The notes: generated from the letters alone by a model not told the origin. DNA of 61,678 nt, filler included, from Anaerolineae bacterium (GCA_029262755.1; 3 parts of 3 records of this genome joined end to end with filler, not necessarily neighbours in it); one strand, 5' to 3'. Positions 1 through 61,678 are shown, counted from the first letter of the whole stretch. Numbers and translations: made by a program.

Positions 1-1163
1 AGGCGGCTGCGTTTGATCTCGGCGTAGTTGCCCACATGCACGTCATCACCCAGATGAGCGCCGGCCCGCAGGTGCGCGAACGGGCCGACGTGGCAGCGTG
101 CCCCAAGGCGCGCTTGCTCCACGACCGAAAGCTCGATGTGACAACCGGGGCCTACTTCTGCGTCGCGGAGCACGCTGCCCGGCCCGATCCGACAACCCAT
201 GTCCACCCGCGTTGCACCGAGCAAGTGGCTACCCGGCCAGATCTCCGTGTCCGCTCCGATCTCGACGCCGGCGTCGATCCACGTCGTTGCGGGATCGATC
301 AACGTCACACCGCGCGCCAGATGGGCGATGCGGATTCGCTGACGCATCACCTGCTCGGCGCGTGCCAGGGCCAACCGGTCGTTGACGCCCAGCCATGCCT
401 CCGCATGCTCGGCGATGACCGCCGCCACGCCGCCAGGTGCACCCCGCTTCGCCTCGTCCGCAGCGCGGGCTACGAGATCGGTCAGGTAGATCTCGCCGGA
501 TGCGGAAGGCGTCAGCTCGTTCAAGGCCGGCCACAACCAGCCCGCGTCTGCCACGAGCACGCCGGTGTTGATCTCGTCGATCGCACGCTCCTGGCGCGTG
601 GCATCCACCTGCTCGACCACGCGCAACACCGGACGAGCGCCCATCGCGAACGCCACGTCGGCCACTCCGTCGGCGGCCGGTGCGCGCACGATGCGTCCGT
701 AGCCGGAAGGGTCGGGCACGCGGGTGGTCAGCAGCGTTAGGACGGCGGCTCCACCCTCGTGGGCGGAGATCAGCCGCGACAGCGTGTCGCCGTCCAGCAG
801 CGGTGTGTCGCCGTAGAGAATGAGGATCGTGTCGGGCGCCGCACCATGCGACGGCAGCGCCGAATCAGCGTCGCGCAGCGCCTCTTCGGCCTGCGCGACC
901 GCGTGCCCCGTGCCGCGCTGCTCAGCCTGCGTCGCAACGACGAGCGGCGCGCTCGGATGATCGGTCCGCGCGCGGTCCGCCACCTCTTCCGCGGCGTGGC
1001 CGACCACGAGCACCACACGCGACGGTGCGGGGTCCAGGCCGGCGGCGGCATCCAACACGTGCGACACCATCGCGCGGCCGGCCACCTCATGGAGCACCTT
1101 GGCCCGAGCGGAGCGCATCCGGCTGCCCTTGCCTGCCGCCAGCACGACGACGCCGAGGCTCAC
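1..1163 (-). CDS. glmU: Bifunctional UDP-N-acetylglucosamine pyrophosphorylase/glucosamine-1-phosphate N-acetyltransferase; runs off the left edge
   Basis: Manual minus-strand translation, not in the ORF track: N-terminal SLGVVVLAAGKGSRMRSARAKVLHEVAG and, at the window edge, HVGPFAHLRAGAHLGDDVHVGNYAEIKRS. GTG start at 1163 (alternative 1193); the frame is closed by a TAG just upstream. Confidence 0.93.
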   Translation of the reverse strand, partial: MSLGVVVLAAGKGSRMRSARAKVLHEVAGRAMVSHVLDAAAGLDPAPSRVVLVVGHAAEEVADRARTDHPSAPLVVATQAEQRGTGHAVAQAEEALRDADSALPSHGAAPDTILILYGDTPLLDGDTLSRLISAHEGGAAVLTLLTTRVPDPSGYGRIVRAPAADGVADVAFAMGARPVLRVVEQVDATRQERAIDEINTGVLVADAGWLWPALNELTPSASGEIYLTDLVARAADEAKRGAPGGVAAVIAEHAEAWLGVNDRLALARAEQVMRQRIRIAHLARGVTLIDPATTWIDAGVEIGADTEIWPGSHLLGATRVDMGCRIGPGSVLRDAEVGPGCHIELSVVEQARLGARCHVGPFAHLRAGAHLGDDVHVGNYAEIKRSR

Positions 1164-1297
1164 GGCCGCGACCCGGCGCAGACGCAGGCGCACGCGGCGG
1201 TCCCAAAGATCGGGTTGGCTGACGGAGGGCGCGCGCGTCGTGGCCGTCGTCGACGCTGCAGACGTCCGACGCGCGCGGACCTAGAGGAAGGGTCCAT
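1160..1297 (-). CDS. Putative 45-aa leader ORF overlapping the glmU start (GTGA)
   Basis: ATG about 10 nt after a -10 box; MDPSSRSARVGRLQRRRRPRRARPPSANPIFGTAACACVCAGSRP*; its TGA overlaps the glmU GTG. Confidence 0.3.
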   Translation of the reverse strand: MDPSSRSARVGRLQRRRRPRRARPPSANPIFGTAACACVCAGSRP

Positions 1298-1306
1298 GTG
1301 GCGGCT

Positions 1307-1335
1307 ATGGTATTCGGGCGCGGGGAGGGGGTCAA
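1307..1335 (-). promoter_or_regulatory. Sigma70-type promoter upstream of glmU
   Basis: TTGACC-17 nt-TACCAT on the minus strand. Confidence 0.6.
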
Positions 1336-1347
1336 TCAGCCGGGCTC

Positions 1348-1938
1348 TTAGGCGCCGTCGTCGCTCTCCGTGGCGACCGGCTCCGATCCTTCGCCCGTCT
1401 CCTCGCGCCGCACGCGCTCCACGAGGCGTGCCGCGCGACGCCGCGCCGCACCCTCATATAGCAGCTGCTCGTCCTCGGTTTCCGGCTCGATCGGACAAAC
1501 GGGCTGCGGTCGGCTCTCGTCGTCCACGGCCACGAAGGTCAGAAACGCCTCGGCCACCCGACGGTACTCGCCGGTCAAGGGATGCTCGGCGTGCACGGTG
1601 GCGTGGAGTTCCATCGAGGTAGTCCACGCCCGCGTGACCGGCGCACGCACGATGGCGAAGTCCCCGATACGCAGCGGCGCCTCGAAGGCCACGGCGTCGA
1701 TCAAGGCCGTCACGACCGGCTGACGGCAGTGACGCACCGCAGCCATGGCGCCGACCTCGTCGAACCAGCGCAGGATGTGGCCGCCGAAGACCGTACCGTG
1801 CACGTTGGCTTGGTTCGGATGCGTGATGTAGGCCGTGCGAACGCGCGACGCGGAGGGCGGCCGCGGCACATCGACCGGTACGCCGGACACGGCGCCCGGT
1901 TGGGCGCCGCTCTCCGAATCCGTGACGCCGCGGCTCAT
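1348..1938 (-). CDS. Acyl-CoA thioesterase (HotDog fold, YciA-like)
   Basis: PNQANVHGTVFGGHILRWFDEVG ... VVTALIDAVAFEAPLRIGD ... AFLTFVAVD motifs. Confidence 0.9.
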   Translation of the reverse strand: MSRGVTDSESGAQPGAVSGVPVDVPRPPSASRVRTAYITHPNQANVHGTVFGGHILRWFDEVGAMAAVRHCRQPVVTALIDAVAFEAPLRIGDFAIVRAPVTRAWTTSMELHATVHAEHPLTGEYRRVAEAFLTFVAVDDESRPQPVCPIEPETEDEQLLYEGAARRRAARLVERVRREETGEGSEPVATESDDGA

Positions 1939-1942
1939 GCCC

Positions 1943-3019
1943 TCAGTCGACCTCGAGGAAGGCCTTCAAGCGGCCGGCACGTTGGCCGACCCGCAGTCGG
2001 GCGAGCGCCTCGGTCTCGATCTGGCGGATGCGCTCGCGCGTGACCCCGAACTTCTCGCCGACTTCCTTGAGGGTATGCGCTTCGCCGTCGAGCAGGCCGA
2101 AGCGCAACTCGAGCACGCGGGCCTCGCGCTGCGGGAGGGCGAGCAGGATGTGCTCGATCTCGTCGCGCAAGACCTCGTAGGCCGCCGCTTCCGGCGGTGC
2201 GGGCATCGCGTCGTCTTCGATGAAGTCGCCGAGCTCGCTGTCCTGGTCCTCGCCGACCGGCTTCTCAAGCGAGAGCGGGTTGCGTGCGATGCGCAGCATC
2301 CACTGGACCTTGCGCACCGGCAGCTCAACCTCGCCGGCCAACTCTTCGAGCGACGGCTCGCGGCCGAGGGTCTGCTCCAGCGTACGGCTGGTCTGGAACA
2401 GGCGCCGGATACGATCGCTCATGTGCACGGGGACGCGGATCGTGCGCCCTTGGTCGGCGATCGCGCGGGTGATGGCCTGGCGCACCCACCACGTCGCGTA
2501 GGTGGAGAACTTGAAGCCGCGCCGCCAGTCGAACTTCTCGACGGCCTTCATCAAGCCCAGGTTGCCCTCCTGAATCAAGTCGAGGAAGGGCACGCCCTGG
2601 TTCATGTACTTCTTGGCCATGGCGATGACCAGGCGGCTGTTGGCCTTGGTCAGGTGTTGGCGCGCCGCCTCGCCGTCCGCCATGAGCGTGGCGAGCGCGA
2701 CGGGCAAGCGCCCACGCTTCTTACGCTCCCCCGCCTTCTTGGCCGCTTCGACACCGCGCTCGATTCGCTGCGCGAGATCGACCTCTTCCTCGGCGCTGAG
2801 GAGGGGGATGTTGCCCACCTCGCGCAGGTAGAGGCTGACCGTGTCATCGCTTTCGATGCCGGATAGATCGAAGTGGTGCAAGCGTAGGTGCACGGGCGGC
2901 GTCTCTTCGCCTGCCCGCGCGGCCGCATTGGCCAACATCTGATCGATAGCCTCGGCCATTTGCTTCGGGTCGGGCCACGCATCTCTGGCGGCAGACGCCA
3001 CCGTTTCTTGTGTCCGCAC
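1943..3019 (-). CDS. RpoD/SigA-family sigma-70 factor with a short N-terminus
   Basis: Region 1.2 [11 protein letters not shown], region 2 [54 protein letters not shown], region 4 [23 protein letters not shown] start chosen after a G-rich SD; the ORF is open to 3196. Confidence 0.92.
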
Positions 3020-3199
3020 GATCCCCCCCTGCGTCGTGTCGGTGATGGCCGAAAATCGGCCAGGTCGTGGCGGACCCCGGGGAGCGGAGGGCGCGGGAGG
3101 GCGCCGTCTCGGGGTGGGGGCGTTCACGACCATCTCTAGGCGGAAAAAAACGACCGTCCATCGAGGACGGTCTCGGGCGCCCGGCGTCGAGCGCATGGC

Positions 3200-3229
3200 A
3201 GTCTAACATAACGGTGAGACGCATGTCAA
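3200..3229 (-). promoter_or_regulatory. Sigma70-type promoter of the sigma factor gene
   Basis: TTGACA-18 nt-TAGACT with an extended -10 TG on the minus strand. Confidence 0.6.
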
Positions 3230-3436
3230 CGCATTTTAATGTGCGCTCCGATGCACCCGTAGAACGGGCCCAACCACGCCACATCCCGCTGCGAGCACGG
3301 ACCTCTAATGGAGGTCTAGCGCCTTACACGCGCCCGCTGACAGGCTTCTTGCACTCCGACCCTTAGAATCACGGAGCGTCGTCGCCTCGCGGCGCCGCTC
3401 AAAGAAATCGAACGTGGCAAAGGAGCCCGTAATACC

Positions 3437-5365
<1,929 letters not shown>

Positions 5366-5368
5366 GCC

Positions 5369-5980
5369 ATGCCTACGCCCGAGAACACCGACCCGCAGGC
5401 GCACGACCCGATCGACGGCTCGCAGGGCGAGGACCAGGCGGAGGACGCGGCCACGGAGGCCGCGGCCTCCGCCGCCGCCGGCGCCTCCAACGGCCTCGAC
5501 GCGCAGGTGATTGCTACCTTCGAGTCCGAGCTGGCCGAGGCGCACCGCCAGGCGGACGAGCATCACGACCGCTACCTGCGCGCCGAAGCCGACCTGCAGA
5601 ACGTCCGTCGTCGTTCCGACCAGCGGCGTGAGGAGGCCCTGCGCCTTCAGAAGCGCACGCTGCTCACCCGCTTCCTCGACGTGCGCGACAACCTCGAGCG
5701 TGCGTTGCAGCACACGGACGATGCCGACGACAGCCCGATGCTCGAGGGCCTGCGCGCAACGCTGCGCGTGATCGACCACTTGCTCGAGCGCGAGGGCGCC
5801 GCCCCGATCGTCGCGGAAGACGCGGCCTTCGACCCCGAGCTGCACGAGGCCGTAGCCGTCGTCCCCGTACCCAACGTCAAGCACGAGACCGTGATCTCCG
5901 TCGAGCGCAGCGGCTACACGATCGACGGTGAGTTGCTGCGCCCCGCACGCGTGGTGGTCGGACGCCCCGCCGACGGCTGA
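5369..5980 (+). CDS. grpE: Nucleotide exchange factor GrpE
   Basis: YLRAEADLQNVRRR, DNLERAL, FDPELHEAV, GYTIDGELLRPARVVV; starts 3 nt after dnaK. Confidence 0.96.
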   Translation: MPTPENTDPQAHDPIDGSQGEDQAEDAATEAAASAAAGASNGLDAQVIATFESELAEAHRQADEHHDRYLRAEADLQNVRRRSDQRREEALRLQKRTLLTRFLDVRDNLERALQHTDDADDSPMLEGLRATLRVIDHLLEREGAAPIVAEDAAFDPELHEAVAVVPVPNVKHETVISVERSGYTIDGELLRPARVVVGRPADG

Positions 5981-6011
5981 GCATGCGCAACGAGGCGGCA
6001 GGGCCAACCCC

Positions 6012-6040
6012 TTGAGCACGTTGGGGCGCTGGGCTATACT
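6012..6040 (+). promoter_or_regulatory. Sigma70-type promoter for the BON/flavodoxin genes
   Basis: TTGAGC-17 nt-TATACT. Confidence 0.6.
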
Positions 6041-6132
6041 CCCGCCCCGCGCGGGGTGAATCAGCTCCTCGCGGTCGAACGTTCCAGCAACCACGACGCG
6101 CAACGAACTCGCGCGTGCCCAACGGTGAGACC

Positions 6133-6783
6133 ATGGCGAACGCGGTCCAGACCACGCACCTGATCGATCATCCGAGCGAGCATTACGTTCGGGACCTCGC
6201 CACGGCGGTCGAAGGCGCGCTGTGGAATCACGACCCCATCCGGCAGTCGCATACGATGCTCAACATCGAATCGGCGGACGGTGTCGTCACCATGGCGGGC
6301 AACATCCGCGGTCACATGTTGCGCTCGATCGCCGAGCACATCGCCCGCGGCGTACCGGGCGTGGTGCGCGTGATCAACCAGCTCGTCTCCGACAACCAGA
6401 TCGAGAGCGACGCCTCGATTGCGGTGGCCATGGATCCCGAGGTCGATGTGACCACGGACCGCATCGCGATCAAGAGCTATCTGGGCATGGTCCATCTCTC
6501 CGGCTTTGTCGCCGACGAAGTTCTCGCGACCGCCGAGGCCAAGGTGGCCCGCATCACGGAGCTCATCCAGGCGGTGCCCGGCGTGCGTGAGGTGGCCAGC
6601 CATCTGCACGCGGTCGAGGGCTCCGGCGACGACGGCTACGTGGTCGAGGCCGTCGAGGACGAGGTGGCCGAACAGGTCGTCGGCGCTCGCGCGATGGGCA
6701 CGTTGCTCAGCGAGGCCAAGCGCGACAAGGCCCGCGCCATGCTCAAGGCCCGCGAGGCCACTCGCGCCGCGGCCGCCGGCTAA
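6133..6783 (+). CDS. Double BON-domain protein (OsmY-like, no signal peptide)
   Basis: Two repeats of the type GVVTMAG...IARGVPGVVRVINQL and GMVHLSG...IQAVPGVREVASHL. Confidence 0.8.
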   Translation: MANAVQTTHLIDHPSEHYVRDLATAVEGALWNHDPIRQSHTMLNIESADGVVTMAGNIRGHMLRSIAEHIARGVPGVVRVINQLVSDNQIESDASIAVAMDPEVDVTTDRIAIKSYLGMVHLSGFVADEVLATAEAKVARITELIQAVPGVREVASHLHAVEGSGDDGYVVEAVEDEVAEQVVGARAMGTLLSEAKRDKARAMLKAREATRAAAAG

Positions 6784-6858
6784 GGCCACGCTCGGGTCCG
6801 CGATACCTTCCCACAAGCTTTCCCTTCGGACGTTCCCGTCCCAGCGCAGGAGATCCAC

Positions 6859-7374
6859 ATGAAGTTCGGCATCTTCATGGGCAGCACAACCGGCAACACG
6901 GAAACCGCGGCGGAGGCGATGAAGGCCGAGATCGAGAAGAAGGTCCCCAACTCGGTCACGATCCACAACGTCCGCACAGCCGACCTGAACGCCATGCGCG
7001 ATTACGACGTGGTGGTCATCGGCTGCCCCACCTGGAACGTCGGCGAGCTCCAAGAGGACTGGATCGAGCAGCTGCCCGGCTTCAAGAACATCGACCTGTC
7101 GGGCAAGAAGGTGGCGATGTACGGCGTCGGCGACGCCAAGGGCTACGCGAAGAACTTCCAGGACTCGCTCGGCATCCTCGGGGAGGTCGTCCTGGACAAG
7201 GGCGGCGACGTCCACGGCTTCTGGCCCGTCGACGACTACAACTTCGAGATGAGCGAAGGCGTCGTCGACCAACATTTCCTGGGCCTGGCCCTCGACGACG
7301 ACAACGAGAGCCACAAGACCCGCGACCGCATCAACGCCTGGATCCAGCAGCTGCTGGTCGAGGTGGGCGCGTAG
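6859..7374 (+). CDS. fldA: Long-chain flavodoxin
   Basis: GIFMGSTTGNTE, IGCPTWNVGELQEDW, GVGDAKGYAKNFQD, FLGLALDDDNE; SD AGGAG. Confidence 0.92.
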   Translation: MKFGIFMGSTTGNTETAAEAMKAEIEKKVPNSVTIHNVRTADLNAMRDYDVVVIGCPTWNVGELQEDWIEQLPGFKNIDLSGKKVAMYGVGDAKGYAKNFQDSLGILGEVVLDKGGDVHGFWPVDDYNFEMSEGVVDQHFLGLALDDDNESHKTRDRINAWIQQLLVEVGA

Positions 7375-7451
7375 GGGTCGAACCACAGCAGTGCGACCCG
7401 TCACGACGAAGCGATCGCAACCACGGTCGCCTCATCCGAATCGAACGAAAC

Positions 7452-7487
7452 AAGACGGGCGGCCCATGGGGGCCGCCCGTCTTTCTT
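7452..7487. terminator. Intrinsic terminator, probably bidirectional
   Basis: Perfect 14-bp stem AAGACGGGCGGCCC / GGGCCGCCCGTCTT with a 4-nt loop and T-rich tail, between convergent genes. Confidence 0.8.
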
Positions 7488-7574
7488 GCGTGTTGCCGCT
7501 AGTGTCTGCTCCCGTCCCCGTTCGGTCCGAGTAACTGGGTCCTGCTGCCCCCGTACTGCCGCCCCCCAACCCCC

Positions 7575-10553
7575 CTACGGAACCTGCGGCGCTCCGCCCG
7601 GTGCGCCTGGGAAGCCCGGCGGCGGGCTTGCGCCGTCGCTCAGCAAGCTCATCATCGCGCTTTGGATCTGGTCGGCCGATTCCTGGTCCGTTGCGCGGCT
7701 GAGCGCACCGCCCAGGACCTCGACGGCCTTGTCGCTCTGGTTGTTGTCGAGGTAGAGCAGGCCGAGGTTGTAGAGCACCTTCCAGTCGACGTTCTGGCCG
7801 AGGTTGCTGACGGCCTGCTCGTAGAAGGAGATCGCCGTGTCCATATCGCCCTGTTGGCGTGCCAGATCGGCGCGTTGTAGGAGCGAACCGGGGTCTTGGT
7901 CGCCGCCGCCCAGTTCCGTGGCGCGCACGACGGCGGCCTCGGATTCGGCGGTGCGGCCGGCCATCTCGTAGGCGCGGGCCAGCAGCTGCCAGGTCTGCGC
8001 GTTCTCGCCGTCGAGCAGGTCGCGGGAGAACTCGAGGAGCTGGATCGCCTCGTTCGACTTGCCCTGGAGCAGGCGGGCGAGCGCTAGCTCGTTGGCCACC
8101 TGCGGCTCGAAGTTGAGCGTGACGAAGGCCGCGGCCAGGGTGATCTCCGCCTGGCTCGCCAGCCCGGAGGGGTCGCCGGCGCCCGTGGCGGCCAGGCGTT
8201 CGGCCACCAGCAGCTGCAGGTGGCCGCGGTTGAAGGTGTGGTAGGCGTTCTCGGGGTTGAGCGCCTCGGCCTCCTGCAGCAGATCCTGCGCCCGCTCGTA
8301 GACGCCGAGCGCCTGGGTGACATCCGGGATCAGCTGCGCCTGCTCGGTGTGGAATTCCGCCCAGCGCAGGTAGTAGCCGTCGTCGCGTGGCTGCATCGCG
8401 ATCGCTACGTCGAACTCGGCCACCGCGCGCTCATAGGCCGCGCTATCGCCCTGCGTGGAAGCCTGTGCCCAGTTTAGGACCGCACGTTGGTATGCGATAT
8501 CGCCGCGCACCGGGTTGATGGCCAGCACCACGATTGCCGCCACCGCGCCGATGGCCGGTAACAGATATCCGATGACTTGCGGACCCGCCGCCGGCGGAGC
8601 GCCGATCTCCGCCGCCGGCGCGAGCAACCAACCCGCGAGCAGCACGAGCACGAGCATCCACAGGACGGTGGCCGCGTAGAGCGCGCCGGCTTCGGGCGAA
8701 ACCGCGAGGACGATCGCGCGCAGCACGCTGTAGAGCGCGGGCACCGCGAGCGCCACGACGGTCGTGCCGAACACGCCGCGGCGCGCGTCCGCGGCGGCCA
8801 GCGCCGCGACAGCCGCGACGCCGATGAGCAAGAGGACGAGGATCGCGCTCGTGTCGCGCAGCCGCGGCACGCTGAAGAGCCATAGGCTGTAGAGCACACC
8901 GCTTGCCGCAAGGCCGAGCACGATGCCGAGGCCCGCGCCGCGCCGGTCGAGGACGAGTGCGGAACCGCCGCCTTCGGCGCCTGCTTCCGCCGCGTCCTTG
9001 CGCCGGGTGCGCGCCCGCGCGGTGGTCGATGCCACGGCGGCGGGCTTGCGCTCGCCGAGCGCGCGCGCCAGCAACAGGCCGGCCAAGATCCAGATCACCG
9101 TCTCGGTGACGACCGTGCGGATGCCGAAGGCGCCCTCGGCCACCATCGCCGTGCCCGCGCCGAGCATCGCCAGCGCGAGCGGGTCGATCTCGACCGGTTC
9201 CGCGGCGCGAGCGAGCGCCGCGATCAAGTACATGCCGAGGCCGGCGAGCATCCCGAGCGCGAGCAGCGCACCGGTCATGCCCGGGCGCCAGAACCAGCCA
9301 AGGCCGCCGAGCACGGTGCCGCCGACGAGCAGGCCGACGAGCATGCGGCGGCTGCCGCGTCCCGGCGCCAGCCCAAGCAGCACGAGCGCCGTATAGAGCC
9401 ACGCGCCCCAGAGGGCCAGCTGGCCAAGCAGGCCCAGCAGGCCCGTCATGGCCAGCGCGTCGAAGGGCACGCTGTGGCTGCGGTCGACCAGGCGATCGGC
9501 CTGGCCCTGGCCCGCGAGGTAGGTGTCACCGTAGGGCAGCAGCGCGTGGCGTAGCGATTCGGGGCCGTGGCCGGTTGCCAGGCGGGCGGGCTCGGCGGCG
9601 GTCAGGCGCGCCACCGCGTCCCACACGCGCAGCCGGACGGCCTGCGAGCCTTCGGTCGTGGCGGAGATCTGCGCGAAGCGACCGAGCACGGGTGCGTCCG
9701 CCAGACCCGTGAGCGGCCCGTCGCGCCAGTTGAGCAAGCCGAGCAGCAACAATCCGCCAAGCGCGAGGCCGAGGATGGCCGCCGCCGTACCGGCCTTGCG
9801 CCGCACGGCCGCCGCGGCAAGCGCCAGCGCGCCCAAGCCGATGACGAGGCCGAGGATCGGACCGCGGCTGGCCGTCAGCCACAGCGCGAGCAGCTGCAAT
9901 GCGAGCACCACGATCCATGAAGATGCGACGATCGTGCGGCCCGCGCGTACCGCCGCTCCTGCACGTACGACGACGATGGGCGCCAGCATCATGAGGTAGG
10001 CGCCGAGAAAGATCGGGTTGGAGAGCGTGCCGAAGACACGGCTGTCCTCCACGCGTCCGGGCACCGCTTCCAGGCCGGCCGCCTGGGTGAGCGCGTAGAG
10101 CGCTACGGGCACGCCGGCAGCTGCGAGCACCGCGATGATGCGGTCGCGGCTGTCGGCCGAACGCCCCACGGCCGCGGCGGCGCCGAAGAGGGCCAGCGCT
10201 GCCATCAGTTGCAGCAACCCCTGTTGGCGTTCCGGCGCACCGTAAAAGGCCAGACCGGGCACGGAGGCCGTGGCCGTGGCCAGCGCGGTCGCGCCGCCGA
10301 GCACCAACGCGGCGACGCCGAGGGGTTGCCGGACGGCACGGCCCACCGAGCGCAGGCTCGCGCCGCCGCCCTCGGCGAGGGCGATCACGCCGAGCGCCGC
10401 CGCCATCGCGCCGAAGGCGATGAGCAACGCGCCCTTGCCCAGCTCGAAGACGCGGAATCCGTAGTAGTTCACGAAGAGCGGGATGGCCGCTGCCGCGAGT
10501 AGCAGCAACGCTTCCATCCCGCCGAAGGCCAGGGCCCTGAGTCTCGTATTCAT
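7575..10553 (-). CDS. O-antigen ligase/O-oligosaccharyltransferase-like (Wzy_C) polytopic membrane protein with C-terminal TPRs
   Basis: Many TM segments; RVFGTLSNPIFLGAYL, TASRG, RLRVW, GHGPE, DRSHS...GLLG motifs; TPR-like helices after about residue 700. Start placed at MNTRLR (10553). Confidence 0.8.
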   Translation of the reverse strand: MNTRLRALAFGGMEALLLLAAAAIPLFVNYYGFRVFELGKGALLIAFGAMAAALGVIALAEGGGASLRSVGRAVRQPLGVAALVLGGATALATATASVPGLAFYGAPERQQGLLQLMAALALFGAAAAVGRSADSRDRIIAVLAAAGVPVALYALTQAAGLEAVPGRVEDSRVFGTLSNPIFLGAYLMMLAPIVVVRAGAAVRAGRTIVASSWIVVLALQLLALWLTASRGPILGLVIGLGALALAAAAVRRKAGTAAAILGLALGGLLLLGLLNWRDGPLTGLADAPVLGRFAQISATTEGSQAVRLRVWDAVARLTAAEPARLATGHGPESLRHALLPYGDTYLAGQGQADRLVDRSHSVPFDALAMTGLLGLLGQLALWGAWLYTALVLLGLAPGRGSRRMLVGLLVGGTVLGGLGWFWRPGMTGALLALGMLAGLGMYLIAALARAAEPVEIDPLALAMLGAGTAMVAEGAFGIRTVVTETVIWILAGLLLARALGERKPAAVASTTARARTRRKDAAEAGAEGGGSALVLDRRGAGLGIVLGLAASGVLYSLWLFSVPRLRDTSAILVLLLIGVAAVAALAAADARRGVFGTTVVALAVPALYSVLRAIVLAVSPEAGALYAATVLWMLVLVLLAGWLLAPAAEIGAPPAAGPQVIGYLLPAIGAVAAIVVLAINPVRGDIAYQRAVLNWAQASTQGDSAAYERAVAEFDVAIAMQPRDDGYYLRWAEFHTEQAQLIPDVTQALGVYERAQDLLQEAEALNPENAYHTFNRGHLQLLVAERLAATGAGDPSGLASQAEITLAAAFVTLNFEPQVANELALARLLQGKSNEAIQLLEFSRDLLDGENAQTWQLLARAYEMAGRTAESEAAVVRATELGGGDQDPGSLLQRADLARQQGDMDTAISFYEQAVSNLGQNVDWKVLYNLGLLYLDNNQSDKAVEVLGGALSRATDQESADQIQSAMMSLLSDGASPPPGFPGAPGGAPQVP

Positions 10554-10623
10554 GGCGCGCGATGATACCACAGGGAGCGGGTGTCTCCGCCCCGCGGACA
10601 CCCATGCGTTTGTTTTCGAGCGC

Positions 10624-10974
10624 TTAGCTGGTGCGCTCCAGGATCTGGATCGGGTTGCCGTCCGGATCCAGCACCGTCCCGAAGACCGCGGCGGGCGTCG
10701 TGTTTTCGAAGACAAAGGCGCAGCCGCGTTCCTCGAGCGTCGCCTTGGCCGCCGCGTAGTCGGCCACGCGAAGCACGGGCGTAGTGCGCGCGTCCGAGAC
10801 GGCTTCGCTGTTGGCACCACCGTGCAGCGCAAGCGGCGCTCCGCCCGTGTCGAGGTAGGCGAAATCGCCGTGGCGTGCGCGCAGCGGCAGTTCCAGCTTC
10901 TCCTGGTACCAGGCCAGGCTGCGTTCAAAGTCCGAGACCATCACCATCACCATGTCCACGCCTTGTACCAACAT
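10624..10974 (-). CDS. VOC/glyoxalase/bleomycin-resistance family protein
   Basis: VSDFERSLAWYQEKL ... DPDGNPIQI; SD AAGGAGG. Confidence 0.9.
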   Translation of the reverse strand: MLVQGVDMVMVMVSDFERSLAWYQEKLELPLRARHGDFAYLDTGGAPLALHGGANSEAVSDARTTPVLRVADYAAAKATLEERGCAFVFENTTPAAVFGTVLDPDGNPIQILERTS

Positions 10975-11015
10975 CGGGGCCTCCTTGGGGGTCTTGCGCT
11001 CGCATCAACAATGGA

Positions 11016-11031
11016 TCGAACGCATGTTCGA
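11016..11031. promoter_or_regulatory. LexA (SOS/Cheo) box
   Basis: Perfect TCGAAC-GCAT-GTTCGA, about 40 nt upstream of the VOC start. Confidence 0.75.
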
Positions 11032-11080
11032 CGCATACATTCTCGCTCATTCCGCGATGGGCGCCAAAGAATGCCCTCTT

Positions 11081-14000
11081 TTACACGCCTTCGACGACCA
11101 GGCGCAGCCCGTCATCGCTCATGCGCCGGTCGGGATGGTTGCTCACGCGGAACGTGGCCGTGGTCAGGGTCGCGTCGCTGTTCCACGAGCCGCCGCGGAC
11201 TACGCGCCGCATTTCGGGGCCGGTATCCAGCATCTCACGACCGTCGTCGGAGCGGTACGGGTATAGGTAGCCTTCCTGATCCTCGTCGCGACCGAAGGCC
11301 GTCGAAGTCCACTCGAAGACGTTGCCGGCAAGGTCGGACACGCCCTCGGGCGTCTCGCCTTCGGGAAAGACGCCGATGGGCGTCGTCGTGCGCACGTGCG
11401 TTTCAACCGAGTTGCCGCGGAGCGGGTCGAAGATCTCCCCATAGGGGTAGAGACGGCCCGTCAGGCCGCGAGCGGCCGCTTCCCACTCCACCTCGCTCGG
11501 CAGGCGCACGTGCAGGCCCGTCTGCGCCGATAGCCAGCGGCAGTATGCGCGCGCTTCGTACCAACAGATTCCGACCACCGGCTGCGATGGATGGCTGAGC
11601 CGCCGATTGCGCCAGAAGGCCGGCTCGACGAGCCGCCCGCCGGGAAAGGTTTCACGCAACGAGCGCTCGAAGTCCGCTTCGTCCATCGCAAGCCAGCGCC
11701 GCCATTGGGCGCCGCGCTCTTCGCTCCACGTGCCGGCTGCCCGGAAATGCTCGACGAGCTCCGGCTCCGTGCGGAAGCGCTCGCGCCAATGACGCACGCC
11801 GGCGCGGATGCCCGCGGCCGTGCCCTTGCCCCGCCGCCAATCCGCCGCGGCCTCGCCTTCCCACCACTGCGCGTCCTCATAGCCGCCCGACTCGAGGAAG
11901 CAGCCCCACTCCGCGTTGGTCACGGGGAAGCGGGCGATGCGAAACGCCGGCAGCGTCACGAGGTGGCTTGGACCGTGATCGAAGCTTCGCCCGGCCCACA
12001 GGAAGGTCTGGTCGGTGCCGATCGGGTAAGTGCCCGCTGGAATCGCCACCCACGGCGGTAACAGGCTCCGACCGTCGGGCCCATCGATCGCGCCCAAGCG
12101 CGGGTCGCCCAACGCGCCGACGACGCGTCCCGCGTCGATTCGCGAGCGTAGGTCCGCCGCGGGGTCCGTCGAGCGCGCGACGATCTCGTCCCGCAGCCGT
12201 TCGACGAATGCCGGGCGCAAGCGCGCGCGCACCTCGCCCCGCGCGGCGCAGCGTCCGGCCAACGTCAGGTGGCGCTGCGCGACGGCCGAAACGAAGACCT
12301 CCGGCTCAGCCGCCATGGCCGCCGCAAGGATCGTCGTTTCGCGCCAGCCGCTGTCGCGCGGGCGGGGCAGCGGGTCCGCGGTGTCCAACCCGGCGAGCAG
12401 CTCGGCGAGCGGCGGCTCCATGTCCTCAGCGCGCCACGGCCGTTGCAGGAAGTCCAGGCCGCTACGAGGCAAGGCCGCCAGCTTGCGCGCCGCGAAGTAA
12501 GCCTGCAGCAGATGGTGGAAAAACTGAACCTCGTCGGCTGCCGGATCTTCCTCGAGCACGTTGAGATCGACCCCCGCGTGAAGGATCTCCTCGGCGTGGG
12601 GATGGTCGACAAACGCGGTTGCAACTTCATGTCGTGCACGTAGCTTCGCGTGCTCGCCCATGCTGGACCGGGCCTGGAGCGCGAAGGCCAACGCGGATAG
12701 CCCGGGAATGAGCGGTCCTCGCTCCGGCAAGCCCCAGGGGTCGGGCCAATGTGTCGCCTGCACGATCCGCAGGTGATCGCGTTCGCTGAGCAGCAACCCG
12801 GCCGCGAACAGCGGGTTGCCGGCCTCGACCTCGCGCCGCAGCGTGCGTCGGATAAAGGCGGTAAACAGGGCGGCCTGGCCGCGCGGGATCTCGCCGCGCG
12901 CCGCCACTTCCGCGATCAACATCGTGAGCACGTGCGGCGAGCGGAGCATGCCCAGATGCGGCGTACCCTCCAGATTGCGCCATAGGTAGCCCGCCAAGCC
13001 GGGACTATATGCCCGCAGGAAGCGCTGGATCTGCGCGTCGCTCATCGGCTCGATTCGAACCTGCGGCACCCGCAGCTCGGGCGTGGAAAGCGGCTGCCCG
13101 TAGTCGAGCGTCCGGCACGTGATCACCACCTGGTTACCGGGCCGCGGCGCGACCTCGGTCTGCAGGAAATGGCGCCACCGATCGATCCGCCGCCGGTAGT
13201 CCACGCCGTCCGCATGCGGCATTTCGTTCAATCCGTCCAACAGCAGCAGCGCCCGTCCCTCCTCGAGCAAGGAGGGCAACGAGGGTAGGTGGGGATGGCG
13301 ACGCGACCATTCGGTGGCGAGCCATTCCGCGACCTCGGGCGGCTCCGCGCCGGGCGTGCGAAATGTATTGAGCGCTACGTGAAACGTGACCGGCCCCGTC
13401 TCGCCGTCTTCGCCCTGCAGCGCGGCCACCGCCGCGTCCATTTCCAGGCGGCGCAGCAAGGTGCTCTTGCCCGAGCCGGGCGGGCCGATCACGATCAACG
13501 CCGGACCATCCGATTCCGCCAGCACCTCGCGTAGATCGGCGTGCCGCGCGGCGCGCGGCGCCCACCGTCCGGCGACCGCTTCCTCGCCCTGGTCGACCAT
13601 CAACGTCAGCTCCACGAAGCGGTCGTCGAGCTCGTAGCGCGGCTCGTTCCAACGCGCGATGCGCCCGAGCCGGTGCTCGCGCAGAGTCCGCGCGTCATGC
13701 CGCGCAAGCGCCGCGAGTTCCGCGGGGCTGAGCGCGACCGTGGTCGACGAGTCGAGCACCGCTGCCTCCAACGCGTCGAAGAGCGCCTCAACGGTGCGGG
13801 GCGCCACGTCCTCTGGATCGACGCCGACAATGTGCCGCACGCCGATCCGCCGCCGTAGCTCGCGCTGTGAGAGCGCGGCCGGCGCCGTGTCGATGTCGGG
13901 CAGGTCCGGATCGACGGCCTGGTAGAGGTGCTCGCCCTCATCCAAGCCCTTGAGCCATTGCGGCCCGTGATCGCGCAAGCCCACGCCCCAACGCGCCGCG

Positions 14001-14449
14001 GCATCGCCCACGTCTTCGATCGTAGCCAGGGACAGCAGCACCTGGCCGCCGTGCGCCGCGCCCGCAATGCGGGCGGCGCGGTTCACATCGAGCCCGACGT
14101 AGCCTTCCGCCGTGCGGGTGGGCGTGCCCGCGTGCAACCCCATCCGCACGAGCACCTCGCCCCCGTCCGGCCAGTCCTCGGCCGCCAACGCCCGTTGCGC
14201 ATCCAGGGCCGCGCGCAGCGCCGCTTCCGCGGTGCGAAAGACGTAGAAGAACGCGTCACCCTGCGTATCGACCTCGAACCCGTCCTGCGCGACAAACGCC
14301 GCGCGCAGCAGATCGCGATGACGCTCTTGCAACGCGGCATATCGATCAGCGAAGCGCTTGACCAGCTCGGTCGAGCCCTCGATGTCGGTAAACAGCAACG
14401 TGAGCCGGCCCTCGGGCAGGCGGCGCTCGGAGGTCGTGGGCAGGCGCAT
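11081..14449 (-). CDS. Class III nucleotide cyclase - NACHT/STAND NTPase - FGE-sulfatase (SUMF1/C-lectin fold) protein
   Basis: Cyclase LFTDIEGST/TQGDAF/VNRAARI; Walker A GPPGSGKST, Walker B LLLLDGLNE, ITCR; FGE motifs FPVTNAEW, PVVGICWYEA, RLPSEVEWE, DLAGNVFEW, RGGSW. Confidence 0.9.
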   Translation of the reverse strand: MRLPTTSERRLPEGRLTLLFTDIEGSTELVKRFADRYAALQERHRDLLRAAFVAQDGFEVDTQGDAFFYVFRTAEAALRAALDAQRALAAEDWPDGGEVLVRMGLHAGTPTRTAEGYVGLDVNRAARIAGAAHGGQVLLSLATIEDVGDAAARWGVGLRDHGPQWLKGLDEGEHLYQAVDPDLPDIDTAPAALSQRELRRRIGVRHIVGVDPEDVAPRTVEALFDALEAAVLDSSTTVALSPAELAALARHDARTLREHRLGRIARWNEPRYELDDRFVELTLMVDQGEEAVAGRWAPRAARHADLREVLAESDGPALIVIGPPGSGKSTLLRRLEMDAAVAALQGEDGETGPVTFHVALNTFRTPGAEPPEVAEWLATEWSRRHPHLPSLPSLLEEGRALLLLDGLNEMPHADGVDYRRRIDRWRHFLQTEVAPRPGNQVVITCRTLDYGQPLSTPELRVPQVRIEPMSDAQIQRFLRAYSPGLAGYLWRNLEGTPHLGMLRSPHVLTMLIAEVAARGEIPRGQAALFTAFIRRTLRREVEAGNPLFAAGLLLSERDHLRIVQATHWPDPWGLPERGPLIPGLSALAFALQARSSMGEHAKLRARHEVATAFVDHPHAEEILHAGVDLNVLEEDPAADEVQFFHHLLQAYFAARKLAALPRSGLDFLQRPWRAEDMEPPLAELLAGLDTADPLPRPRDSGWRETTILAAAMAAEPEVFVSAVAQRHLTLAGRCAARGEVRARLRPAFVERLRDEIVARSTDPAADLRSRIDAGRVVGALGDPRLGAIDGPDGRSLLPPWVAIPAGTYPIGTDQTFLWAGRSFDHGPSHLVTLPAFRIARFPVTNAEWGCFLESGGYEDAQWWEGEAAADWRRGKGTAAGIRAGVRHWRERFRTEPELVEHFRAAGTWSEERGAQWRRWLAMDEADFERSLRETFPGGRLVEPAFWRNRRLSHPSQPVVGICWYEARAYCRWLSAQTGLHVRLPSEVEWEAAARGLTGRLYPYGEIFDPLRGNSVETHVRTTTPIGVFPEGETPEGVSDLAGNVFEWTSTAFGRDEDQEGYLYPYRSDDGREMLDTGPEMRRVVRGGSWNSDATLTTATFRVSNHPDRRMSDDGLRLVVEGV

Positions 14450-14620
14450 CGGCTTCCTCGGGCTCTCCCGCCCGCGTGTCGGGAGGAGGGGTCAGCCCGA
14501 AGTATAAACGGCTCCACGGCCGCCGCCGCCTCTGGACGGTATGGCGGCCGTCGGACCCATGAGGACGCCAACAATCCACGCCAACGGACACGTCGGCGTA
14601 GCTCGCGGCACGATTCCTCG

Positions 14621-15112
14621 CTACCCCGTGCTCGCGGGCGCCTCGCCGCTCCCCCCGCTGCTTGCCTCGCCGCTTTGCCCCAAGGCGGGATGGCCGATCG
14701 TCGCCGCCCATGCGAGCACGCCGACCAGCGCCAGGATGCCCGGCGCGAGCAGCGGGTTTGCGCCGAACAGGGCGTTCCAGGCCCGCGCCATGCCTTCGAT
14801 CTGCGGCTTGACCTCAGCCTCGATAGCCAGGTTGCCGCTCATGTGTTGCGCCATGCCGACCACGCTGCCGGCCACCAACAGCGGCATCGTCCACTGTAGG
14901 GCGCGCACGCTGGTGGGCCCGGGTCGACGCACAAGCCAACCGATCATCCCCAGCGCGAGCGACGCGAGCACGAAGGGCGTCCATTGCAGGACGCCCTCCG
15001 TATGCTCGGTCAGCACGAGTTCGACGATGGTGCCGGCAGCGCAAGCCGCGGCCGCGCCGAGCAAGACCGTGCGCAAGCGCGTCTCGACGCTGCGCGGCGA
15101 TGCTACGGTCAC
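14621..15112 (-). CDS. Hypothetical 4-TM membrane protein
   Basis: Four hydrophobic segments; ELVLTEH and HMSGN motifs; 4-nt overlap with the upstream gene. Confidence 0.75.
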   Translation of the reverse strand: MTVASPRSVETRLRTVLLGAAAACAAGTIVELVLTEHTEGVLQWTPFVLASLALGMIGWLVRRPGPTSVRALQWTMPLLVAGSVVGMAQHMSGNLAIEAEVKPQIEGMARAWNALFGANPLLAPGILALVGVLAWAATIGHPALGQSGEASSGGSGEAPASTG

Positions 15113-15801
15113 GGGGCGGCGAGGTAGCCGGCGGCCACGGCGGTGTCCACGTCGGGCGCCTGCTGGGCGAGCGCCGCGAGGAGCGCATCGGCGTTCGCGT
15201 AGGGCACGCCGGCAGCGATCGCGTCGGCTGCGGCCTGGTCGAGCCCTGGAATCTGCATGAACGTGTCGGCGTCGGCGGTAGCCGGATCGATCGGCACGAA
15301 CAGGTACTGCAGATACTCGGCTACCTGCGCCTCGTCGACATACTTGCCGATCTCGCGCCGGAACTGCCCGATCGTGGCGTAGGGCCGATACTCGTCGAAC
15401 TCACGCGCCATGCGCTCACCCGAGTTGGGTACGGTCAGGAAGTCGTCGCGCGACGCAGTGTTGAGATTGATCAATACAGGCTTCGCCGTTGTTTCGGCCG
15501 GGGTCGTGTTGGATTCGGAATCGCTTTCGTCCGCGGCGGCGTCGGCCTCAGCAGCGTCGGCCTCAGCGTCGGCCTCAGCGGCGGCGTTCTCGGCGTCCGC
15601 GTTCGTAGCGGCATCGGAATCCGCGTTGGTCGCGGGATTGGCTGCGGCGTCGGCTGCGCCGTCGTTTGTTTCCACGACGGCCGCGGGCGCTTCGTCGACG
15701 ACCGGATCGGCGTCCGCGTCGGCGCATGCGCCGAGCGCGAACGGCAGCAGCAAGGCGCTTAGCAGCAAGGTCAGGTGGGTGCTGTGTGGCTTGCGGTTCA
15801 C
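15109..15801 (-). CDS. Lipoprotein with Ala/Asp-rich linker and tandem ComEA-like helix-hairpin-helix domains
   Basis: Lipobox ALGAC; INLNTASRDDFLTVP...EYRPY...FRREIGKY and IDPATADADTFMQIPGL; SD AGGAG before the GTG. Confidence 0.8.
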   Translation of the reverse strand: MNRKPHSTHLTLLLSALLLPFALGACADADADPVVDEAPAAVVETNDGAADAAANPATNADSDAATNADAENAAAEADAEADAAEADAAADESDSESNTTPAETTAKPVLINLNTASRDDFLTVPNSGERMAREFDEYRPYATIGQFRREIGKYVDEAQVAEYLQYLFVPIDPATADADTFMQIPGLDQAAADAIAAGVPYANADALLAALAQQAPDVDTAVAAGYLAAP

Positions 15802-15986
15802 GTAGGACTCCTGCGTGTGTGGGGGACGGTCGCGCCGATGGACACGCGCGAGCCATCGCTGCATGGACGGGAATACTCTGCGCCGTGCGCGCGCGAATCC
15901 CGTGATGCAGGTGTAAAAAAGGTGGGTTGTTCGGTCGGGCCGAATCGGTGACCGGAGGGCGGAAGCGGTCGGCTACGAACGTCTCG

Positions 15987-16886
15987 CTAGCGGTTGCCTT
16001 CCTCCTTGACCGGCAAGGACTTGAGATAGGTCCACAACGACCGCATTTCCCCTGCGTTCATCGTGCCGAATTGCGCATACGGCATCACGGGATCGAGCTT
16101 CGTGCCGTCCGGGCGCGTGCCCGTACGCAACGCGGTCACGAAGTCGCCCTCGGTCCACGTCCCGAGCCCCGTCTCTTCGTCGGGCGTGAGGTTGGCGGCC
16201 GGCGGCCAGTCCGGCGGCACGCCTGGTATTCGCCCGCCGCTCAAGCCGGGCCCGTGGCAACCGGTGCAGGTCGCGGCCAGGTACTCGCCATACGCGAGCG
16301 CATCGGACGGATCGGGCGCCTTTTCAATGGGCGCTTCGTGATCGACAACGTCGGCAGCCAGCCGCATCTCACCCACGACCAGCATCACGCGACCCAGCGG
16401 CCCGATGCCGGAAGGCGGACTCTCGCGATCCACCGGCGGTACGGACTCGAGGTAGACGATCAGGTTCCCGAGATCGTCGGCGTCCATGACCGTGAACTCT
16501 TCCGAAGGCATCAACTGGAGCGGTCGCCCGCCCCGGCTCAGGCCATGGCGGATCGCGCGCACCCAATCGGTGGTGGTGTAGTCCGCGACGACCGAGCCTT
16601 CGCCGGAGGTCAGGTTTGGCGCATGCACGGGGCCGATCATCGGATCGTCGATCACGGTCTCGCCGCCGAAGTCCGCGCCGTGGCATCCAGAGCAGGCGCG
16701 GATGACCGCGAGGTGCTCGCCGCGTGCCAAGGCAGCCTCGTCGGATGCGGACGGGAGTTCGATTTCGGCCACGTCGACGTCGATGGTCCTCCCCAGTTTT
16801 CGCTGGGATTCAAAGTAAACGCCTGTGCCAACGACCAACACGATTACCAGCAAAGCGCCCAGCAAGCGCGGCAAGATGCGCATCAT
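15987..16886 (-). CDS. Membrane-anchored diheme cytochrome c
   Basis: Two CxxCH motifs (CSGCH, CTGCH), APNLT/AANLTP motifs, LMPS/VMPY axial Met, N-terminal TM. Confidence 0.9.
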   Translation of the reverse strand: MMRILPRLLGALLVIVLVVGTGVYFESQRKLGRTIDVDVAEIELPSASDEAALARGEHLAVIRACSGCHGADFGGETVIDDPMIGPVHAPNLTSGEGSVVADYTTTDWVRAIRHGLSRGGRPLQLMPSEEFTVMDADDLGNLIVYLESVPPVDRESPPSGIGPLGRVMLVVGEMRLAADVVDHEAPIEKAPDPSDALAYGEYLAATCTGCHGPGLSGGRIPGVPPDWPPAANLTPDEETGLGTWTEGDFVTALRTGTRPDGTKLDPVMPYAQFGTMNAGEMRSLWTYLKSLPVKEEGNR

Positions 16887-16983
16887 CGCTCGTCCCCTTC
16901 CTGTACGGAGACCGCTATACGGTCGCGAGGGCGCTAGATTGGACCCAAGTGGCGACGCGTGCAAGGTGGTGGCGGGGGGTGGA

Positions 16984-17526
16984 TCAGCCGCTCGGACCCG
17001 CTCCCCAGCGCACATCGCTCATCCGCCCGATGAACTCCGGCAGGGCGGGGTGTCCCAACTGCTGGCGGATCATGTGCGCCTCGCCCGTGTGATACCAGTA
17101 GTGCCAGATGTTGCGCAGCAGCATCGTGCCGATGTCGTCGCGCATCCGGCCGTCCTCCAACGTGAACCGGGTGGCGGCGACGGCGTCGTCGATCGTGTCC
17201 AGATACGGATCGGCCGCCTCGGCGACCGCGCGCCACACACCCAGGGCCTCCTCGTAGTCCGGCGTGCTCGGCGGTGCCCCAAACCCGAAGCGCTTGCCGA
17301 GCCCGTCGACCACCGCCCGCCCTTGGGCGACGTCGACCCAGAACCACTGCTCTTGCGTGGCCAAATGCATGACGATCCACGACAAGCAGTTCGACGTCCC
17401 GAGCCGCTTCGTCGCATCCTCGGCAGTGACACCGTCGAGGCAACGTGCCATCTCGCTGCGCGCGAAACGTAGCTGGGTGACGAGGGGGTGGGGGGACGCG
17501 GCAGGCCCTGCGAGAGAAGATGGCAT
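16984..17526 (-). CDS. DinB/DUF664-family protein
   Basis: NCLSWIVMHLATQE ... HYWYHTGE His triad. Confidence 0.8.
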   Translation of the reverse strand: MPSSLAGPAASPHPLVTQLRFARSEMARCLDGVTAEDATKRLGTSNCLSWIVMHLATQEQWFWVDVAQGRAVVDGLGKRFGFGAPPSTPDYEEALGVWRAVAEAADPYLDTIDDAVAATRFTLEDGRMRDDIGTMLLRNIWHYWYHTGEAHMIRQQLGHPALPEFIGRMSDVRWGAGPSG

Positions 17527-17559
17527 GACTCAGGCTCCTAGGTGGGCGGATGCCGAAGC

Positions 17560-17922
17560 CTAGCGGAGCCACCACCAAGCGACCATGGCCAGGGACATGG
17601 TGGTCATAAGCACCCATCCGTGATCGATCGTCTCGCCCAGCGATTCTTCGCCGCGCTTCCGGCCAGGCCGCTCCTTGCGGTCTAGAACACCGAGGACCAG
17701 GCCGGCCGCGATCCACGCAGCGAGGATGGGCGCCATGAAGACAGGAGGCACACGTTCAAGATACGCATCGAGTAGCAAGAATCCTGTGGCTACGATGATC
17801 GTCAGCGCGGCGACCTGGGGTCGAAAGTGCCACCAAAGCGCTCTCCATCGTTTTGTCGCCATCAGGAAGATGCCCAAAAGCAACCATCCGACCCATATCG
17901 CATTCGACGGTGTCGACCACAC
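17560..17922 (-). CDS. Hypothetical small membrane protein
   Basis: Hydrophobic C-terminal part of ORF 17560..19218; GTG preceded by GAGGAG. Confidence 0.6.
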   Translation of the reverse strand: MWSTPSNAIWVGWLLLGIFLMATKRWRALWWHFRPQVAALTIIVATGFLLLDAYLERVPPVFMAPILAAWIAAGLVLGVLDRKERPGRKRGEESLGETIDHGWVLMTTMSLAMVAWWWLR

Positions 17923-18011
17923 ATCGATCTCCTCGCCCCGTAGCGCTCCCGGCGTCCGGTGGCGACGGATGAACCGTGAATCGTTCTTGGCCTTCGACCG
18001 TCGCGCAGACC

Positions 18012-19082
18012 CTACGCTCGTAGCAACCCGTGGTTCAGCCCGACCGCCAGTGCGAACACGGCCACGCCCATGCCCTGATGCACGAGTGCCACCGGCAACG
18101 CGACGCCGGTCATCACCGTCGCCACGCCGAGCGCGATCTGTACGCCGACGAGCAGCGCGAGGCCGCCGGACGCCGCGCGAACGCCGCGCAGCCTGCCGTC
18201 GCGCCGCAGCGTCCACCATAGCGCGACCGCTGCCATCAAGACGGCCCACGCCAGCCAGCGATGGACGAAGTGCACGGTCTCCGGCGCGCTCACCAGGTTG
18301 CGCCACGCCGGCTCGTAGCGCGCCAGCATCCCGCTCGGGACGAGCCGCCCGAACATCAGCGGCCACGTATTGGACAGCTGCCCGGCCCGCAAGCCCGCGA
18401 CGAACGCACCATAGGTGATCTGCGCGAGAACGAGGAGCATCAGCACACCGCCCAGCACGCGTGGCCCGCCCAACGCGGCATGGCGCGGCCCCGTGCGGGG
18501 CCCGTCGCGCAAGCCAAGCGCCGTCCACAGCGCAAGGGCGAGCAGCGCCAGCGCGGCCATCAGGTGGGCGGCGAGCCGCAGGTGGCTCACCGCGGGCTGA
18601 TCGACCAACCCACTCGCGACCATGTACCAGCCGAGAAAGCCCTGGAACCCGAACAACGCAGCGATGGCCAGAAACGGCGCCGAACGACGCCACGGAATGA
18701 CCCCCCGCAGGAGGAACCACGCCAGCGGCAGCACGACGAACAAGCCCGCCAGCCGTGCAGCAAACCGGTGGAACCACTCGATCATGTAGATCCGCTGATA
18801 GCCCGCGAGGCTCATGTCCGCGTTGACGGTCCGCCCTTCGGGACTCTGCTTGTAGGCCGCAAAGGCCTCCTGCCACGCCCCATCGCCGAGCGGCGGCACG
18901 ACCCCCGTGACCACCTCCCACTCCACGATCGACAGCCCCGAGCGCGACAGCCGCACAAAGCCGCCGACGAGCACGAGTCCCGCGACGATCGCCGCGACCG
19001 CGTACAACCAGCGGCGCACGAGGGCGGGCCGCGTGATCCCGTGCGTGGGGCGCGCGGAGTGGGCAGCGCTGGAGATCGACAT
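18012..19082 (-). CDS. ctaA: Heme A synthase (COX15/CtaA)
   Basis: GGFVRLSRSGLSIVEW, EWFHR, QGFLGWYMVASGL, HLRLAAHL, HFVHR, HQG. Confidence 0.93.
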   Translation of the reverse strand: MSISSAAHSARPTHGITRPALVRRWLYAVAAIVAGLVLVGGFVRLSRSGLSIVEWEVVTGVVPPLGDGAWQEAFAAYKQSPEGRTVNADMSLAGYQRIYMIEWFHRFAARLAGLFVVLPLAWFLLRGVIPWRRSAPFLAIAALFGFQGFLGWYMVASGLVDQPAVSHLRLAAHLMAALALLALALWTALGLRDGPRTGPRHAALGGPRVLGGVLMLLVLAQITYGAFVAGLRAGQLSNTWPLMFGRLVPSGMLARYEPAWRNLVSAPETVHFVHRWLAWAVLMAAVALWWTLRRDGRLRGVRAASGGLALLVGVQIALGVATVMTGVALPVALVHQGMGVAVFALAVGLNHGLLRA

Positions 19083-19341
19083 GGCCGTTGATTCTGGCGA
19101 CGGGGGGCGGGTCGGTCAACGGGGGATGGGCGGGAGGCAGGTCCAGATCGGGTGCGGTGGGGTGAGTACGGCTGGGCGGGTGGGGTACAGCGTCTGCGCG
19201 GCCGCCCCGTGAGCGCAAGAGCGTCCCCTATGCAGTTGGGATTCGTCCTTCTTCTTGCGGCCGGGGCATCGTGCCTTCGTTGGCTGCGTTATCGTCTTGG
19301 ATCAGGGACGTAGCGAACCGCGTTCCGGGGAGGCACATGCG

Positions 19342-21537
<2,196 letters not shown>

Positions 21538-21574
21538 CGCATGACGGGTGCCGGGGTTACAATTGCCCGCGTAC

Positions 21575-21647
21575 GCCCCCGTAGCTCAGGGGATAGAGCA
21601 ACGGTTTCCTAAACCGTGTGTCGTAGGTTCGAGTCCTACCGGGGGTA
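21575..21647 (+). tRNA. tRNA-Arg(CCT), CCA not encoded
   Basis: Acceptor GCCCCCG/CGGGGGT, D arm GCTC..GAGC, anticodon stem ACGGT/ACCGT with loop TTCCTAA, T arm GTAGG-TTCGAGT-CCTAC. Confidence 0.97.
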
Positions 21648-21653
21648 CACGTG

Positions 21654-21878
21654 ATGACCCATCCCACATCGTTTGCGGTCTGCATCCGTAATGACGGCTA
21701 TCCGGCTGCGCTCGAGGTGCGAAAGCATTATCGCGTTCTCCCTGATGCAGATGCTGGAGATGCCGGGTTGATCCGGGTCATCGACGAATCGGGGGAGGAC
21801 TATCTCTACCCCACCGAGTTCTTCGTGTCGATCGAGTTACCCCGTACGATCACGGACGTGCTGGAGTCGGCCGCCTAG
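21654..21878 (+). CDS. Conserved small hypothetical protein (RVIDESGEDYLYP family)
   Basis: CIRNDGYPAALEVRKHYRVLPD...IRVIDESGEDYLYP, recognised as a widespread roughly 75-aa family. Confidence 0.75.
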   Translation: MTHPTSFAVCIRNDGYPAALEVRKHYRVLPDADAGDAGLIRVIDESGEDYLYPTEFFVSIELPRTITDVLESAA

Positions 21879-21908
21879 CGTGTTGACGGTCATGGCATCC
21901 TACAGCCT

Positions 21909-24900
21909 GTGACTCGCGCCTTCATCAGCTACGCTCACGCCGACGCCGCCTTCGCCACGCGCCTCGCCACCGCGTTGCCGGGGCTGGGCATCGATCCGTG
22001 GATCGACCGCGACGGGATTCACGGCGGCGCACGCTGGAGTTCGTCCATTCAGCAAGCATTGGACGACGCCGACGCGCTGATCCTCGTACTGACCCCGGCC
22101 GCCATGGCCTCGTCCAACGTCGAGGACGAGTGGCAGTACGCGCTCGATCGGGGCAAGCCCGTGCTGCCGGTGCTGCTGGAGCCGACCGACGTCCACTTCC
22201 AGCTCGGACGCATCCAGTACACCGACTTCCATGGCCAGCCCTTCGAAGCCGGGCTCGCGCAGCTGGCGGAGGGCGTGCGGCGAGCGTTGGAGGGCGTGCG
22301 CGCTGACAACGCAGCGAGCGGGGAGGCCGGGCAGGCTGGCGCGGCAGAAGAACACCGCACACGCGCCGGCCTTAGCGCCGCCCGCTCCATCGGCCCGCCT
22401 TCCGGCACCGTCACCTTCCTCTTCACTGACATCGAGGGCAGCACCGTGCGCTGGGAGCAGCATCCCGACGCCATGGGCGCCGCGCTCGAGCGCCACGACG
22501 CCTTGATGCGCGCCGCCGTAGCCGACCATGCCGGCCACGTTTTCAAGACCGTCGGCGATGCGTTCTGCGCCGTCTTCGCCCGTGCCGGTGACGCGCTCGC
22601 CGCCGCGATCGCCGCTCAGCGCGCCGTCGCGGCCCTTGACTGGTCGGCCATGGGCGACGGCTTCCCGCCCCTGGCGGTGCGCATGGCCATCCACACCGGC
22701 GAGGCAACCGAGCGCGACGGCGACTACTTCGGGCCGCCCGTCAACCGCGTGGCGCGGCTGGAGGCCGCCGGCCACGGCGGGCAGCTCCTGCTCTCGGCGC
22801 CGACCTATCACATCGTGCGCGACGCGCTCCCCGAAAGCTTCGCACTCCGCGACTGGGGAGAGCATCGGCTCAAGGACCTGCGCCACAGCGAGCATGTCTT
22901 CCAGGTGGAGGGGCCGGGCCTGCCGACCGTCGAGACCCCACCCAAGACAGCCGAGGCGCTCCACCCGCGGGACCGCGTGTACGTGGTCGACGTGGAGGCG
23001 GACGGTGATCCGGAGGCCCTGGCTTCGGCGGAGTCGGACAGCGGGCCACGTGCCGATCCCGACAGCCCGTGGTCGCGTCTTGAGGCCGCCGTCACCGCCG
23101 ACGCCGGCGAAGCGGTTACCCTGACGCCCGCAGAGGCCACGCAACTCGCCCGCCACAAGCCGATCGATTGGCGCGAGTACCGCCTGGGCCGCATCGCGGA
23201 GTGGAGCCAACCACGCTTCCGGCTCGACGGCCGCTTCGTCGGCCTGACCCTGCTCATCGACCAGGGCGAGGAGTCGGTCGCCGGACGCTGGGCGGCCAAC
23301 GAGGAGCGCTACGAGGACCTTGGCGCGCTGCTGGCGGAGACGAACGAGCCGGCCATCGTCGTTCTCGGTCCACCCGGCGGCGGCAAGTCCACGCTGCTGC
23401 GACGGCTCGAGCTGGACGCGGCCATCGCGGGTCTGCGCGGCGAGAGCGAGGTAGACTCACAAGGCCGTGTCACCTTCTTCATCTCGCTCAATACCTACAA
23501 GCCGGACGAGCCGAGCCAACCTGTACCTTCACCAACTACGTGGCTCTCCGAACGCTGGGCGGCTCGCTCACCCGAGCTCCGTCCCCTCGACACCCTCCTC
23601 GCCGAAGGCCGCGTCACCCTCCTGCTCGACGCGCTCAACGAGATGCCCGCCGCCTCGGAGTCGGACTTCCACGACCGGGTGCGCCTGTGGAAGGACTGGC
23701 TCGTGCGGCTCGTCCACGACCAGCCGGGCAACCGGGTCGTCTTCTCCTGCCGCTCGCTCGACTACAGCCAGCCGCTCTCGACGGCGGATCTCCGCGTGCC
23801 TCAGGTGCGCATCGAGAACCTGACCGACGACCAGGTCCGCGACTTCCTCGCGCTCTACAGCCCCGGACGCTGGCGCGAGATCTGGGCGGCGCTGGAGGGC
23901 AGTCCGCAGCTGGAGGTCCTGCGCAGCCCCTACTTCCTGGCGCTGCTCGTCGAGCAGGTCGAGGCCACGGGCGAGATGCCCACCGGCCGCGCGGCGCTCT
24001 TCACGGGCTTTGTGCGCCAAGCGCTGCGGCGCGAGATCGAGCGCGGCAACACGCTTTTCGAGCCGGGACCGCTACTGGCCGGCCGCGATCTCAAGCGCGT
24101 CGCCGGCTGGAAGTGGAAGACACCCTACGACCTGCCCGAGCGCGGCAGCCTGATCCCGAAGATGGCGACCCTCGCCCACGCGATGCAGACGGATCGGGCC
24201 GACGGCGAAGGCTCGTTGGTGCGCATCGACGTCGACGACGCGCTCGACCTCCTCGACGACCCCAACGACGAGGCGCTGCTGGCGGCCGGTGCGGCGATGG
24301 CGGTGCTGGACGAGGACCAGGCGGCCGAAGAGTTGATGTACATCCACCAGCTCGTGCAGGAGTACTTCGCGGCTCGGCAGCTGGCGCGGGAGCCGGATCC
24401 GGAGCTTGTTCGGACCGAGTGGCGGGCTTCGGAGATGCGCCCGAGCCTCGATGAAGTGATCGACCGTCTCGACACGGCCGATCCGCTGCCGGCTCTGCCC
24501 GGCACCGGCTGGGAGGAGACGGCGATCTTCGCTGCGGCGATGTCGGAGGACCCGACAGGCTTCTTGCGCAGTGTCATGGAGACGAATCTCGCGCTCGCCG
24601 GCCGTGCCGCCGCGCAGCCGGAGCTGCAGCCGCGCCTGCCGGACGACCTTCTCGACGAGCTGCGGTGGGCGCTCGCGGCGCGCAGCCGCGACACGTCCGC
24701 CGATCTACGCGACCGGATCGCTTGCGGTTATGCCCTCGGCGACCTGGGCGACCCACGCTTTGAGCGCCGCGTCGGTCCGCATGGCGCGTACCTACTCCCC
24801 CCGCTCGTCGTGATTCCCGCGGGGACGTACCCCATCGGGGATGACAAGCCGATCGTGAACCCCCACGGCACATGGACCGGACATGTACCGCGCCACGAGA

Positions 24901-25811
24901 TCGAGATCGCGGCCTTCGAGATCGGTCGGTTCCCCGTCACCAACGCGGAGTGGTCTTGCTTCCTGGACGCCGGCGGCTACGAGGACGACCGCTGGTGGGA
25001 TACCCAAGACGCACGTTCTTGGCGCCGCGGCGAGAACACGGCCGCGGGAATTCATGCCGGTGTGAAGGACTTCGTCGCTCGCTGTCGCGCGCACCCCGCG
25101 CTGATCGACGAGCTGCTGGCCGCCGGCTCGTGGGACGAGACCACGTACGAGCGCGGACAGCGCCGACTGGCCATGAGCGAAGCCGAGCTGGACGCCCACC
25201 TGCGCGAGCTATACCCAGGCGGGCGCCTGACCGAGCCGGCCTTTTGGCGCGATCGCCGCCTCAACCATCCGTCGCAGCCGGTGGTCGGCGTGTGCTGGTT
25301 CGAAGCGCGCGCCTACCTGCGCTGGCTCGCCGCGCAGTCAGGTCTGCCCTTCCGGTTGCCGTCCGAGGTTGAGTGGGAGTCCGCGGCACGGGGTGCGGCC
25401 GGCCGCCTCTACGCCTATGGCGACGAGTTCAACCATCTGGCGTGCAACGCCGCCGAGACACACATCCGGCAGACCACGCCGATTGGTGTCTTTCCGGACG
25501 GCGATTCACCGGAGGCGGTCACCGACCTCACCGGCAACGTCTTCGACTGGACATCGAGCGCCTTCGGGCAGAATACCGATTCGACCGAATACCCGTACCC
25601 CTACCTTCCCAGTGACGGTCGGGAGGAGCCGGACCTGCCTGCGACGTGCCTGCGCGTGTTGCGTGGTGGCTCGTGGTATGACGATCGATCGTGCACCCTG
25701 GCTGCCTACCGGGTCAGCGATCTACCCGATGATCGCGATCCTGACAGCGGCTTTCGGGTATGCGTTCGCCGCAGCGCCTCACCCCCGTCCTCCCCGGATC
25801 CTGCGTCCTGA
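21909..25811 (+). CDS. TIR - class III adenylate cyclase - NACHT/STAND NTPase - FGE-sulfatase protein
   Basis: TIR AFISYAHAD...SSNVEDEW; cyclase FLFTDIEGST/FKTVGDAF/DYFGPPVNRVARLE; Walker A GPPGGGKST, Walker B LLLDALNE, FSCR; FGE motifs through RGGSW...GFRV. Confidence 0.92.
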   Translation: MTRAFISYAHADAAFATRLATALPGLGIDPWIDRDGIHGGARWSSSIQQALDDADALILVLTPAAMASSNVEDEWQYALDRGKPVLPVLLEPTDVHFQLGRIQYTDFHGQPFEAGLAQLAEGVRRALEGVRADNAASGEAGQAGAAEEHRTRAGLSAARSIGPPSGTVTFLFTDIEGSTVRWEQHPDAMGAALERHDALMRAAVADHAGHVFKTVGDAFCAVFARAGDALAAAIAAQRAVAALDWSAMGDGFPPLAVRMAIHTGEATERDGDYFGPPVNRVARLEAAGHGGQLLLSAPTYHIVRDALPESFALRDWGEHRLKDLRHSEHVFQVEGPGLPTVETPPKTAEALHPRDRVYVVDVEADGDPEALASAESDSGPRADPDSPWSRLEAAVTADAGEAVTLTPAEATQLARHKPIDWREYRLGRIAEWSQPRFRLDGRFVGLTLLIDQGEESVAGRWAANEERYEDLGALLAETNEPAIVVLGPPGGGKSTLLRRLELDAAIAGLRGESEVDSQGRVTFFISLNTYKPDEPSQPVPSPTTWLSERWAARSPELRPLDTLLAEGRVTLLLDALNEMPAASESDFHDRVRLWKDWLVRLVHDQPGNRVVFSCRSLDYSQPLSTADLRVPQVRIENLTDDQVRDFLALYSPGRWREIWAALEGSPQLEVLRSPYFLALLVEQVEATGEMPTGRAALFTGFVRQALRREIERGNTLFEPGPLLAGRDLKRVAGWKWKTPYDLPERGSLIPKMATLAHAMQTDRADGEGSLVRIDVDDALDLLDDPNDEALLAAGAAMAVLDEDQAAEELMYIHQLVQEYFAARQLAREPDPELVRTEWRASEMRPSLDEVIDRLDTADPLPALPGTGWEETAIFAAAMSEDPTGFLRSVMETNLALAGRAAAQPELQPRLPDDLLDELRWALAARSRDTSADLRDRIACGYALGDLGDPRFERRVGPHGAYLLPPLVVIPAGTYPIGDDKPIVNPHGTWTGHVPRHEIEIAAFEIGRFPVTNAEWSCFLDAGGYEDDRWWDTQDARSWRRGENTAAGIHAGVKDFVARCRAHPALIDELLAAGSWDETTYERGQRRLAMSEAELDAHLRELYPGGRLTEPAFWRDRRLNHPSQPVVGVCWFEARAYLRWLAAQSGLPFRLPSEVEWESAARGAAGRLYAYGDEFNHLACNAAETHIRQTTPIGVFPDGDSPEAVTDLTGNVFDWTSSAFGQNTDSTEYPYPYLPSDGREEPDLPATCLRVLRGGSWYDDRSCTLAAYRVSDLPDDRDPDSGFRVCVRRSASPPSSPDPAS

Positions 25812-25887
25812 GCTCCTGACTTCCGAAGCTCTAGTCTTCCGAGTCCCTCTGTTGCCGCGGAACGCCGCGACTGTCGAAGACCCCTCC

Positions 25888-25990
25888 GCCAACGGGTTGC
25901 CGATCTCCAACAGGTTCCGCGTCGGGGTCGTGCAGGTAAATCGAGCGCAGCGTGCCCGTCGCGCCGTCGCGTTCGCCCGGGCCACAGCTC
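25888..25990 (-). pseudogene. Frameshifted C-terminal fragment of a VOC-family gene
   Basis: Reading across frameshifts gives ERDGATGTLRSIYLHDPD / RNLLEIGN, matching the VOC RxGAxGxxxSxYxxDPDGNLxE motif. Confidence 0.55.
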
Positions 25991-26004
25991 CCGCCCCAGC
26001 CGGA

Positions 26005-26306
26005 TCACTCAGGCCCCAGCCCGTCGAATAGGTCCGCTGCGTCGTAGATCTGCACGCGGCCGGACTCGACCTCCTCGCAAAGTCGTGGGTCGGCGTCGTC
26101 CACGTCGGCGTGGTCCCACGCCGCCTGAAGGATCGAGGCCAGGCCGGGCGACGCATCCTCCAGATAGGGATACTCGTCGAGCACGACCAGCACTCGCTCG
26201 CCTTCGACTCGCCGTGCCAGATAGCGCAAGAAGGATGGCCAGTCGCCGAAGCCCGAGCCCTCACGCAGGGCGTCGTCGACGAATGCCTCGCCGGCCACGT
26301 GACTGA
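26005..26306 (-). pseudogene. Fragment of an archaeal-type ATPase (ATPase_2/DUF234-like), apparently internally deleted and cut by the contig end
   Basis: WPSFLRYLA...VLVVLDEYPYL...SILQAAWD (Walker B region) followed by a stop about 35 aa later. Confidence 0.6.
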
Positions 26307-26406
26307 NNNNNNNNNNNNNNNNNNNNNNNNNNNNNNNNNNNNNNNNNNNNTTAATTAATTAANNNNNNNNNNNNNNNNNNNNNNNNNNNNNNNNNNNNNN
26401 NNNNNN
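26307..26406. other. Artificial contig-join spacer
   Basis: 100 nt of N with a central TTAATTAATTAA six-frame stop linker. Confidence 0.98.
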
Positions 26407-27912
26407 CAGCGCTTCATCCGCGACTTCTTCGACGAACCGCAGATTCAAGAGGATCTGGCCGGTGGCGCGCTGCGCGTCGGCATGGTCTCCTTCAACAACC
26501 GCGGTCGCCGTTTGGTCAGCCTTACCGAGCAGGGCAAGCGCGCCGCGACGCGTGTCAGCCTATTGCGCGGTGGAGGCTTGACCCGCATCGACATCGGCCT
26601 GCGCACGGCAGAGCGCGTGCTGCAGGACCGCAACCGACGCTACGGCATCCTGCACGACGACGACCGCACCAAGGTCATCGTCGTGATCAGCGACGGCGGC
26701 TTCTGCGACCGCGACCTTCGGGCGCGCGTCCAGAAGGAGATCGAGATCGTCGGTCTCTTCGCGGGCCGCGGCCCCTACAAGCGCCGCATGCGCGACATCG
26801 TCACGGAGAACGAGTACCTGCTCGACCTCAACGCGCGGGCGCTCAAGGAGCTCATGTTCATCTACGGCAAGGACTTCCTCCGCGTCGATCCGGTGAACAT
26901 GGAGACCCTGACGCTCAAGGAGCAGCTGGCCGACACGATGGAGCTGGTCCCCGGATCGGTGTCCAACGGCGGTGTGGTCAACGGCTCGACCATCGAGTGG
27001 GCCTTTGCGCCGCCCGATGCATCCGTGACCGTCACCTACGAGGTCAAACCGCTCCAAGAGGGCTATCTGGACGTCACCGACGAATCAGACGCACTCTGGA
27101 CCGACAACAAGGCGCGCGACGGAAGCCAACCGTTCCCGGACGTCCGGTTGAGCGTAAATTACGATCCACCAACGCCGACGTCGCCACCACCGCCGACCCC
27201 GACGGACGTACCGCCGGATCCGCCGACCGCAACGCCTGAGGTCATCGTCCTCAAGCCCGCGTACCTGCCGGTCGCCTTCCGCGAGGAAGAGAAGCCGGAC
27301 ATCTGCGAACCAAGCCGGCAACGGGTGGATCTTGCCGTTGTGATCGATACGTCGATCTCGATGAGCGATGCTACCTCGCCGGGCGGGCCGCCCAAGATCG
27401 ACGCGGCCATCGCGGCGGCCAAGGGCTTGGTCGGGCAGTTGAAGTTCGCCAGCGGCAATCAGGACCAGGCGACGGTCATCGGCTTCAACAGCCGCGCCGC
27501 GCTGGCCACGCGTCTGACCTTTGATCGCGTGGCGATCGACACCGCGCTCGACGTGCTCAAGGCCACACAGGCCCCCGGCACGCGCATCGACCTCGGCTTG
27601 GACGAGGCACGCGCCGAGCTCAACAGCGCTCGTATCCGCCAGACCGCAACGCAGACGATCGTGCTCGTCACGGACGCCCTGCAGAACGACCTGGACGCCG
27701 GTGGTCGACAGCAGGTCACGGCGGCCGCTAACTTGGTTCGTAGCGACGGCATCTCGTTGTTCACGGTCGGCATCGGTGCCGGCGCGGACATTGACGAAGC
27801 CCTGCTGCAATCCATCGCGACGCGGCCGGAGTTCTACATTCATGCGCCGGACGCGAGCACGCTCGAGACGATTTATCGCGAGCGCATCGCGCCGTTGATT
27901 CCCTGCCCGTAG
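26407..27912 (+). CDS. VWA-domain surface protein (5' truncated): two VWA domains joined by an Ig-like region and Pro/Thr linker
   Basis: Frame open from the contig start; first VWA remnant (VGMVSFN, VISDG); second MIDAS DTSIS, TRID, VTDA; linker PPTPTSPPPPTPT then AYLPVAFR. Confidence 0.85.
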   Translation, partial: QRFIRDFFDEPQIQEDLAGGALRVGMVSFNNRGRRLVSLTEQGKRAATRVSLLRGGGLTRIDIGLRTAERVLQDRNRRYGILHDDDRTKVIVVISDGGFCDRDLRARVQKEIEIVGLFAGRGPYKRRMRDIVTENEYLLDLNARALKELMFIYGKDFLRVDPVNMETLTLKEQLADTMELVPGSVSNGGVVNGSTIEWAFAPPDASVTVTYEVKPLQEGYLDVTDESDALWTDNKARDGSQPFPDVRLSVNYDPPTPTSPPPPTPTDVPPDPPTATPEVIVLKPAYLPVAFREEEKPDICEPSRQRVDLAVVIDTSISMSDATSPGGPPKIDAAIAAAKGLVGQLKFASGNQDQATVIGFNSRAALATRLTFDRVAIDTALDVLKATQAPGTRIDLGLDEARAELNSARIRQTATQTIVLVTDALQNDLDAGGRQQVTAAANLVRSDGISLFTVGIGAGADIDEALLQSIATRPEFYIHAPDASTLETIYRERIAPLIPCP

Positions 27913-28083
27913 GACCCCGAGCCTGAGGCTCTAGGCAGGGTTCGGATCCGAGCCGCGGTATAGCTCGCCTGATCCGACAAGTTGAGATCGCAGCGGGCCG
28001 GCCGCGCTCCCCTCGTGGGGCGCGGCCGGCTCGCATGGCGCGCCCGCTGCACGTCCCGTGCTTGCATTTGTGGAGGACCCCGC

Positions 28084-29835
28084 ATGACCCACCCATCATC
28101 GAATTCTTCTCGACGCGGCCGTAACGTCGCCGCGCTTTCATGGCGCGTGACGCTGCTATGCACCGCGTTCGTGCTCTTCCTCTCTGCGCCCCCGCCGCCT
28201 GCGTCAGCGCAGACAACGATCTACGTCAACACCACGGACGACCCAACCGATGTCCAGGATGAGTGTCAGACCGTGACCGATGACTGTTCGCTGCGCGGCG
28301 CGCTGAACCGGGCCCGGCTGTCGGGCAGCGGTGCGGTGATCACCGCGTGTTTCGATCCCGCGCTGGTGCCGGGCGCCCCGGCCTGCCCGCCCCGCGTCAA
28401 GATGCTCACTGCGCGCGAGCGCGGCTGGGACGAGGCAAGCGGCATGTTCTTCATCCGGCCCACGAAGAATCGGACGCTGCTCTTGGCCGAGGGCGCGGCG
28501 CTCGTCGACTTCCGTCAAGGCGTCGGTACGTGGCGTGGCCCGGTGGACAATCGCATCGTCGTCGATTTCACGGGCTCATCGCCCGAGTCGGCGTTTCGCA
28601 TCAGCAGCTCGAACAACGTGTTGGCCGGCTTCGAGATTCGCGGTGCGTTTGAACGCGCGGCCATCTTCATTCCCGGCGGCACATTCGGCGATCCCGCCGA
28701 GGAAAATCAGATCGGGCCGGGCATGGTGCTGGCCCACATTACGCTCGGCAACGGCATCCTGATCACCAACGACATCGCGAACAGCAACCGGGTGTTCGGC
28801 AACTGGTGTGGGGTAAACGGCGACGGCACGAACGTCGCCCCCGTGTTCGACGACTGCGTGCGCATCAGCGAGGGCAGCTTCGGCAACGTCATCGGCGACC
28901 TCGCTCCGGAGAACCGCAACGTGTTCTCGTCGAGTGAACTAGGCAGCGGTATCTTGGTCGAAGGACCGGAAGCTACGGAGAACCGCTTGCAGGGCAATTG
29001 GTTTGGCCTAGACGCGGCAGGCAATATCCCGTCGCAGCAGTTGCAGAGCGGCATCCAGCTCGTGAACGGACCGACCGAGACCATCGTCGAGCGCAACGTG
29101 ATCAGCGGCAACGACAACGCCGGTCTCGCGGTCTTCGACGCCGCGTTGGGCACCGTCATTCGGAACAACATCATCGGAGCGGATCCGGCCGGCGAGAACT
29201 GTGTCGAGAATCTCGGCTACGGCATCACGCTCAACGGCGGCCCGAGCGAATCCGTCATCGAGGACAACGTTATTCGCTGCAACAAGTCCGGCGGAATCCT
29301 CTTGGCCGGCGGTTCCACGCGCGACAACGTGCTGCGCCGCAATCGCTTCGCCGAGAACGACGGATTCCCGATCCATGTCATCCAGGGCGCGAATCGGGGT
29401 GTGAAGGAGCCGGTGATCACGGCCGCGGGCGAAACGGAAGTCCAGGGCACCGCATGCGCCGGCTGCACGGTTGAGGTCTTCAGCGATCCCTTCGAAGAGG
29501 CCATCGCCTACGAGGGGGAGGCGTTGGCAGACTCCGAAGGCAACTGGCGCCTGCGCAAGGCGGAGGGCTTCACGCATCGCTATCTGACGGCTACGGCCAC
29601 GAAGGATTTGAACACGTCCGGCCTGGCCACACACATGGAGGGCAGCGGCGAGATCCCGCCGACGCCCCTTCCCGTGACGCCGACGATCACGCCGGACGGA
29701 CCGACGGTCACGCCGACCTTCATTCCCGAAGAGACCCGCACGCCCACGCCGCCACCGACGATGGATCCGGCAAGCAAGCCGACGATCTATCTACCGTGGT
29801 CCGCGTTCAACGCCGAGATCAGCGTCGGGGGATGA
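28084..29835 (+). CDS. Secreted CSLREA-domain / right-handed parallel beta-helix protein
   Basis: Signal peptide; VNTTDD...CSLRGAL; repeated GNxIG/NVISGN/NNIIG coils; PT linker and IYLPW tail; SD GGAGG. Confidence 0.85.
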   Translation: MTHPSSNSSRRGRNVAALSWRVTLLCTAFVLFLSAPPPPASAQTTIYVNTTDDPTDVQDECQTVTDDCSLRGALNRARLSGSGAVITACFDPALVPGAPACPPRVKMLTARERGWDEASGMFFIRPTKNRTLLLAEGAALVDFRQGVGTWRGPVDNRIVVDFTGSSPESAFRISSSNNVLAGFEIRGAFERAAIFIPGGTFGDPAEENQIGPGMVLAHITLGNGILITNDIANSNRVFGNWCGVNGDGTNVAPVFDDCVRISEGSFGNVIGDLAPENRNVFSSSELGSGILVEGPEATENRLQGNWFGLDAAGNIPSQQLQSGIQLVNGPTETIVERNVISGNDNAGLAVFDAALGTVIRNNIIGADPAGENCVENLGYGITLNGGPSESVIEDNVIRCNKSGGILLAGGSTRDNVLRRNRFAENDGFPIHVIQGANRGVKEPVITAAGETEVQGTACAGCTVEVFSDPFEEAIAYEGEALADSEGNWRLRKAEGFTHRYLTATATKDLNTSGLATHMEGSGEIPPTPLPVTPTITPDGPTVTPTFIPEETRTPTPPPTMDPASKPTIYLPWSAFNAEISVGG

Positions 29836-30185
29836 CCGCGCCGGAAAGCGGCCCGCCCCGCGCGGAGGCAGCGCACATCATGGTCCTGGTCGCTTGCGCC
29901 GACGAGGCGCAGGCGACCAGGATCGCGCGCGCGCTGATCGAGGCACGGGCCGCCGCCTGCGTGCAATCCCTGCCGATCCGCTCGACCTATCGCTGGCGGG
30001 ACGAGATCCTCACCGACTCCGAAGTACTGCTCCTGGCCAAGACGCGCGCAGACGCCTTTGCGCGCATCGAAGCATTGGTACGCGCCGAACACGAGTACGA
30101 GGTGCCGGAGATCGTCGCGGTGCCCTTTGTCGCGGGGACGGCGGACTATCTAGGTTGGATCGACCGTGAGGTAGGCCAGCCTTAG
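29832..30185 (+). CDS. cutA: Divalent-cation tolerance protein CutA
   Basis: IARALIEARAAACVQ, STYRW, HEYEVPEI, YLGWI; ATGA overlap with the upstream gene. Confidence 0.92.
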   Translation: MTAPESGPPRAEAAHIMVLVACADEAQATRIARALIEARAAACVQSLPIRSTYRWRDEILTDSEVLLLAKTRADAFARIEALVRAEHEYEVPEIVAVPFVAGTADYLGWIDREVGQP

Positions 30186-30236
30186 GCAGTATCGACCGTG
30201 CGGGCGCCGACCGTGGGGGCCACTACAACGAGTACC

Positions 30237-31673
30237 CTAGGCCGGCGCGGCTTCCGGTGTGGGCGCCGGCGCGTGCGACCGGGCGATGTCGTCCTTGGTC
30301 AGCAGCTTTGAGCCGACCGCCAGGTAGCGGTAGCCCTGCGCTACGAGGTCGTTGTAGTCGGGAATCATCCGCCGACCGTCGATGACCAGGTAGGGCGGAG
30401 GAGCATGCTCGGCGATGACGTGCGAGAGACCGCGGAACTCTTCCCAATCCGTGGTCACGAAGACCGCCTCGCTGCCCTGCAACGCTTCTTCGGCCGTGTC
30501 GAAGTAGTGGATCTTGCTGAATAGATGGTTGCGCTCCGGATCGAAGAAGCGCTTCGCTTCCTCGATTGCGAGCGGATCGTAGGCGCGCACTTCGCGCACG
30601 CCCTTGGCCAGCAAGCCCTCGACGACCGCAAGCGAGCTGGCATCGCGCATATCGTTCGTGTGCTTCTTGAACGAAAGGCCCATGAGCGCGACGACCGTAT
30701 TGTTGAAGTCGAAGCCCGCCTCGTGGATCGCGCGGTCGATCAGGTAGGTCTTCTGGTACTCGTTGATGTCGAAGACGTTCTCCAGCAAGCTGGACGATTG
30801 GCCGTTGGAGCGTAGCTGGTAGATCAAAGACTGGATGTCCTTGCCGAAACAGCTGCCGCCCGCGCCGTTGCTGACGTAGCTGCCCCACGTGCTGATCCGA
30901 TCATCCGCCGTCACGCCGCGCTTGAGATCCTCCATCGACAGGTTGTCGAAGGTCTCGGCGAGCCGGGCGCCGATGCCGTTCCAGAACGAGATGTAGGTCA
31001 ACAGCAGCGTGTTGGCCACGTACTTGATGGCCTCGGCCGTCTCCGGTGTGGTCTCGATATAGCTGATGCGCACGTGGTTGTGGAATTGGGGATAAACCTG
31101 CCGCAGGATGCGCAGGTCTTCCTCGGTGTCGGCTCCAACCACCACCCGGTCCGGCCGGCGCGATTTCTCGACGGCGTTGCCTTCGGGCAGGAACTCCGGA
31201 TTGCTCGCGACGCCGAAGTTCGGCACCCCGTGCTCGGCCAGAATGCCCTGCATCCGCCGGGCCGTTCCGATCGGCACCGTGCTCTTGTTGATCAGCACCA
31301 CTCGCCGCTGATCGCTGCGCGCGGCCAGCAACTCGCCGAGGAAATGCGCCATCTTGTCGTAGTAGCTCAGGTCCGTGGACCCATCCAGGTTGGGCGGCGT
31401 CGGCGGGCTGAGGAAGATCGCGTCCGTGCCCTCGATCTCACCACGGATCCCGTCGGGATCGGTGAAGAACAGATAGCGCCCCAAGGTCTCGGTGATGATG
31501 GGGACCAGCCCCTGCTCCGCCACGTACGATTCGATGCGCTCCCGATCGCCCGACCGGTACGCGTCGAGCTTCGTGCGGTCGATGTCGTAGGCGTGTACTT
31601 CGTGGCCGTTTTCAGCCAGGACCGCTGCGTGGGTCAGCCCGACGAATCCGGTGCCGGCGACGATGATCTTCAT
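30237..31673 (-). CDS. ugd: UDP-glucose/GDP-mannose 6-dehydrogenase
   Basis: GTGFVG, NKSTVPIGT, SNPEFLPEG, KYVAN, GGSCFGKD, FKKHTNDMRD. Confidence 0.92.
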   Translation of the reverse strand: MKIIVAGTGFVGLTHAAVLAENGHEVHAYDIDRTKLDAYRSGDRERIESYVAEQGLVPIITETLGRYLFFTDPDGIRGEIEGTDAIFLSPPTPPNLDGSTDLSYYDKMAHFLGELLAARSDQRRVVLINKSTVPIGTARRMQGILAEHGVPNFGVASNPEFLPEGNAVEKSRRPDRVVVGADTEEDLRILRQVYPQFHNHVRISYIETTPETAEAIKYVANTLLLTYISFWNGIGARLAETFDNLSMEDLKRGVTADDRISTWGSYVSNGAGGSCFGKDIQSLIYQLRSNGQSSSLLENVFDINEYQKTYLIDRAIHEAGFDFNNTVVALMGLSFKKHTNDMRDASSLAVVEGLLAKGVREVRAYDPLAIEEAKRFFDPERNHLFSKIHYFDTAEEALQGSEAVFVTTDWEEFRGLSHVIAEHAPPPYLVIDGRRMIPDYNDLVAQGYRYLAVGSKLLTKDDIARSHAPAPTPEAAPA

Positions 31674-31992
31674 GGGTGGGTTCCTGTTCCTGTACGGATC
31701 AGCGAGAAGCGGCCGGCGCCAAGATGCGTGCTGCCCGAATGCGCACGATGATACGTTGGTTGGCCGCAGGACAACGGCGCGCAGTATAGCCCTGCGTGTC
31801 GGGGCGCTCCAACGCGCGCGGGTGGCCGTGGTGCTGGATCGATTCGTTCGGGGTCAGGACCGCGCGAGGTGGGGTCGAGTCCCGGCACGGCAGCACGGCT
31901 CTTGAGCGAAGACGCGCCTTGGTTACTTTCGGATGCTCCGTGCGTATCGCACGTTTGCCAGACGACGCATGGGTACGGGCACCCGCGGACGT

Positions 31993-32925
31993 TCAGCGCG
32001 CGTAGGCCTGGGGCAAGCGTCGGATGGTCGTCTCGAAGCCGAGCGCGCGCATTGCGGCCGCGGCATCGGCGCGGGTGTAGCGCATCTCGAGCGCGTCGGC
32101 CGGCGCCGCGACCGGCGCGTCTTCGCGCAGCGTCACGAGCTCGCGGCTCAGGTGCGCGGCGTCGAAGCCGGTCTCGAGGTTGCGTCGCAGCGCCGGCGTA
32201 CATTCTTCCAGGTTGGCGTACACACCTTCCAAGGTGGTGTGTGCGCCAAGCAAGCGCGCGGCCGTCTTCTCACCCACGCCCTTCACGCCGGGAATATTGT
32301 CGCTCGGATCGCCCACAAGGGCTTTGAAGTCACGCAAGCCGTGGGGCGGCACGCCGAAGCGCTCTTCCACGCCCGCCGCGTCGAAGATTCGGCTGTCCCG
32401 GATGCCCTTGAGCGGGTAGAGCATCCGAACGCCATCGCCGACGCATTGGAACAAGTCGCGGTCGCCGCTGACGATCAGCACCTCGCTTTCCGGGTACTCG
32501 TCACGCCAACGGCGCGTGAGCGAGGCGATGTAGTCGTCCGCCTCGAAGGGCGCACCGGCCACCTGCCACACGCCGAGCGCGTCCAGCAACGGCCGCAGCC
32601 GATCGACCTGCACCTTCACATCCGGGTCGATGTCCTCGCGCCCCGCCTTGTACCCGTCGAAAAGTTCGTGCCGGAACGGACGCCCTTCATCGAACGTCGC
32701 CGCGATCCAACGCGGGCGATGATCGTCCAGCAGCGCAAAGAGCATGTTGATGAACCCGTACACGGCTTGGACGGACTGCCCGTCCGGCGCCTTCAACGAG
32801 TCGGGCAGCCCGTAGAAGGCGCGGAATGCCAAGGAGTGTCCGTCCAAGACGAGCAGCCGATCGGCGAAGGGCGAGCCTTCGGCGGCCGCGTATGGGTCGC
32901 GCGGATCCTGGGGGGCGTTGTTCAT
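31993..32925 (-). CDS. Stand-alone 5'-3' exonuclease/flap endonuclease (Pol I N-terminal-like)
   Basis: DGHSLAFRAFY, YKAGR, EADD, SGDRD, GDPSDNIPGVKGVGEKTA; no polymerase domain follows. Confidence 0.92.
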   Translation of the reverse strand: MNNAPQDPRDPYAAAEGSPFADRLLVLDGHSLAFRAFYGLPDSLKAPDGQSVQAVYGFINMLFALLDDHRPRWIAATFDEGRPFRHELFDGYKAGREDIDPDVKVQVDRLRPLLDALGVWQVAGAPFEADDYIASLTRRWRDEYPESEVLIVSGDRDLFQCVGDGVRMLYPLKGIRDSRIFDAAGVEERFGVPPHGLRDFKALVGDPSDNIPGVKGVGEKTAARLLGAHTTLEGVYANLEECTPALRRNLETGFDAAHLSRELVTLREDAPVAAPADALEMRYTRADAAAAMRALGFETTIRRLPQAYAR

Positions 32926-33245
32926 CGGACGCGCTCCTTCGCCGCGTGCGCGACGAGCTCACCGGTCGTGCGCTCGTAGCGGAGACCGCGGTCGAGCGGG
33001 AAGCGGGCCATGCCCTCGGCTCGCAGGCGAGGCGCATGGTCTCGTTCATAGGCAGCGAAGGCCGCTCGGGACAAGAAAGCGTAGCGCGCCTCATAGCGCA
33101 GCGCTTCCCCATCAATGCGGACGACTTCGCCGGCGCTGGCACCGGCTTGCAGCACATCCCCCAGGTGCTCGTCGCGCAGCCACGCCACCCATTCTTCGGC
33201 GGTCGCCGCGTCGTCGAAGGTGCAGGCGACGGTATAGCGGAACAT
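32922..33245 (-). CDS. DUF4286-like small protein
   Basis: YTV...EEWVAWLRDEHLGDVL...YERDHAPRLRAEG; SD GGAGG; 4-nt overlap with the exonuclease gene. Confidence 0.75.
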   Translation of the reverse strand: MFRYTVACTFDDAATAEEWVAWLRDEHLGDVLQAGASAGEVVRIDGEALRYEARYAFLSRAAFAAYERDHAPRLRAEGMARFPLDRGLRYERTTGELVAHAAKERVR

Positions 33246-33595
33246 GCGGGCCTCCTGGGTCGAAGCGTCGGCAGCGTGGTTGGAGTGTGGGTAGTCACCG
33301 GATCCTGCCGGGCTGCCGGGTTGCCGGATGATGCCCGGTTATGCGGTGGACTGTGTCCTCGAGGCAAATCCACGCGCAACCATAGCGCGTCGCCGATTGC
33401 GCGCGCGCCCTTACCCCGCGCCGGTACGCCGTGATACCGTCTCGCGGGCGCGCAGCCGGCGCACGGGGATTCACGTGCCCTTTGCGAGCGGCCACAGCCC
33501 GACGCTCGTCGCACCTTCATCGTACCCACGCACCCGTTCGCCGATCCCACGAATCAATCCACGTTCGTGCCCCGCGATTTCCCGAGGAGCCTCCG

Positions 33596-35737
33596 ATGTC
33601 AACGCTCACGCGCCGACAGCCTGTGCGACGCGCCATGTTGGTGTTGCCCACCGTATTGCGCGCCGCCCTTGGCGCCGGCTTATGTGCCGCCCTTGGCGCC
33701 GGCCTCGGTATGGGGCTCGACGCGTATGCCGCCCCCGATCCGGCTACGTTCGCTGCAACGAGCGGCGCGCCGGCCACTATCGACGGCCCAGGCGCAGAGC
33801 CGGACCTGCTCGTCGCGCTCGCGCCGCACGCCGCGCCGGCCGCCCGTCGCGGGTCCGCGGAGGACGGCACACGCGGATCGGAAGGACGTTGGCTCGACGC
33901 GCACACGCTCGACGCCTTGCATGAGGACCTCGGCATGCGGGTCGTCGGCGCGATTCCGGAGCTCGGCGTGCTGCGCGTCGCGCCGGCGATGGGGCTCGCA
34001 CCCGCGGCGGAGCCAGCGCGCGGTGGCGGCCCTGGAATCGGCGCCGGTGCGGCCAAGGAAGCGGGCGGAGCGGTTTCGGCTTCGGCTGCGGAAGACGGTT
34101 CCCAAGTCCAGCTCACGTGGCGTGCGCAACGACTCGCGGCCGCCCGGCGGGCCTACGCGGCCTCAAGGGCCGTGCGATGGGTAGAGCCGGTACGGGTGCG
34201 GCACGTCTCAGGCGCCGGCTCCGCCCGATCTTCGATGCATCCGAATCGAGAGGCCCTGCGTGCATCGGGGTCACCGATCGCGATCTCGTCGGCATTCGCC
34301 CGCGCCGCCTCTCATTGGACCGCACGCGTCCACGCCTCGTTCTTCTCGACCGCGCTCGACCATGTCCAGGCCGGCATCCTCGCCCCCGACGCGACGCCGG
34401 ACGATCCGCTCTTCGGCACGCAATGGCATCTGGCCAAGATGCACGTACCGGATGCATGGGACCGGGCACATGCCGACGGCGTGGTGATCGCGGTCATCGA
34501 CACCGGGGTGGACTGCGGTCATCCGGACCTCGCGGCGGCCTGCGTCCCGGGCCGCAACGTGCTAGACGACACGAGCGATACGCAAGACGTGAACGGCCAT
34601 GGGACCATCGAGGCCGGCGCCGCGGCGGCTGTGGTCGACAACGGGGTCGGCATTGCCGGTGTTGCGTGGGGCGCGCGCATCATGCCGATCAAGGCCATGA
34701 CGGACAACGGCAGCGGCGACACGGCCGGTATCGCGGCCGGCATCGTCTGGGCCGCGGACAACGGCGCGCGCGTGATCAACCTGAGCCTCGGCGGCGAGGG
34801 CGCCGCGCAAGTGATGGCCGATGCCGCCACCTACGCGCACGGCCGCGGAGCACTGCTCACGGCCTCCGCGGGCAATATGCCAAGCGGCAACATCCTCTAC
34901 CCGGCCGGGTACCCGGAGGTCCTGGGTGTCGGCGCCACCACCCGCGCCGACGAACGGCCGAGCTTCGGCAACTTCGGCCCCCATGTCGACGTGGTCGCGC
35001 CCGGCGTGTCGATCTTGACGACCTCGGTCGGCGGCGGCTACGGCCCCTTCGACGGCACCAGCGAATCGACCGCCTTGGCATCGGGCATCGCCGCGTTGTT
35101 GATCGGCCAGAATTCCGCGCGCACGCCGGACGACCTACGCCGGTTGCTGCAAGACTCGGCCGTGGACCTTGGCCCCCCCGGACGGGACGACGAGTTCGGC
35201 TATGGTCGCCTCGACGCCGCGGCCGCGTTGGAGGCAGGCGCGCGGCAGCAACCGGAGCCCGACGATCCCGATCCCGACCCCAACGCGTGCGCACGCGCAT
35301 GGATGCTGACCTTGCGCGCCTTCCCCGACGTGACGGGCGGAGGAGGGACGAGCGGCTGGCCGCCGCAACCCGCGCCCTGTCCCGGCTGCGATGGCGTCCA
35401 ATCCGCCGCGGACCGTATCCTCGGCGCACGGCAGCCCCTCGGTCCGCTCCACGTGGTCATTTCGCCCGCGGGCGAGCCGGCAGCCGTGTTGGCCGAGCTG
35501 GACATGGACGGCCACGGCACGCCGTTCGGCTCACCGGAGACCCACGTCTCGCTGTGCTTCCCGCCGCCTTACCGCATCACCCTCACCACCACAGCGACGG
35601 ATGGCTACACCTTGTGTTCCTACAGTGAGGCCGAGGTGCTGCTGTCGCAGACCAACTTCGACCGCGCCCGCGGGAGCCGGCGCGGCGCAGGCCGCTGGGC
35701 GCCCGTCACGTGGGGCTTTCAGCGCTGCATTCCGTAG
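33596..35737 (+). CDS. Secreted S8 (subtilisin/thermitase-like) serine protease with a Cys-rich C-terminal domain
   Basis: VIDTG (Asp), NGHGT (His), SAGN, GTS (Ser), VINLSLGG, GYGRLDA; SD GAGGAG. Confidence 0.9.
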   Translation: MSTLTRRQPVRRAMLVLPTVLRAALGAGLCAALGAGLGMGLDAYAAPDPATFAATSGAPATIDGPGAEPDLLVALAPHAAPAARRGSAEDGTRGSEGRWLDAHTLDALHEDLGMRVVGAIPELGVLRVAPAMGLAPAAEPARGGGPGIGAGAAKEAGGAVSASAAEDGSQVQLTWRAQRLAAARRAYAASRAVRWVEPVRVRHVSGAGSARSSMHPNREALRASGSPIAISSAFARAASHWTARVHASFFSTALDHVQAGILAPDATPDDPLFGTQWHLAKMHVPDAWDRAHADGVVIAVIDTGVDCGHPDLAAACVPGRNVLDDTSDTQDVNGHGTIEAGAAAAVVDNGVGIAGVAWGARIMPIKAMTDNGSGDTAGIAAGIVWAADNGARVINLSLGGEGAAQVMADAATYAHGRGALLTASAGNMPSGNILYPAGYPEVLGVGATTRADERPSFGNFGPHVDVVAPGVSILTTSVGGGYGPFDGTSESTALASGIAALLIGQNSARTPDDLRRLLQDSAVDLGPPGRDDEFGYGRLDAAAALEAGARQQPEPDDPDPDPNACARAWMLTLRAFPDVTGGGGTSGWPPQPAPCPGCDGVQSAADRILGARQPLGPLHVVISPAGEPAAVLAELDMDGHGTPFGSPETHVSLCFPPPYRITLTTTATDGYTLCSYSEAEVLLSQTNFDRARGSRRGAGRWAPVTWGFQRCIP

Positions 35738-36020
35738 CCGAATTCGGGCCGGCGCACCGCATCGACCCGCGGCCGAACACCAAGACTCAGACGCGCGGAA
35801 CGTTCGGGTTTCGAGCGCCCCGTGCCGGGGGCCGCGCCATGGCATGCACAAGGTCGCCGCGAAGACGATGGGAACAAGGGGCCTCCCCTTCCTCGTACAT
35901 AGGAGGGGAGCACGTGGCGCTCGCTTCGCACCCCCCGCATTTGATAGCATGGGGAACGGGGCAGGGTGCTCGTTGAGCGTAGGACCGACAATGGTCGGGT
36001 TGGACGAGCAGGAGGAAGGG

Positions 36021-39000
36021 ATGCAAGGGGGACGGGGAAAGGTAGAGCAACCGGGGATCGACGCGCACGGCCGCAGGGCGGACGAAGACGAACAATCATC
36101 GTTCTCTTCTGCCGCGCGCGCCGTCCATCCGCGCGCGGATGAAGCACGTCTCTGGCTCGTGGATGAGGTTGCGCGGCGAACGTCCCTCGCGGCGCAGGAC
36201 GTGGACATCCACGCGCCCTTGGCCGACCAGGGGCTCGAGTCCCTCGCGATCGCCGAGTTGCTCACAGCCCTGGGCGCTTGGCTTGGCCGGGTCCTGCCGC
36301 CCACCGTGATCTGGGCCCATCCGGACATCCGGGCGCTCGCCGCGTTCGTCGCGTCCGGCGCGGATGCGACGGCGGGTTTCGACGGCTCCGGCGCGGACGG
36401 CAACACCGAAACAACCAGGGTTTTCTTGGATTCCGCGGGCCGTGCCGGCACGGGACCGTCCGTGCCCTTCCACGATCGGAGCGCGCCGGGACCCTGGCCC
36501 GAGCCGATCGCCGTGGTAGCCATGGACGGCCGCTTCCCCGGTGCGCCGAGCCTCGACGCCTATTGGGCGCTGCTAAGCGAGGGCAGGGACGCCGTACGCG
36601 AAGTGCCGGCGGATCGCTGGGATGCGGCGCGCTACTACGACGCGGATTCCAAGGCGCCCGGCAAGGCCAATACCCGCTGGGGCGGCTTTCTGGATTCGGA
36701 GGCCGTGCGCGGCTTCGACGCCGCGTTCTTCGGAATCTCGCCGCGCGAAGCCCAGCAGATGGACCCCCAACAACGGATGCTCTTGGAGCTCGCCTGGCAC
36801 GTCCTCGAGCAAGCGGGCGTGCCCGCCGACGGACTGCGTGGCTCGCGCACCGGCGTCTTCGTCGGCGCCATGTGGCAGGACTATGCTCGGCTCCAGTTGG
36901 CCGCGGGCGCAGCGATGGTCCAACACGGCGCGACGGGCCAGGATCTGAGCATCCTCGCGGCGCGCATCTCCTACGTCCTCGGCCTACGCGGCCCGAGCCT
37001 CATGGTCAACACGGCCTGCTCCTCCTCGCTCGTGGCGGTGCACCTCGCCTGCCAGAGCCTGCTGGCCGGCGAATCGGTGATGGCCCTGGCCGGCGGCGTG
37101 AACCTGATGCTTTCGCCCGACGGCCACGTGACGATGTCCAAATTCGGCGCGATGTCGCCGGACGGCCGCTGCCGCAGCTTCGCGGCCGACGCGAACGGCT
37201 ACGTGCGCGGCGAAGGCGCCGGCCTCGTGCTGCTTACGCGCCGCTCCCACGCCCTCGCGCACGGCTTGCCCATCGTCGGGCTCATCCGAGGCACGGCCGT
37301 CAACAACGACGGCACAAGCAACGGCCTCGCCGCACCGAGCGGCGCCGCGCAACGGGCGGTGCTGCGCGCAGCGGTAGCGCGCGCGGACGTCGATCCCACC
37401 GAAATCGATTATGTCGAGGCCCACGGCACGGGCACGATCGTCGGCGATCCGATCGAGGCCGAAGCGCTCGGTGCGGTCTACGGCATGGGTCGCGCGCCGG
37501 AACGCGCCCTACGCCTCGGCTCCGCCAAGAGCGTCATCGGCCACCTGGAAGCCGCCGCGGGCATCGCGGGCCTCATCAAGACCCTGCTCGCCCTGCGCCA
37601 CGGCGCGATCCCGCCCAGCTTGCACGCGGAGCAACGCAACCCCCGCATCGATTTCGACCACCTGGGCCTCCACCTGCAACGCGAGCTCGGACCGTGGCCG
37701 GGCGCATCCGAGACGACCGGTGATGCCGACCGACCCCGACTGGCCGCGGTGAGCTCGTTCGGCTTCGGCGGCACGAACGCGCACGCGGTGCTCGAGGCTG
37801 CGCCGGGCCCCGCTGCGGCGGCAGCGATCGCAGAGCCGGCGGCGATCGCGAGCACGGCGGTGAGCACAGCGGCGAGCACAGAGCCGTCGTCGATAGCGAG
37901 CACGGCGGCGATCGCGACGGATGGGGTGGGCGCGAAGGATGCCCCAATCGTCTTCGTCTTCACCGGCAACGGGGCGCAGTGGGCCGGTATGGGCGTCTCG
38001 CTCATGGCCGAGCCGGCGTTTCGCGCCCAGCTCGATGCGGTCGATCGCGTGTTGCACCGCGTGGCCGGGTGGTCCGCCCGCGAGGCGCTCGTCTCCTTGC
38101 ATCCCGACGCGTCGCCCAGGGGCGTGACCCGTGCGGGGACACCGCTCGGCGCAGCCACGTCCGACAGCGCGCTGCTGGACAACCCTGCGTTGGCGCAGCC
38201 TCTGCTCTTCGCGGTTCAGCTCGGCCTGACGGCGCTACTACGAGAACGCGGCGTCCGGCCCGATCTTGTGCTCGGGCACAGCGTCGGCGAGCTCGCCGCG
38301 GCCCACGTCGCCGGCGCGCTCTCGCTCGAAGACGCGCTGCGGCTGGTGGTCGCCCGCAGTCGGCTGCAGGCACGCACGGCCGGCGCGGGGCGCATGACTC
38401 ATCTCGCGCTGCCGGAGGCCGAAGTCCGGCAACGGCTGGGCGAGCTTGGCCTCGCAGACCGGTTGAGCGTTGCGGCGGTCAACGGCCCCGCTTCGACGGT
38501 CCTTTCGGGGAGCGTCGAGGATGTGTCGCGTCTGGAATCCGCCTTCTCGGCCGAAGGTATCGCGCCGCGGCGGGTACGGGTCGATGTCGCCTACCACAGT
38601 CCGAGCATGGACGATGCGGCCGCGGCCCTGCGCACGGCCATGGCCGGCGTCGCGCCACGGCCCACCGTGCTGCCGTTCGTCTCCACGGTGCTTGGCCGCA
38701 ACGTGGAGGGCAGCGCGCTCGGCGCCGCGTATTGGGCCGACAACCTGCGCCGCCCGGTGCGCTTCCACGACGCGCTCAACCATGTGCTGGCCACGCCGGG
38801 CTTTGCGAACGCCGCGTTTGTTGAGATCGCGCCCCATCCCATCCTCCGCCACGACCTGAACGCCACGGTGGCGCAGGCAGGTTCCAAGGCCGTCGTGATT
38901 CCCACGCTCGGTCGCGGGCGTCGCGGGCCGGACGACCTCGCGCTCACCGTCGCCGCGCTCGTGGCGCATCGAGGCCCGCTCGCGCCGAGCAACGCGCCCG

Positions 39001-42000
39001 CCCCGCCCGTATTGCTGCCGCTCTCCGCGCGCTCGCCAGCGGCCCTCGCCGCCCTGGCCGCGGGGCTGCGGGATCAGTTGGACGCGGGCGCGGAGGCGGG
39101 CGACCTGTCGTACAGCGCGGCGATCCACCGCGCGCATCACGACGAGCGCGCGGCCGTGGTCGGACGCGGAGGGCGCGAGCTGCGCGCCGGCCTGACGACG
39201 CTCGTGGAGGGCCGCGCCCATGGCGCCGTCGCCACGGGGCGCCGCGCGGCCAGCCGCGAGGCGTCGACGATCTTCGTCTTCGCCGGCCAGGGCGCCCAAC
39301 GCGCCGGCATGGGCCTGCGGCTTGGGCGCGAAGAACCGGTCTTCCGCGCACGGTTGGACGAGTGCGACGCGCTGCTGCGCGAGGCCGCGGGCTGGTCCCT
39401 GCACGACGTGCTACGTCTGCCCAAGGAAGATGCCGTCTGGCTCGACGACACGGCCATCGTCCAGCCGGCGCTCTTCGCCCTCCAGGTATCCCTGGCTGCC
39501 CAGTGGCGTGCATGGGGCGTGCAGCCGGCCGCGGTCATCGGGCATAGCGCCGGCGAGATCGCGGCCGCCCACGTGGCCGGCATCCTCTCGCTGGAGGAAG
39601 CCGTGAAGATGGTCGTCAGGCGCGGCACGCTCGTGGCCGAACAAGGCCGCACGGTGCGTGAGAGCCTCGGCCCCGGCGCGATGCTGGCCGTTGAGACTAC
39701 GCGGGCGGAGGCCGAATCGTTGCTGCGCGCGCTGGCCGTCGAGAGCGCACGCACGGATACGGACACGTTGGCGTCCGATCGCGCGAACGCAGCGGGCAAC
39801 GGCGACGTGGTCATCGCGGCCGAGAACGGTCCGACCTCGCTCGTGCTCGCCGGCCGGCGGAGCGCGCTGCGCCGCGTCGCCGATTCGCTGCGCAAAGCGC
39901 GCGTGGTCCACCGCTGGTTGGCCACCGACATCGCCTTCCACAGCCCGGACCTCGCGCCCGTCGGCGCGTCCCTCGCCGCAAGCCTGTCCGATCTCACGCC
40001 GCGCGCCGCTGCCGTCCCATTCGTATCCACCGTCCGCGGCGGCATCGTGGCTGGCGAGGAACTGGACGCCGGGTATTGGGCCGAGCAGCTGACCCTGCCC
40101 GTGCGCTTTTGGCCCGCGTTGCAATCCCTGTTGGAGGCCGGCCACAGCCACTTCATCGAGCTGGCGGCCCTGCCGATCCTGACCCCGGGCATCCGCCGCC
40201 TCGCCCGACGGACCGGCCACACGGTCGAGGCCCTGTGCTCGCTCAGCGACGAACGCGACGAAGCCCGCGCCCTGCGCGAGGCGCTAGGCCGTTTCTACGC
40301 CACGGGCGGCGCAGTCGACTGGCCGGCCCTGCACCCGGCCGGCGGCCGCTTCGTAGCGCCGCCGCCCTACGCGTTCCAACACAAGCCTTTCTGGTTCCCG
40401 ACCGTGCCGGCGATGTCGGAAGAACGCGCGAGCAGCGTGCCGAACGGACCCGCACCGGAGACCCACGCAGAGACCAACGGACGATCCCCAGCCCCCCACC
40501 CCTGGCTGGACGCCGGCCTCTCGTCGTCCATCCACCCCGACACGGTCCTGTTCCCATGCCACCTCGATGCCGCGACCGAAGCGCTGCTGGCCGAGCATGT
40601 CGTCGACGCGGCCCCAGTCCTACCGGCTGCCGCGTTCCTCCATCTCGCCGTCGCAGCGGTCCGTTCACTTGCACTGCCACCCGCGGAGGCGGTGGCTGGT
40701 GGACTCGGCGACGGTGACGACGGTGGCGTCGTTGGCGATGCGGCGAGCAAGGGCAGTGTCGAAGGTGGTGGTGGTGGTGGTGGTTGGAGTGACGAAGGCG
40801 AGGTCGTGGTCGCGAGCGGCAGGATCGACGTCGACGAGCACGAAGTCGCGGATAGCGGGATCGACGTTGCCGATCTCGTGGTCACGGGTGGAGGAATCGA
40901 CGTTGACGAGCACGAGCTCGCACGTGGCGGAGTCGACGTTGACGAGGACGAGGTCGCCGGTGGCGGGATCAACGTCGACGAGCTCGTGGACGCGCGTGGC
41001 CGGGTCGACGCCGACGAGCACGAGCTCGCACGTGGCGGGATCGTTGTGCTGCGTGACGCGCGATTCGAGCGCATGCTCGGTCTGTCCGCCGACGAAGCCG
41101 TGTTGGCGCAGCTGGCTACGCAGCGGCGCGCAGATCGGACCGTACACGTATCGCTGGCTACCCCATCCCAGAAGGATGGGGTTGGATGGCACACCCATGC
41201 GCACGTCGACGTCGAGCCCACCGCGGATCGGGTGGAGATTGCGACCCGGGAGGCTCGTCCGGATGCGGCGAACCGGGTCGTTCCAGCGAACCGGGGCGTT
41301 GCGGCGAGTCGGGCGGATGACGCGGAAGACGTCGACCGATCCCCGCGCATCGACCGGGCCGCGTTCCGCGCCGGGAGCCGACAGAGCCTGGACGCGCGGG
41401 CTTTCTACCTCCTGATGGCCGAGCGCGGCTTGGTGTACGGGCCACGCTATCAGCGTGTGAACGAGGCTTGGCTGGGCGACGGCGCGGCGCTCGCGCGGCT
41501 CACATCGAGCGGTAGTAGCGATCTCGACGCGGGCCTGTCGACCTTGAGGCGCACGGCGGACCAGCACGATGGCCTCTCCGGCACCCGTGGCCGCGTCGAC
41601 GTTGCGGCGAGTGCGAACGGGCGACGCGGCGAATCGACGGCGCCTGACGAAACCGTCGACGTCCGAGCTCGATCCGCGACCAACCCACTCGACGACGTGA
41701 CCCTGGTCGACACCGCGTTGCAGGTTGCGTTGGCGGCGGCGTCCAGCCCGGACGATGCGGCGGACACCGGCTGGGTGCCCGTGTCCCTGTCTCGACTCGA
41801 AGCGCGCCCGATGACCGGCGGCGAGAGCGCCACGCCGCTCCACGTCTACGCCGAACGCATGCCGAACGTAGACGAAAGGACCGATCAGCGTCGGCTCAAC
41901 GTCTGGGTCGCAACCGGCGCCGGCGAGACCTTGCTACAGATCGATGATCTCGTCCTGCAGGCGTGGGCGTTGGCGAGCCCGGCTGCCGCGCGAGCCATAT

Positions 42001-42466
42001 CCGAGGCGGATATCGGCGCGATCGCGGACTCCAAGATCGTCGCCGACATCGGCGCAAACGGCGCTGCCCCCTCGAACCCGAAGGCGGCCCCGAACGCGAA
42101 CGCCGATCTGTCCGCCTTCCTCCATGAACAGGTCGCGGTCGTGCTCGGGCTGCCGGCGAATCAGGTGCCGGACGATCAGCCGCTCAATCGGCTGGGTCTC
42201 GACTCACTCATGGCGTTGGAGCTGCGCAACCTGATCGAGCGCGGGTTGGGACTGTACGTGCCCATGACCTCCCTCATGCGCGGCACCACCGTGGACCAAC
42301 TCACGGACCAACTCGCCACGCTGCGCGCAGAAGCGGTGGCCGCGAAGGACCCGGCGGAAGCAGGCACAGCTGCGGTAGGCACGGCAGAGGTAGGCACGGC
42401 AGAGTCGTACGCAGCGGATTCGGAGACGGCGGATTCGGAGACGGCGAATTCGGTCGATGAGCGCGA
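36021..42466 (+). CDS. Type I polyketide synthase, ACP-KS-AT-AT-DH-ACP (3' end cut by the contig gap)
   Basis: ACP GLESL; KS TACSSS, HGTGT, KSVIGH; AT1 GHSVG/VAYHS; AT2 GHSAG/IAFHS; DH EHVVDAAPVLP and DTALQ; ACP GLDSL. ATG after GGAGG; the stop in the ORF track is the artificial linker. Confidence 0.93.
40819..41043 (+). repeat. 36-bp in-frame tandem repeat, about 6.25 copies, inside the PKS DH domain
   Basis: Units start at 40819, 40855, 40891, 40927, 40963, 40999; consensus peptide GGIDVDEHELAR. Confidence 0.85.
42358..42455 (+). repeat. 15-bp in-frame repeats (VGTAE and ADSET units) at the PKS contig end
   Basis: GTAGGCACGGCAGAG x2 and GCGGATTCGGAGACG x2, plus degenerate copies. Confidence 0.7.
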
Positions 42467-42566
42467 NNNNNNNNNNNNNNNNNNNNNNNNNNNNNNNNNN
42501 NNNNNNNNNNTTAATTAATTAANNNNNNNNNNNNNNNNNNNNNNNNNNNNNNNNNNNNNNNNNNNN
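42467..42566. other. Artificial contig-join spacer
   Basis: 100 nt of N with a central TTAATTAATTAA. Confidence 0.98.
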
Positions 42567-43469
42567 GCCGACGTCACTATCGAAGGCGCGACGCTTACCC
42601 TGGCCGCTTCCTGCGCCGACGTGGGCGATTCGCTCGGCGTCGCCGGCGCCGGTGTGCCGCCGGGTGCCTCGTCGCGTCTGCGCTGGATCCTGCCCGATGG
42701 CGGACGCCTGAGCGCCGGTCGCGTCCGTCCCGCCGAAGACGGTACCTTCGCCACGACGGTCGACGTGCGCCCCATGCTGGCCGACGTGGGCACGCCGCTG
42801 CGGCTCGAGCTCGAGGTCGCGCGCCCGGTCGGCCGCCTCCTGCCGAGCGAGCCGCTGCGCATCACGCTCTCCCGCCTGGTCGAGACGATCCTCATGGCGC
42901 TGATGGCCGCCACGATCGGCGCCGTGCTGGCGCTGCCGCTGGCCTTCCTCGGCGCGCGCAACCTCATGCCGCGCTCCCTCCCCGGCAACGCCCTCTACTA
43001 CGGTGCCCGCACGTTCATGAACCTGGCGCGCGCCATCGAGCCGCTCATCCTCGCGGTCGTGTTCGCGGCGTGGGTCGGCGTGGGCTCGCCCTTCGGCGGC
43101 ATCCTGGCGCTCGTGATCGTCACGATGGCCAATCTGGGCAAGCTCTTCAGCGAGGCCGTCGAGAATATCGATCCCGGCCCGATGGAGGCCCTGCAAGCCA
43201 CGGGCGCCACCCGCATCCAGGTCATCCGCTTCGCCGTCGTGCCCCAGATCGTGCCGCCCTTCCTAGCCTTCGGCATCTACTTCTGGGACATCGACGTGCG
43301 CATGTCCACGATCCTAGGCTTCGTCGGCGCCGGCGGCATCGGCTTCATCCTCAACGAGTGGATGCGCCTCACGCGCTGGAGCTGGGCCGCCGTCGCCATC
43401 CTGGGCATCGTGATCGTCGTGACCGCGATGGACACGATCAGCGCACGGGTGCGAGCGCGGTTGGTGTAG
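42567..43469 (+). CDS. phnE: Phosphonate ABC transporter permease (5' truncated)
   Basis: ETILMALMAA, GKLFSEAVENIDPGPMEALQATGA, VVPQI, RMSTILGFVGAGGIG. Confidence 0.9.
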   Translation, partial: ADVTIEGATLTLAASCADVGDSLGVAGAGVPPGASSRLRWILPDGGRLSAGRVRPAEDGTFATTVDVRPMLADVGTPLRLELEVARPVGRLLPSEPLRITLSRLVETILMALMAATIGAVLALPLAFLGARNLMPRSLPGNALYYGARTFMNLARAIEPLILAVVFAAWVGVGSPFGGILALVIVTMANLGKLFSEAVENIDPGPMEALQATGATRIQVIRFAVVPQIVPPFLAFGIYFWDIDVRMSTILGFVGAGGIGFILNEWMRLTRWSWAAVAILGIVIVVTAMDTISARVRARLV

Positions 43470-43567
43470 GGGTCCGGGTAGTAACGGTGGACGGTCCGGT
43501 CGCGGTCGCAACGTCGATTTTCCTACAGCACCCACCCCGTCGACTTCATCGGCGACGACGAAAACGA

Positions 43568-43601
43568 ACGGGGGTGGTCTCTTCTGCGAGACCACCCCCG
43601 T
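43568..43601. terminator. Hairpin terminator between convergent genes
   Basis: Perfect 14-bp stem ACGGGGGTGGTCTC / GAGACCACCCCCGT with a 6-nt loop. Confidence 0.7.
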
Positions 43602-43680
43602 CGTTGTGATACCTACGTATTCGCGACTCGTCTCGTCGCAATCCCTGCACGGCTTCCGGAGCCGCGCGCCCCCGCCTCCG

Positions 43681-45318
43681 CTACGGCGTTGGAAGCGGCG
43701 GTGGTGTCGGGGCGCCCGGGTTGGGCGGCGGTGGGATCGGGGTGACGCCGCCGCCGACGCCTCCGATCACGATGACGCGCTCGGGGCCGATGCGGCGCCC
43801 GTCGCGGTTGAGGCGGGCGGTGATGATCTCGTGGTCGCCCGCGGCGTTGCGCTCGAGCCATGCGATGAGCGTCGAGGCGCGGTCGCGCGTGGGCGCAAGG
43901 TCCGGCGAGAAGCTGAACGCGGGGCCACCGGCCAGGGCGTACTGCGGCTTCCACGGGTAGCCGTTGGAGTTCAAGCGGCGGATGCGGATGTCCGGCGGGT
44001 CCGTGGCGCTGCGCTCTTCCCAGGCCAGCAGGTAGCCGCCCTGCGTGCCGAGCGACGAAACCGAGGGCGATGTCTGGTCCGGATCGCCGCCGACCACGCG
44101 GAAGATGGGCTTGTAGGGGAAGGCGTTGGAGTTGAGGCGCTTGCCGAAGATGTCGCGCGCCGGCTCATCCTTGGGCGTTTCGGCCCAAACGACGATGTAC
44201 TGGCTGCCGAGCCAATCGGCGGCCACAGACGGCCGGCCGATGTCGACACCGGTCACGATGGTCCGCTTGGGATCGATGACCAGGTAACGGCCGAGGCTGC
44301 GCATGCGCACCTGCGAAAGCGTCACGTTGGTGCCCACGACCTCGCGCCAAACCAGGGCGTAATCGTCCGTGTTGGAGCTCGGCTTGAAGTCGATGTCCGG
44401 GTAGGTGTCGTCGGAGGGCGCCGTCACAATGCCGAAGGCGTTGCTGACGATGGTGCCGTAGGTCGACAGCCAGATGCCGACGATATCGCGCGAGCCGGAG
44501 ACCGGACCGCCGGGCCCGCCGGGCGGGGTGCCGGGGCCGCCGGGCACGGGCGTGCTCGGCGGCGGAATCGTCGCCGTGGCCTGGAAGGGCACGATGTCAT
44601 CGAGCAGGCCGAGCACGTTGCCGTCGGCCGGGATCCCGGTCACGGCGTCCACGGCCAACACGCCGTCGATCGGGCTGCCGGTGGTCGGGTCGACGCGGAT
44701 CACGTCGCTACCGACGTCTGCCGGCAGCGAAGCCGGCCCACCGAGCGACGTGCGCCCGTCGGGCCCGACCAGGGTCACGCCCTCGTCCCACATTCCGGCC
44801 TCAATCGCCGCCGCGTACGCGCCGTCGAGTGTGTCCGGGATGCTGAGCTCGACGACGCCCTCGATCGCGATCGGGTTGGGCGTCGGCAGGGTGGGCGGCG
44901 TCGGTTGCGGCGTACCGGGAATCGGCGGCGCCACCGGGCCTGCCGGTGTGGGGTTGACGCCTCGGCTGACCGAGTCATCGGTGAAGACCAGTAGGAATTC
45001 GTTCAGGCGCGGGTTGAACACCACCGCCGGATCGGACTGGTTGCCGGCCGCGACGATCACGGGAATCACGCGTCCCGTGGGTAGGCCCGTTGCGGACAGG
45101 CGCATCGCGTAGAGGTCGAGCCCCGTACCGGATCCGGTGTCCTCGGCCCACACCATGAGGTGGGTGTTCGTGTTCTGTGAGTAGGCGATGGCCGGGGTCA
45201 GCGGCTTGCCCGTCGCGGGCGCGGGCCCGGTCTGAGCGGCGCCACCAACCGACCACAACGGCAGGGTAAGCGCGGCGGCCAACACGGCCAGACCCAACGC
45301 TCGGCTTCGGATTCGCAT
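43681..45318 (-). CDS. Secreted protein with six P-x-V...Y-L-V-V-W repeats (probable beta-propeller) and Pro-rich inserts
   Basis: Signal peptide MRIRSRALGLAVL...; repeats HLMVWAE, FLLVFTD, YALVWRE, YIVVWAE, YLLAWEE, TLIAWLE; SD GAGGAG. Confidence 0.8.
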   Translation of the reverse strand: MRIRSRALGLAVLAAALTLPLWSVGGAAQTGPAPATGKPLTPAIAYSQNTNTHLMVWAEDTGSGTGLDLYAMRLSATGLPTGRVIPVIVAAGNQSDPAVVFNPRLNEFLLVFTDDSVSRGVNPTPAGPVAPPIPGTPQPTPPTLPTPNPIAIEGVVELSIPDTLDGAYAAAIEAGMWDEGVTLVGPDGRTSLGGPASLPADVGSDVIRVDPTTGSPIDGVLAVDAVTGIPADGNVLGLLDDIVPFQATATIPPPSTPVPGGPGTPPGGPGGPVSGSRDIVGIWLSTYGTIVSNAFGIVTAPSDDTYPDIDFKPSSNTDDYALVWREVVGTNVTLSQVRMRSLGRYLVIDPKRTIVTGVDIGRPSVAADWLGSQYIVVWAETPKDEPARDIFGKRLNSNAFPYKPIFRVVGGDPDQTSPSVSSLGTQGGYLLAWEERSATDPPDIRIRRLNSNGYPWKPQYALAGGPAFSFSPDLAPTRDRASTLIAWLERNAAGDHEIITARLNRDGRRIGPERVIVIGGVGGGVTPIPPPPNPGAPTPPPLPTP

Positions 45319-45427
45319 GCTGCTCTCCTCTTGTGCGCGGGGACGCGTTGCCGCGACCCATCGCGCTGCGTCCGTCACGCCGCCGCCGACGGTGTCGGCC
45401 TTCTCGGGGCACACGCCCCGACGACGA

Positions 45428-46771
45428 TTAGGGATAAATCTTCTCCAACATGCGCGGAAACGCGATCGTTTCGCGCACGTGGTCCAGGCCGCAGATCCAG
45501 GCGACCGTGCGCTCGACACCCAGGCCGAAGCCCGCGTGCGGCACGGAGCCGAAGCGCCGCAAATCCAGGTACCACTGGTAGTCTTCGCGTGACAGTTCGT
45601 GTTCTTCGATGCGCCGTTCGATCAACTCCGCACTGGTGGCGCGCTGCCCGCCGCCGACGATCTCGCCGTAGCCCTCCGGCGCCAGCATGTCGACGGAGCG
45701 ACAGACCTCCGGGCGATCTTCCACCTCGGCCATGTAGAACGCCTTCGCGGCCGTTGGATAGTGGTACACGAACACCGGGCGATCGAATTGTTCCGCCAGG
45801 AAGGTCTCGTGCGGCGCGCCAAAATCCTCGCCCCACGGGAAGTCCGGGTAGTCGCCCTTCTGCAGGCGCTCCACGGCTTCGTCGTAGCTGATGCGCGGGA
45901 ACGATCCTTGAATCCCTTCGAGCTTCGAGACGTCCCGTTCCAGCACGTCGGTCAGCAGATCGCGGTGCTTGGCCAACGTCGTCTGCACGACGTAACTCAC
46001 GAACTGCTCCTCGATCTCCATGATGTCTTCCAGGTCGGCGAAGGCGATCTCCGGCTCGACCATCCAGAACTCGGTAAGGTGCCGTCGTGTCTTGCTCTTC
46101 TCGGCCCGGAAGGTCGGCCCGAAGCAGTACACCCGTCCCAGCGCCGCCGCCGTCGCTTCGTTGTAGAGCTGGCCGCTCTGGGTTAGATAGGCCGGCTCGC
46201 CGAAATATTCCGTCTCGAAGAGCGTACTCGTGCCCTCGCAGCTGGACGGCGTCAGCACCGGTGTGTCGACCAGCACGAAATCGTGCTCGTCGAGCCAGTC
46301 GCGGATCGCCTTGATAATCGTGGCCCGGATACGCAGGATGGCCGTCTGACGCTGGGAGCGAATCCACAGATGTCGCTGCGCCATCAGGAAGCCCGTACCG
46401 TGCTCCTTGGGCTGGATCGGATAGTCCGCTTCGGCCAACGAGACCAATTCAAAGCCGTCCACGCCCAGCTCGAATCCGCTCGGCGCACGATCGTCCGGCT
46501 TCACAAGGCCGGTCACCCGCACGGCGGACTCCTGCGTCAACGTGCCGATCTGTTCAAACAGATCTGCCGGCACGGACTTGTGGAAGGCCACGGCCTGGAT
46601 CAGCCCACTGCCGTCGCGCAGCATCAAGAACTGCAGCCGCCCCTTGTCGGTGCGATTGTGGATCCAGCCCTGGATGGTCACCCGCTGCCCCGCATGCGCG
46701 GCAACGTCGCCGATGCGCACTACAGGCGCGTCGGCGGTGGTTTCCTCGACGGTCGTCGTCTCCTCGGCCAT
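45428..46771 (-). CDS. asnS: Asparagine--tRNA ligase
   Basis: GWIHNRT...LRDGSG OB fold, YLTQSGQLY, FRAEKSKTRRHLTEFWM, GGGQR, PHAGFGLGVER. Confidence 0.96.
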   Translation of the reverse strand: MAEETTTVEETTADAPVVRIGDVAAHAGQRVTIQGWIHNRTDKGRLQFLMLRDGSGLIQAVAFHKSVPADLFEQIGTLTQESAVRVTGLVKPDDRAPSGFELGVDGFELVSLAEADYPIQPKEHGTGFLMAQRHLWIRSQRQTAILRIRATIIKAIRDWLDEHDFVLVDTPVLTPSSCEGTSTLFETEYFGEPAYLTQSGQLYNEATAAALGRVYCFGPTFRAEKSKTRRHLTEFWMVEPEIAFADLEDIMEIEEQFVSYVVQTTLAKHRDLLTDVLERDVSKLEGIQGSFPRISYDEAVERLQKGDYPDFPWGEDFGAPHETFLAEQFDRPVFVYHYPTAAKAFYMAEVEDRPEVCRSVDMLAPEGYGEIVGGGQRATSAELIERRIEEHELSREDYQWYLDLRRFGSVPHAGFGLGVERTVAWICGLDHVRETIAFPRMLEKIYP

Positions 46772-46885
46772 GCTACTCCTCCCCCAGCGTACGGCTGGGG
46801 CCCGGCACTGACAACGCGCCCCGCCCCCCTGCCGTTATCCCGAATCACGCGCAATAGCGCCGCATCGGGCCGTATTCATCCGGCG

Positions 46886-46914
46886 ATTATAGAGCCGGCC
46901 GCCCGCCCCACGAA
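46886..46914 (-). promoter_or_regulatory. Probable asnS promoter
   Basis: TTCGTG-17 nt-TATAAT on the minus strand. Confidence 0.45.
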
Positions 46915-47083
46915 GGGACGGACGGCCGGAATGTTTCACCAAGAACTTGCTGTGGGTGTGGAGCCTACGTCTCTAGGTCCGGAGCCTACGACGATCGCCT
47001 GACTCGTGCGATCGGATCGACGACGCGCCGTGATCGATCGCGAATGAGGCCGAAGCCGGGGCCGAGGCCGAAGATCTGCAGAC

Positions 47084-47653
47084 CTAGGCCGGCTGCAGGT
47101 CGTAGTCGATGCTGGGGTGCCATTCCTTATCCGGCAACAAGCCGAACAGATGCCACGCCGAGCAATAGGTGTCATAGGGCCCGAGGTAGTCGCGGCCGGT
47201 GCGGGCGATGCTGCCGTCCGCCTGGCGCGCGAAGGCCGATACGCCCGGGTGCACGTTGCCGCTGTCGTCGCGGTACCCCATGTCCTTGGTGAAGGCGCCC
47301 GTCGGATCGCTGGCCATACGGAACTCCCAACCGCGCGAAGCCGCGAAGTCCGCCTGCGTCGCTACATCGTCCGGGCTCACGACCACGAACGACGCGCGGT
47401 CCTCCAACGGCTTGCGCAACCCGTTGAAGCCGTCGGCCCACAGGGTGCAATAGCTGCAGCTCTTGCCCATGTTGTGGATCACGATCAACTCGTCGCTCTC
47501 GCCCATCAGGTCGGCAAGACTGACCTCACCGTCGCCGGTATTGAAGGCGTAATCGGATGAAACCGGCTCCGGCGCCTGCGCTTGCTGCAACTCCTTGGCC
47601 TTCACGGCCAACTCCATCATCTGCTTGCGGACTTCCATCAACTCGGGGTTCAC
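47084..47653 (-). CDS. DUF899-family thioredoxin-like protein
   Basis: SLADLM...LIVIHNMGKSCSYCTLWADG, FAASRGW, PGVSAF; GTG after AGGAGG. Confidence 0.85.
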   Translation of the reverse strand: MNPELMEVRKQMMELAVKAKELQQAQAPEPVSSDYAFNTGDGEVSLADLMGESDELIVIHNMGKSCSYCTLWADGFNGLRKPLEDRASFVVVSPDDVATQADFAASRGWEFRMASDPTGAFTKDMGYRDDSGNVHPGVSAFARQADGSIARTGRDYLGPYDTYCSAWHLFGLLPDKEWHPSIDYDLQPA

Positions 47654-47747
47654 GGGCTGTACCTCCTGCAAGGTCTGGCCGGCACGTCAGTGCGGCACGT
47701 CGGGGGAGTAATTCGGGACGGGGCGATGGGATCCCGAGGGCACGAAC

Positions 47748-47776
47748 AAGATATAGAACAGGCGTTCCCCTGTCAA
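47748..47776 (-). promoter_or_regulatory. Sigma70 promoter with a LexA box in the spacer
   Basis: TTGACA-17 nt-TATCTT (minus strand); GAAC-AGGC-GTTC at 47756-47767 lies between -35 and -10. Confidence 0.7.
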
Positions 47777-47829
47777 GGGCTTGGGGGATGCGTTCGCGCC
47801 ACGCTTCATCGTACTGTCTCGCGCGCGAT

Positions 47830-48180
47830 TGGTTCAGACGGATCCGGGCGGATTGGGTTAAGGCTGTGTTGCGGTGGGACGAGGCGTTCGCTCGTGCGCG
47901 CCTGACGTCGACATTGGGCGTCGACAGACTGGCAGCGCGGGCGAGCGAGGGGCCAACGGCTCATCGAGAGGAGAGCCACGTAGATGCGCAGAAGCACGGG
48001 CTGGGGCACCGGAAGGACATCCGCAGCTTCGCTCCGGCGTCCCGCGGGGCGCTCACGAGCCGCTCACGAGCCGATCCCCCTACCCTCGGCGACGAGGCTC
48101 GCGACCACGCGACGCGAGGTCCGCCGAGGGTTGCGCAAGGCGCTAGCGCCGATGCTCGTGTACAACGACCAGCGGGAGCG
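47830..48180 (+). mobile_element. Highly degraded transposase remnant, possibly IS1634-like
   Basis: Ordered fragments across frames (FRRIRADWVKAVLRWDEAFARARLTS; KDIRSF; PI..LGDEARDH; LRKALAPML) resemble the IS1634 C-terminal order RTS / ERAFRSLK / RPIxHxxxxRVRAH / ALAPLLF. Recognised by eye only. Confidence 0.35.
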
Positions 48181-48509
48181 TCGGCCGGCAGGGGACGAGC
48201 AGGACTGCCGGGGCTGCGGCTAGTACGGGCGTCGATGGATGCGGCGACCACCGCGTGCCGGGGGGCCATTGACATGGCGCTGCGAAGGATGGTAGGTTGC
48301 GGCTGTGCCGCCCTGCCGGACTACTGAAATGGCAACGGTTTCGGCCGATTGGTCAAGCAAACGTATGGGTTTAATGACCCCGATCCGACGATGTAAGGAA
48401 TCTCGTCAAGAATGGCAGAAGTACGCCATCCTGAAGGGTAAGGAAAAGGGTCCTTTTCGAGACACGATTCCCTTGATCTGAGCGGAGTTCCATGTAGGAG
48501 ACAAAGCCC

Positions 48510-48695
48510 ATGCAACATCGTCGCGGCCACGTCCTCGCCGAGCTGATCTTGGCTATCGTGCTCCTATGGGCTGGCTACGAAGTTGATCTCTTATCTTCTC
48601 ATCGCCCGCTCTATCATCAACTCGCGCTGGGCCTTGCCCTTGTAGTCGCACTTGGGCTTATCGGCTACCGGCTACTGCGGAGCTTAAGAACGTAG
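48510..48695 (+). CDS. Small 2-TM hypothetical protein
   Basis: SD AGGAG; two hydrophobic helices in 61 aa. Confidence 0.55.
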   Translation: MQHRRGHVLAELILAIVLLWAGYEVDLLSSHRPLYHQLALGLALVVALGLIGYRLLRSLRT

Positions 48696-48800
48696 ACACG
48701 GATATCTATCGTTCCTCGGGAAGAAGCGCACGTGAGCAAAACGAAATGGCCTCATGCCGACCGTCACGAGAACCGCCCGTTTTGAGTCGCGGCTCCCAGC

Positions 48801-50417
48801 TCAAGGTCCCGGCGTCGCCGTGGCGATGGGCGAATAGGACTCGACGATCTCACCAGTCGCTGCACTTCGATACTCAATCGCATCGGCGTCACGATCGACC
48901 CAGATTGCTCCACCGTCGAACACCATCACTTCTAGAACTCCTTCTGGTTGCCACGCACTCACGCGTCGGAATCGCTCATCAACAGTTGTGAGTGCGGTCA
49001 ATTGTGCGGTTTCGATATCGAAGCGTACGAGGTGCGAGGCTGGGAATTCGGCGCACATCTCATATTGATCGGCGATGGTGAATACCAACGCGGATCCATC
49101 CGGAGCCCACGCTAGGAAGCCAAACTCTTCACCGAAGAAGGGCGCCGAGACGACCTTCATGGTTGCAAGGTCAAGTACGCTCACCACGAGCTCATTTCGG
49201 GCGTCGGTGTCGCCGCTCCCTAGGCCTGCGATGAATTGTCCAGTCGGGTCGAGTGTTGGATCGCTGCCGACGTATGGGAGCAGCCGCGGTGACTGCGTCT
49301 CCGTATCGAACGCAGACAAGGTGTGACTGCAGTGACTCACGCATCCGTCTCCACAGATCACGTTGTCTAGGATGACCGTGCCGCCATCCGGCAACCAGGC
49401 GAACACGGATGGGGTGGTCGAACCGATGTCGCCACTCTGCCAGTGCTCGTTCATCTGCCAGCGGCGGTCGGTGGGTTCGTGGACCAACTCAATGCCCACG
49501 TACGCCAGCTTGGTGTCTGGTTCTCGGGGATCAATTTCTTGGGAATTGCCACTGATCTCACGTGCCACCCACTGACCATCGGGCGACGGGACGTCGCGTG
49601 TTTGCGCTATATCGGGTGTTGGCCAGCGGTTCTCGGGCCGAACAACATGGTAGATGCTGTACCGGCTCTCGCGTGAGGCCATGAGATGTCGCTCTGTGGC
49701 GGCTACCGTCGCGCTGTACTCGTCAGGGGATGACCAGCTCCATGAAGACCAGTGCCACGTAGTGCCCGAGCGCTCGAAGCGCCAGCTTGCGGCTTGCGGG
49801 GCCGAATCGAAGTCGTCTCCAAAACTGGCCGACTCCCCCTGCCAGCCGGTTGTGACAACGTCGACAGTATCCAGGCCCGCTAGAGTTTGTGGCTCATCAA
49901 ACGACACGAAAACGGGAGTCTCGCCGCGACTAGCGAAATACCCCTGAAGGATCGGTCGAGAGCCTGCCGCGAATAACTCCGTGAGCAGCCCCGCGACTTC
50001 ATGCTCACGGAGACTGCCTATCGGTTCATCTTCGCCAATTGCATGAAACCACAGCGTCCCTTGAGTTCGGTTGACTGTATCTCCATCGCCGATGGACTCA
50101 GTCAGCCACGTCTCGTCGCGCATTCTGAGGCGCTCTTGAACTTCGGCGAGGAACGCTCCTGCCGGCCCAGCTTCAAGGGGAAGGTAGACGGCGCTGCCCG
50201 TGAGCGCTGGACCGGGGCTCACATACAGCCCATCGTCGTCCGGCCGGTATACCGGCGTCGAAGTTGCAGCAACTGGCGCACTGCTTGAAGTGGTCATCGG
50301 GGGAAGTTGAGGAGTCGCCGGAACTTGACAAGCGAGCAGGGTCATTCCTAAGCATCCTATGGCCACGCACGTCAGGAACCGACCAGTGGATACTTTGGAG
50401 CTCAGAATCATGCTCAT
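48801..50417 (-). CDS. Lipoprotein with a C-terminal TolB/WD40-like propeller
   Basis: Lipobox LLAC; SPDGQW, AWLPDG, DPTGQ, AWAPDGSALVF blade motifs. Confidence 0.7.
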   Translation of the reverse strand: MSMILSSKVSTGRFLTCVAIGCLGMTLLACQVPATPQLPPMTTSSSAPVAATSTPVYRPDDDGLYVSPGPALTGSAVYLPLEAGPAGAFLAEVQERLRMRDETWLTESIGDGDTVNRTQGTLWFHAIGEDEPIGSLREHEVAGLLTELFAAGSRPILQGYFASRGETPVFVSFDEPQTLAGLDTVDVVTTGWQGESASFGDDFDSAPQAASWRFERSGTTWHWSSWSWSSPDEYSATVAATERHLMASRESRYSIYHVVRPENRWPTPDIAQTRDVPSPDGQWVAREISGNSQEIDPREPDTKLAYVGIELVHEPTDRRWQMNEHWQSGDIGSTTPSVFAWLPDGGTVILDNVICGDGCVSHCSHTLSAFDTETQSPRLLPYVGSDPTLDPTGQFIAGLGSGDTDARNELVVSVLDLATMKVVSAPFFGEEFGFLAWAPDGSALVFTIADQYEMCAEFPASHLVRFDIETAQLTALTTVDERFRRVSAWQPEGVLEVMVFDGGAIWVDRDADAIEYRSAATGEIVESYSPIATATPGP

Positions 50418-50461
50418 TCTTGATCTCTCCCAATTGCATATCGAGCACGAAGATTCCAGTG

Positions 50462-51322
50462 CTATGAATCAGCAAGAAGAGCAGGGTCAGGCTGAGAGTT
50501 TTGACCGTCTCCATGACCGTCCTGTGGCGCGATCGGAGGCTTGCCGGGCTTAGGTTGGACTCTGGATAGAAATGAGATGAGCGCTCCCGTAATCCCGACG
50601 ACCGCTGCTACGGGGGCAAGGAATATGGCCCCCCAACTGCCGACGAATTCAAGAGCGATACGGTGGTAGAATTCGTCGGCGTCCCAGAGCGGAGGCACGT
50701 AGGTGGGTAGCCAGAGTGCGACAACGAAAAGCGAACCGGCAAGTCCGAGCAGCGTCGCCCACCACTGCCGTGTAAACATCCAGAGTCCGAGCATCACCAT
50801 GAAAATTGCGCTGAGTGCCAAAATCTCCGTGATTACATAGCTTAGTAGCGCGTTCGACTCGAACGATATTGAGAGACCATTGAACACATCCGGCTTGACG
50901 TCTTCGATCGTCAGTGGCCTGCCGAGCGCCACCTCGAGTGCGCCGCGCGGCAGGACGTATCGACTGAAGTACGGTCCCCACGTCGCTGAGTGGATGGTGT
51001 ATGTTCGATCCCTGAATGATACCGTTCTTATCGCCTCGGCTGCCTGGCGTTCTACAGGGAATACCGCGTAGCGCGTAACGATAGTGACCTCGTTCTCGGT
51101 CAGGGCCGTGATGGCTGTCATGATCTGGGCGTCATTGTCCGCAGTCGCCTCGGACACCAACAGCGCTGCTTCGTCTGCCGACAACGGCTTGAGCGGAAGA
51201 AACATGGTGGTCGGAGTGCGTGCTCCTGACCACCTCATCGCCAAAATGGCGACCACGATCAGCGTTGCCACTCCGGCTAAAGAGATTGCAGCTCTGAGCA
51301 ACCGCCACACTCTGTCTGGCAT
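50462..51322 (-). CDS. Hypothetical membrane protein (N-terminal TM, extracytoplasmic domain, 3 C-terminal TMs)
   Basis: Long ORF in lower-GC DNA; hydropathy pattern. Confidence 0.65.
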   Translation of the reverse strand: MPDRVWRLLRAAISLAGVATLIVVAILAMRWSGARTPTTMFLPLKPLSADEAALLVSEATADNDAQIMTAITALTENEVTIVTRYAVFPVERQAAEAIRTVSFRDRTYTIHSATWGPYFSRYVLPRGALEVALGRPLTIEDVKPDVFNGLSISFESNALLSYVITEILALSAIFMVMLGLWMFTRQWWATLLGLAGSLFVVALWLPTYVPPLWDADEFYHRIALEFVGSWGAIFLAPVAAVVGITGALISFLSRVQPKPGKPPIAPQDGHGDGQNSQPDPALLADS

Positions 51323-51508
51323 TGAACCACCCTTCCTCGCCTTCAAGAGCTGAACACTGCCGTCTTAGAAGTTGGAACGTTTGACGGTCCGGCAGTCGCA
51401 GCCGGACCAACATTATCATGGCTTTCAGTCCAGCAACCCCAGCTGGTTGAATTCTTAGAGTTCCGCTGAATCACAGCTGTAAGTACCGTAAGAGCAACGG
51501 CCAAGGCG

Positions 51509-51796
51509 TCACCTCCTCCAGGAGGAAGACCGGCGATCACTCAACCTCGCGCCCAACTGCCACAGCATGAAGAAGTGGAGCGCGACAACAAGCATCAGCA
51601 GCAGCGAGATCGGCCCTAGGAGCCATTCACCGAGTTCTGGCGACCCCAAGGCCATGGCTGTCCCGATGACATATCCGCCACCAAACATCGCTGCGCTCAG
51701 GCTGAGAAGGAGGCGATATTGGAGACCACCAGTGCTGCGCGTGTTTCGCGACAGGAAAACTTCGTCGGAATAGGACTTCATCCGCTCGGAATTCAT
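51509..51796 (-). CDS. Small 2-TM hypothetical protein
   Basis: SD AAGGAGG before MNSERM; two hydrophobic segments. Confidence 0.55.
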   Translation of the reverse strand: MNSERMKSYSDEVFLSRNTRSTGGLQYRLLLSLSAAMFGGGYVIGTAMALGSPELGEWLLGPISLLLMLVVALHFFMLWQLGARLSDRRSSSWRR

Positions 51797-51976
51797 GGGA
51801 GGGGTTCCTCCTTCTTGTGATTCTGTGATGTGGCCCCATGGCGACCGCTTCGGGGTGCCTGCCGCGAACACCGCAACCGGCTGCTCGACCAGCCGCACGG
51901 CTTGATGGCTAAGTCTCCGTGAGGTGCCACGCCGCGTGTTGGGTCAGTTGAATACAGCATGAGTTCGCGCCTTGCT

Positions 51977-53083
51977 TCAAGGCAGAAACTGCTGTGTGAT
52001 CTGCAGCACGAGACCATCCGCGACGGTAATCCGAATCGGCGAATCACGCATATACCGTTGCGCTTCCGGGGCGCTCTCATCGAACAGATTCAAGAAGCTC
52101 TGCACACTCGAGCGCTGCAACTCCAGCTCCCCCCCTTCTGCGTGTCCCAGGAGTTCCACTCTCGCCGTGGCCTGGAGTTGAAATTTGCTGGTGTCCGGGT
52201 AGAGGTCGCGAATGTAGAAAGGGTTCGACAGATGGTTCATATCGTCGATAACACCATCTTCGACGGCCGCCAGCCCAGCTTCGTCGCCGCCGAGAAAGTG
52301 CGCGATGTCAACTTCGAGCACCATCTCCCCGTTGCTCAGGTCCTCGATCCCCTTGACATGGCCGAAGTAGCGGCCCGTGGCACCGGCCCGCTCGCTTTTT
52401 GGCCCTGAGAATTCGAAGTTGCGCAGAACGGCGTCGAAGCCCGAGCGATGTCTCTCAAAGTTCTCGGGCTCGCTTGCCATCGCGCTGATTCGCCATCGTC
52501 GCTCACCGGAATCGATATAGACCGACTCGGAGTAGCCAGGATGCGAATCGATGACGTCCATATAGTCTTCCACTTGGGAGATGGCGGGCAGCCCACCGAT
52601 GGTGATGTCTTCAACATCGCGCACCTGAAACCCGCTCGGTGAACCCGACTCCACCTGGTGCGCCATCCATGCATCGAACGGCACATCATCTTCCGGCCTT
52701 TCAGCTATGATTTTGATCCACATGCCATCACCAACCGCCATACCATCGTCCATCTTGGCGCTCGTGACGGCAACCGAACTCTCGGACTCGGCATTGTCCC
52801 AGATGCGAAAGAACCAAGACGCCGGATAGGACGTGCAGAAACCCAATTGCTGGTCGCACGCAGAAACGAGTTCGGTCGAATCGGTGGCCGTTGCGGCAAC
52901 CGCAATGGTGGTCGCCGATGTTGAGGACGAAGTTCCAACTCCAACCTCCGGGACCGGACTACAGGCGGTCGCGAGGAACCAGAGACAAAGTGGACCGACC
53001 AGCGTCATGATGGTTCGCGAGGTGGGCCGTGGCGCCCTGCCAGAGAACGAACCAACCAACCAGCTAGAGCAACGCCGTATCAC
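51977..53083 (-). CDS. Lipoprotein with a PsbP/DcrB-like domain and a second C-terminal domain
   Basis: Lipobox ATAC, Ser/Thr linker, GFCTSYPASW...ITIGGLPA...FDAVLRNFEF. Confidence 0.7.
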   Translation of the reverse strand: MIRRCSSWLVGSFSGRAPRPTSRTIMTLVGPLCLWFLATACSPVPEVGVGTSSSTSATTIAVAATATDSTELVSACDQQLGFCTSYPASWFFRIWDNAESESSVAVTSAKMDDGMAVGDGMWIKIIAERPEDDVPFDAWMAHQVESGSPSGFQVRDVEDITIGGLPAISQVEDYMDVIDSHPGYSESVYIDSGERRWRISAMASEPENFERHRSGFDAVLRNFEFSGPKSERAGATGRYFGHVKGIEDLSNGEMVLEVDIAHFLGGDEAGLAAVEDGVIDDMNHLSNPFYIRDLYPDTSKFQLQATARVELLGHAEGGELELQRSSVQSFLNLFDESAPEAQRYMRDSPIRITVADGLVLQITQQFLP

Positions 53084-53704
53084 TTCTCACCTCTTCTCGC
53101 CCTTGGTTGGCGAAGCACGTTCGTCCAATTGGCCTGGACGAGAGGCGGCCCGGCAATGTGTGCCGGACCATGGAGAATAATAGCTCTTACTCCCGCAACC
53201 CACATCGAATTCCACGTCGAAATCCCGCTGAGTCGTCGCTGGCTCGTCGTCGATACCAAGGGTGGTGGAGACGATCCCTCAAGATTCAACGAGTCAACAA
53301 AACCCTCCGTTCCTGAACACTCCATGCCGTACTGCAGCTTGCGACTTCCTGCTACGCGATGCTTGGTTCGGAAACCCGGTCAGGTAATCAGGGGCAAGCT
53401 ACAACGGCCAGTCGCGGGTTTCCAGACCATTGTGTGTCGACCGGACAGCTCCGGACTCCGGCAGCCCCGTGACTTGCGGCATCGCAGTGTTCCAGCCTAC
53501 GGGATGTAGCGGTGCGGCGTCTGATCCGTGGCCATGCGACGTTCGGCCCGCAACTCGCCCACGATGCGCGCCTTCGCCCGGCGATTTGCACGTGCGTTCC
53601 GGTACCGACCGGCGATCCCGTGCACTCAAAGCGCGCGGACATCGGCGCGCCGGGGTTCGTTCCGCGAGCACGGGGCTGTCCGCACCATGGGCACCGCACT
53701 ACGG

Positions 53705-56173
53705 CTAGCGGCCCGTCCACGGCAGGTAGCCGACCCGCCGCGATTGGCCGGGATCGCCCGCGGAAGTCGCGGTTGCCGTCGCCGTTGCGGCCGTCGCTGT
53801 CGCGGTGCGGGTGGCCATGACCGGAGGTGGGACCGAGGACACGCGTGGTGTGGGTGTCGGCGTCGGTGGGCAGATCGGCGGCGTGGTGGGTGTGGGTGAG
53901 GGGCCGGCTGTGGGACTCGGCGGCGGGGTGGGGGTTGGAACGCCCGGCGCGCCGCGCCAGGGGAGCTCCGGCTCGAAGGCGAAGACGCCGTCGTAGCCGC
54001 GAAGACCCGCGGCGTAGACGATGCCCTCCGCGGCGTCGACGGCCTCGTATGACGCGCTCGGGCCCTGCAGCGCGCCCAGCACGCGCGGCGCCGCGGGACG
54101 GCGCACGTCGACGGCGAGCACCTCGGTGCCCGCCAGCAGCAAGATGCCGCGCTCGACGATCGGGCGACGCGCGGTGATCGGCAGGGGGAGCACGGCCACG
54201 CGCCGCGGTGCGTCGAGGTCGGAGAGGTCGACGACGTGGAGCTCCGTGCGCTGGGCGTCGACGCAGCCGACTTGCACGAGCACGTGGGCGTGGTCGCCCT
54301 CCACGGCCACCGCCGGGCGCTCCCACGCGACGATGGCCCGCGGCTCCACGACCACGTTGCCCCGGGGCACCAGCCTGCGCTCGGAGGGCGCGTCGCCCGC
54401 GACGCCGTACGCTTGGAGTCGCAGCGCGCTCGTCTCGCCGGTGCGCACCCCGCCCGGTTCGTAGCCAACCCACGCCACCGTCGAAGTGTCCATCGCCACG
54501 CCGCCGCCCGAGAGCTCGATGGGCGCCGTCGAGCGTAGGGACGGGCCGTCGGCGGCGGCGAGGTCGAAGAGGCCGAGGCTGCCGAAGGCGTCCGGCGTGA
54601 CGAGCCAACGACCCTGGTGCGCAAAGAAGAACACGTCGCCGCCGCCGCCGCCGGCGTTTCGCAGGTCGATCCGGCCGCGTAGTGCCAGCCCGCCGGCGCC
54701 CGTGGTGAAGACGTCCAAGGCCCGGTGGTGGAGGTCGGTCGCCCCAAAGTTCGTGGCGACCACCCAGCCGTCGTCGGCGCTCACCCGACCACGGTAGGTC
54801 CAATCCACATAGGCGGTGCGCGGCGCAAGCGCCGCCGGGCGGTCCAGCGCGAGGTCGAAGAGCCCACCGACCGGCGTGGTGGCCAGCACGTGGGCCGGAC
54901 CGCCGCCGGGCGCCGCCATGGCGGCGACCCACGCGGTCTCGACGAGCGTCGGCCACCGCCCGAGCGTTCCGCTCACCGGGTCGTGCACGCTCAGGCTCGC
55001 CGTCTCCGGCAGCAACAGCCGACGTCCCGCGGTGGCCGCCGGTCCGATGAAGGGCTTAGCGGCGGTGTAGCGCCACGATCCGCCCCCTGCCTCCCCCACG
55101 CGCAGGAGCTGGCCGCCAGTGTAGAAGCTGGCCAGTTGCTGCTGCGCCGTGACGTAGATCAGACCATCGTCCGTCATCAGCGGTTCGCCGTGCCTGCGGC
55201 CGGCATCGCTCGGCAGGAAGGTCTCGTCCAGCCGCATGACCTCTCGTGGCTCACCCGGGTCCGAGACGTCGAAGACGACCAGGCCGCTGCCATCGCTCCC
55301 GACCAGGGTAGGGCGCCCCTCGCGCAGCCCCCCGACTACTCGGGCCATCGTCGGGTCCTCCAGGTGCGCCACGAAGCGCGGCGCGAGGGGGTCCGAACGA
55401 TCGAAGAGGCGCACGACGTTCATCGGTGCGCCGCGCAGGAGAGAGGCGGGCGTCACGAGGGCCAGCACGTCGCCGGCCAGCACAATATCGCTCGCGGCGT
55501 CGGTACCCGCGGGCAGGATGCGCTCGCGCGCGATGCGCGGCGCCCTTGGATCGGCCAGGTCCACGACCATCACGTCGACGACGGCGGGCGGATCGTCGCC
55601 TGGTCCGACCACGAGCAGGTAGGCGACGCTGCCGTCGAGAAGCACGCGGTCGATCCGGTCGGCAGGCACCAGCGTGGTTAGGGATACCGGCGACCGGGGA
55701 TTCGAGCCGTCGAGCACGTGCAGCGTCTCGTCCACGACCACCAACACCAGGCCGGACGGCGCCGCCGCGACGCCGCGATAGACCGGTGGCTGGTCCGCGA
55801 CCGCGGGCGTGAAGGCTAGCGGGGCGCCGAAGGACGCCGGCGGCTCGGCCCCAAGGTCGACGGCCGTCAAGCCCGCGTCCTGGAGGACCCACGCCACGTC
55901 CCCGGCCGCCGCCATGTGCATTACGCGCCCGGCGGTCGCGGCGAAGGGTGTGGCCAGCACGGGCGGGCGCAGGGCCTGGCCCTGCGCGGTGCCCTCGACG
56001 GCTGCGTAACCGTCGGTCACGAGGCCCGCCGCGAGCCCCGCGACGCCCGCAACGAGCACCGCCACGCCTCCCGCGAGCACCGCCACGCCCGCTCTCGACA
56101 TCGCGCAGGCCGTGCGCATCGTCCGATCCTTGTGCATCGCCCGGCCCTTCCGCCTCGCGCCCTCTGTTCGCAC
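53705..56173 (-). CDS. Secreted LVIVD-like repeat protein with Pro/Thr linker and C-terminal YLP motif
   Basis: Signal/TM segment; VVDLADPRAP, VFDVSDPGEP, VVDLSDLDAP repeats; tail PTPTPPPSPT...TATATA...GYLPWTGR; GTG after AGGAGG (alternative ATG 56137). Confidence 0.82.
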   Translation of the reverse strand: MRTEGARRKGRAMHKDRTMRTACAMSRAGVAVLAGGVAVLVAGVAGLAAGLVTDGYAAVEGTAQGQALRPPVLATPFAATAGRVMHMAAAGDVAWVLQDAGLTAVDLGAEPPASFGAPLAFTPAVADQPPVYRGVAAAPSGLVLVVVDETLHVLDGSNPRSPVSLTTLVPADRIDRVLLDGSVAYLLVVGPGDDPPAVVDVMVVDLADPRAPRIARERILPAGTDAASDIVLAGDVLALVTPASLLRGAPMNVVRLFDRSDPLAPRFVAHLEDPTMARVVGGLREGRPTLVGSDGSGLVVFDVSDPGEPREVMRLDETFLPSDAGRRHGEPLMTDDGLIYVTAQQQLASFYTGGQLLRVGEAGGGSWRYTAAKPFIGPAATAGRRLLLPETASLSVHDPVSGTLGRWPTLVETAWVAAMAAPGGGPAHVLATTPVGGLFDLALDRPAALAPRTAYVDWTYRGRVSADDGWVVATNFGATDLHHRALDVFTTGAGGLALRGRIDLRNAGGGGGDVFFFAHQGRWLVTPDAFGSLGLFDLAAADGPSLRSTAPIELSGGGVAMDTSTVAWVGYEPGGVRTGETSALRLQAYGVAGDAPSERRLVPRGNVVVEPRAIVAWERPAVAVEGDHAHVLVQVGCVDAQRTELHVVDLSDLDAPRRVAVLPLPITARRPIVERGILLLAGTEVLAVDVRRPAAPRVLGALQGPSASYEAVDAAEGIVYAAGLRGYDGVFAFEPELPWRGAPGVPTPTPPPSPTAGPSPTPTTPPICPPTPTPTPRVSSVPPPVMATRTATATAATATATATSAGDPGQSRRVGYLPWTGR

Positions 56174-56319
56174 GGTGTCCGTACCTCCTAGATCGTCGGT
56201 GGTGGCTCCACCCGCGCGGGATCCGCCATGAGCGTTAGGACGTGCCTTACGGGTGCAAGGGACGGGGACAGGGGAGGTCGCTCGGGACGGGAGCATGCGG
56301 CATGGATGTCGGGGAGTCG

Positions 56320-56349
56320 TTGACACGGCGGTCCCTGGCCCCCTATACT
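56320..56349 (+). promoter_or_regulatory. Sigma70 promoter of the pheST leader
   Basis: TTGACA-18 nt-TATACT. Confidence 0.8.
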
Positions 56350-56378
56350 CGCCGGCACAATCGAGGAAGTCCAAGACA

Positions 56379-56783
56379 GGCTGTGACGGAGAGAGTAGGT
56401 CGGCGGAAACCGCCAGGGATCGTGGGTCAGCGACTGGAAGCCCGCGTCGGTGGAGCCCGACCGAAGTTCACTCCTGAGCCGGACGAGGGAACGGTGAGCA
56501 GGTAGCGTGCGCGGAGAGACGCGTTGTTCGCGACGGCCGGCCGCCCAGTAGTTCGTCCCGGAAGCCCACCGTTATCGGGTGAGTCGGTCGAGCGCGACGC
56601 GGCGCCCGCGAGGCGGGAGCAGGAGTCGACGGGCCGACGAAGAGTGGATCGCACGCTGCAGGGATCATGGGCACGGCTGGCCGAATTGGCAGCCAAGTTC
56701 GGGAGCTTTCTTCCCACGCGCTGCGATCAACGAGGGTGGTACCGCGGACATCGTCCGTCCCTTACAGGGGCGGGCGTTTTGTG
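56379..56783 (+). ncRNA. Phe T-box riboswitch (transcription antitermination type)
   Basis: Stem I with AGTA, AGGGA and GACTGG motifs; specifier TTC at 56467-56469; CCGTTA stem IIA/B; T-box GAGGGTGGTACCGCGG at 56732-56747; terminator CGTCCGTCCCT-TAC-AGGGGCGGGCG-TTTT. Confidence 0.92.
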
Positions 56784-56844
56784 TTGGACGAGCAGCGCGG
56801 ATCGCGGCGGACGAGCCGGGGCGATCCAACAAGGAGGTGGCACG

Positions 56845-57870
56845 ATGGCACATGCGGACATCGAGCGGGTCGAGCGAGAGGGGTTGGCGGCGCTGGCTGC
56901 CATCGACGATCTTGCGGCGCTGGACGACTGGCGCGTCACGTGGCTCGGCAAGAGCGGGACGGCGTCAGGGCTGCTGCGCGGCATCGGCGCCCTGGCGGCC
57001 GAAGAGCGGCCGGCCTTCGGCGCGGCGGTCAACACGATGAAGCAGGCACTAGAAGGCGCCTTGGACGAGCGCGCCGCGGTCCTGCGTGCCGCCGCCCTGG
57101 CCGACGAGATGGCGGGCGATGCCATCGACGTGACGCTGCCCGGCACGCGGCCGCCCCAGGGAGGGCTGCATCCGGCCACGGTGGCGGATCGACGGGCGTT
57201 GCAGATTTACGCGGAAATGGGCTTCCAGGTCTATCTCAGCCGTGAGGTGGAGACGGACGAGATGAACTTCGAGCTGCTGAACATGCCCAAGCATCACCCC
57301 GCGCGCGATATGCAGGACACGTTCTATATCAGCGACGAGGTTGTCCTTCGCACGCACACCTCGCCGGGACAGATCCGCGCCATGCGCGCTTATGCGCCGG
57401 AGCCGATCCGCATCGTGCTGCCGGGCATGGTCTATCGCAGCGAGCAGGTGACCGTGCGCAGCGAGATGCAGTTCACGCAGATCGAGGGCCTCGCGATCGG
57501 CCCCGGCATCACCATGGCCGACCTGAAGGGCACGATCAGCAACTTCGCGGGGCGCTACTACGGCGAGGATCGCCCGATCCGCTTCCGGGCCAGCTACTTC
57601 CCCTTCACGGAACCATCGGCCGAGGTCGACGTGCGCTGCACCTGCGGCGGCGAGGGCTGCAAGCTGTGCAAGGGCACGGGTTGGTTGGAGATCATGGGCT
57701 GCGGGATGGTTCATCCGGTGGTCTTGAAGAACGGCGGCTACGACCCCGCGCGGGTCAGCGGCTTCGCCTTCGGCGGCGGCACGATGCGCACCCAGATGCT
57801 GGCCCACCAGATCGACGACATCCGGCACTACTGGGCCAACGACCTGCGCTTCCTCGAGCAGCTGCGCTAG
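56845..57870 (+). CDS. pheS: Phenylalanine--tRNA ligase alpha subunit
   Basis: HHPARDMQDTFY, LRTHTSPGQ, YFPFTEPSAE, WLEIMGCGMVHP; SD AAGGAGG. Confidence 0.97.
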   Translation: MAHADIERVEREGLAALAAIDDLAALDDWRVTWLGKSGTASGLLRGIGALAAEERPAFGAAVNTMKQALEGALDERAAVLRAAALADEMAGDAIDVTLPGTRPPQGGLHPATVADRRALQIYAEMGFQVYLSREVETDEMNFELLNMPKHHPARDMQDTFYISDEVVLRTHTSPGQIRAMRAYAPEPIRIVLPGMVYRSEQVTVRSEMQFTQIEGLAIGPGITMADLKGTISNFAGRYYGEDRPIRFRASYFPFTEPSAEVDVRCTCGGEGCKLCKGTGWLEIMGCGMVHPVVLKNGGYDPARVSGFAFGGGTMRTQMLAHQIDDIRHYWANDLRFLEQLR

Positions 57871-57996
57871 CGGCAGCGGAACGAAACGACGGTCGTCTGC
57901 CGGCGATCGGCGCGCGGCAACGAGGCGTAGGTCGGACCGAGGCTCGACTCGAAGAGATCGAATCACCAACGGGACCATGGGCCCGAGGAGAATCGC

Positions 57997-60624
57997 ATGA
58001 AGGTCGTCTGGAGTTGGTTGAAGGATTACGTGAACTTGGACGGCGTGACGCCGGAGGAGCTTGCGGAACGCTGGACCTTGGCCGGACTCGAGGTCGAGGG
58101 CGTCACGCGCGTCGGCGATTGGTGGGACCCGGCGCTGATCGTGGTGGGTGCCGTGACGCGGGTCGAGCCGCACCCCGATGCGGACCGCCTGTGCTTGGCC
58201 TGGGTCGATTGGGGCGCCGGGGAGCCGCATCGCTGCGTCACGGGTGCTCCCAACCTGTATCAGCTGCGTGAGCAGGGCGATCTACCAACGCCCATGAAGG
58301 TCGTGTTCGCCCGCGAAGGCTCCGTGCTGGTCGACGCATACAGTGACGATCCGACGCCCAAACGCATCAAGCTCAAGGGCCGCAAAGTGCGCGGCATCAT
58401 GTCCGACGCGATGGTCTGCTCCGAACGCGAGCTCGGCATCAGCGAGGAGCACGAGGGCATCCTCGTGCTCGAAGACGATGCGCCCGTCGGTGCTCCGATC
58501 GGCGATGTGCTCGGCGACGCGATCTTCGATCTCGACCTGACCGCGAACTACGCCTACGCCGCCAACATGGTCGGCATCGCCCGCGAAACGGCTGCGCTGC
58601 TGGGCCGCCCGTTCACCGAGCCGCCGCTGCCGACCTTGGGCGACACGGCCCAGAGTGATGGTGCAGGCGACAGTACGGGCGACAATACGGGCGCCGGTGC
58701 GGGCGCGGACGCCGCGACCCTCGTCGCGGTCGCGATCGACGACCCCGCGCTCTGCCCGCGCTACACGGCGCGTGTCATTCGCGGCGTGACGGTCGGCCCG
58801 TCGCCGGCGTGGATGCAGCGTCGCCTGCGCCTGGCCGGCATGCGGCCGATTAACAACGTCGTCGATGTGACGAACTACACGATGCTGGAATGGGGCGAGC
58901 CCCTCCACGCCTTCGACTACGATCGCCTCGTGGCGCGCGCCGATGGCGGGACGCCCTCGATCACCGTTCGCCTCGCCCGCCCCGGCGAGACGATGACGAC
59001 CCTGGACGACGCAGAGCGCACGCTGACCCCCAAGACGCTATTGATCACCGACAGCGCCGGCCCGATCGCCATGGCCGGGGTCATGGGCGGCGCAGACACC
59101 GAGGTCGGCGCGGAGACGACGAACATACTGCTGGAGGCCGCCACCTTCGACTTCGTGAGCATCCGCCGCGCGACGAAGCACTACGCGCTGCCCAGCGAGT
59201 CGGCGTGGCGCTTCGGCCGCGATGTGCCGCCGCAACTGAGCGAAGCCGGCTCGCGCTGCGCCGCCGGGTTGCTCGCGGAGCTCGCGGGCGGCACCGTGGC
59301 GCCGGGGGTGGTCGACGCGTACCCCGGCCCGCGCACCAACCCGACGATCACGATGCCGATCGCCGACTTCGAGCGCGTGCTCGGCGTCGCGCTCCCGAGC
59401 GCGGAGATCGTGGGGCTTCTGCACCGGCTCGGCTTCGAGGCCGCCGTGCAGGGGGATGACTACAAGGACGGCGAGACGCTGACGGCCACGGCGCCCGCGC
59501 ACCGGGTCGATCAGCAGCTCCCGGCCGACCTCATCGAGGAGGTCGGCCGCGTGTACGGCTACGACCGCCTGCCGGCCACCGCGCTGGCCGACCCGCTACC
59601 CACGCAGCGCGACAACCCGCGCCTGATGCAGGAGGACGCCACGCGCGACGCGTTGGCGGCGGCCGGCCTGCAGGAGATCATCAGCTACCGCTTCACGGCC
59701 ATCGCGCATGAGTCGATGCTGGATGCGTCGGCCGGCGGAACGGGTACGTCGTCGGGTGACGAAACCGGCGCGGACGAGCAGAACGGAGTGTCCTCTACCT
59801 ACGTCACGCTACGCAACCCGTCCAGCCCGGACCGGGCGGTCATGCGCCGCTCGATTCTGACCGGACTGCTCGACGCCGCGGCGGCGAACCGGCGCTACCG
59901 GGAGCGCATCGCGCTCTTCGAGGTCGGCAGCGTCTTCCATCCCGCAGCGGGCAAGGACCTTCCCGACGAGCCGCGCCATGCCGGCCTCGTCCTGCTCGGC
60001 CCGGGCACCCCGGGCGATTGGCGCTCGTCCGGCGAAGCGCAGGACAGCGTGCGCCCGCTCGACTTCTACGACGGCAAGGGCGCCGTGGAGGTCCTGCTCG
60101 ACACGTTGGGCGTTGAAGCGACCTTCGCCGCCGGCAGCCACCCGTCGCTGCATCCGGGGCGCACGGCCGCGGTCCACGTCGGCGGCGAGGAGGGCGCTGC
60201 GCTCGCGGGCCACGTCGGCGAGCTCCATCCGCTCGTGCGCGAGCGATGGGCGCTGGGCGACGAGCCCGTGGTCGTCGCGGAGCTGGACCTGGACGTCCTC
60301 GCGCAGGCTAGTGGCGTCGTGCGGCCCTTCGTCGGCTTCTCGACCTATCCGCCGGTCGAGCGCGATCTGGCCGTCGTGGTCGACGAGGCCACGCCGGCCG
60401 GTGACGTGGAGCGCGCGATTCGCAGCGCGGGTGGCCCGCTGCTCGTGCACTGTGCGCTCTTCGACGTCTACCGCGGCGAGCAACTGCCGGCCGGCAAGAA
60501 GAGCCTCGCCTTTTCTCTGCGCTTCCAGGCCCCGAACAAGACGCTGGAGGGCAAGGCGGTGGACGGCATGCGCGGGCGCATCGTCAAGACGCTGGAGTCT
60601 GCGGTGGGGGCCGAGATTCGCTAG
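57997..60624 (+). CDS. pheT: Phenylalanine--tRNA ligase beta subunit
   Basis: WLKDYV, HPDADRL, MRPINNVVDVTNY, DLIEEVGRVYGYD, FDVYRG...KKSLAF. Confidence 0.97.
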   Translation: MKVVWSWLKDYVNLDGVTPEELAERWTLAGLEVEGVTRVGDWWDPALIVVGAVTRVEPHPDADRLCLAWVDWGAGEPHRCVTGAPNLYQLREQGDLPTPMKVVFAREGSVLVDAYSDDPTPKRIKLKGRKVRGIMSDAMVCSERELGISEEHEGILVLEDDAPVGAPIGDVLGDAIFDLDLTANYAYAANMVGIARETAALLGRPFTEPPLPTLGDTAQSDGAGDSTGDNTGAGAGADAATLVAVAIDDPALCPRYTARVIRGVTVGPSPAWMQRRLRLAGMRPINNVVDVTNYTMLEWGEPLHAFDYDRLVARADGGTPSITVRLARPGETMTTLDDAERTLTPKTLLITDSAGPIAMAGVMGGADTEVGAETTNILLEAATFDFVSIRRATKHYALPSESAWRFGRDVPPQLSEAGSRCAAGLLAELAGGTVAPGVVDAYPGPRTNPTITMPIADFERVLGVALPSAEIVGLLHRLGFEAAVQGDDYKDGETLTATAPAHRVDQQLPADLIEEVGRVYGYDRLPATALADPLPTQRDNPRLMQEDATRDALAAAGLQEIISYRFTAIAHESMLDASAGGTGTSSGDETGADEQNGVSSTYVTLRNPSSPDRAVMRRSILTGLLDAAAANRRYRERIALFEVGSVFHPAAGKDLPDEPRHAGLVLLGPGTPGDWRSSGEAQDSVRPLDFYDGKGAVEVLLDTLGVEATFAAGSHPSLHPGRTAAVHVGGEEGAALAGHVGELHPLVRERWALGDEPVVVAELDLDVLAQASGVVRPFVGFSTYPPVERDLAVVVDEATPAGDVERAIRSAGGPLLVHCALFDVYRGEQLPAGKKSLAFSLRFQAPNKTLEGKAVDGMRGRIVKTLESAVGAEIR

Positions 60625-60776
60625 ATCGCGGGTGAAGGGTGGCCACGTGACCAAACGAGGTCGCCACTGTACCACGCGAATGCCGACGAGCAGCGGTCGG
60701 CCCGCGTGCTTGCAGCGGTGGCCGAATAGCTACGGTTGGTGGTGGAAGCGGCAGACCGGGCCTGCGATGTGCGGCG

Positions 60777-61457
60777 TCAGTCCCGTCCAAGCCGGTCGAC
60801 AAACGCCGCATGCACGCCGGTTCCCAGCGCTGCCTGCTGCACGGCGAGTACGCGCGCCAGGTCGCCGGCGAGCAGCGCTGCGGTGTCGAGCACGAGTCCG
60901 GGCATGACGCGGCTATGCAGCATGCCGTCCTCGTCGGGTTCCAGCGCCACGTATCTGTCGTCGCGGAGGGTCCACCAGTCGAGGGCGGCGTCCCGCGTTC
61001 GCCAAAGCAGATATTCCTGCACGCCGCCGCGCATGTAGACGTGGCGCTTGAAGTGGGCGTCGTACGAAGCGCTCGACGCGGCGACCTCGACAACGAAGTG
61101 CGGCGGCCCGTGCAAGAATCCGTCCTCGCCCCAGCGGGAGCGGTTGTCACCGCCTTCGTCGAAGCGCATCGCCGCATCTGGCTGCACTTCGTTGCGGCCA
61201 TCGAGGATGACGGTTGCGTTGTCGAGCAACTCAACGCCACGTGTCGCTGCTCGGTACGTTGCAAGCCAGCCGACGACATCGGCATGTGGACGGGCGTGAA
61301 ACACGCCGCTGACCGGTGATGCCACGTAGACAACCCCCTCGACCAGCTCCGCCCGGTACTGCTCGGACATAGCCGCATACCGCCGGTGAAACTCCGGCTG
61401 CGATAGTCGGTCGCCGCTCTCCATCGGGAGAACGATCTCTGGTTCGGGGATGGCCAT
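60777..61457 (-). CDS. Uma2-family (PD-(D/E)xK) endonuclease
   Basis: AELVEGVVYVASP, QPDA, PHFVVEVAASS, KRHVYMRGGVQEYLLW. Confidence 0.9.
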   Translation of the reverse strand: MAIPEPEIVLPMESGDRLSQPEFHRRYAAMSEQYRAELVEGVVYVASPVSGVFHARPHADVVGWLATYRAATRGVELLDNATVILDGRNEVQPDAAMRFDEGGDNRSRWGEDGFLHGPPHFVVEVAASSASYDAHFKRHVYMRGGVQEYLLWRTRDAALDWWTLRDDRYVALEPDEDGMLHSRVMPGLVLDTAALLAGDLARVLAVQQAALGTGVHAAFVDRLGRD

Positions 61458-61678
61458 CACACGCTCCCTACAAGCCGCCCGTCGGCGGATCGGTCCCAAG
61501 CGTAGGTGGTGCCGGCTCGCCGATCAAGGTGCCCGGCGCCACGCAGGCGACACAATGGCGCCAAGGATGCCAGGGCCGAAATCGCGCGGACGGCTGGCCC
61601 AACCCTGCGGGGTCGCCGATAGGCCCGCCTGCACGAACGAGGCACGGTTGTGGCTGTAGGTCGCAATAGAACGCGCCG

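Follow-up and report, generated by a model that had tools for sequence, protein, structure and literature searches.

A stretch of 61,678 nucleotides, joined with filler from three records of an Anaerolineae bacterium genome (GCA_029262755.1) and called the window here, carries two long genes, P0001 and P0002, whose products join nucleotide-cyclase heads to a NACHT NTPase; the question they raise is what such proteins sense and how they report it. The sequence-only reading of this DNA had proposed a second-messenger immune system. On balance, and with some reservation, we consider P0001 and P0002 to be single-chain NLR-like STAND receptors with a cyclic-nucleotide output, most likely engaged in invader surveillance.

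Architecture of the two window genes

Both open reading frames are present at the coordinates in Table 1 with a GC3 of 0.84–0.85, which is of the coding type, and Pfam analysis of each protein returned the shared domain order that had been claimed for them. P0002 begins with a GTG codon, in agreement with the N-termini of its homologues. The two are paralogues, as proposed: BLASTP aligned them collinearly from the cyclase through the end of the FGE domain with 566 identities over 1131 positions (50%). The STAND logic suggested for both holds as well. Each has a tripartite layout of N-terminal effector, NTPase and C-terminal sensor, seen by Pfam and, for P0001, in an AlphaFold2 model (pLDDT 88.7, pTM 0.75) with fold matches to Ma1120 in the cyclase, to NOD2 (5irm) and NLRC4 (4kxf) in the NACHT domain, and to ToxD, EgtB, FGE and pFGE in the C-terminal domain.

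Table 1. Positions of P0001, P0002 and their domains in the window (aa, amino acids).
Feature	Coordinates	Strand	Evidence
P0001, 1122 aa, cyclase-linker-NACHT-helical-FGE/C-lectin receptor without TIR	11081..14449	(-)	ORF, translation, Pfam, AF2 model, fold matches
P0001 class III cyclase domain, about aa 15-185	13895..14407	(-)	Pfam, residue table, model
P0001 conserved pre-NACHT linker, about aa 256-300	13550..13684	(-)	Invariant residues in family alignment
P0001 NACHT NTPase, aa 318-481, Walker A GPPGSGKST	13007..13498	(-)	Pfam E 4.5e-15
P0001 FGE-sulfatase/C-type-lectin-fold domain, about aa 800-1118	11096..12052	(-)	Pfam E 2.4e-45, two stretches
P0001 equivalent of the variable tip, about aa 1083-1114	11108..11203	(-)	BLASTP offset from P0002 and tblastn register
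P0002, 1300 aa, TIR-cyclase-linker-NACHT-helical-FGE/C-lectin receptor	21909..25811	(+)	ORF, translation, Pfam
P0002 TIR domain, aa 5-119 (E74 codon 22128-22130)	21921..22265	(+)	Pfam TIR_2 E 1.7e-27, 96.8 bits
P0002 class III cyclase domain, aa 165-333	22401..22907	(+)	Pfam Guanylate_cyc E 1.3e-14; Ma1120 alignment; residue table
P0002 NACHT NTPase, aa 483-645, Walker A K493, Walker B D574	23355..23843	(+)	Pfam E 1.5e-9
P0002 helical region, NACHT to FGE; winged helix and helical repeats by analogy with the P0001 model	23844..24788	(+)	
P0002 FGE-sulfatase/C-type-lectin-fold domain, about aa 965-1284	24801..25760	(+)	Pfam E 1.7e-41
P0002 equivalent of relatives' variable repeat, about aa 1250-1281, predicted ligand-contact tip	25656..25751	(+)	tblastn of FGE segment on L156

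The linker ahead of the NACHT domain, described earlier as conserved, varies less than any other block in the family (0.45 bits over P0002 residues 426–450); its invariant residues in P0001 are L261, R263, A265, W267, D275, R277, F278, V279, L283, D286, G288 and E289. The NACHT domains scored 56.3 and 38.3 bits in Pfam, both above the cut-off of 26.7, and have the motifs expected of this NTPase clade, Walker A as GxxGxGK[ST] and Walker B as hhhhD with an acidic or polar pair after it; across the family the Walker A lysine was found in 129/129 aligned sequences and the Walker B aspartate in 127/129. The region that follows matched no Pfam family in P0002; in the P0001 model, residues 505–780 form helices and a small sheet.

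Cyclase and TIR heads

A nucleotide cyclase had been read in both copies, and the domains and their metal and transition-state residues are indeed present in each, but the two are not equivalent. P0002 has all six adenylyl-cyclase residues (D174, K213, D217, D272, N279 and R283) and aligned with Ma1120 (4wp3, E 1.2e-19), its closest solved relative and an active adenylyl cyclase. P0001 (Guanylate_cyc at amino acids 15–145, E 4.8e-6) keeps four of the six class III residues, namely the metal aspartates D22 and D65 and the transition-state residues N123 and R127, and has D61/G116 in place of the Lys/Asp substrate pair; its modelled cyclase superimposed on Ma1120 with a TM score of 0.91–0.93 and an rmsd of about 2 Å. 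The catalytic set D, K, D, D, N, R is present in all but 18 of the 129 aligned sequences, six of these 18 being gaps or truncations, and the substrate pair has switched at no fewer than three separate places in the tree with the metal and transition-state residues retained. The set is degenerate (ERDANR) in the TIR-bearing paralogue C223/P0007, which counts against a signalling-receptor reading.

According to the accessible text of PMC4215837, Cya2 is a guanylyl cyclase with an E-G pair, and Ma1120, which has a K/D pair, gains guanylyl cyclase activity as a K101E/D157G mutant. The predicted product of P0002 is cAMP, because the adenine-specifying Lys/Asp pair is present; P0001, whose Asp/Gly pair resembles the Glu/Gly of Cya2, is probably not an adenylyl cyclase like P0002 and more likely makes cGMP or another nucleotide. 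The intact adenylyl-cyclase set of P0002 and the apparently guanylyl-cyclase-like pair of P0001 are new here.

The N-terminal TIR claimed for the second copy, with its catalytic-type glutamate in VEDEW (residues 71–75), is confirmed by the TIR_2 match and by a TIR profile search of the PDB, in which E74 aligned with the glutamate of WTNYEL in the NADase AbTIR, which we take to be the AbTIR catalytic residue, and with the glutamate of 7uxr. This domain also matched the PADLOC TIR models of Aga, SAVED-TIR and ThsB. TIR and cyclase in one chain are rare, occurring in 9 of the best 120 matches; P0002 and at least eight other protein clusters have the two stacked in this way. The majority of family members have a cyclase without a TIR.

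The same cyclase subtype also heads NB-ARC/TPR and nSTAND1/WD40 chassis, the TIR-cyclase pair occurs at C255 in the genome of P0001 and P0002 joined to an NB-ARC/TPR chassis, and the same TIR is joined directly to FGE domains in 6/6 tested loci. Among 31 long ORFs, chosen by length, the NACHT-FGE chassis carried a BTAD head in four, a TCAD9 head in nine and TCAD9 with a cyclase in two more, a finding that is new here. The head domains thus behave as exchangeable modules on a constant chassis, and the BTAD and TCAD9 heads look like regulatory outputs, which counts against a defence role.

The FGE tip, the family and its surroundings

Sequence searches of the PDB matched the P0002 FGE domain to ToxD, EgtB, OvsA, FGE, PvdO and PorK, and the P0001 model places a helical insertion at about amino acids 866–934 of its counterpart; Pfam found in neither protein a DinB domain, which in EgtB-type enzymes provides the iron site. 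The most variable blocks of the family are the cyclase-to-NACHT linker (351–400), the FGE insertion (1051–1100) and the FGE C-terminus (1251–1300), with P0002 residues 1251–1275 among those of highest entropy (2.24 bits). Four loci in relatives that have a reverse transcriptase next to them were examined, and in three of these a template/variable repeat pair targets the last ~30 FGE codons of NACHT-FGE genes of this family, with 16/17 (G307), 17/19 (G311) and 16/17 (G308) substitutions at template adenines; the G307 target is a TIR-cyclase-NACHT-FGE gene. These adenine-specific repeats lend direct support to the earlier idea of the FGE tip as sensor and, because the retroelement rewrites just these codons, mark the tip as the predicted ligand-binding site; that a diversity-generating retroelement rewrites the FGE tip of this family in three relatives is new. 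The last 40 residues, in the stretch hypermutated in relatives, hold no cysteine that is invariant or nearly so across the family alignment; formylglycine-generating enzymes use a catalytic Cys pair.

P0001 and P0002 were themselves ruled against as current retroelement targets: their genome, 84% complete, gave no RVT_1 match and no template repeat for either gene, and its reverse transcriptase is only a 98-residue remnant on C425.

Copies of the cyclase/NACHT-FGE family were found in 17/17 genomes of one Chloroflexota family, with 1–21 in each, and in 0/17 genomes of three sister families and 0/299 elsewhere in the phylum sample, so that among the genomes searched the expansion is confined to that one family. 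Some genomes have tandem arrays, with four copies within 20 kb on G310:C4. In the genome of P0001 and P0002 the NACHT-helical core gave 13 matches, so that copies and fragments together number at least 13; seven full-length cyclase-NACHT-FGE genes, three of them with a TIR, were found there, besides fragments at contig ends.

The surroundings speak against defence. The window neighbours are housekeeping genes (dnaK, grpE, a sigma-70 factor, flavodoxin, O-antigen-ligase/TPR, cytochrome c, DinB/MST, CtaA, LVIVD and VWA proteins). The neighbourhoods of homologues did not bear out the defence proposal: across the 19 loci of this genome that hold paralogues or related STAND genes no neighbour is conserved, and at 40 loci in relatives 9/97 ORFs matched PADLOC models (E ≤ 1e-8), a raw count without a background rate made up mainly of generic methyltransferases and ATPases. 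Nor did PADLOC assign P0001 or P0002 to a known defence system, matching them at domain level only, to the TIR of other systems and to PycC (P0002, E 1.1e-5). As had been remarked before, the window holds no cNMP-binding effector, its neighbours all being of other kinds, and no cNMP_binding protein is conserved near the paralogues. The 13 cNMP_binding matches in the genome, which are possible receivers, include a cNMP-MscS channel, cNMP-NTE/patatin, cNMP-bPH and CRP-type proteins; all but one lie on other contigs, the exception being a match on C36 that has a cyclase-STAND fragment about 5 kb away. Unlinked to the receptors and of ordinary kinds, these proteins count against an immune reading.

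Proposed mechanism and comparison with known systems

The domain order, folds, catalytic and NTPase residues, expansion, head swapping and retroelement targeting in relatives are observed, and on this base a receptor mechanism can be proposed. The C-terminal FGE/C-type-lectin-fold domain, presumably non-enzymatic here, would bind a ligand through its last ~30 residues and the helical insertion; the ligand would free the NACHT NTPase for nucleotide exchange and oligomerisation, which would gather the N-terminal heads and turn on cyclic-nucleotide synthesis. Clustering would act as the switch because class III cyclases need to form a head-to-tail dimer, whose interface makes up the active sites, to be active; such oligomerisation-switched catalysis in P0001 and P0002 is what we infer. 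P0002 would then make cAMP, and P0001 probably cGMP or another nucleotide; clustering of P0002 would also assemble the TIR active site, leading to NAD+ cleavage or an ADP-ribose-derived signal, and cNMP-binding proteins whose genes lie elsewhere in the genome would receive the cyclic nucleotide in trans. The most likely role would be surveillance of invaders, whether phage or foreign molecules of another kind, in a bacterium of filamentous, multicellular type with many paralogous sensors and a shared messenger. With a variable tip, a NACHT switch and a cyclic-nucleotide enzyme, P0001 and P0002 are bacterial look-alikes of animal NLR immune receptors; the defence role of the family is unproven.

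The same proteins could be non-immune sensory transducers, that is, receptors inside the cell whose ligands come from the cell itself or its environment (fragments of the cell envelope, metabolites, or signals passed from one filament cell to another) with ordinary regulatory outputs: cAMP or cGMP via CRP-type and cNMP-gated proteins, transcription via BTAD, and phosphorylation-type signalling via TCAD9. Their closest analogues would be AfsR, MalT and similar STAND regulators, together with the cyclase-ATPase-TPR proteins of mycobacteria. We think this unlikely but worth serious weight: housekeeping neighbours, the lack of conserved defence neighbours, the BTAD and TCAD9 heads, a canonical cAMP-type cyclase residue set and ordinary cNMP receivers all agree with it, as does the interspersion of defence and non-defence STAND clades described in the accessible part of PMC13581612. 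It sits less well with TIR heads that keep the catalytic-type glutamate, with 1–21 paralogues per genome and tandem arrays, and with retroelement hypermutation of relatives' sensor tips, a pattern more in keeping with ligands that change fast than with fixed metabolites; moreover, the FGS, cyclase and TIR parts have been published, in the text available, as conflict-system components (PMC7159879; 10.1101/2022.07.19.500537; PMC10907252).

An immune receptor could also work by depletion, the cyclase burning ATP (or GTP) and the TIR burning NAD+ to cause direct arrest without a receiver. We judge this improbable. No copy is linked to a cNMP-binding effector and some chains stack TIR on cyclase, as depletion would have it, but signal generation is the known role of class III cyclases, most of the family bears the cyclase alone, and the genome offers 13 cNMP-binding domains. 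Further, the recurrent substrate-pair switches suggest selection on the nucleotide made, which would matter more for a signal than for depletion. Resource depletion is nonetheless given as an effector mode in the accessible text of Kibby et al. (10.1101/2022.07.19.500537).

Within the preferred reading of surveillance with a cyclic-nucleotide output, a possible, if doubtful, extension is a many-sensor immune network in which dozens of FGE-tipped NLR-like receptors would feed cyclic nucleotides (cAMP from K/D copies, cGMP or another from D/G copies, two signals from TIR-cyclase copies) to unlinked executioners of the cNMP-patatin and cNMP-MscS type. Each receptor would have an FGE tip of its own, hypermutated by a retroelement in some species and germline-fixed in the genome of P0001 and P0002. 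If true, such a network would be a distributed bacterial NLR-to-second-messenger pathway, unlike operon-encoded Pycsar, CBASS or Thoeris.

The sequence-only reading could not name this as a characterised system. That stands in so far as no experiment on any cyclase-NACHT-FGE family member was found in the accessible literature; it does not extend to the parts of the design, since FGS sensors, cNMP cyclases and TIR domains on bacterial NACHT proteins are already known from surveys. In the available text of Kibby et al. (10.1101/2022.07.19.500537), FGS domains are 'antigen receptor-type' sensors of bacterial NACHT proteins, cNMP cyclases and TIR are among their effectors, and enzymatic effectors may act by depletion of essential resources; the same parts are covered in what was accessible of Kaur et al. 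2020 (PMC7159879), Dore et al. 2024 (PMC10907252) and PMC13581612, and all four sources assign them to conflict systems of multicellular bacteria. The proteins of Kibby et al. resemble ours in their N-terminal effector, central NACHT and C-terminal FGS/FGE, as single genes with their own promoters, and in their enrichment in multicellular bacteria; they differ in that the members tested in E. coli had other effectors and sensors, and the accessible text has nothing on an experiment with a cyclase/FGS member or on TIR and cyclase stacking. Dore et al. describe DGR-diversified STAND-C-lectin 'antigen sensors' in multicellular bacteria, filamentous Chloroflexi among them, with no occurrence of 'cyclase' in the accessible text (PMC10907252). 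Their STAND NTPase with a C-terminal C-lectin/FGE domain ending in the variable repeat is matched exactly by the relatives' genes, which like theirs frequently have two targets per element, whereas P0001 and P0002, with no template repeat and only a reverse-transcriptase remnant, owe their diversity to gene duplication.

Pycsar shares a class III-type cyclase as proposed immune cyclic-nucleotide generator, which the weak PycC match of P0002 echoes, but it is a two-gene operon with a cNMP-binding effector; identity with it was ruled against, no cNMP_binding gene adjoining the cyclase in the window or conservedly near paralogues, and the window cyclases are fused to their own STAND sensor and have purine-cyclase-like residues. 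Identity with Avs/AVAST was likewise rejected, as neither protein matched an Avs model in PADLOC at E ≤ 0.01. P0002 shares with Avs and the TIR-STAND proteins a TIR head, a STAND NTPase and a C-terminal sensor, and its genome also has TIR-NB-ARC-TPR genes; it differs in its NACHT-type NTPase, in having an FGE-fold sensor in place of TPR, and in the cyclase that separates the TIR from the NTPase. Finally, the window cyclases have their fold and catalytic residues in common with Ma1120 and Cya2, with D/G in P0001 for the E/G of Cya2; those enzymes stand alone or are otherwise regulated, whereas here the cyclase is the head of an NLR-like receptor.

Architecture and catalytic residues of the two receptors

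The genes for the two receptors, P0001 and P0002, are both located on C218, a whole contig that occupies bases 1–26306 of the window, in a genome of 5.06 Mb that is split over 428 contigs and is 84% complete. The N spacers with paired 44-base N runs at 26307–26406 and 42467–42566 are contig joins that make the window discontinuous, and genes past 26306 are not neighbours of the receptor genes. Guanylate_cyc, NACHT and FGE-sulfatase domains were common to both proteins by Pfam analysis, with TIR_2 found solely at the N-terminus of P0002 (E 1.7e-27); over 1131 aligned positions the two share 50% identity, and they align collinearly from the cyclase through to the C-terminus. P0001 was modelled with AlphaFold2 from 61 homologues, and the model was confident (pLDDT 88.7, pTM 0.75); its cyclase part resembled the adenylyl cyclase Ma1120 (TM 0.91–0.93), and the model also fitted the NLRs NOD2 and NLRC4 and the FGE-fold proteins ToxD, EgtB, FGE and pFGE. 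The sequence-only reading had proposed two paralogous cyclase-NACHT-FGE receptors, one with a TIR domain, and this is borne out by the ORFs, the Pfam domains, the sequence identity and the P0001 model.

Coordinates of the receptor genes, retroelement segments and other features (G000, this genome; other G numbers, relatives' genomes; C, contigs; L, extracted loci; unprefixed coordinates in the first five rows are window positions)
Feature	Location	Strand	Description
P0001	11081..14449	-	ORF, 1122 aa
P0002	21909..25811	+	ORF, 1300 aa
LVIVD-repeat protein	19255-21537	+	large beta-propeller protein, gene between those of P0001 and P0002
LVIVD-repeat protein	53705-56374	-	large beta-propeller protein
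Polyketide synthase	35391-42518	+	type I (KS, AT, DH, ACP), 2375 aa, runs into N spacer
P0007	G000:C223:7833-11789		TIR-bearing paralogue
L013, L014	G000:C255:1678-15720		cluster of three very large genes: 1725-aa ORF; TIR-cyclase-NB-ARC/AAA-TPR (1362-aa frame); NACHT-family fragment off contig end
Reverse transcriptase remnant	G000:C425:3475-3768		98 residues
L131	G303:C4, 1560-7655		2032-aa family member, first ~1140 residues without Pfam match
L156	G307:C64:15000-25500, 4784-4898, 5287-6369, 6495-6616		retroelement segments
L157	G311:C8, 6232-6365, 6551-6684, 8485-8618		retroelement segments
L159	G308:C12, 1495-1629, 1864-2000, 3836-3971		retroelement segments
L026, L033, L036, L043, L053, L059	from 7001		short TIR-FGE proteins
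L113	G000:C155		cNMP-NTE/patatin phospholipase
L104	G000:C384		cNMP-MscS-type channel
L114	G000:C236		cNMP-bacterial PH protein

Catalytic residues were compared in a family alignment of 129 sequences (121 proteins, comprising P0001, P0002 and database homologues, and 8 ORFs of this genome). The catalytic set of a class III cyclase, consisting of two metal Asp, a Lys and an Asp for adenine, and an Asn and an Arg for the transition state, was present as D-K-D-D-N-R in all except 18 of the 129, with gaps or truncation alone explaining 6 of these 18. P0002 has the complete set (D174, K213, D217, D272, N279 and R283) and its cyclase aligned with Ma1120 at E 1.2e-19. P0001 carries D61/G116 as its substrate pair, whereas its two metal Asp and its transition-state Asn and Arg are retained; six further proteins in the alignment have Asp, Ala or Glu together with Gly at this pair. 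That the D/G-type cyclases form one old subfamily was ruled out by a FastTree phylogeny of residues 400–1249, the non-cyclase part (123 tips, midpoint root), in which they occupy at least three separate places, and the substrate-pair switch has therefore recurred. According to one study, the pair is K/D in adenylyl cyclases and Glu with C/S/T/H/A/G in guanylyl cyclases; the bacterial guanylyl cyclase Cya2 has an E-G pair; and Ma1120 K101E/D157G had the best guanylyl cyclase activity (PMC4215837). From this comparison and the substrate-pair residues, we infer that P0002 would make cAMP and P0001 a different nucleotide, perhaps cGMP. The TIR-bearing paralogue P0007 has the set E-R-D-A-N-R, and is 55% identical to P0002 in the cyclase compared with 72–80% in the remaining domains; its cyclase may be decaying.

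The Walker A Lys of the NACHT domain was present in 129/129 sequences and the Walker B Asp in 127/129. A profile search of the PDB paired E74 of P0002 (in VEDEW) with the WTNYEL Glu of the NADase AbTIR, which we take to be the catalytic residue of that enzyme, and the catalytic-type Glu assigned to this motif from sequence alone is thus upheld. The invariance of NVEDEWQY in the TIR alignment is by construction, as the motif served as the search pattern, and the motif-driven search for related loci gave chiefly TIR proteins of other architectures. The FGE domain aligned with PDB sequences of ToxD, EgtB and OvsA. Pfam found no DinB partner domain in P0001 or P0002, and the family alignment no conserved Cys in the last 40 residues; our reading is that it is probably a binding domain rather than an enzyme.

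Distribution of the family and its exchangeable heads

Of 8000 candidates scored in a search of 5.8 billion proteins, 2432 matched at E <= 0.001. Within the best 120 of these 2432, Guanylate_cyc was found in 116 and FGE-sulfatase in 119, and the named sources were Caldilineae, Anaerolineae, Ardenticatenales/Ardenticatenia and unclassified Chloroflexi assemblies. Database labels read 'SUMF1/EgtB/PvdO family nonheme iron enzyme' or, from JGI, formylglycine-generating enzyme/class 3 adenylate cyclase; the former reflects only the C-terminal domain, a naming that the present analysis corrects. With the NACHT-helical core as query (P0002 residues 400–960, E <= 1e-40), there were matches in each of the 16 remaining genomes of the source's bacterial family, at 1–21 places per genome, and about 165 in total once this genome is included; three sister families of the same order gave 0/6, 0/10 and 0/1, and a fourth one weak match (3e-43). 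In a sample spread evenly over the phylum, with at most four candidates scored per genome, 2 of 301 genomes matched, namely this genome and one of its family. Arrays are common: G310:C4, for example, has four copies in 20 kb, and G314:C325 has three. This genome has seven full-length cyclase-NACHT-FGE genes, three of them with TIR, as well as a fourth TIR copy cut by a contig end and further fragments at contig ends.

The same cyclase subtype (60–70% identity) also occurs on NB-ARC/TPR and nSTAND1/WD40 proteins, as found by a search with P0002 residues 1–345. Only nine of the best 120 matches to this head query combined TIR and cyclase; this genome supplies four of the nine, one of which (on C255) rides an NB-ARC/TPR chassis. 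Among 31 family ORFs of relatives, chosen for frames of ~1200 aa or longer and hence not a fair sample, the heads were TCAD9 (9), BTAD (4), cyclase with TCAD9 (2), TIR with cyclase (1) and cyclase (7, five of them after an N-terminal extension of 130–170 aa without assignment), with none recognisable in the other 8. The same TIR subtype was fused directly to FGE, without an NTPase, at 6/6 tested loci of other Chloroflexota; bacterial TSP3 repeats lie between TIR and FGE in two of these six proteins.

Retroelements at the sensor tip

A scan of neighbouring genes in relatives revealed a reverse transcriptase directly downstream of a TIR-cyclase-NACHT-FGE gene in G307, with a 115-nt repeat past it that corresponds to the last ~31 codons of the receptor gene; of 17 substitutions, 16 coincide with sense-strand adenines of the template. 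G311 has a single template and two variable repeats, with 17/19 substitutions at adenines in a NACHT-FGE gene and 16/19 in a second FGE gene; G308 has this same layout of one template and two variable repeats (14/17 and 16/17). The second retroelement targets in relatives are shorter FGE genes. In G312 a reverse transcriptase is adjacent, yet a repeat pair was not found. Homologues of the G307 reverse transcriptase (E <= 1e-20) were present in 9 of the bacterial family's 16 other genomes. Placed by alignment register, the variable repeat falls on P0002 residues ~1250–1281; the only core regions as variable as this were the linker between cyclase and NACHT and the FGE domain's helical insertion.

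An RVT_1 search of this genome (84% complete) gave no match, and no template repeat was found, blastn with the 3'-terminal 330 nt of 11 paralogues returning paralogues only (64–78% identity). A remnant on C425 matches the C-terminal part of the G307-type reverse transcriptase at 49% identity, and looks like a decayed retroelement because its frame is stop-broken and RVT_1 matches are lacking genome-wide. An 83-nt repeat shared by C425 and C294 (92% identical) was rejected as a template/variable pair, being without adenine bias. Since repeat pairs occur in G307, G311 and G308 and none was found here, the FGE tip is a hypermutated, predicted binding site in the relatives and is fixed in this genome as assembled, where diversity arises through gene copies.

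Genomic context, proposed mechanism and relation to known systems

The other genes of the window are housekeeping genes, and when the neighbours at 19 loci of this genome were compared all against all by BLAST, no conserved partner genes emerged beyond overlapping loci. A defence-system search had been suggested from sequence alone; PADLOC recognised only the TIR of P0002 and, weakly, the cyclase, at domain level, and called no system. On relatives' loci 9/97 neighbour ORFs matched PADLOC models at E <= 1e-8, a count taken without a background sample and hence only descriptive. In this genome the cNMP_binding family matched 13 times, in at least 10 proteins that comprise MscS channel, NTE/patatin, bPH and CRP types and fusions to NDH2, aldehyde dehydrogenase and a methyltransferase. 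Genome-wide these are unlinked to receptor genes, except one on C36 that lies ~5 kb from a cyclase-STAND fragment. The phospholipase, channel and PH proteins of L113, L104 and L114 are candidate cyclic-nucleotide receivers, unlinked to the receptors.

The reading we lean towards, with slightly better than even confidence, is of a ligand-gated NLR-like switch: ligand would trigger oligomerisation, which would bring the cyclase heads into pairs and, in P0002, the TIR heads into clusters, leading to cyclic-nucleotide synthesis and, in P0002, NAD+ cleavage; the products would then work in trans, the likeliest role being defence or some other conflict. Ordinary sensory signalling, which we consider a lesser but real prospect, is favoured by the housekeeping context and by the occurrence of BTAD and TCAD9 heads on the same chassis. 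Direct depletion of ATP and NAD+, which would need no receiver, seems improbable to us. The bacterial NLR-like proteins characterised to our knowledge kill or arrest the cell via sensor-fused nucleases, proteases, pores or NADases. If the favoured switch does emit a diffusible cyclic nucleotide, sensing would be uncoupled from execution, as it is in animal and plant immune signalling. The family offers a test bed with clear catalytic residues, natural substrate-pair variants and rare two-enzyme stacks, and the relatives' retroelements would mark the predicted ligand-contact residues exactly.

The sequence-only reading could not name this as a characterised system; no experiment on a cyclase-NACHT-FGE protein was found in the main texts covered. 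The parts had already been named by Kibby et al. (10.1101/2022.07.19.500537), who describe FGS domains as 'antigen receptor-type' sensors of bacterial NACHT proteins and list cNMP cyclases and TIR among the effectors. Kaur et al. (PMC7159879) assign cNMP cyclase, TIR and FGS domains to the conflict systems of multicellular bacteria, and FGE-like sensors are placed among defence STANDs (PMC13581612). Dore et al. (PMC10907252) describe retroelement-diversified STAND-C-lectin sensors, for which experimental characterisation is lacking by the authors' own statement; cyclases are not mentioned in that paper. The new elements relative to these systems are a head that stacks TIR on cyclase; a pair of paralogues, P0001 and P0002, whose substrate residues differ; restriction, among the genomes searched, to a single bacterial family with 1–21 copies in each genome; and a retroelement linked to a family member that bears a cyclase.
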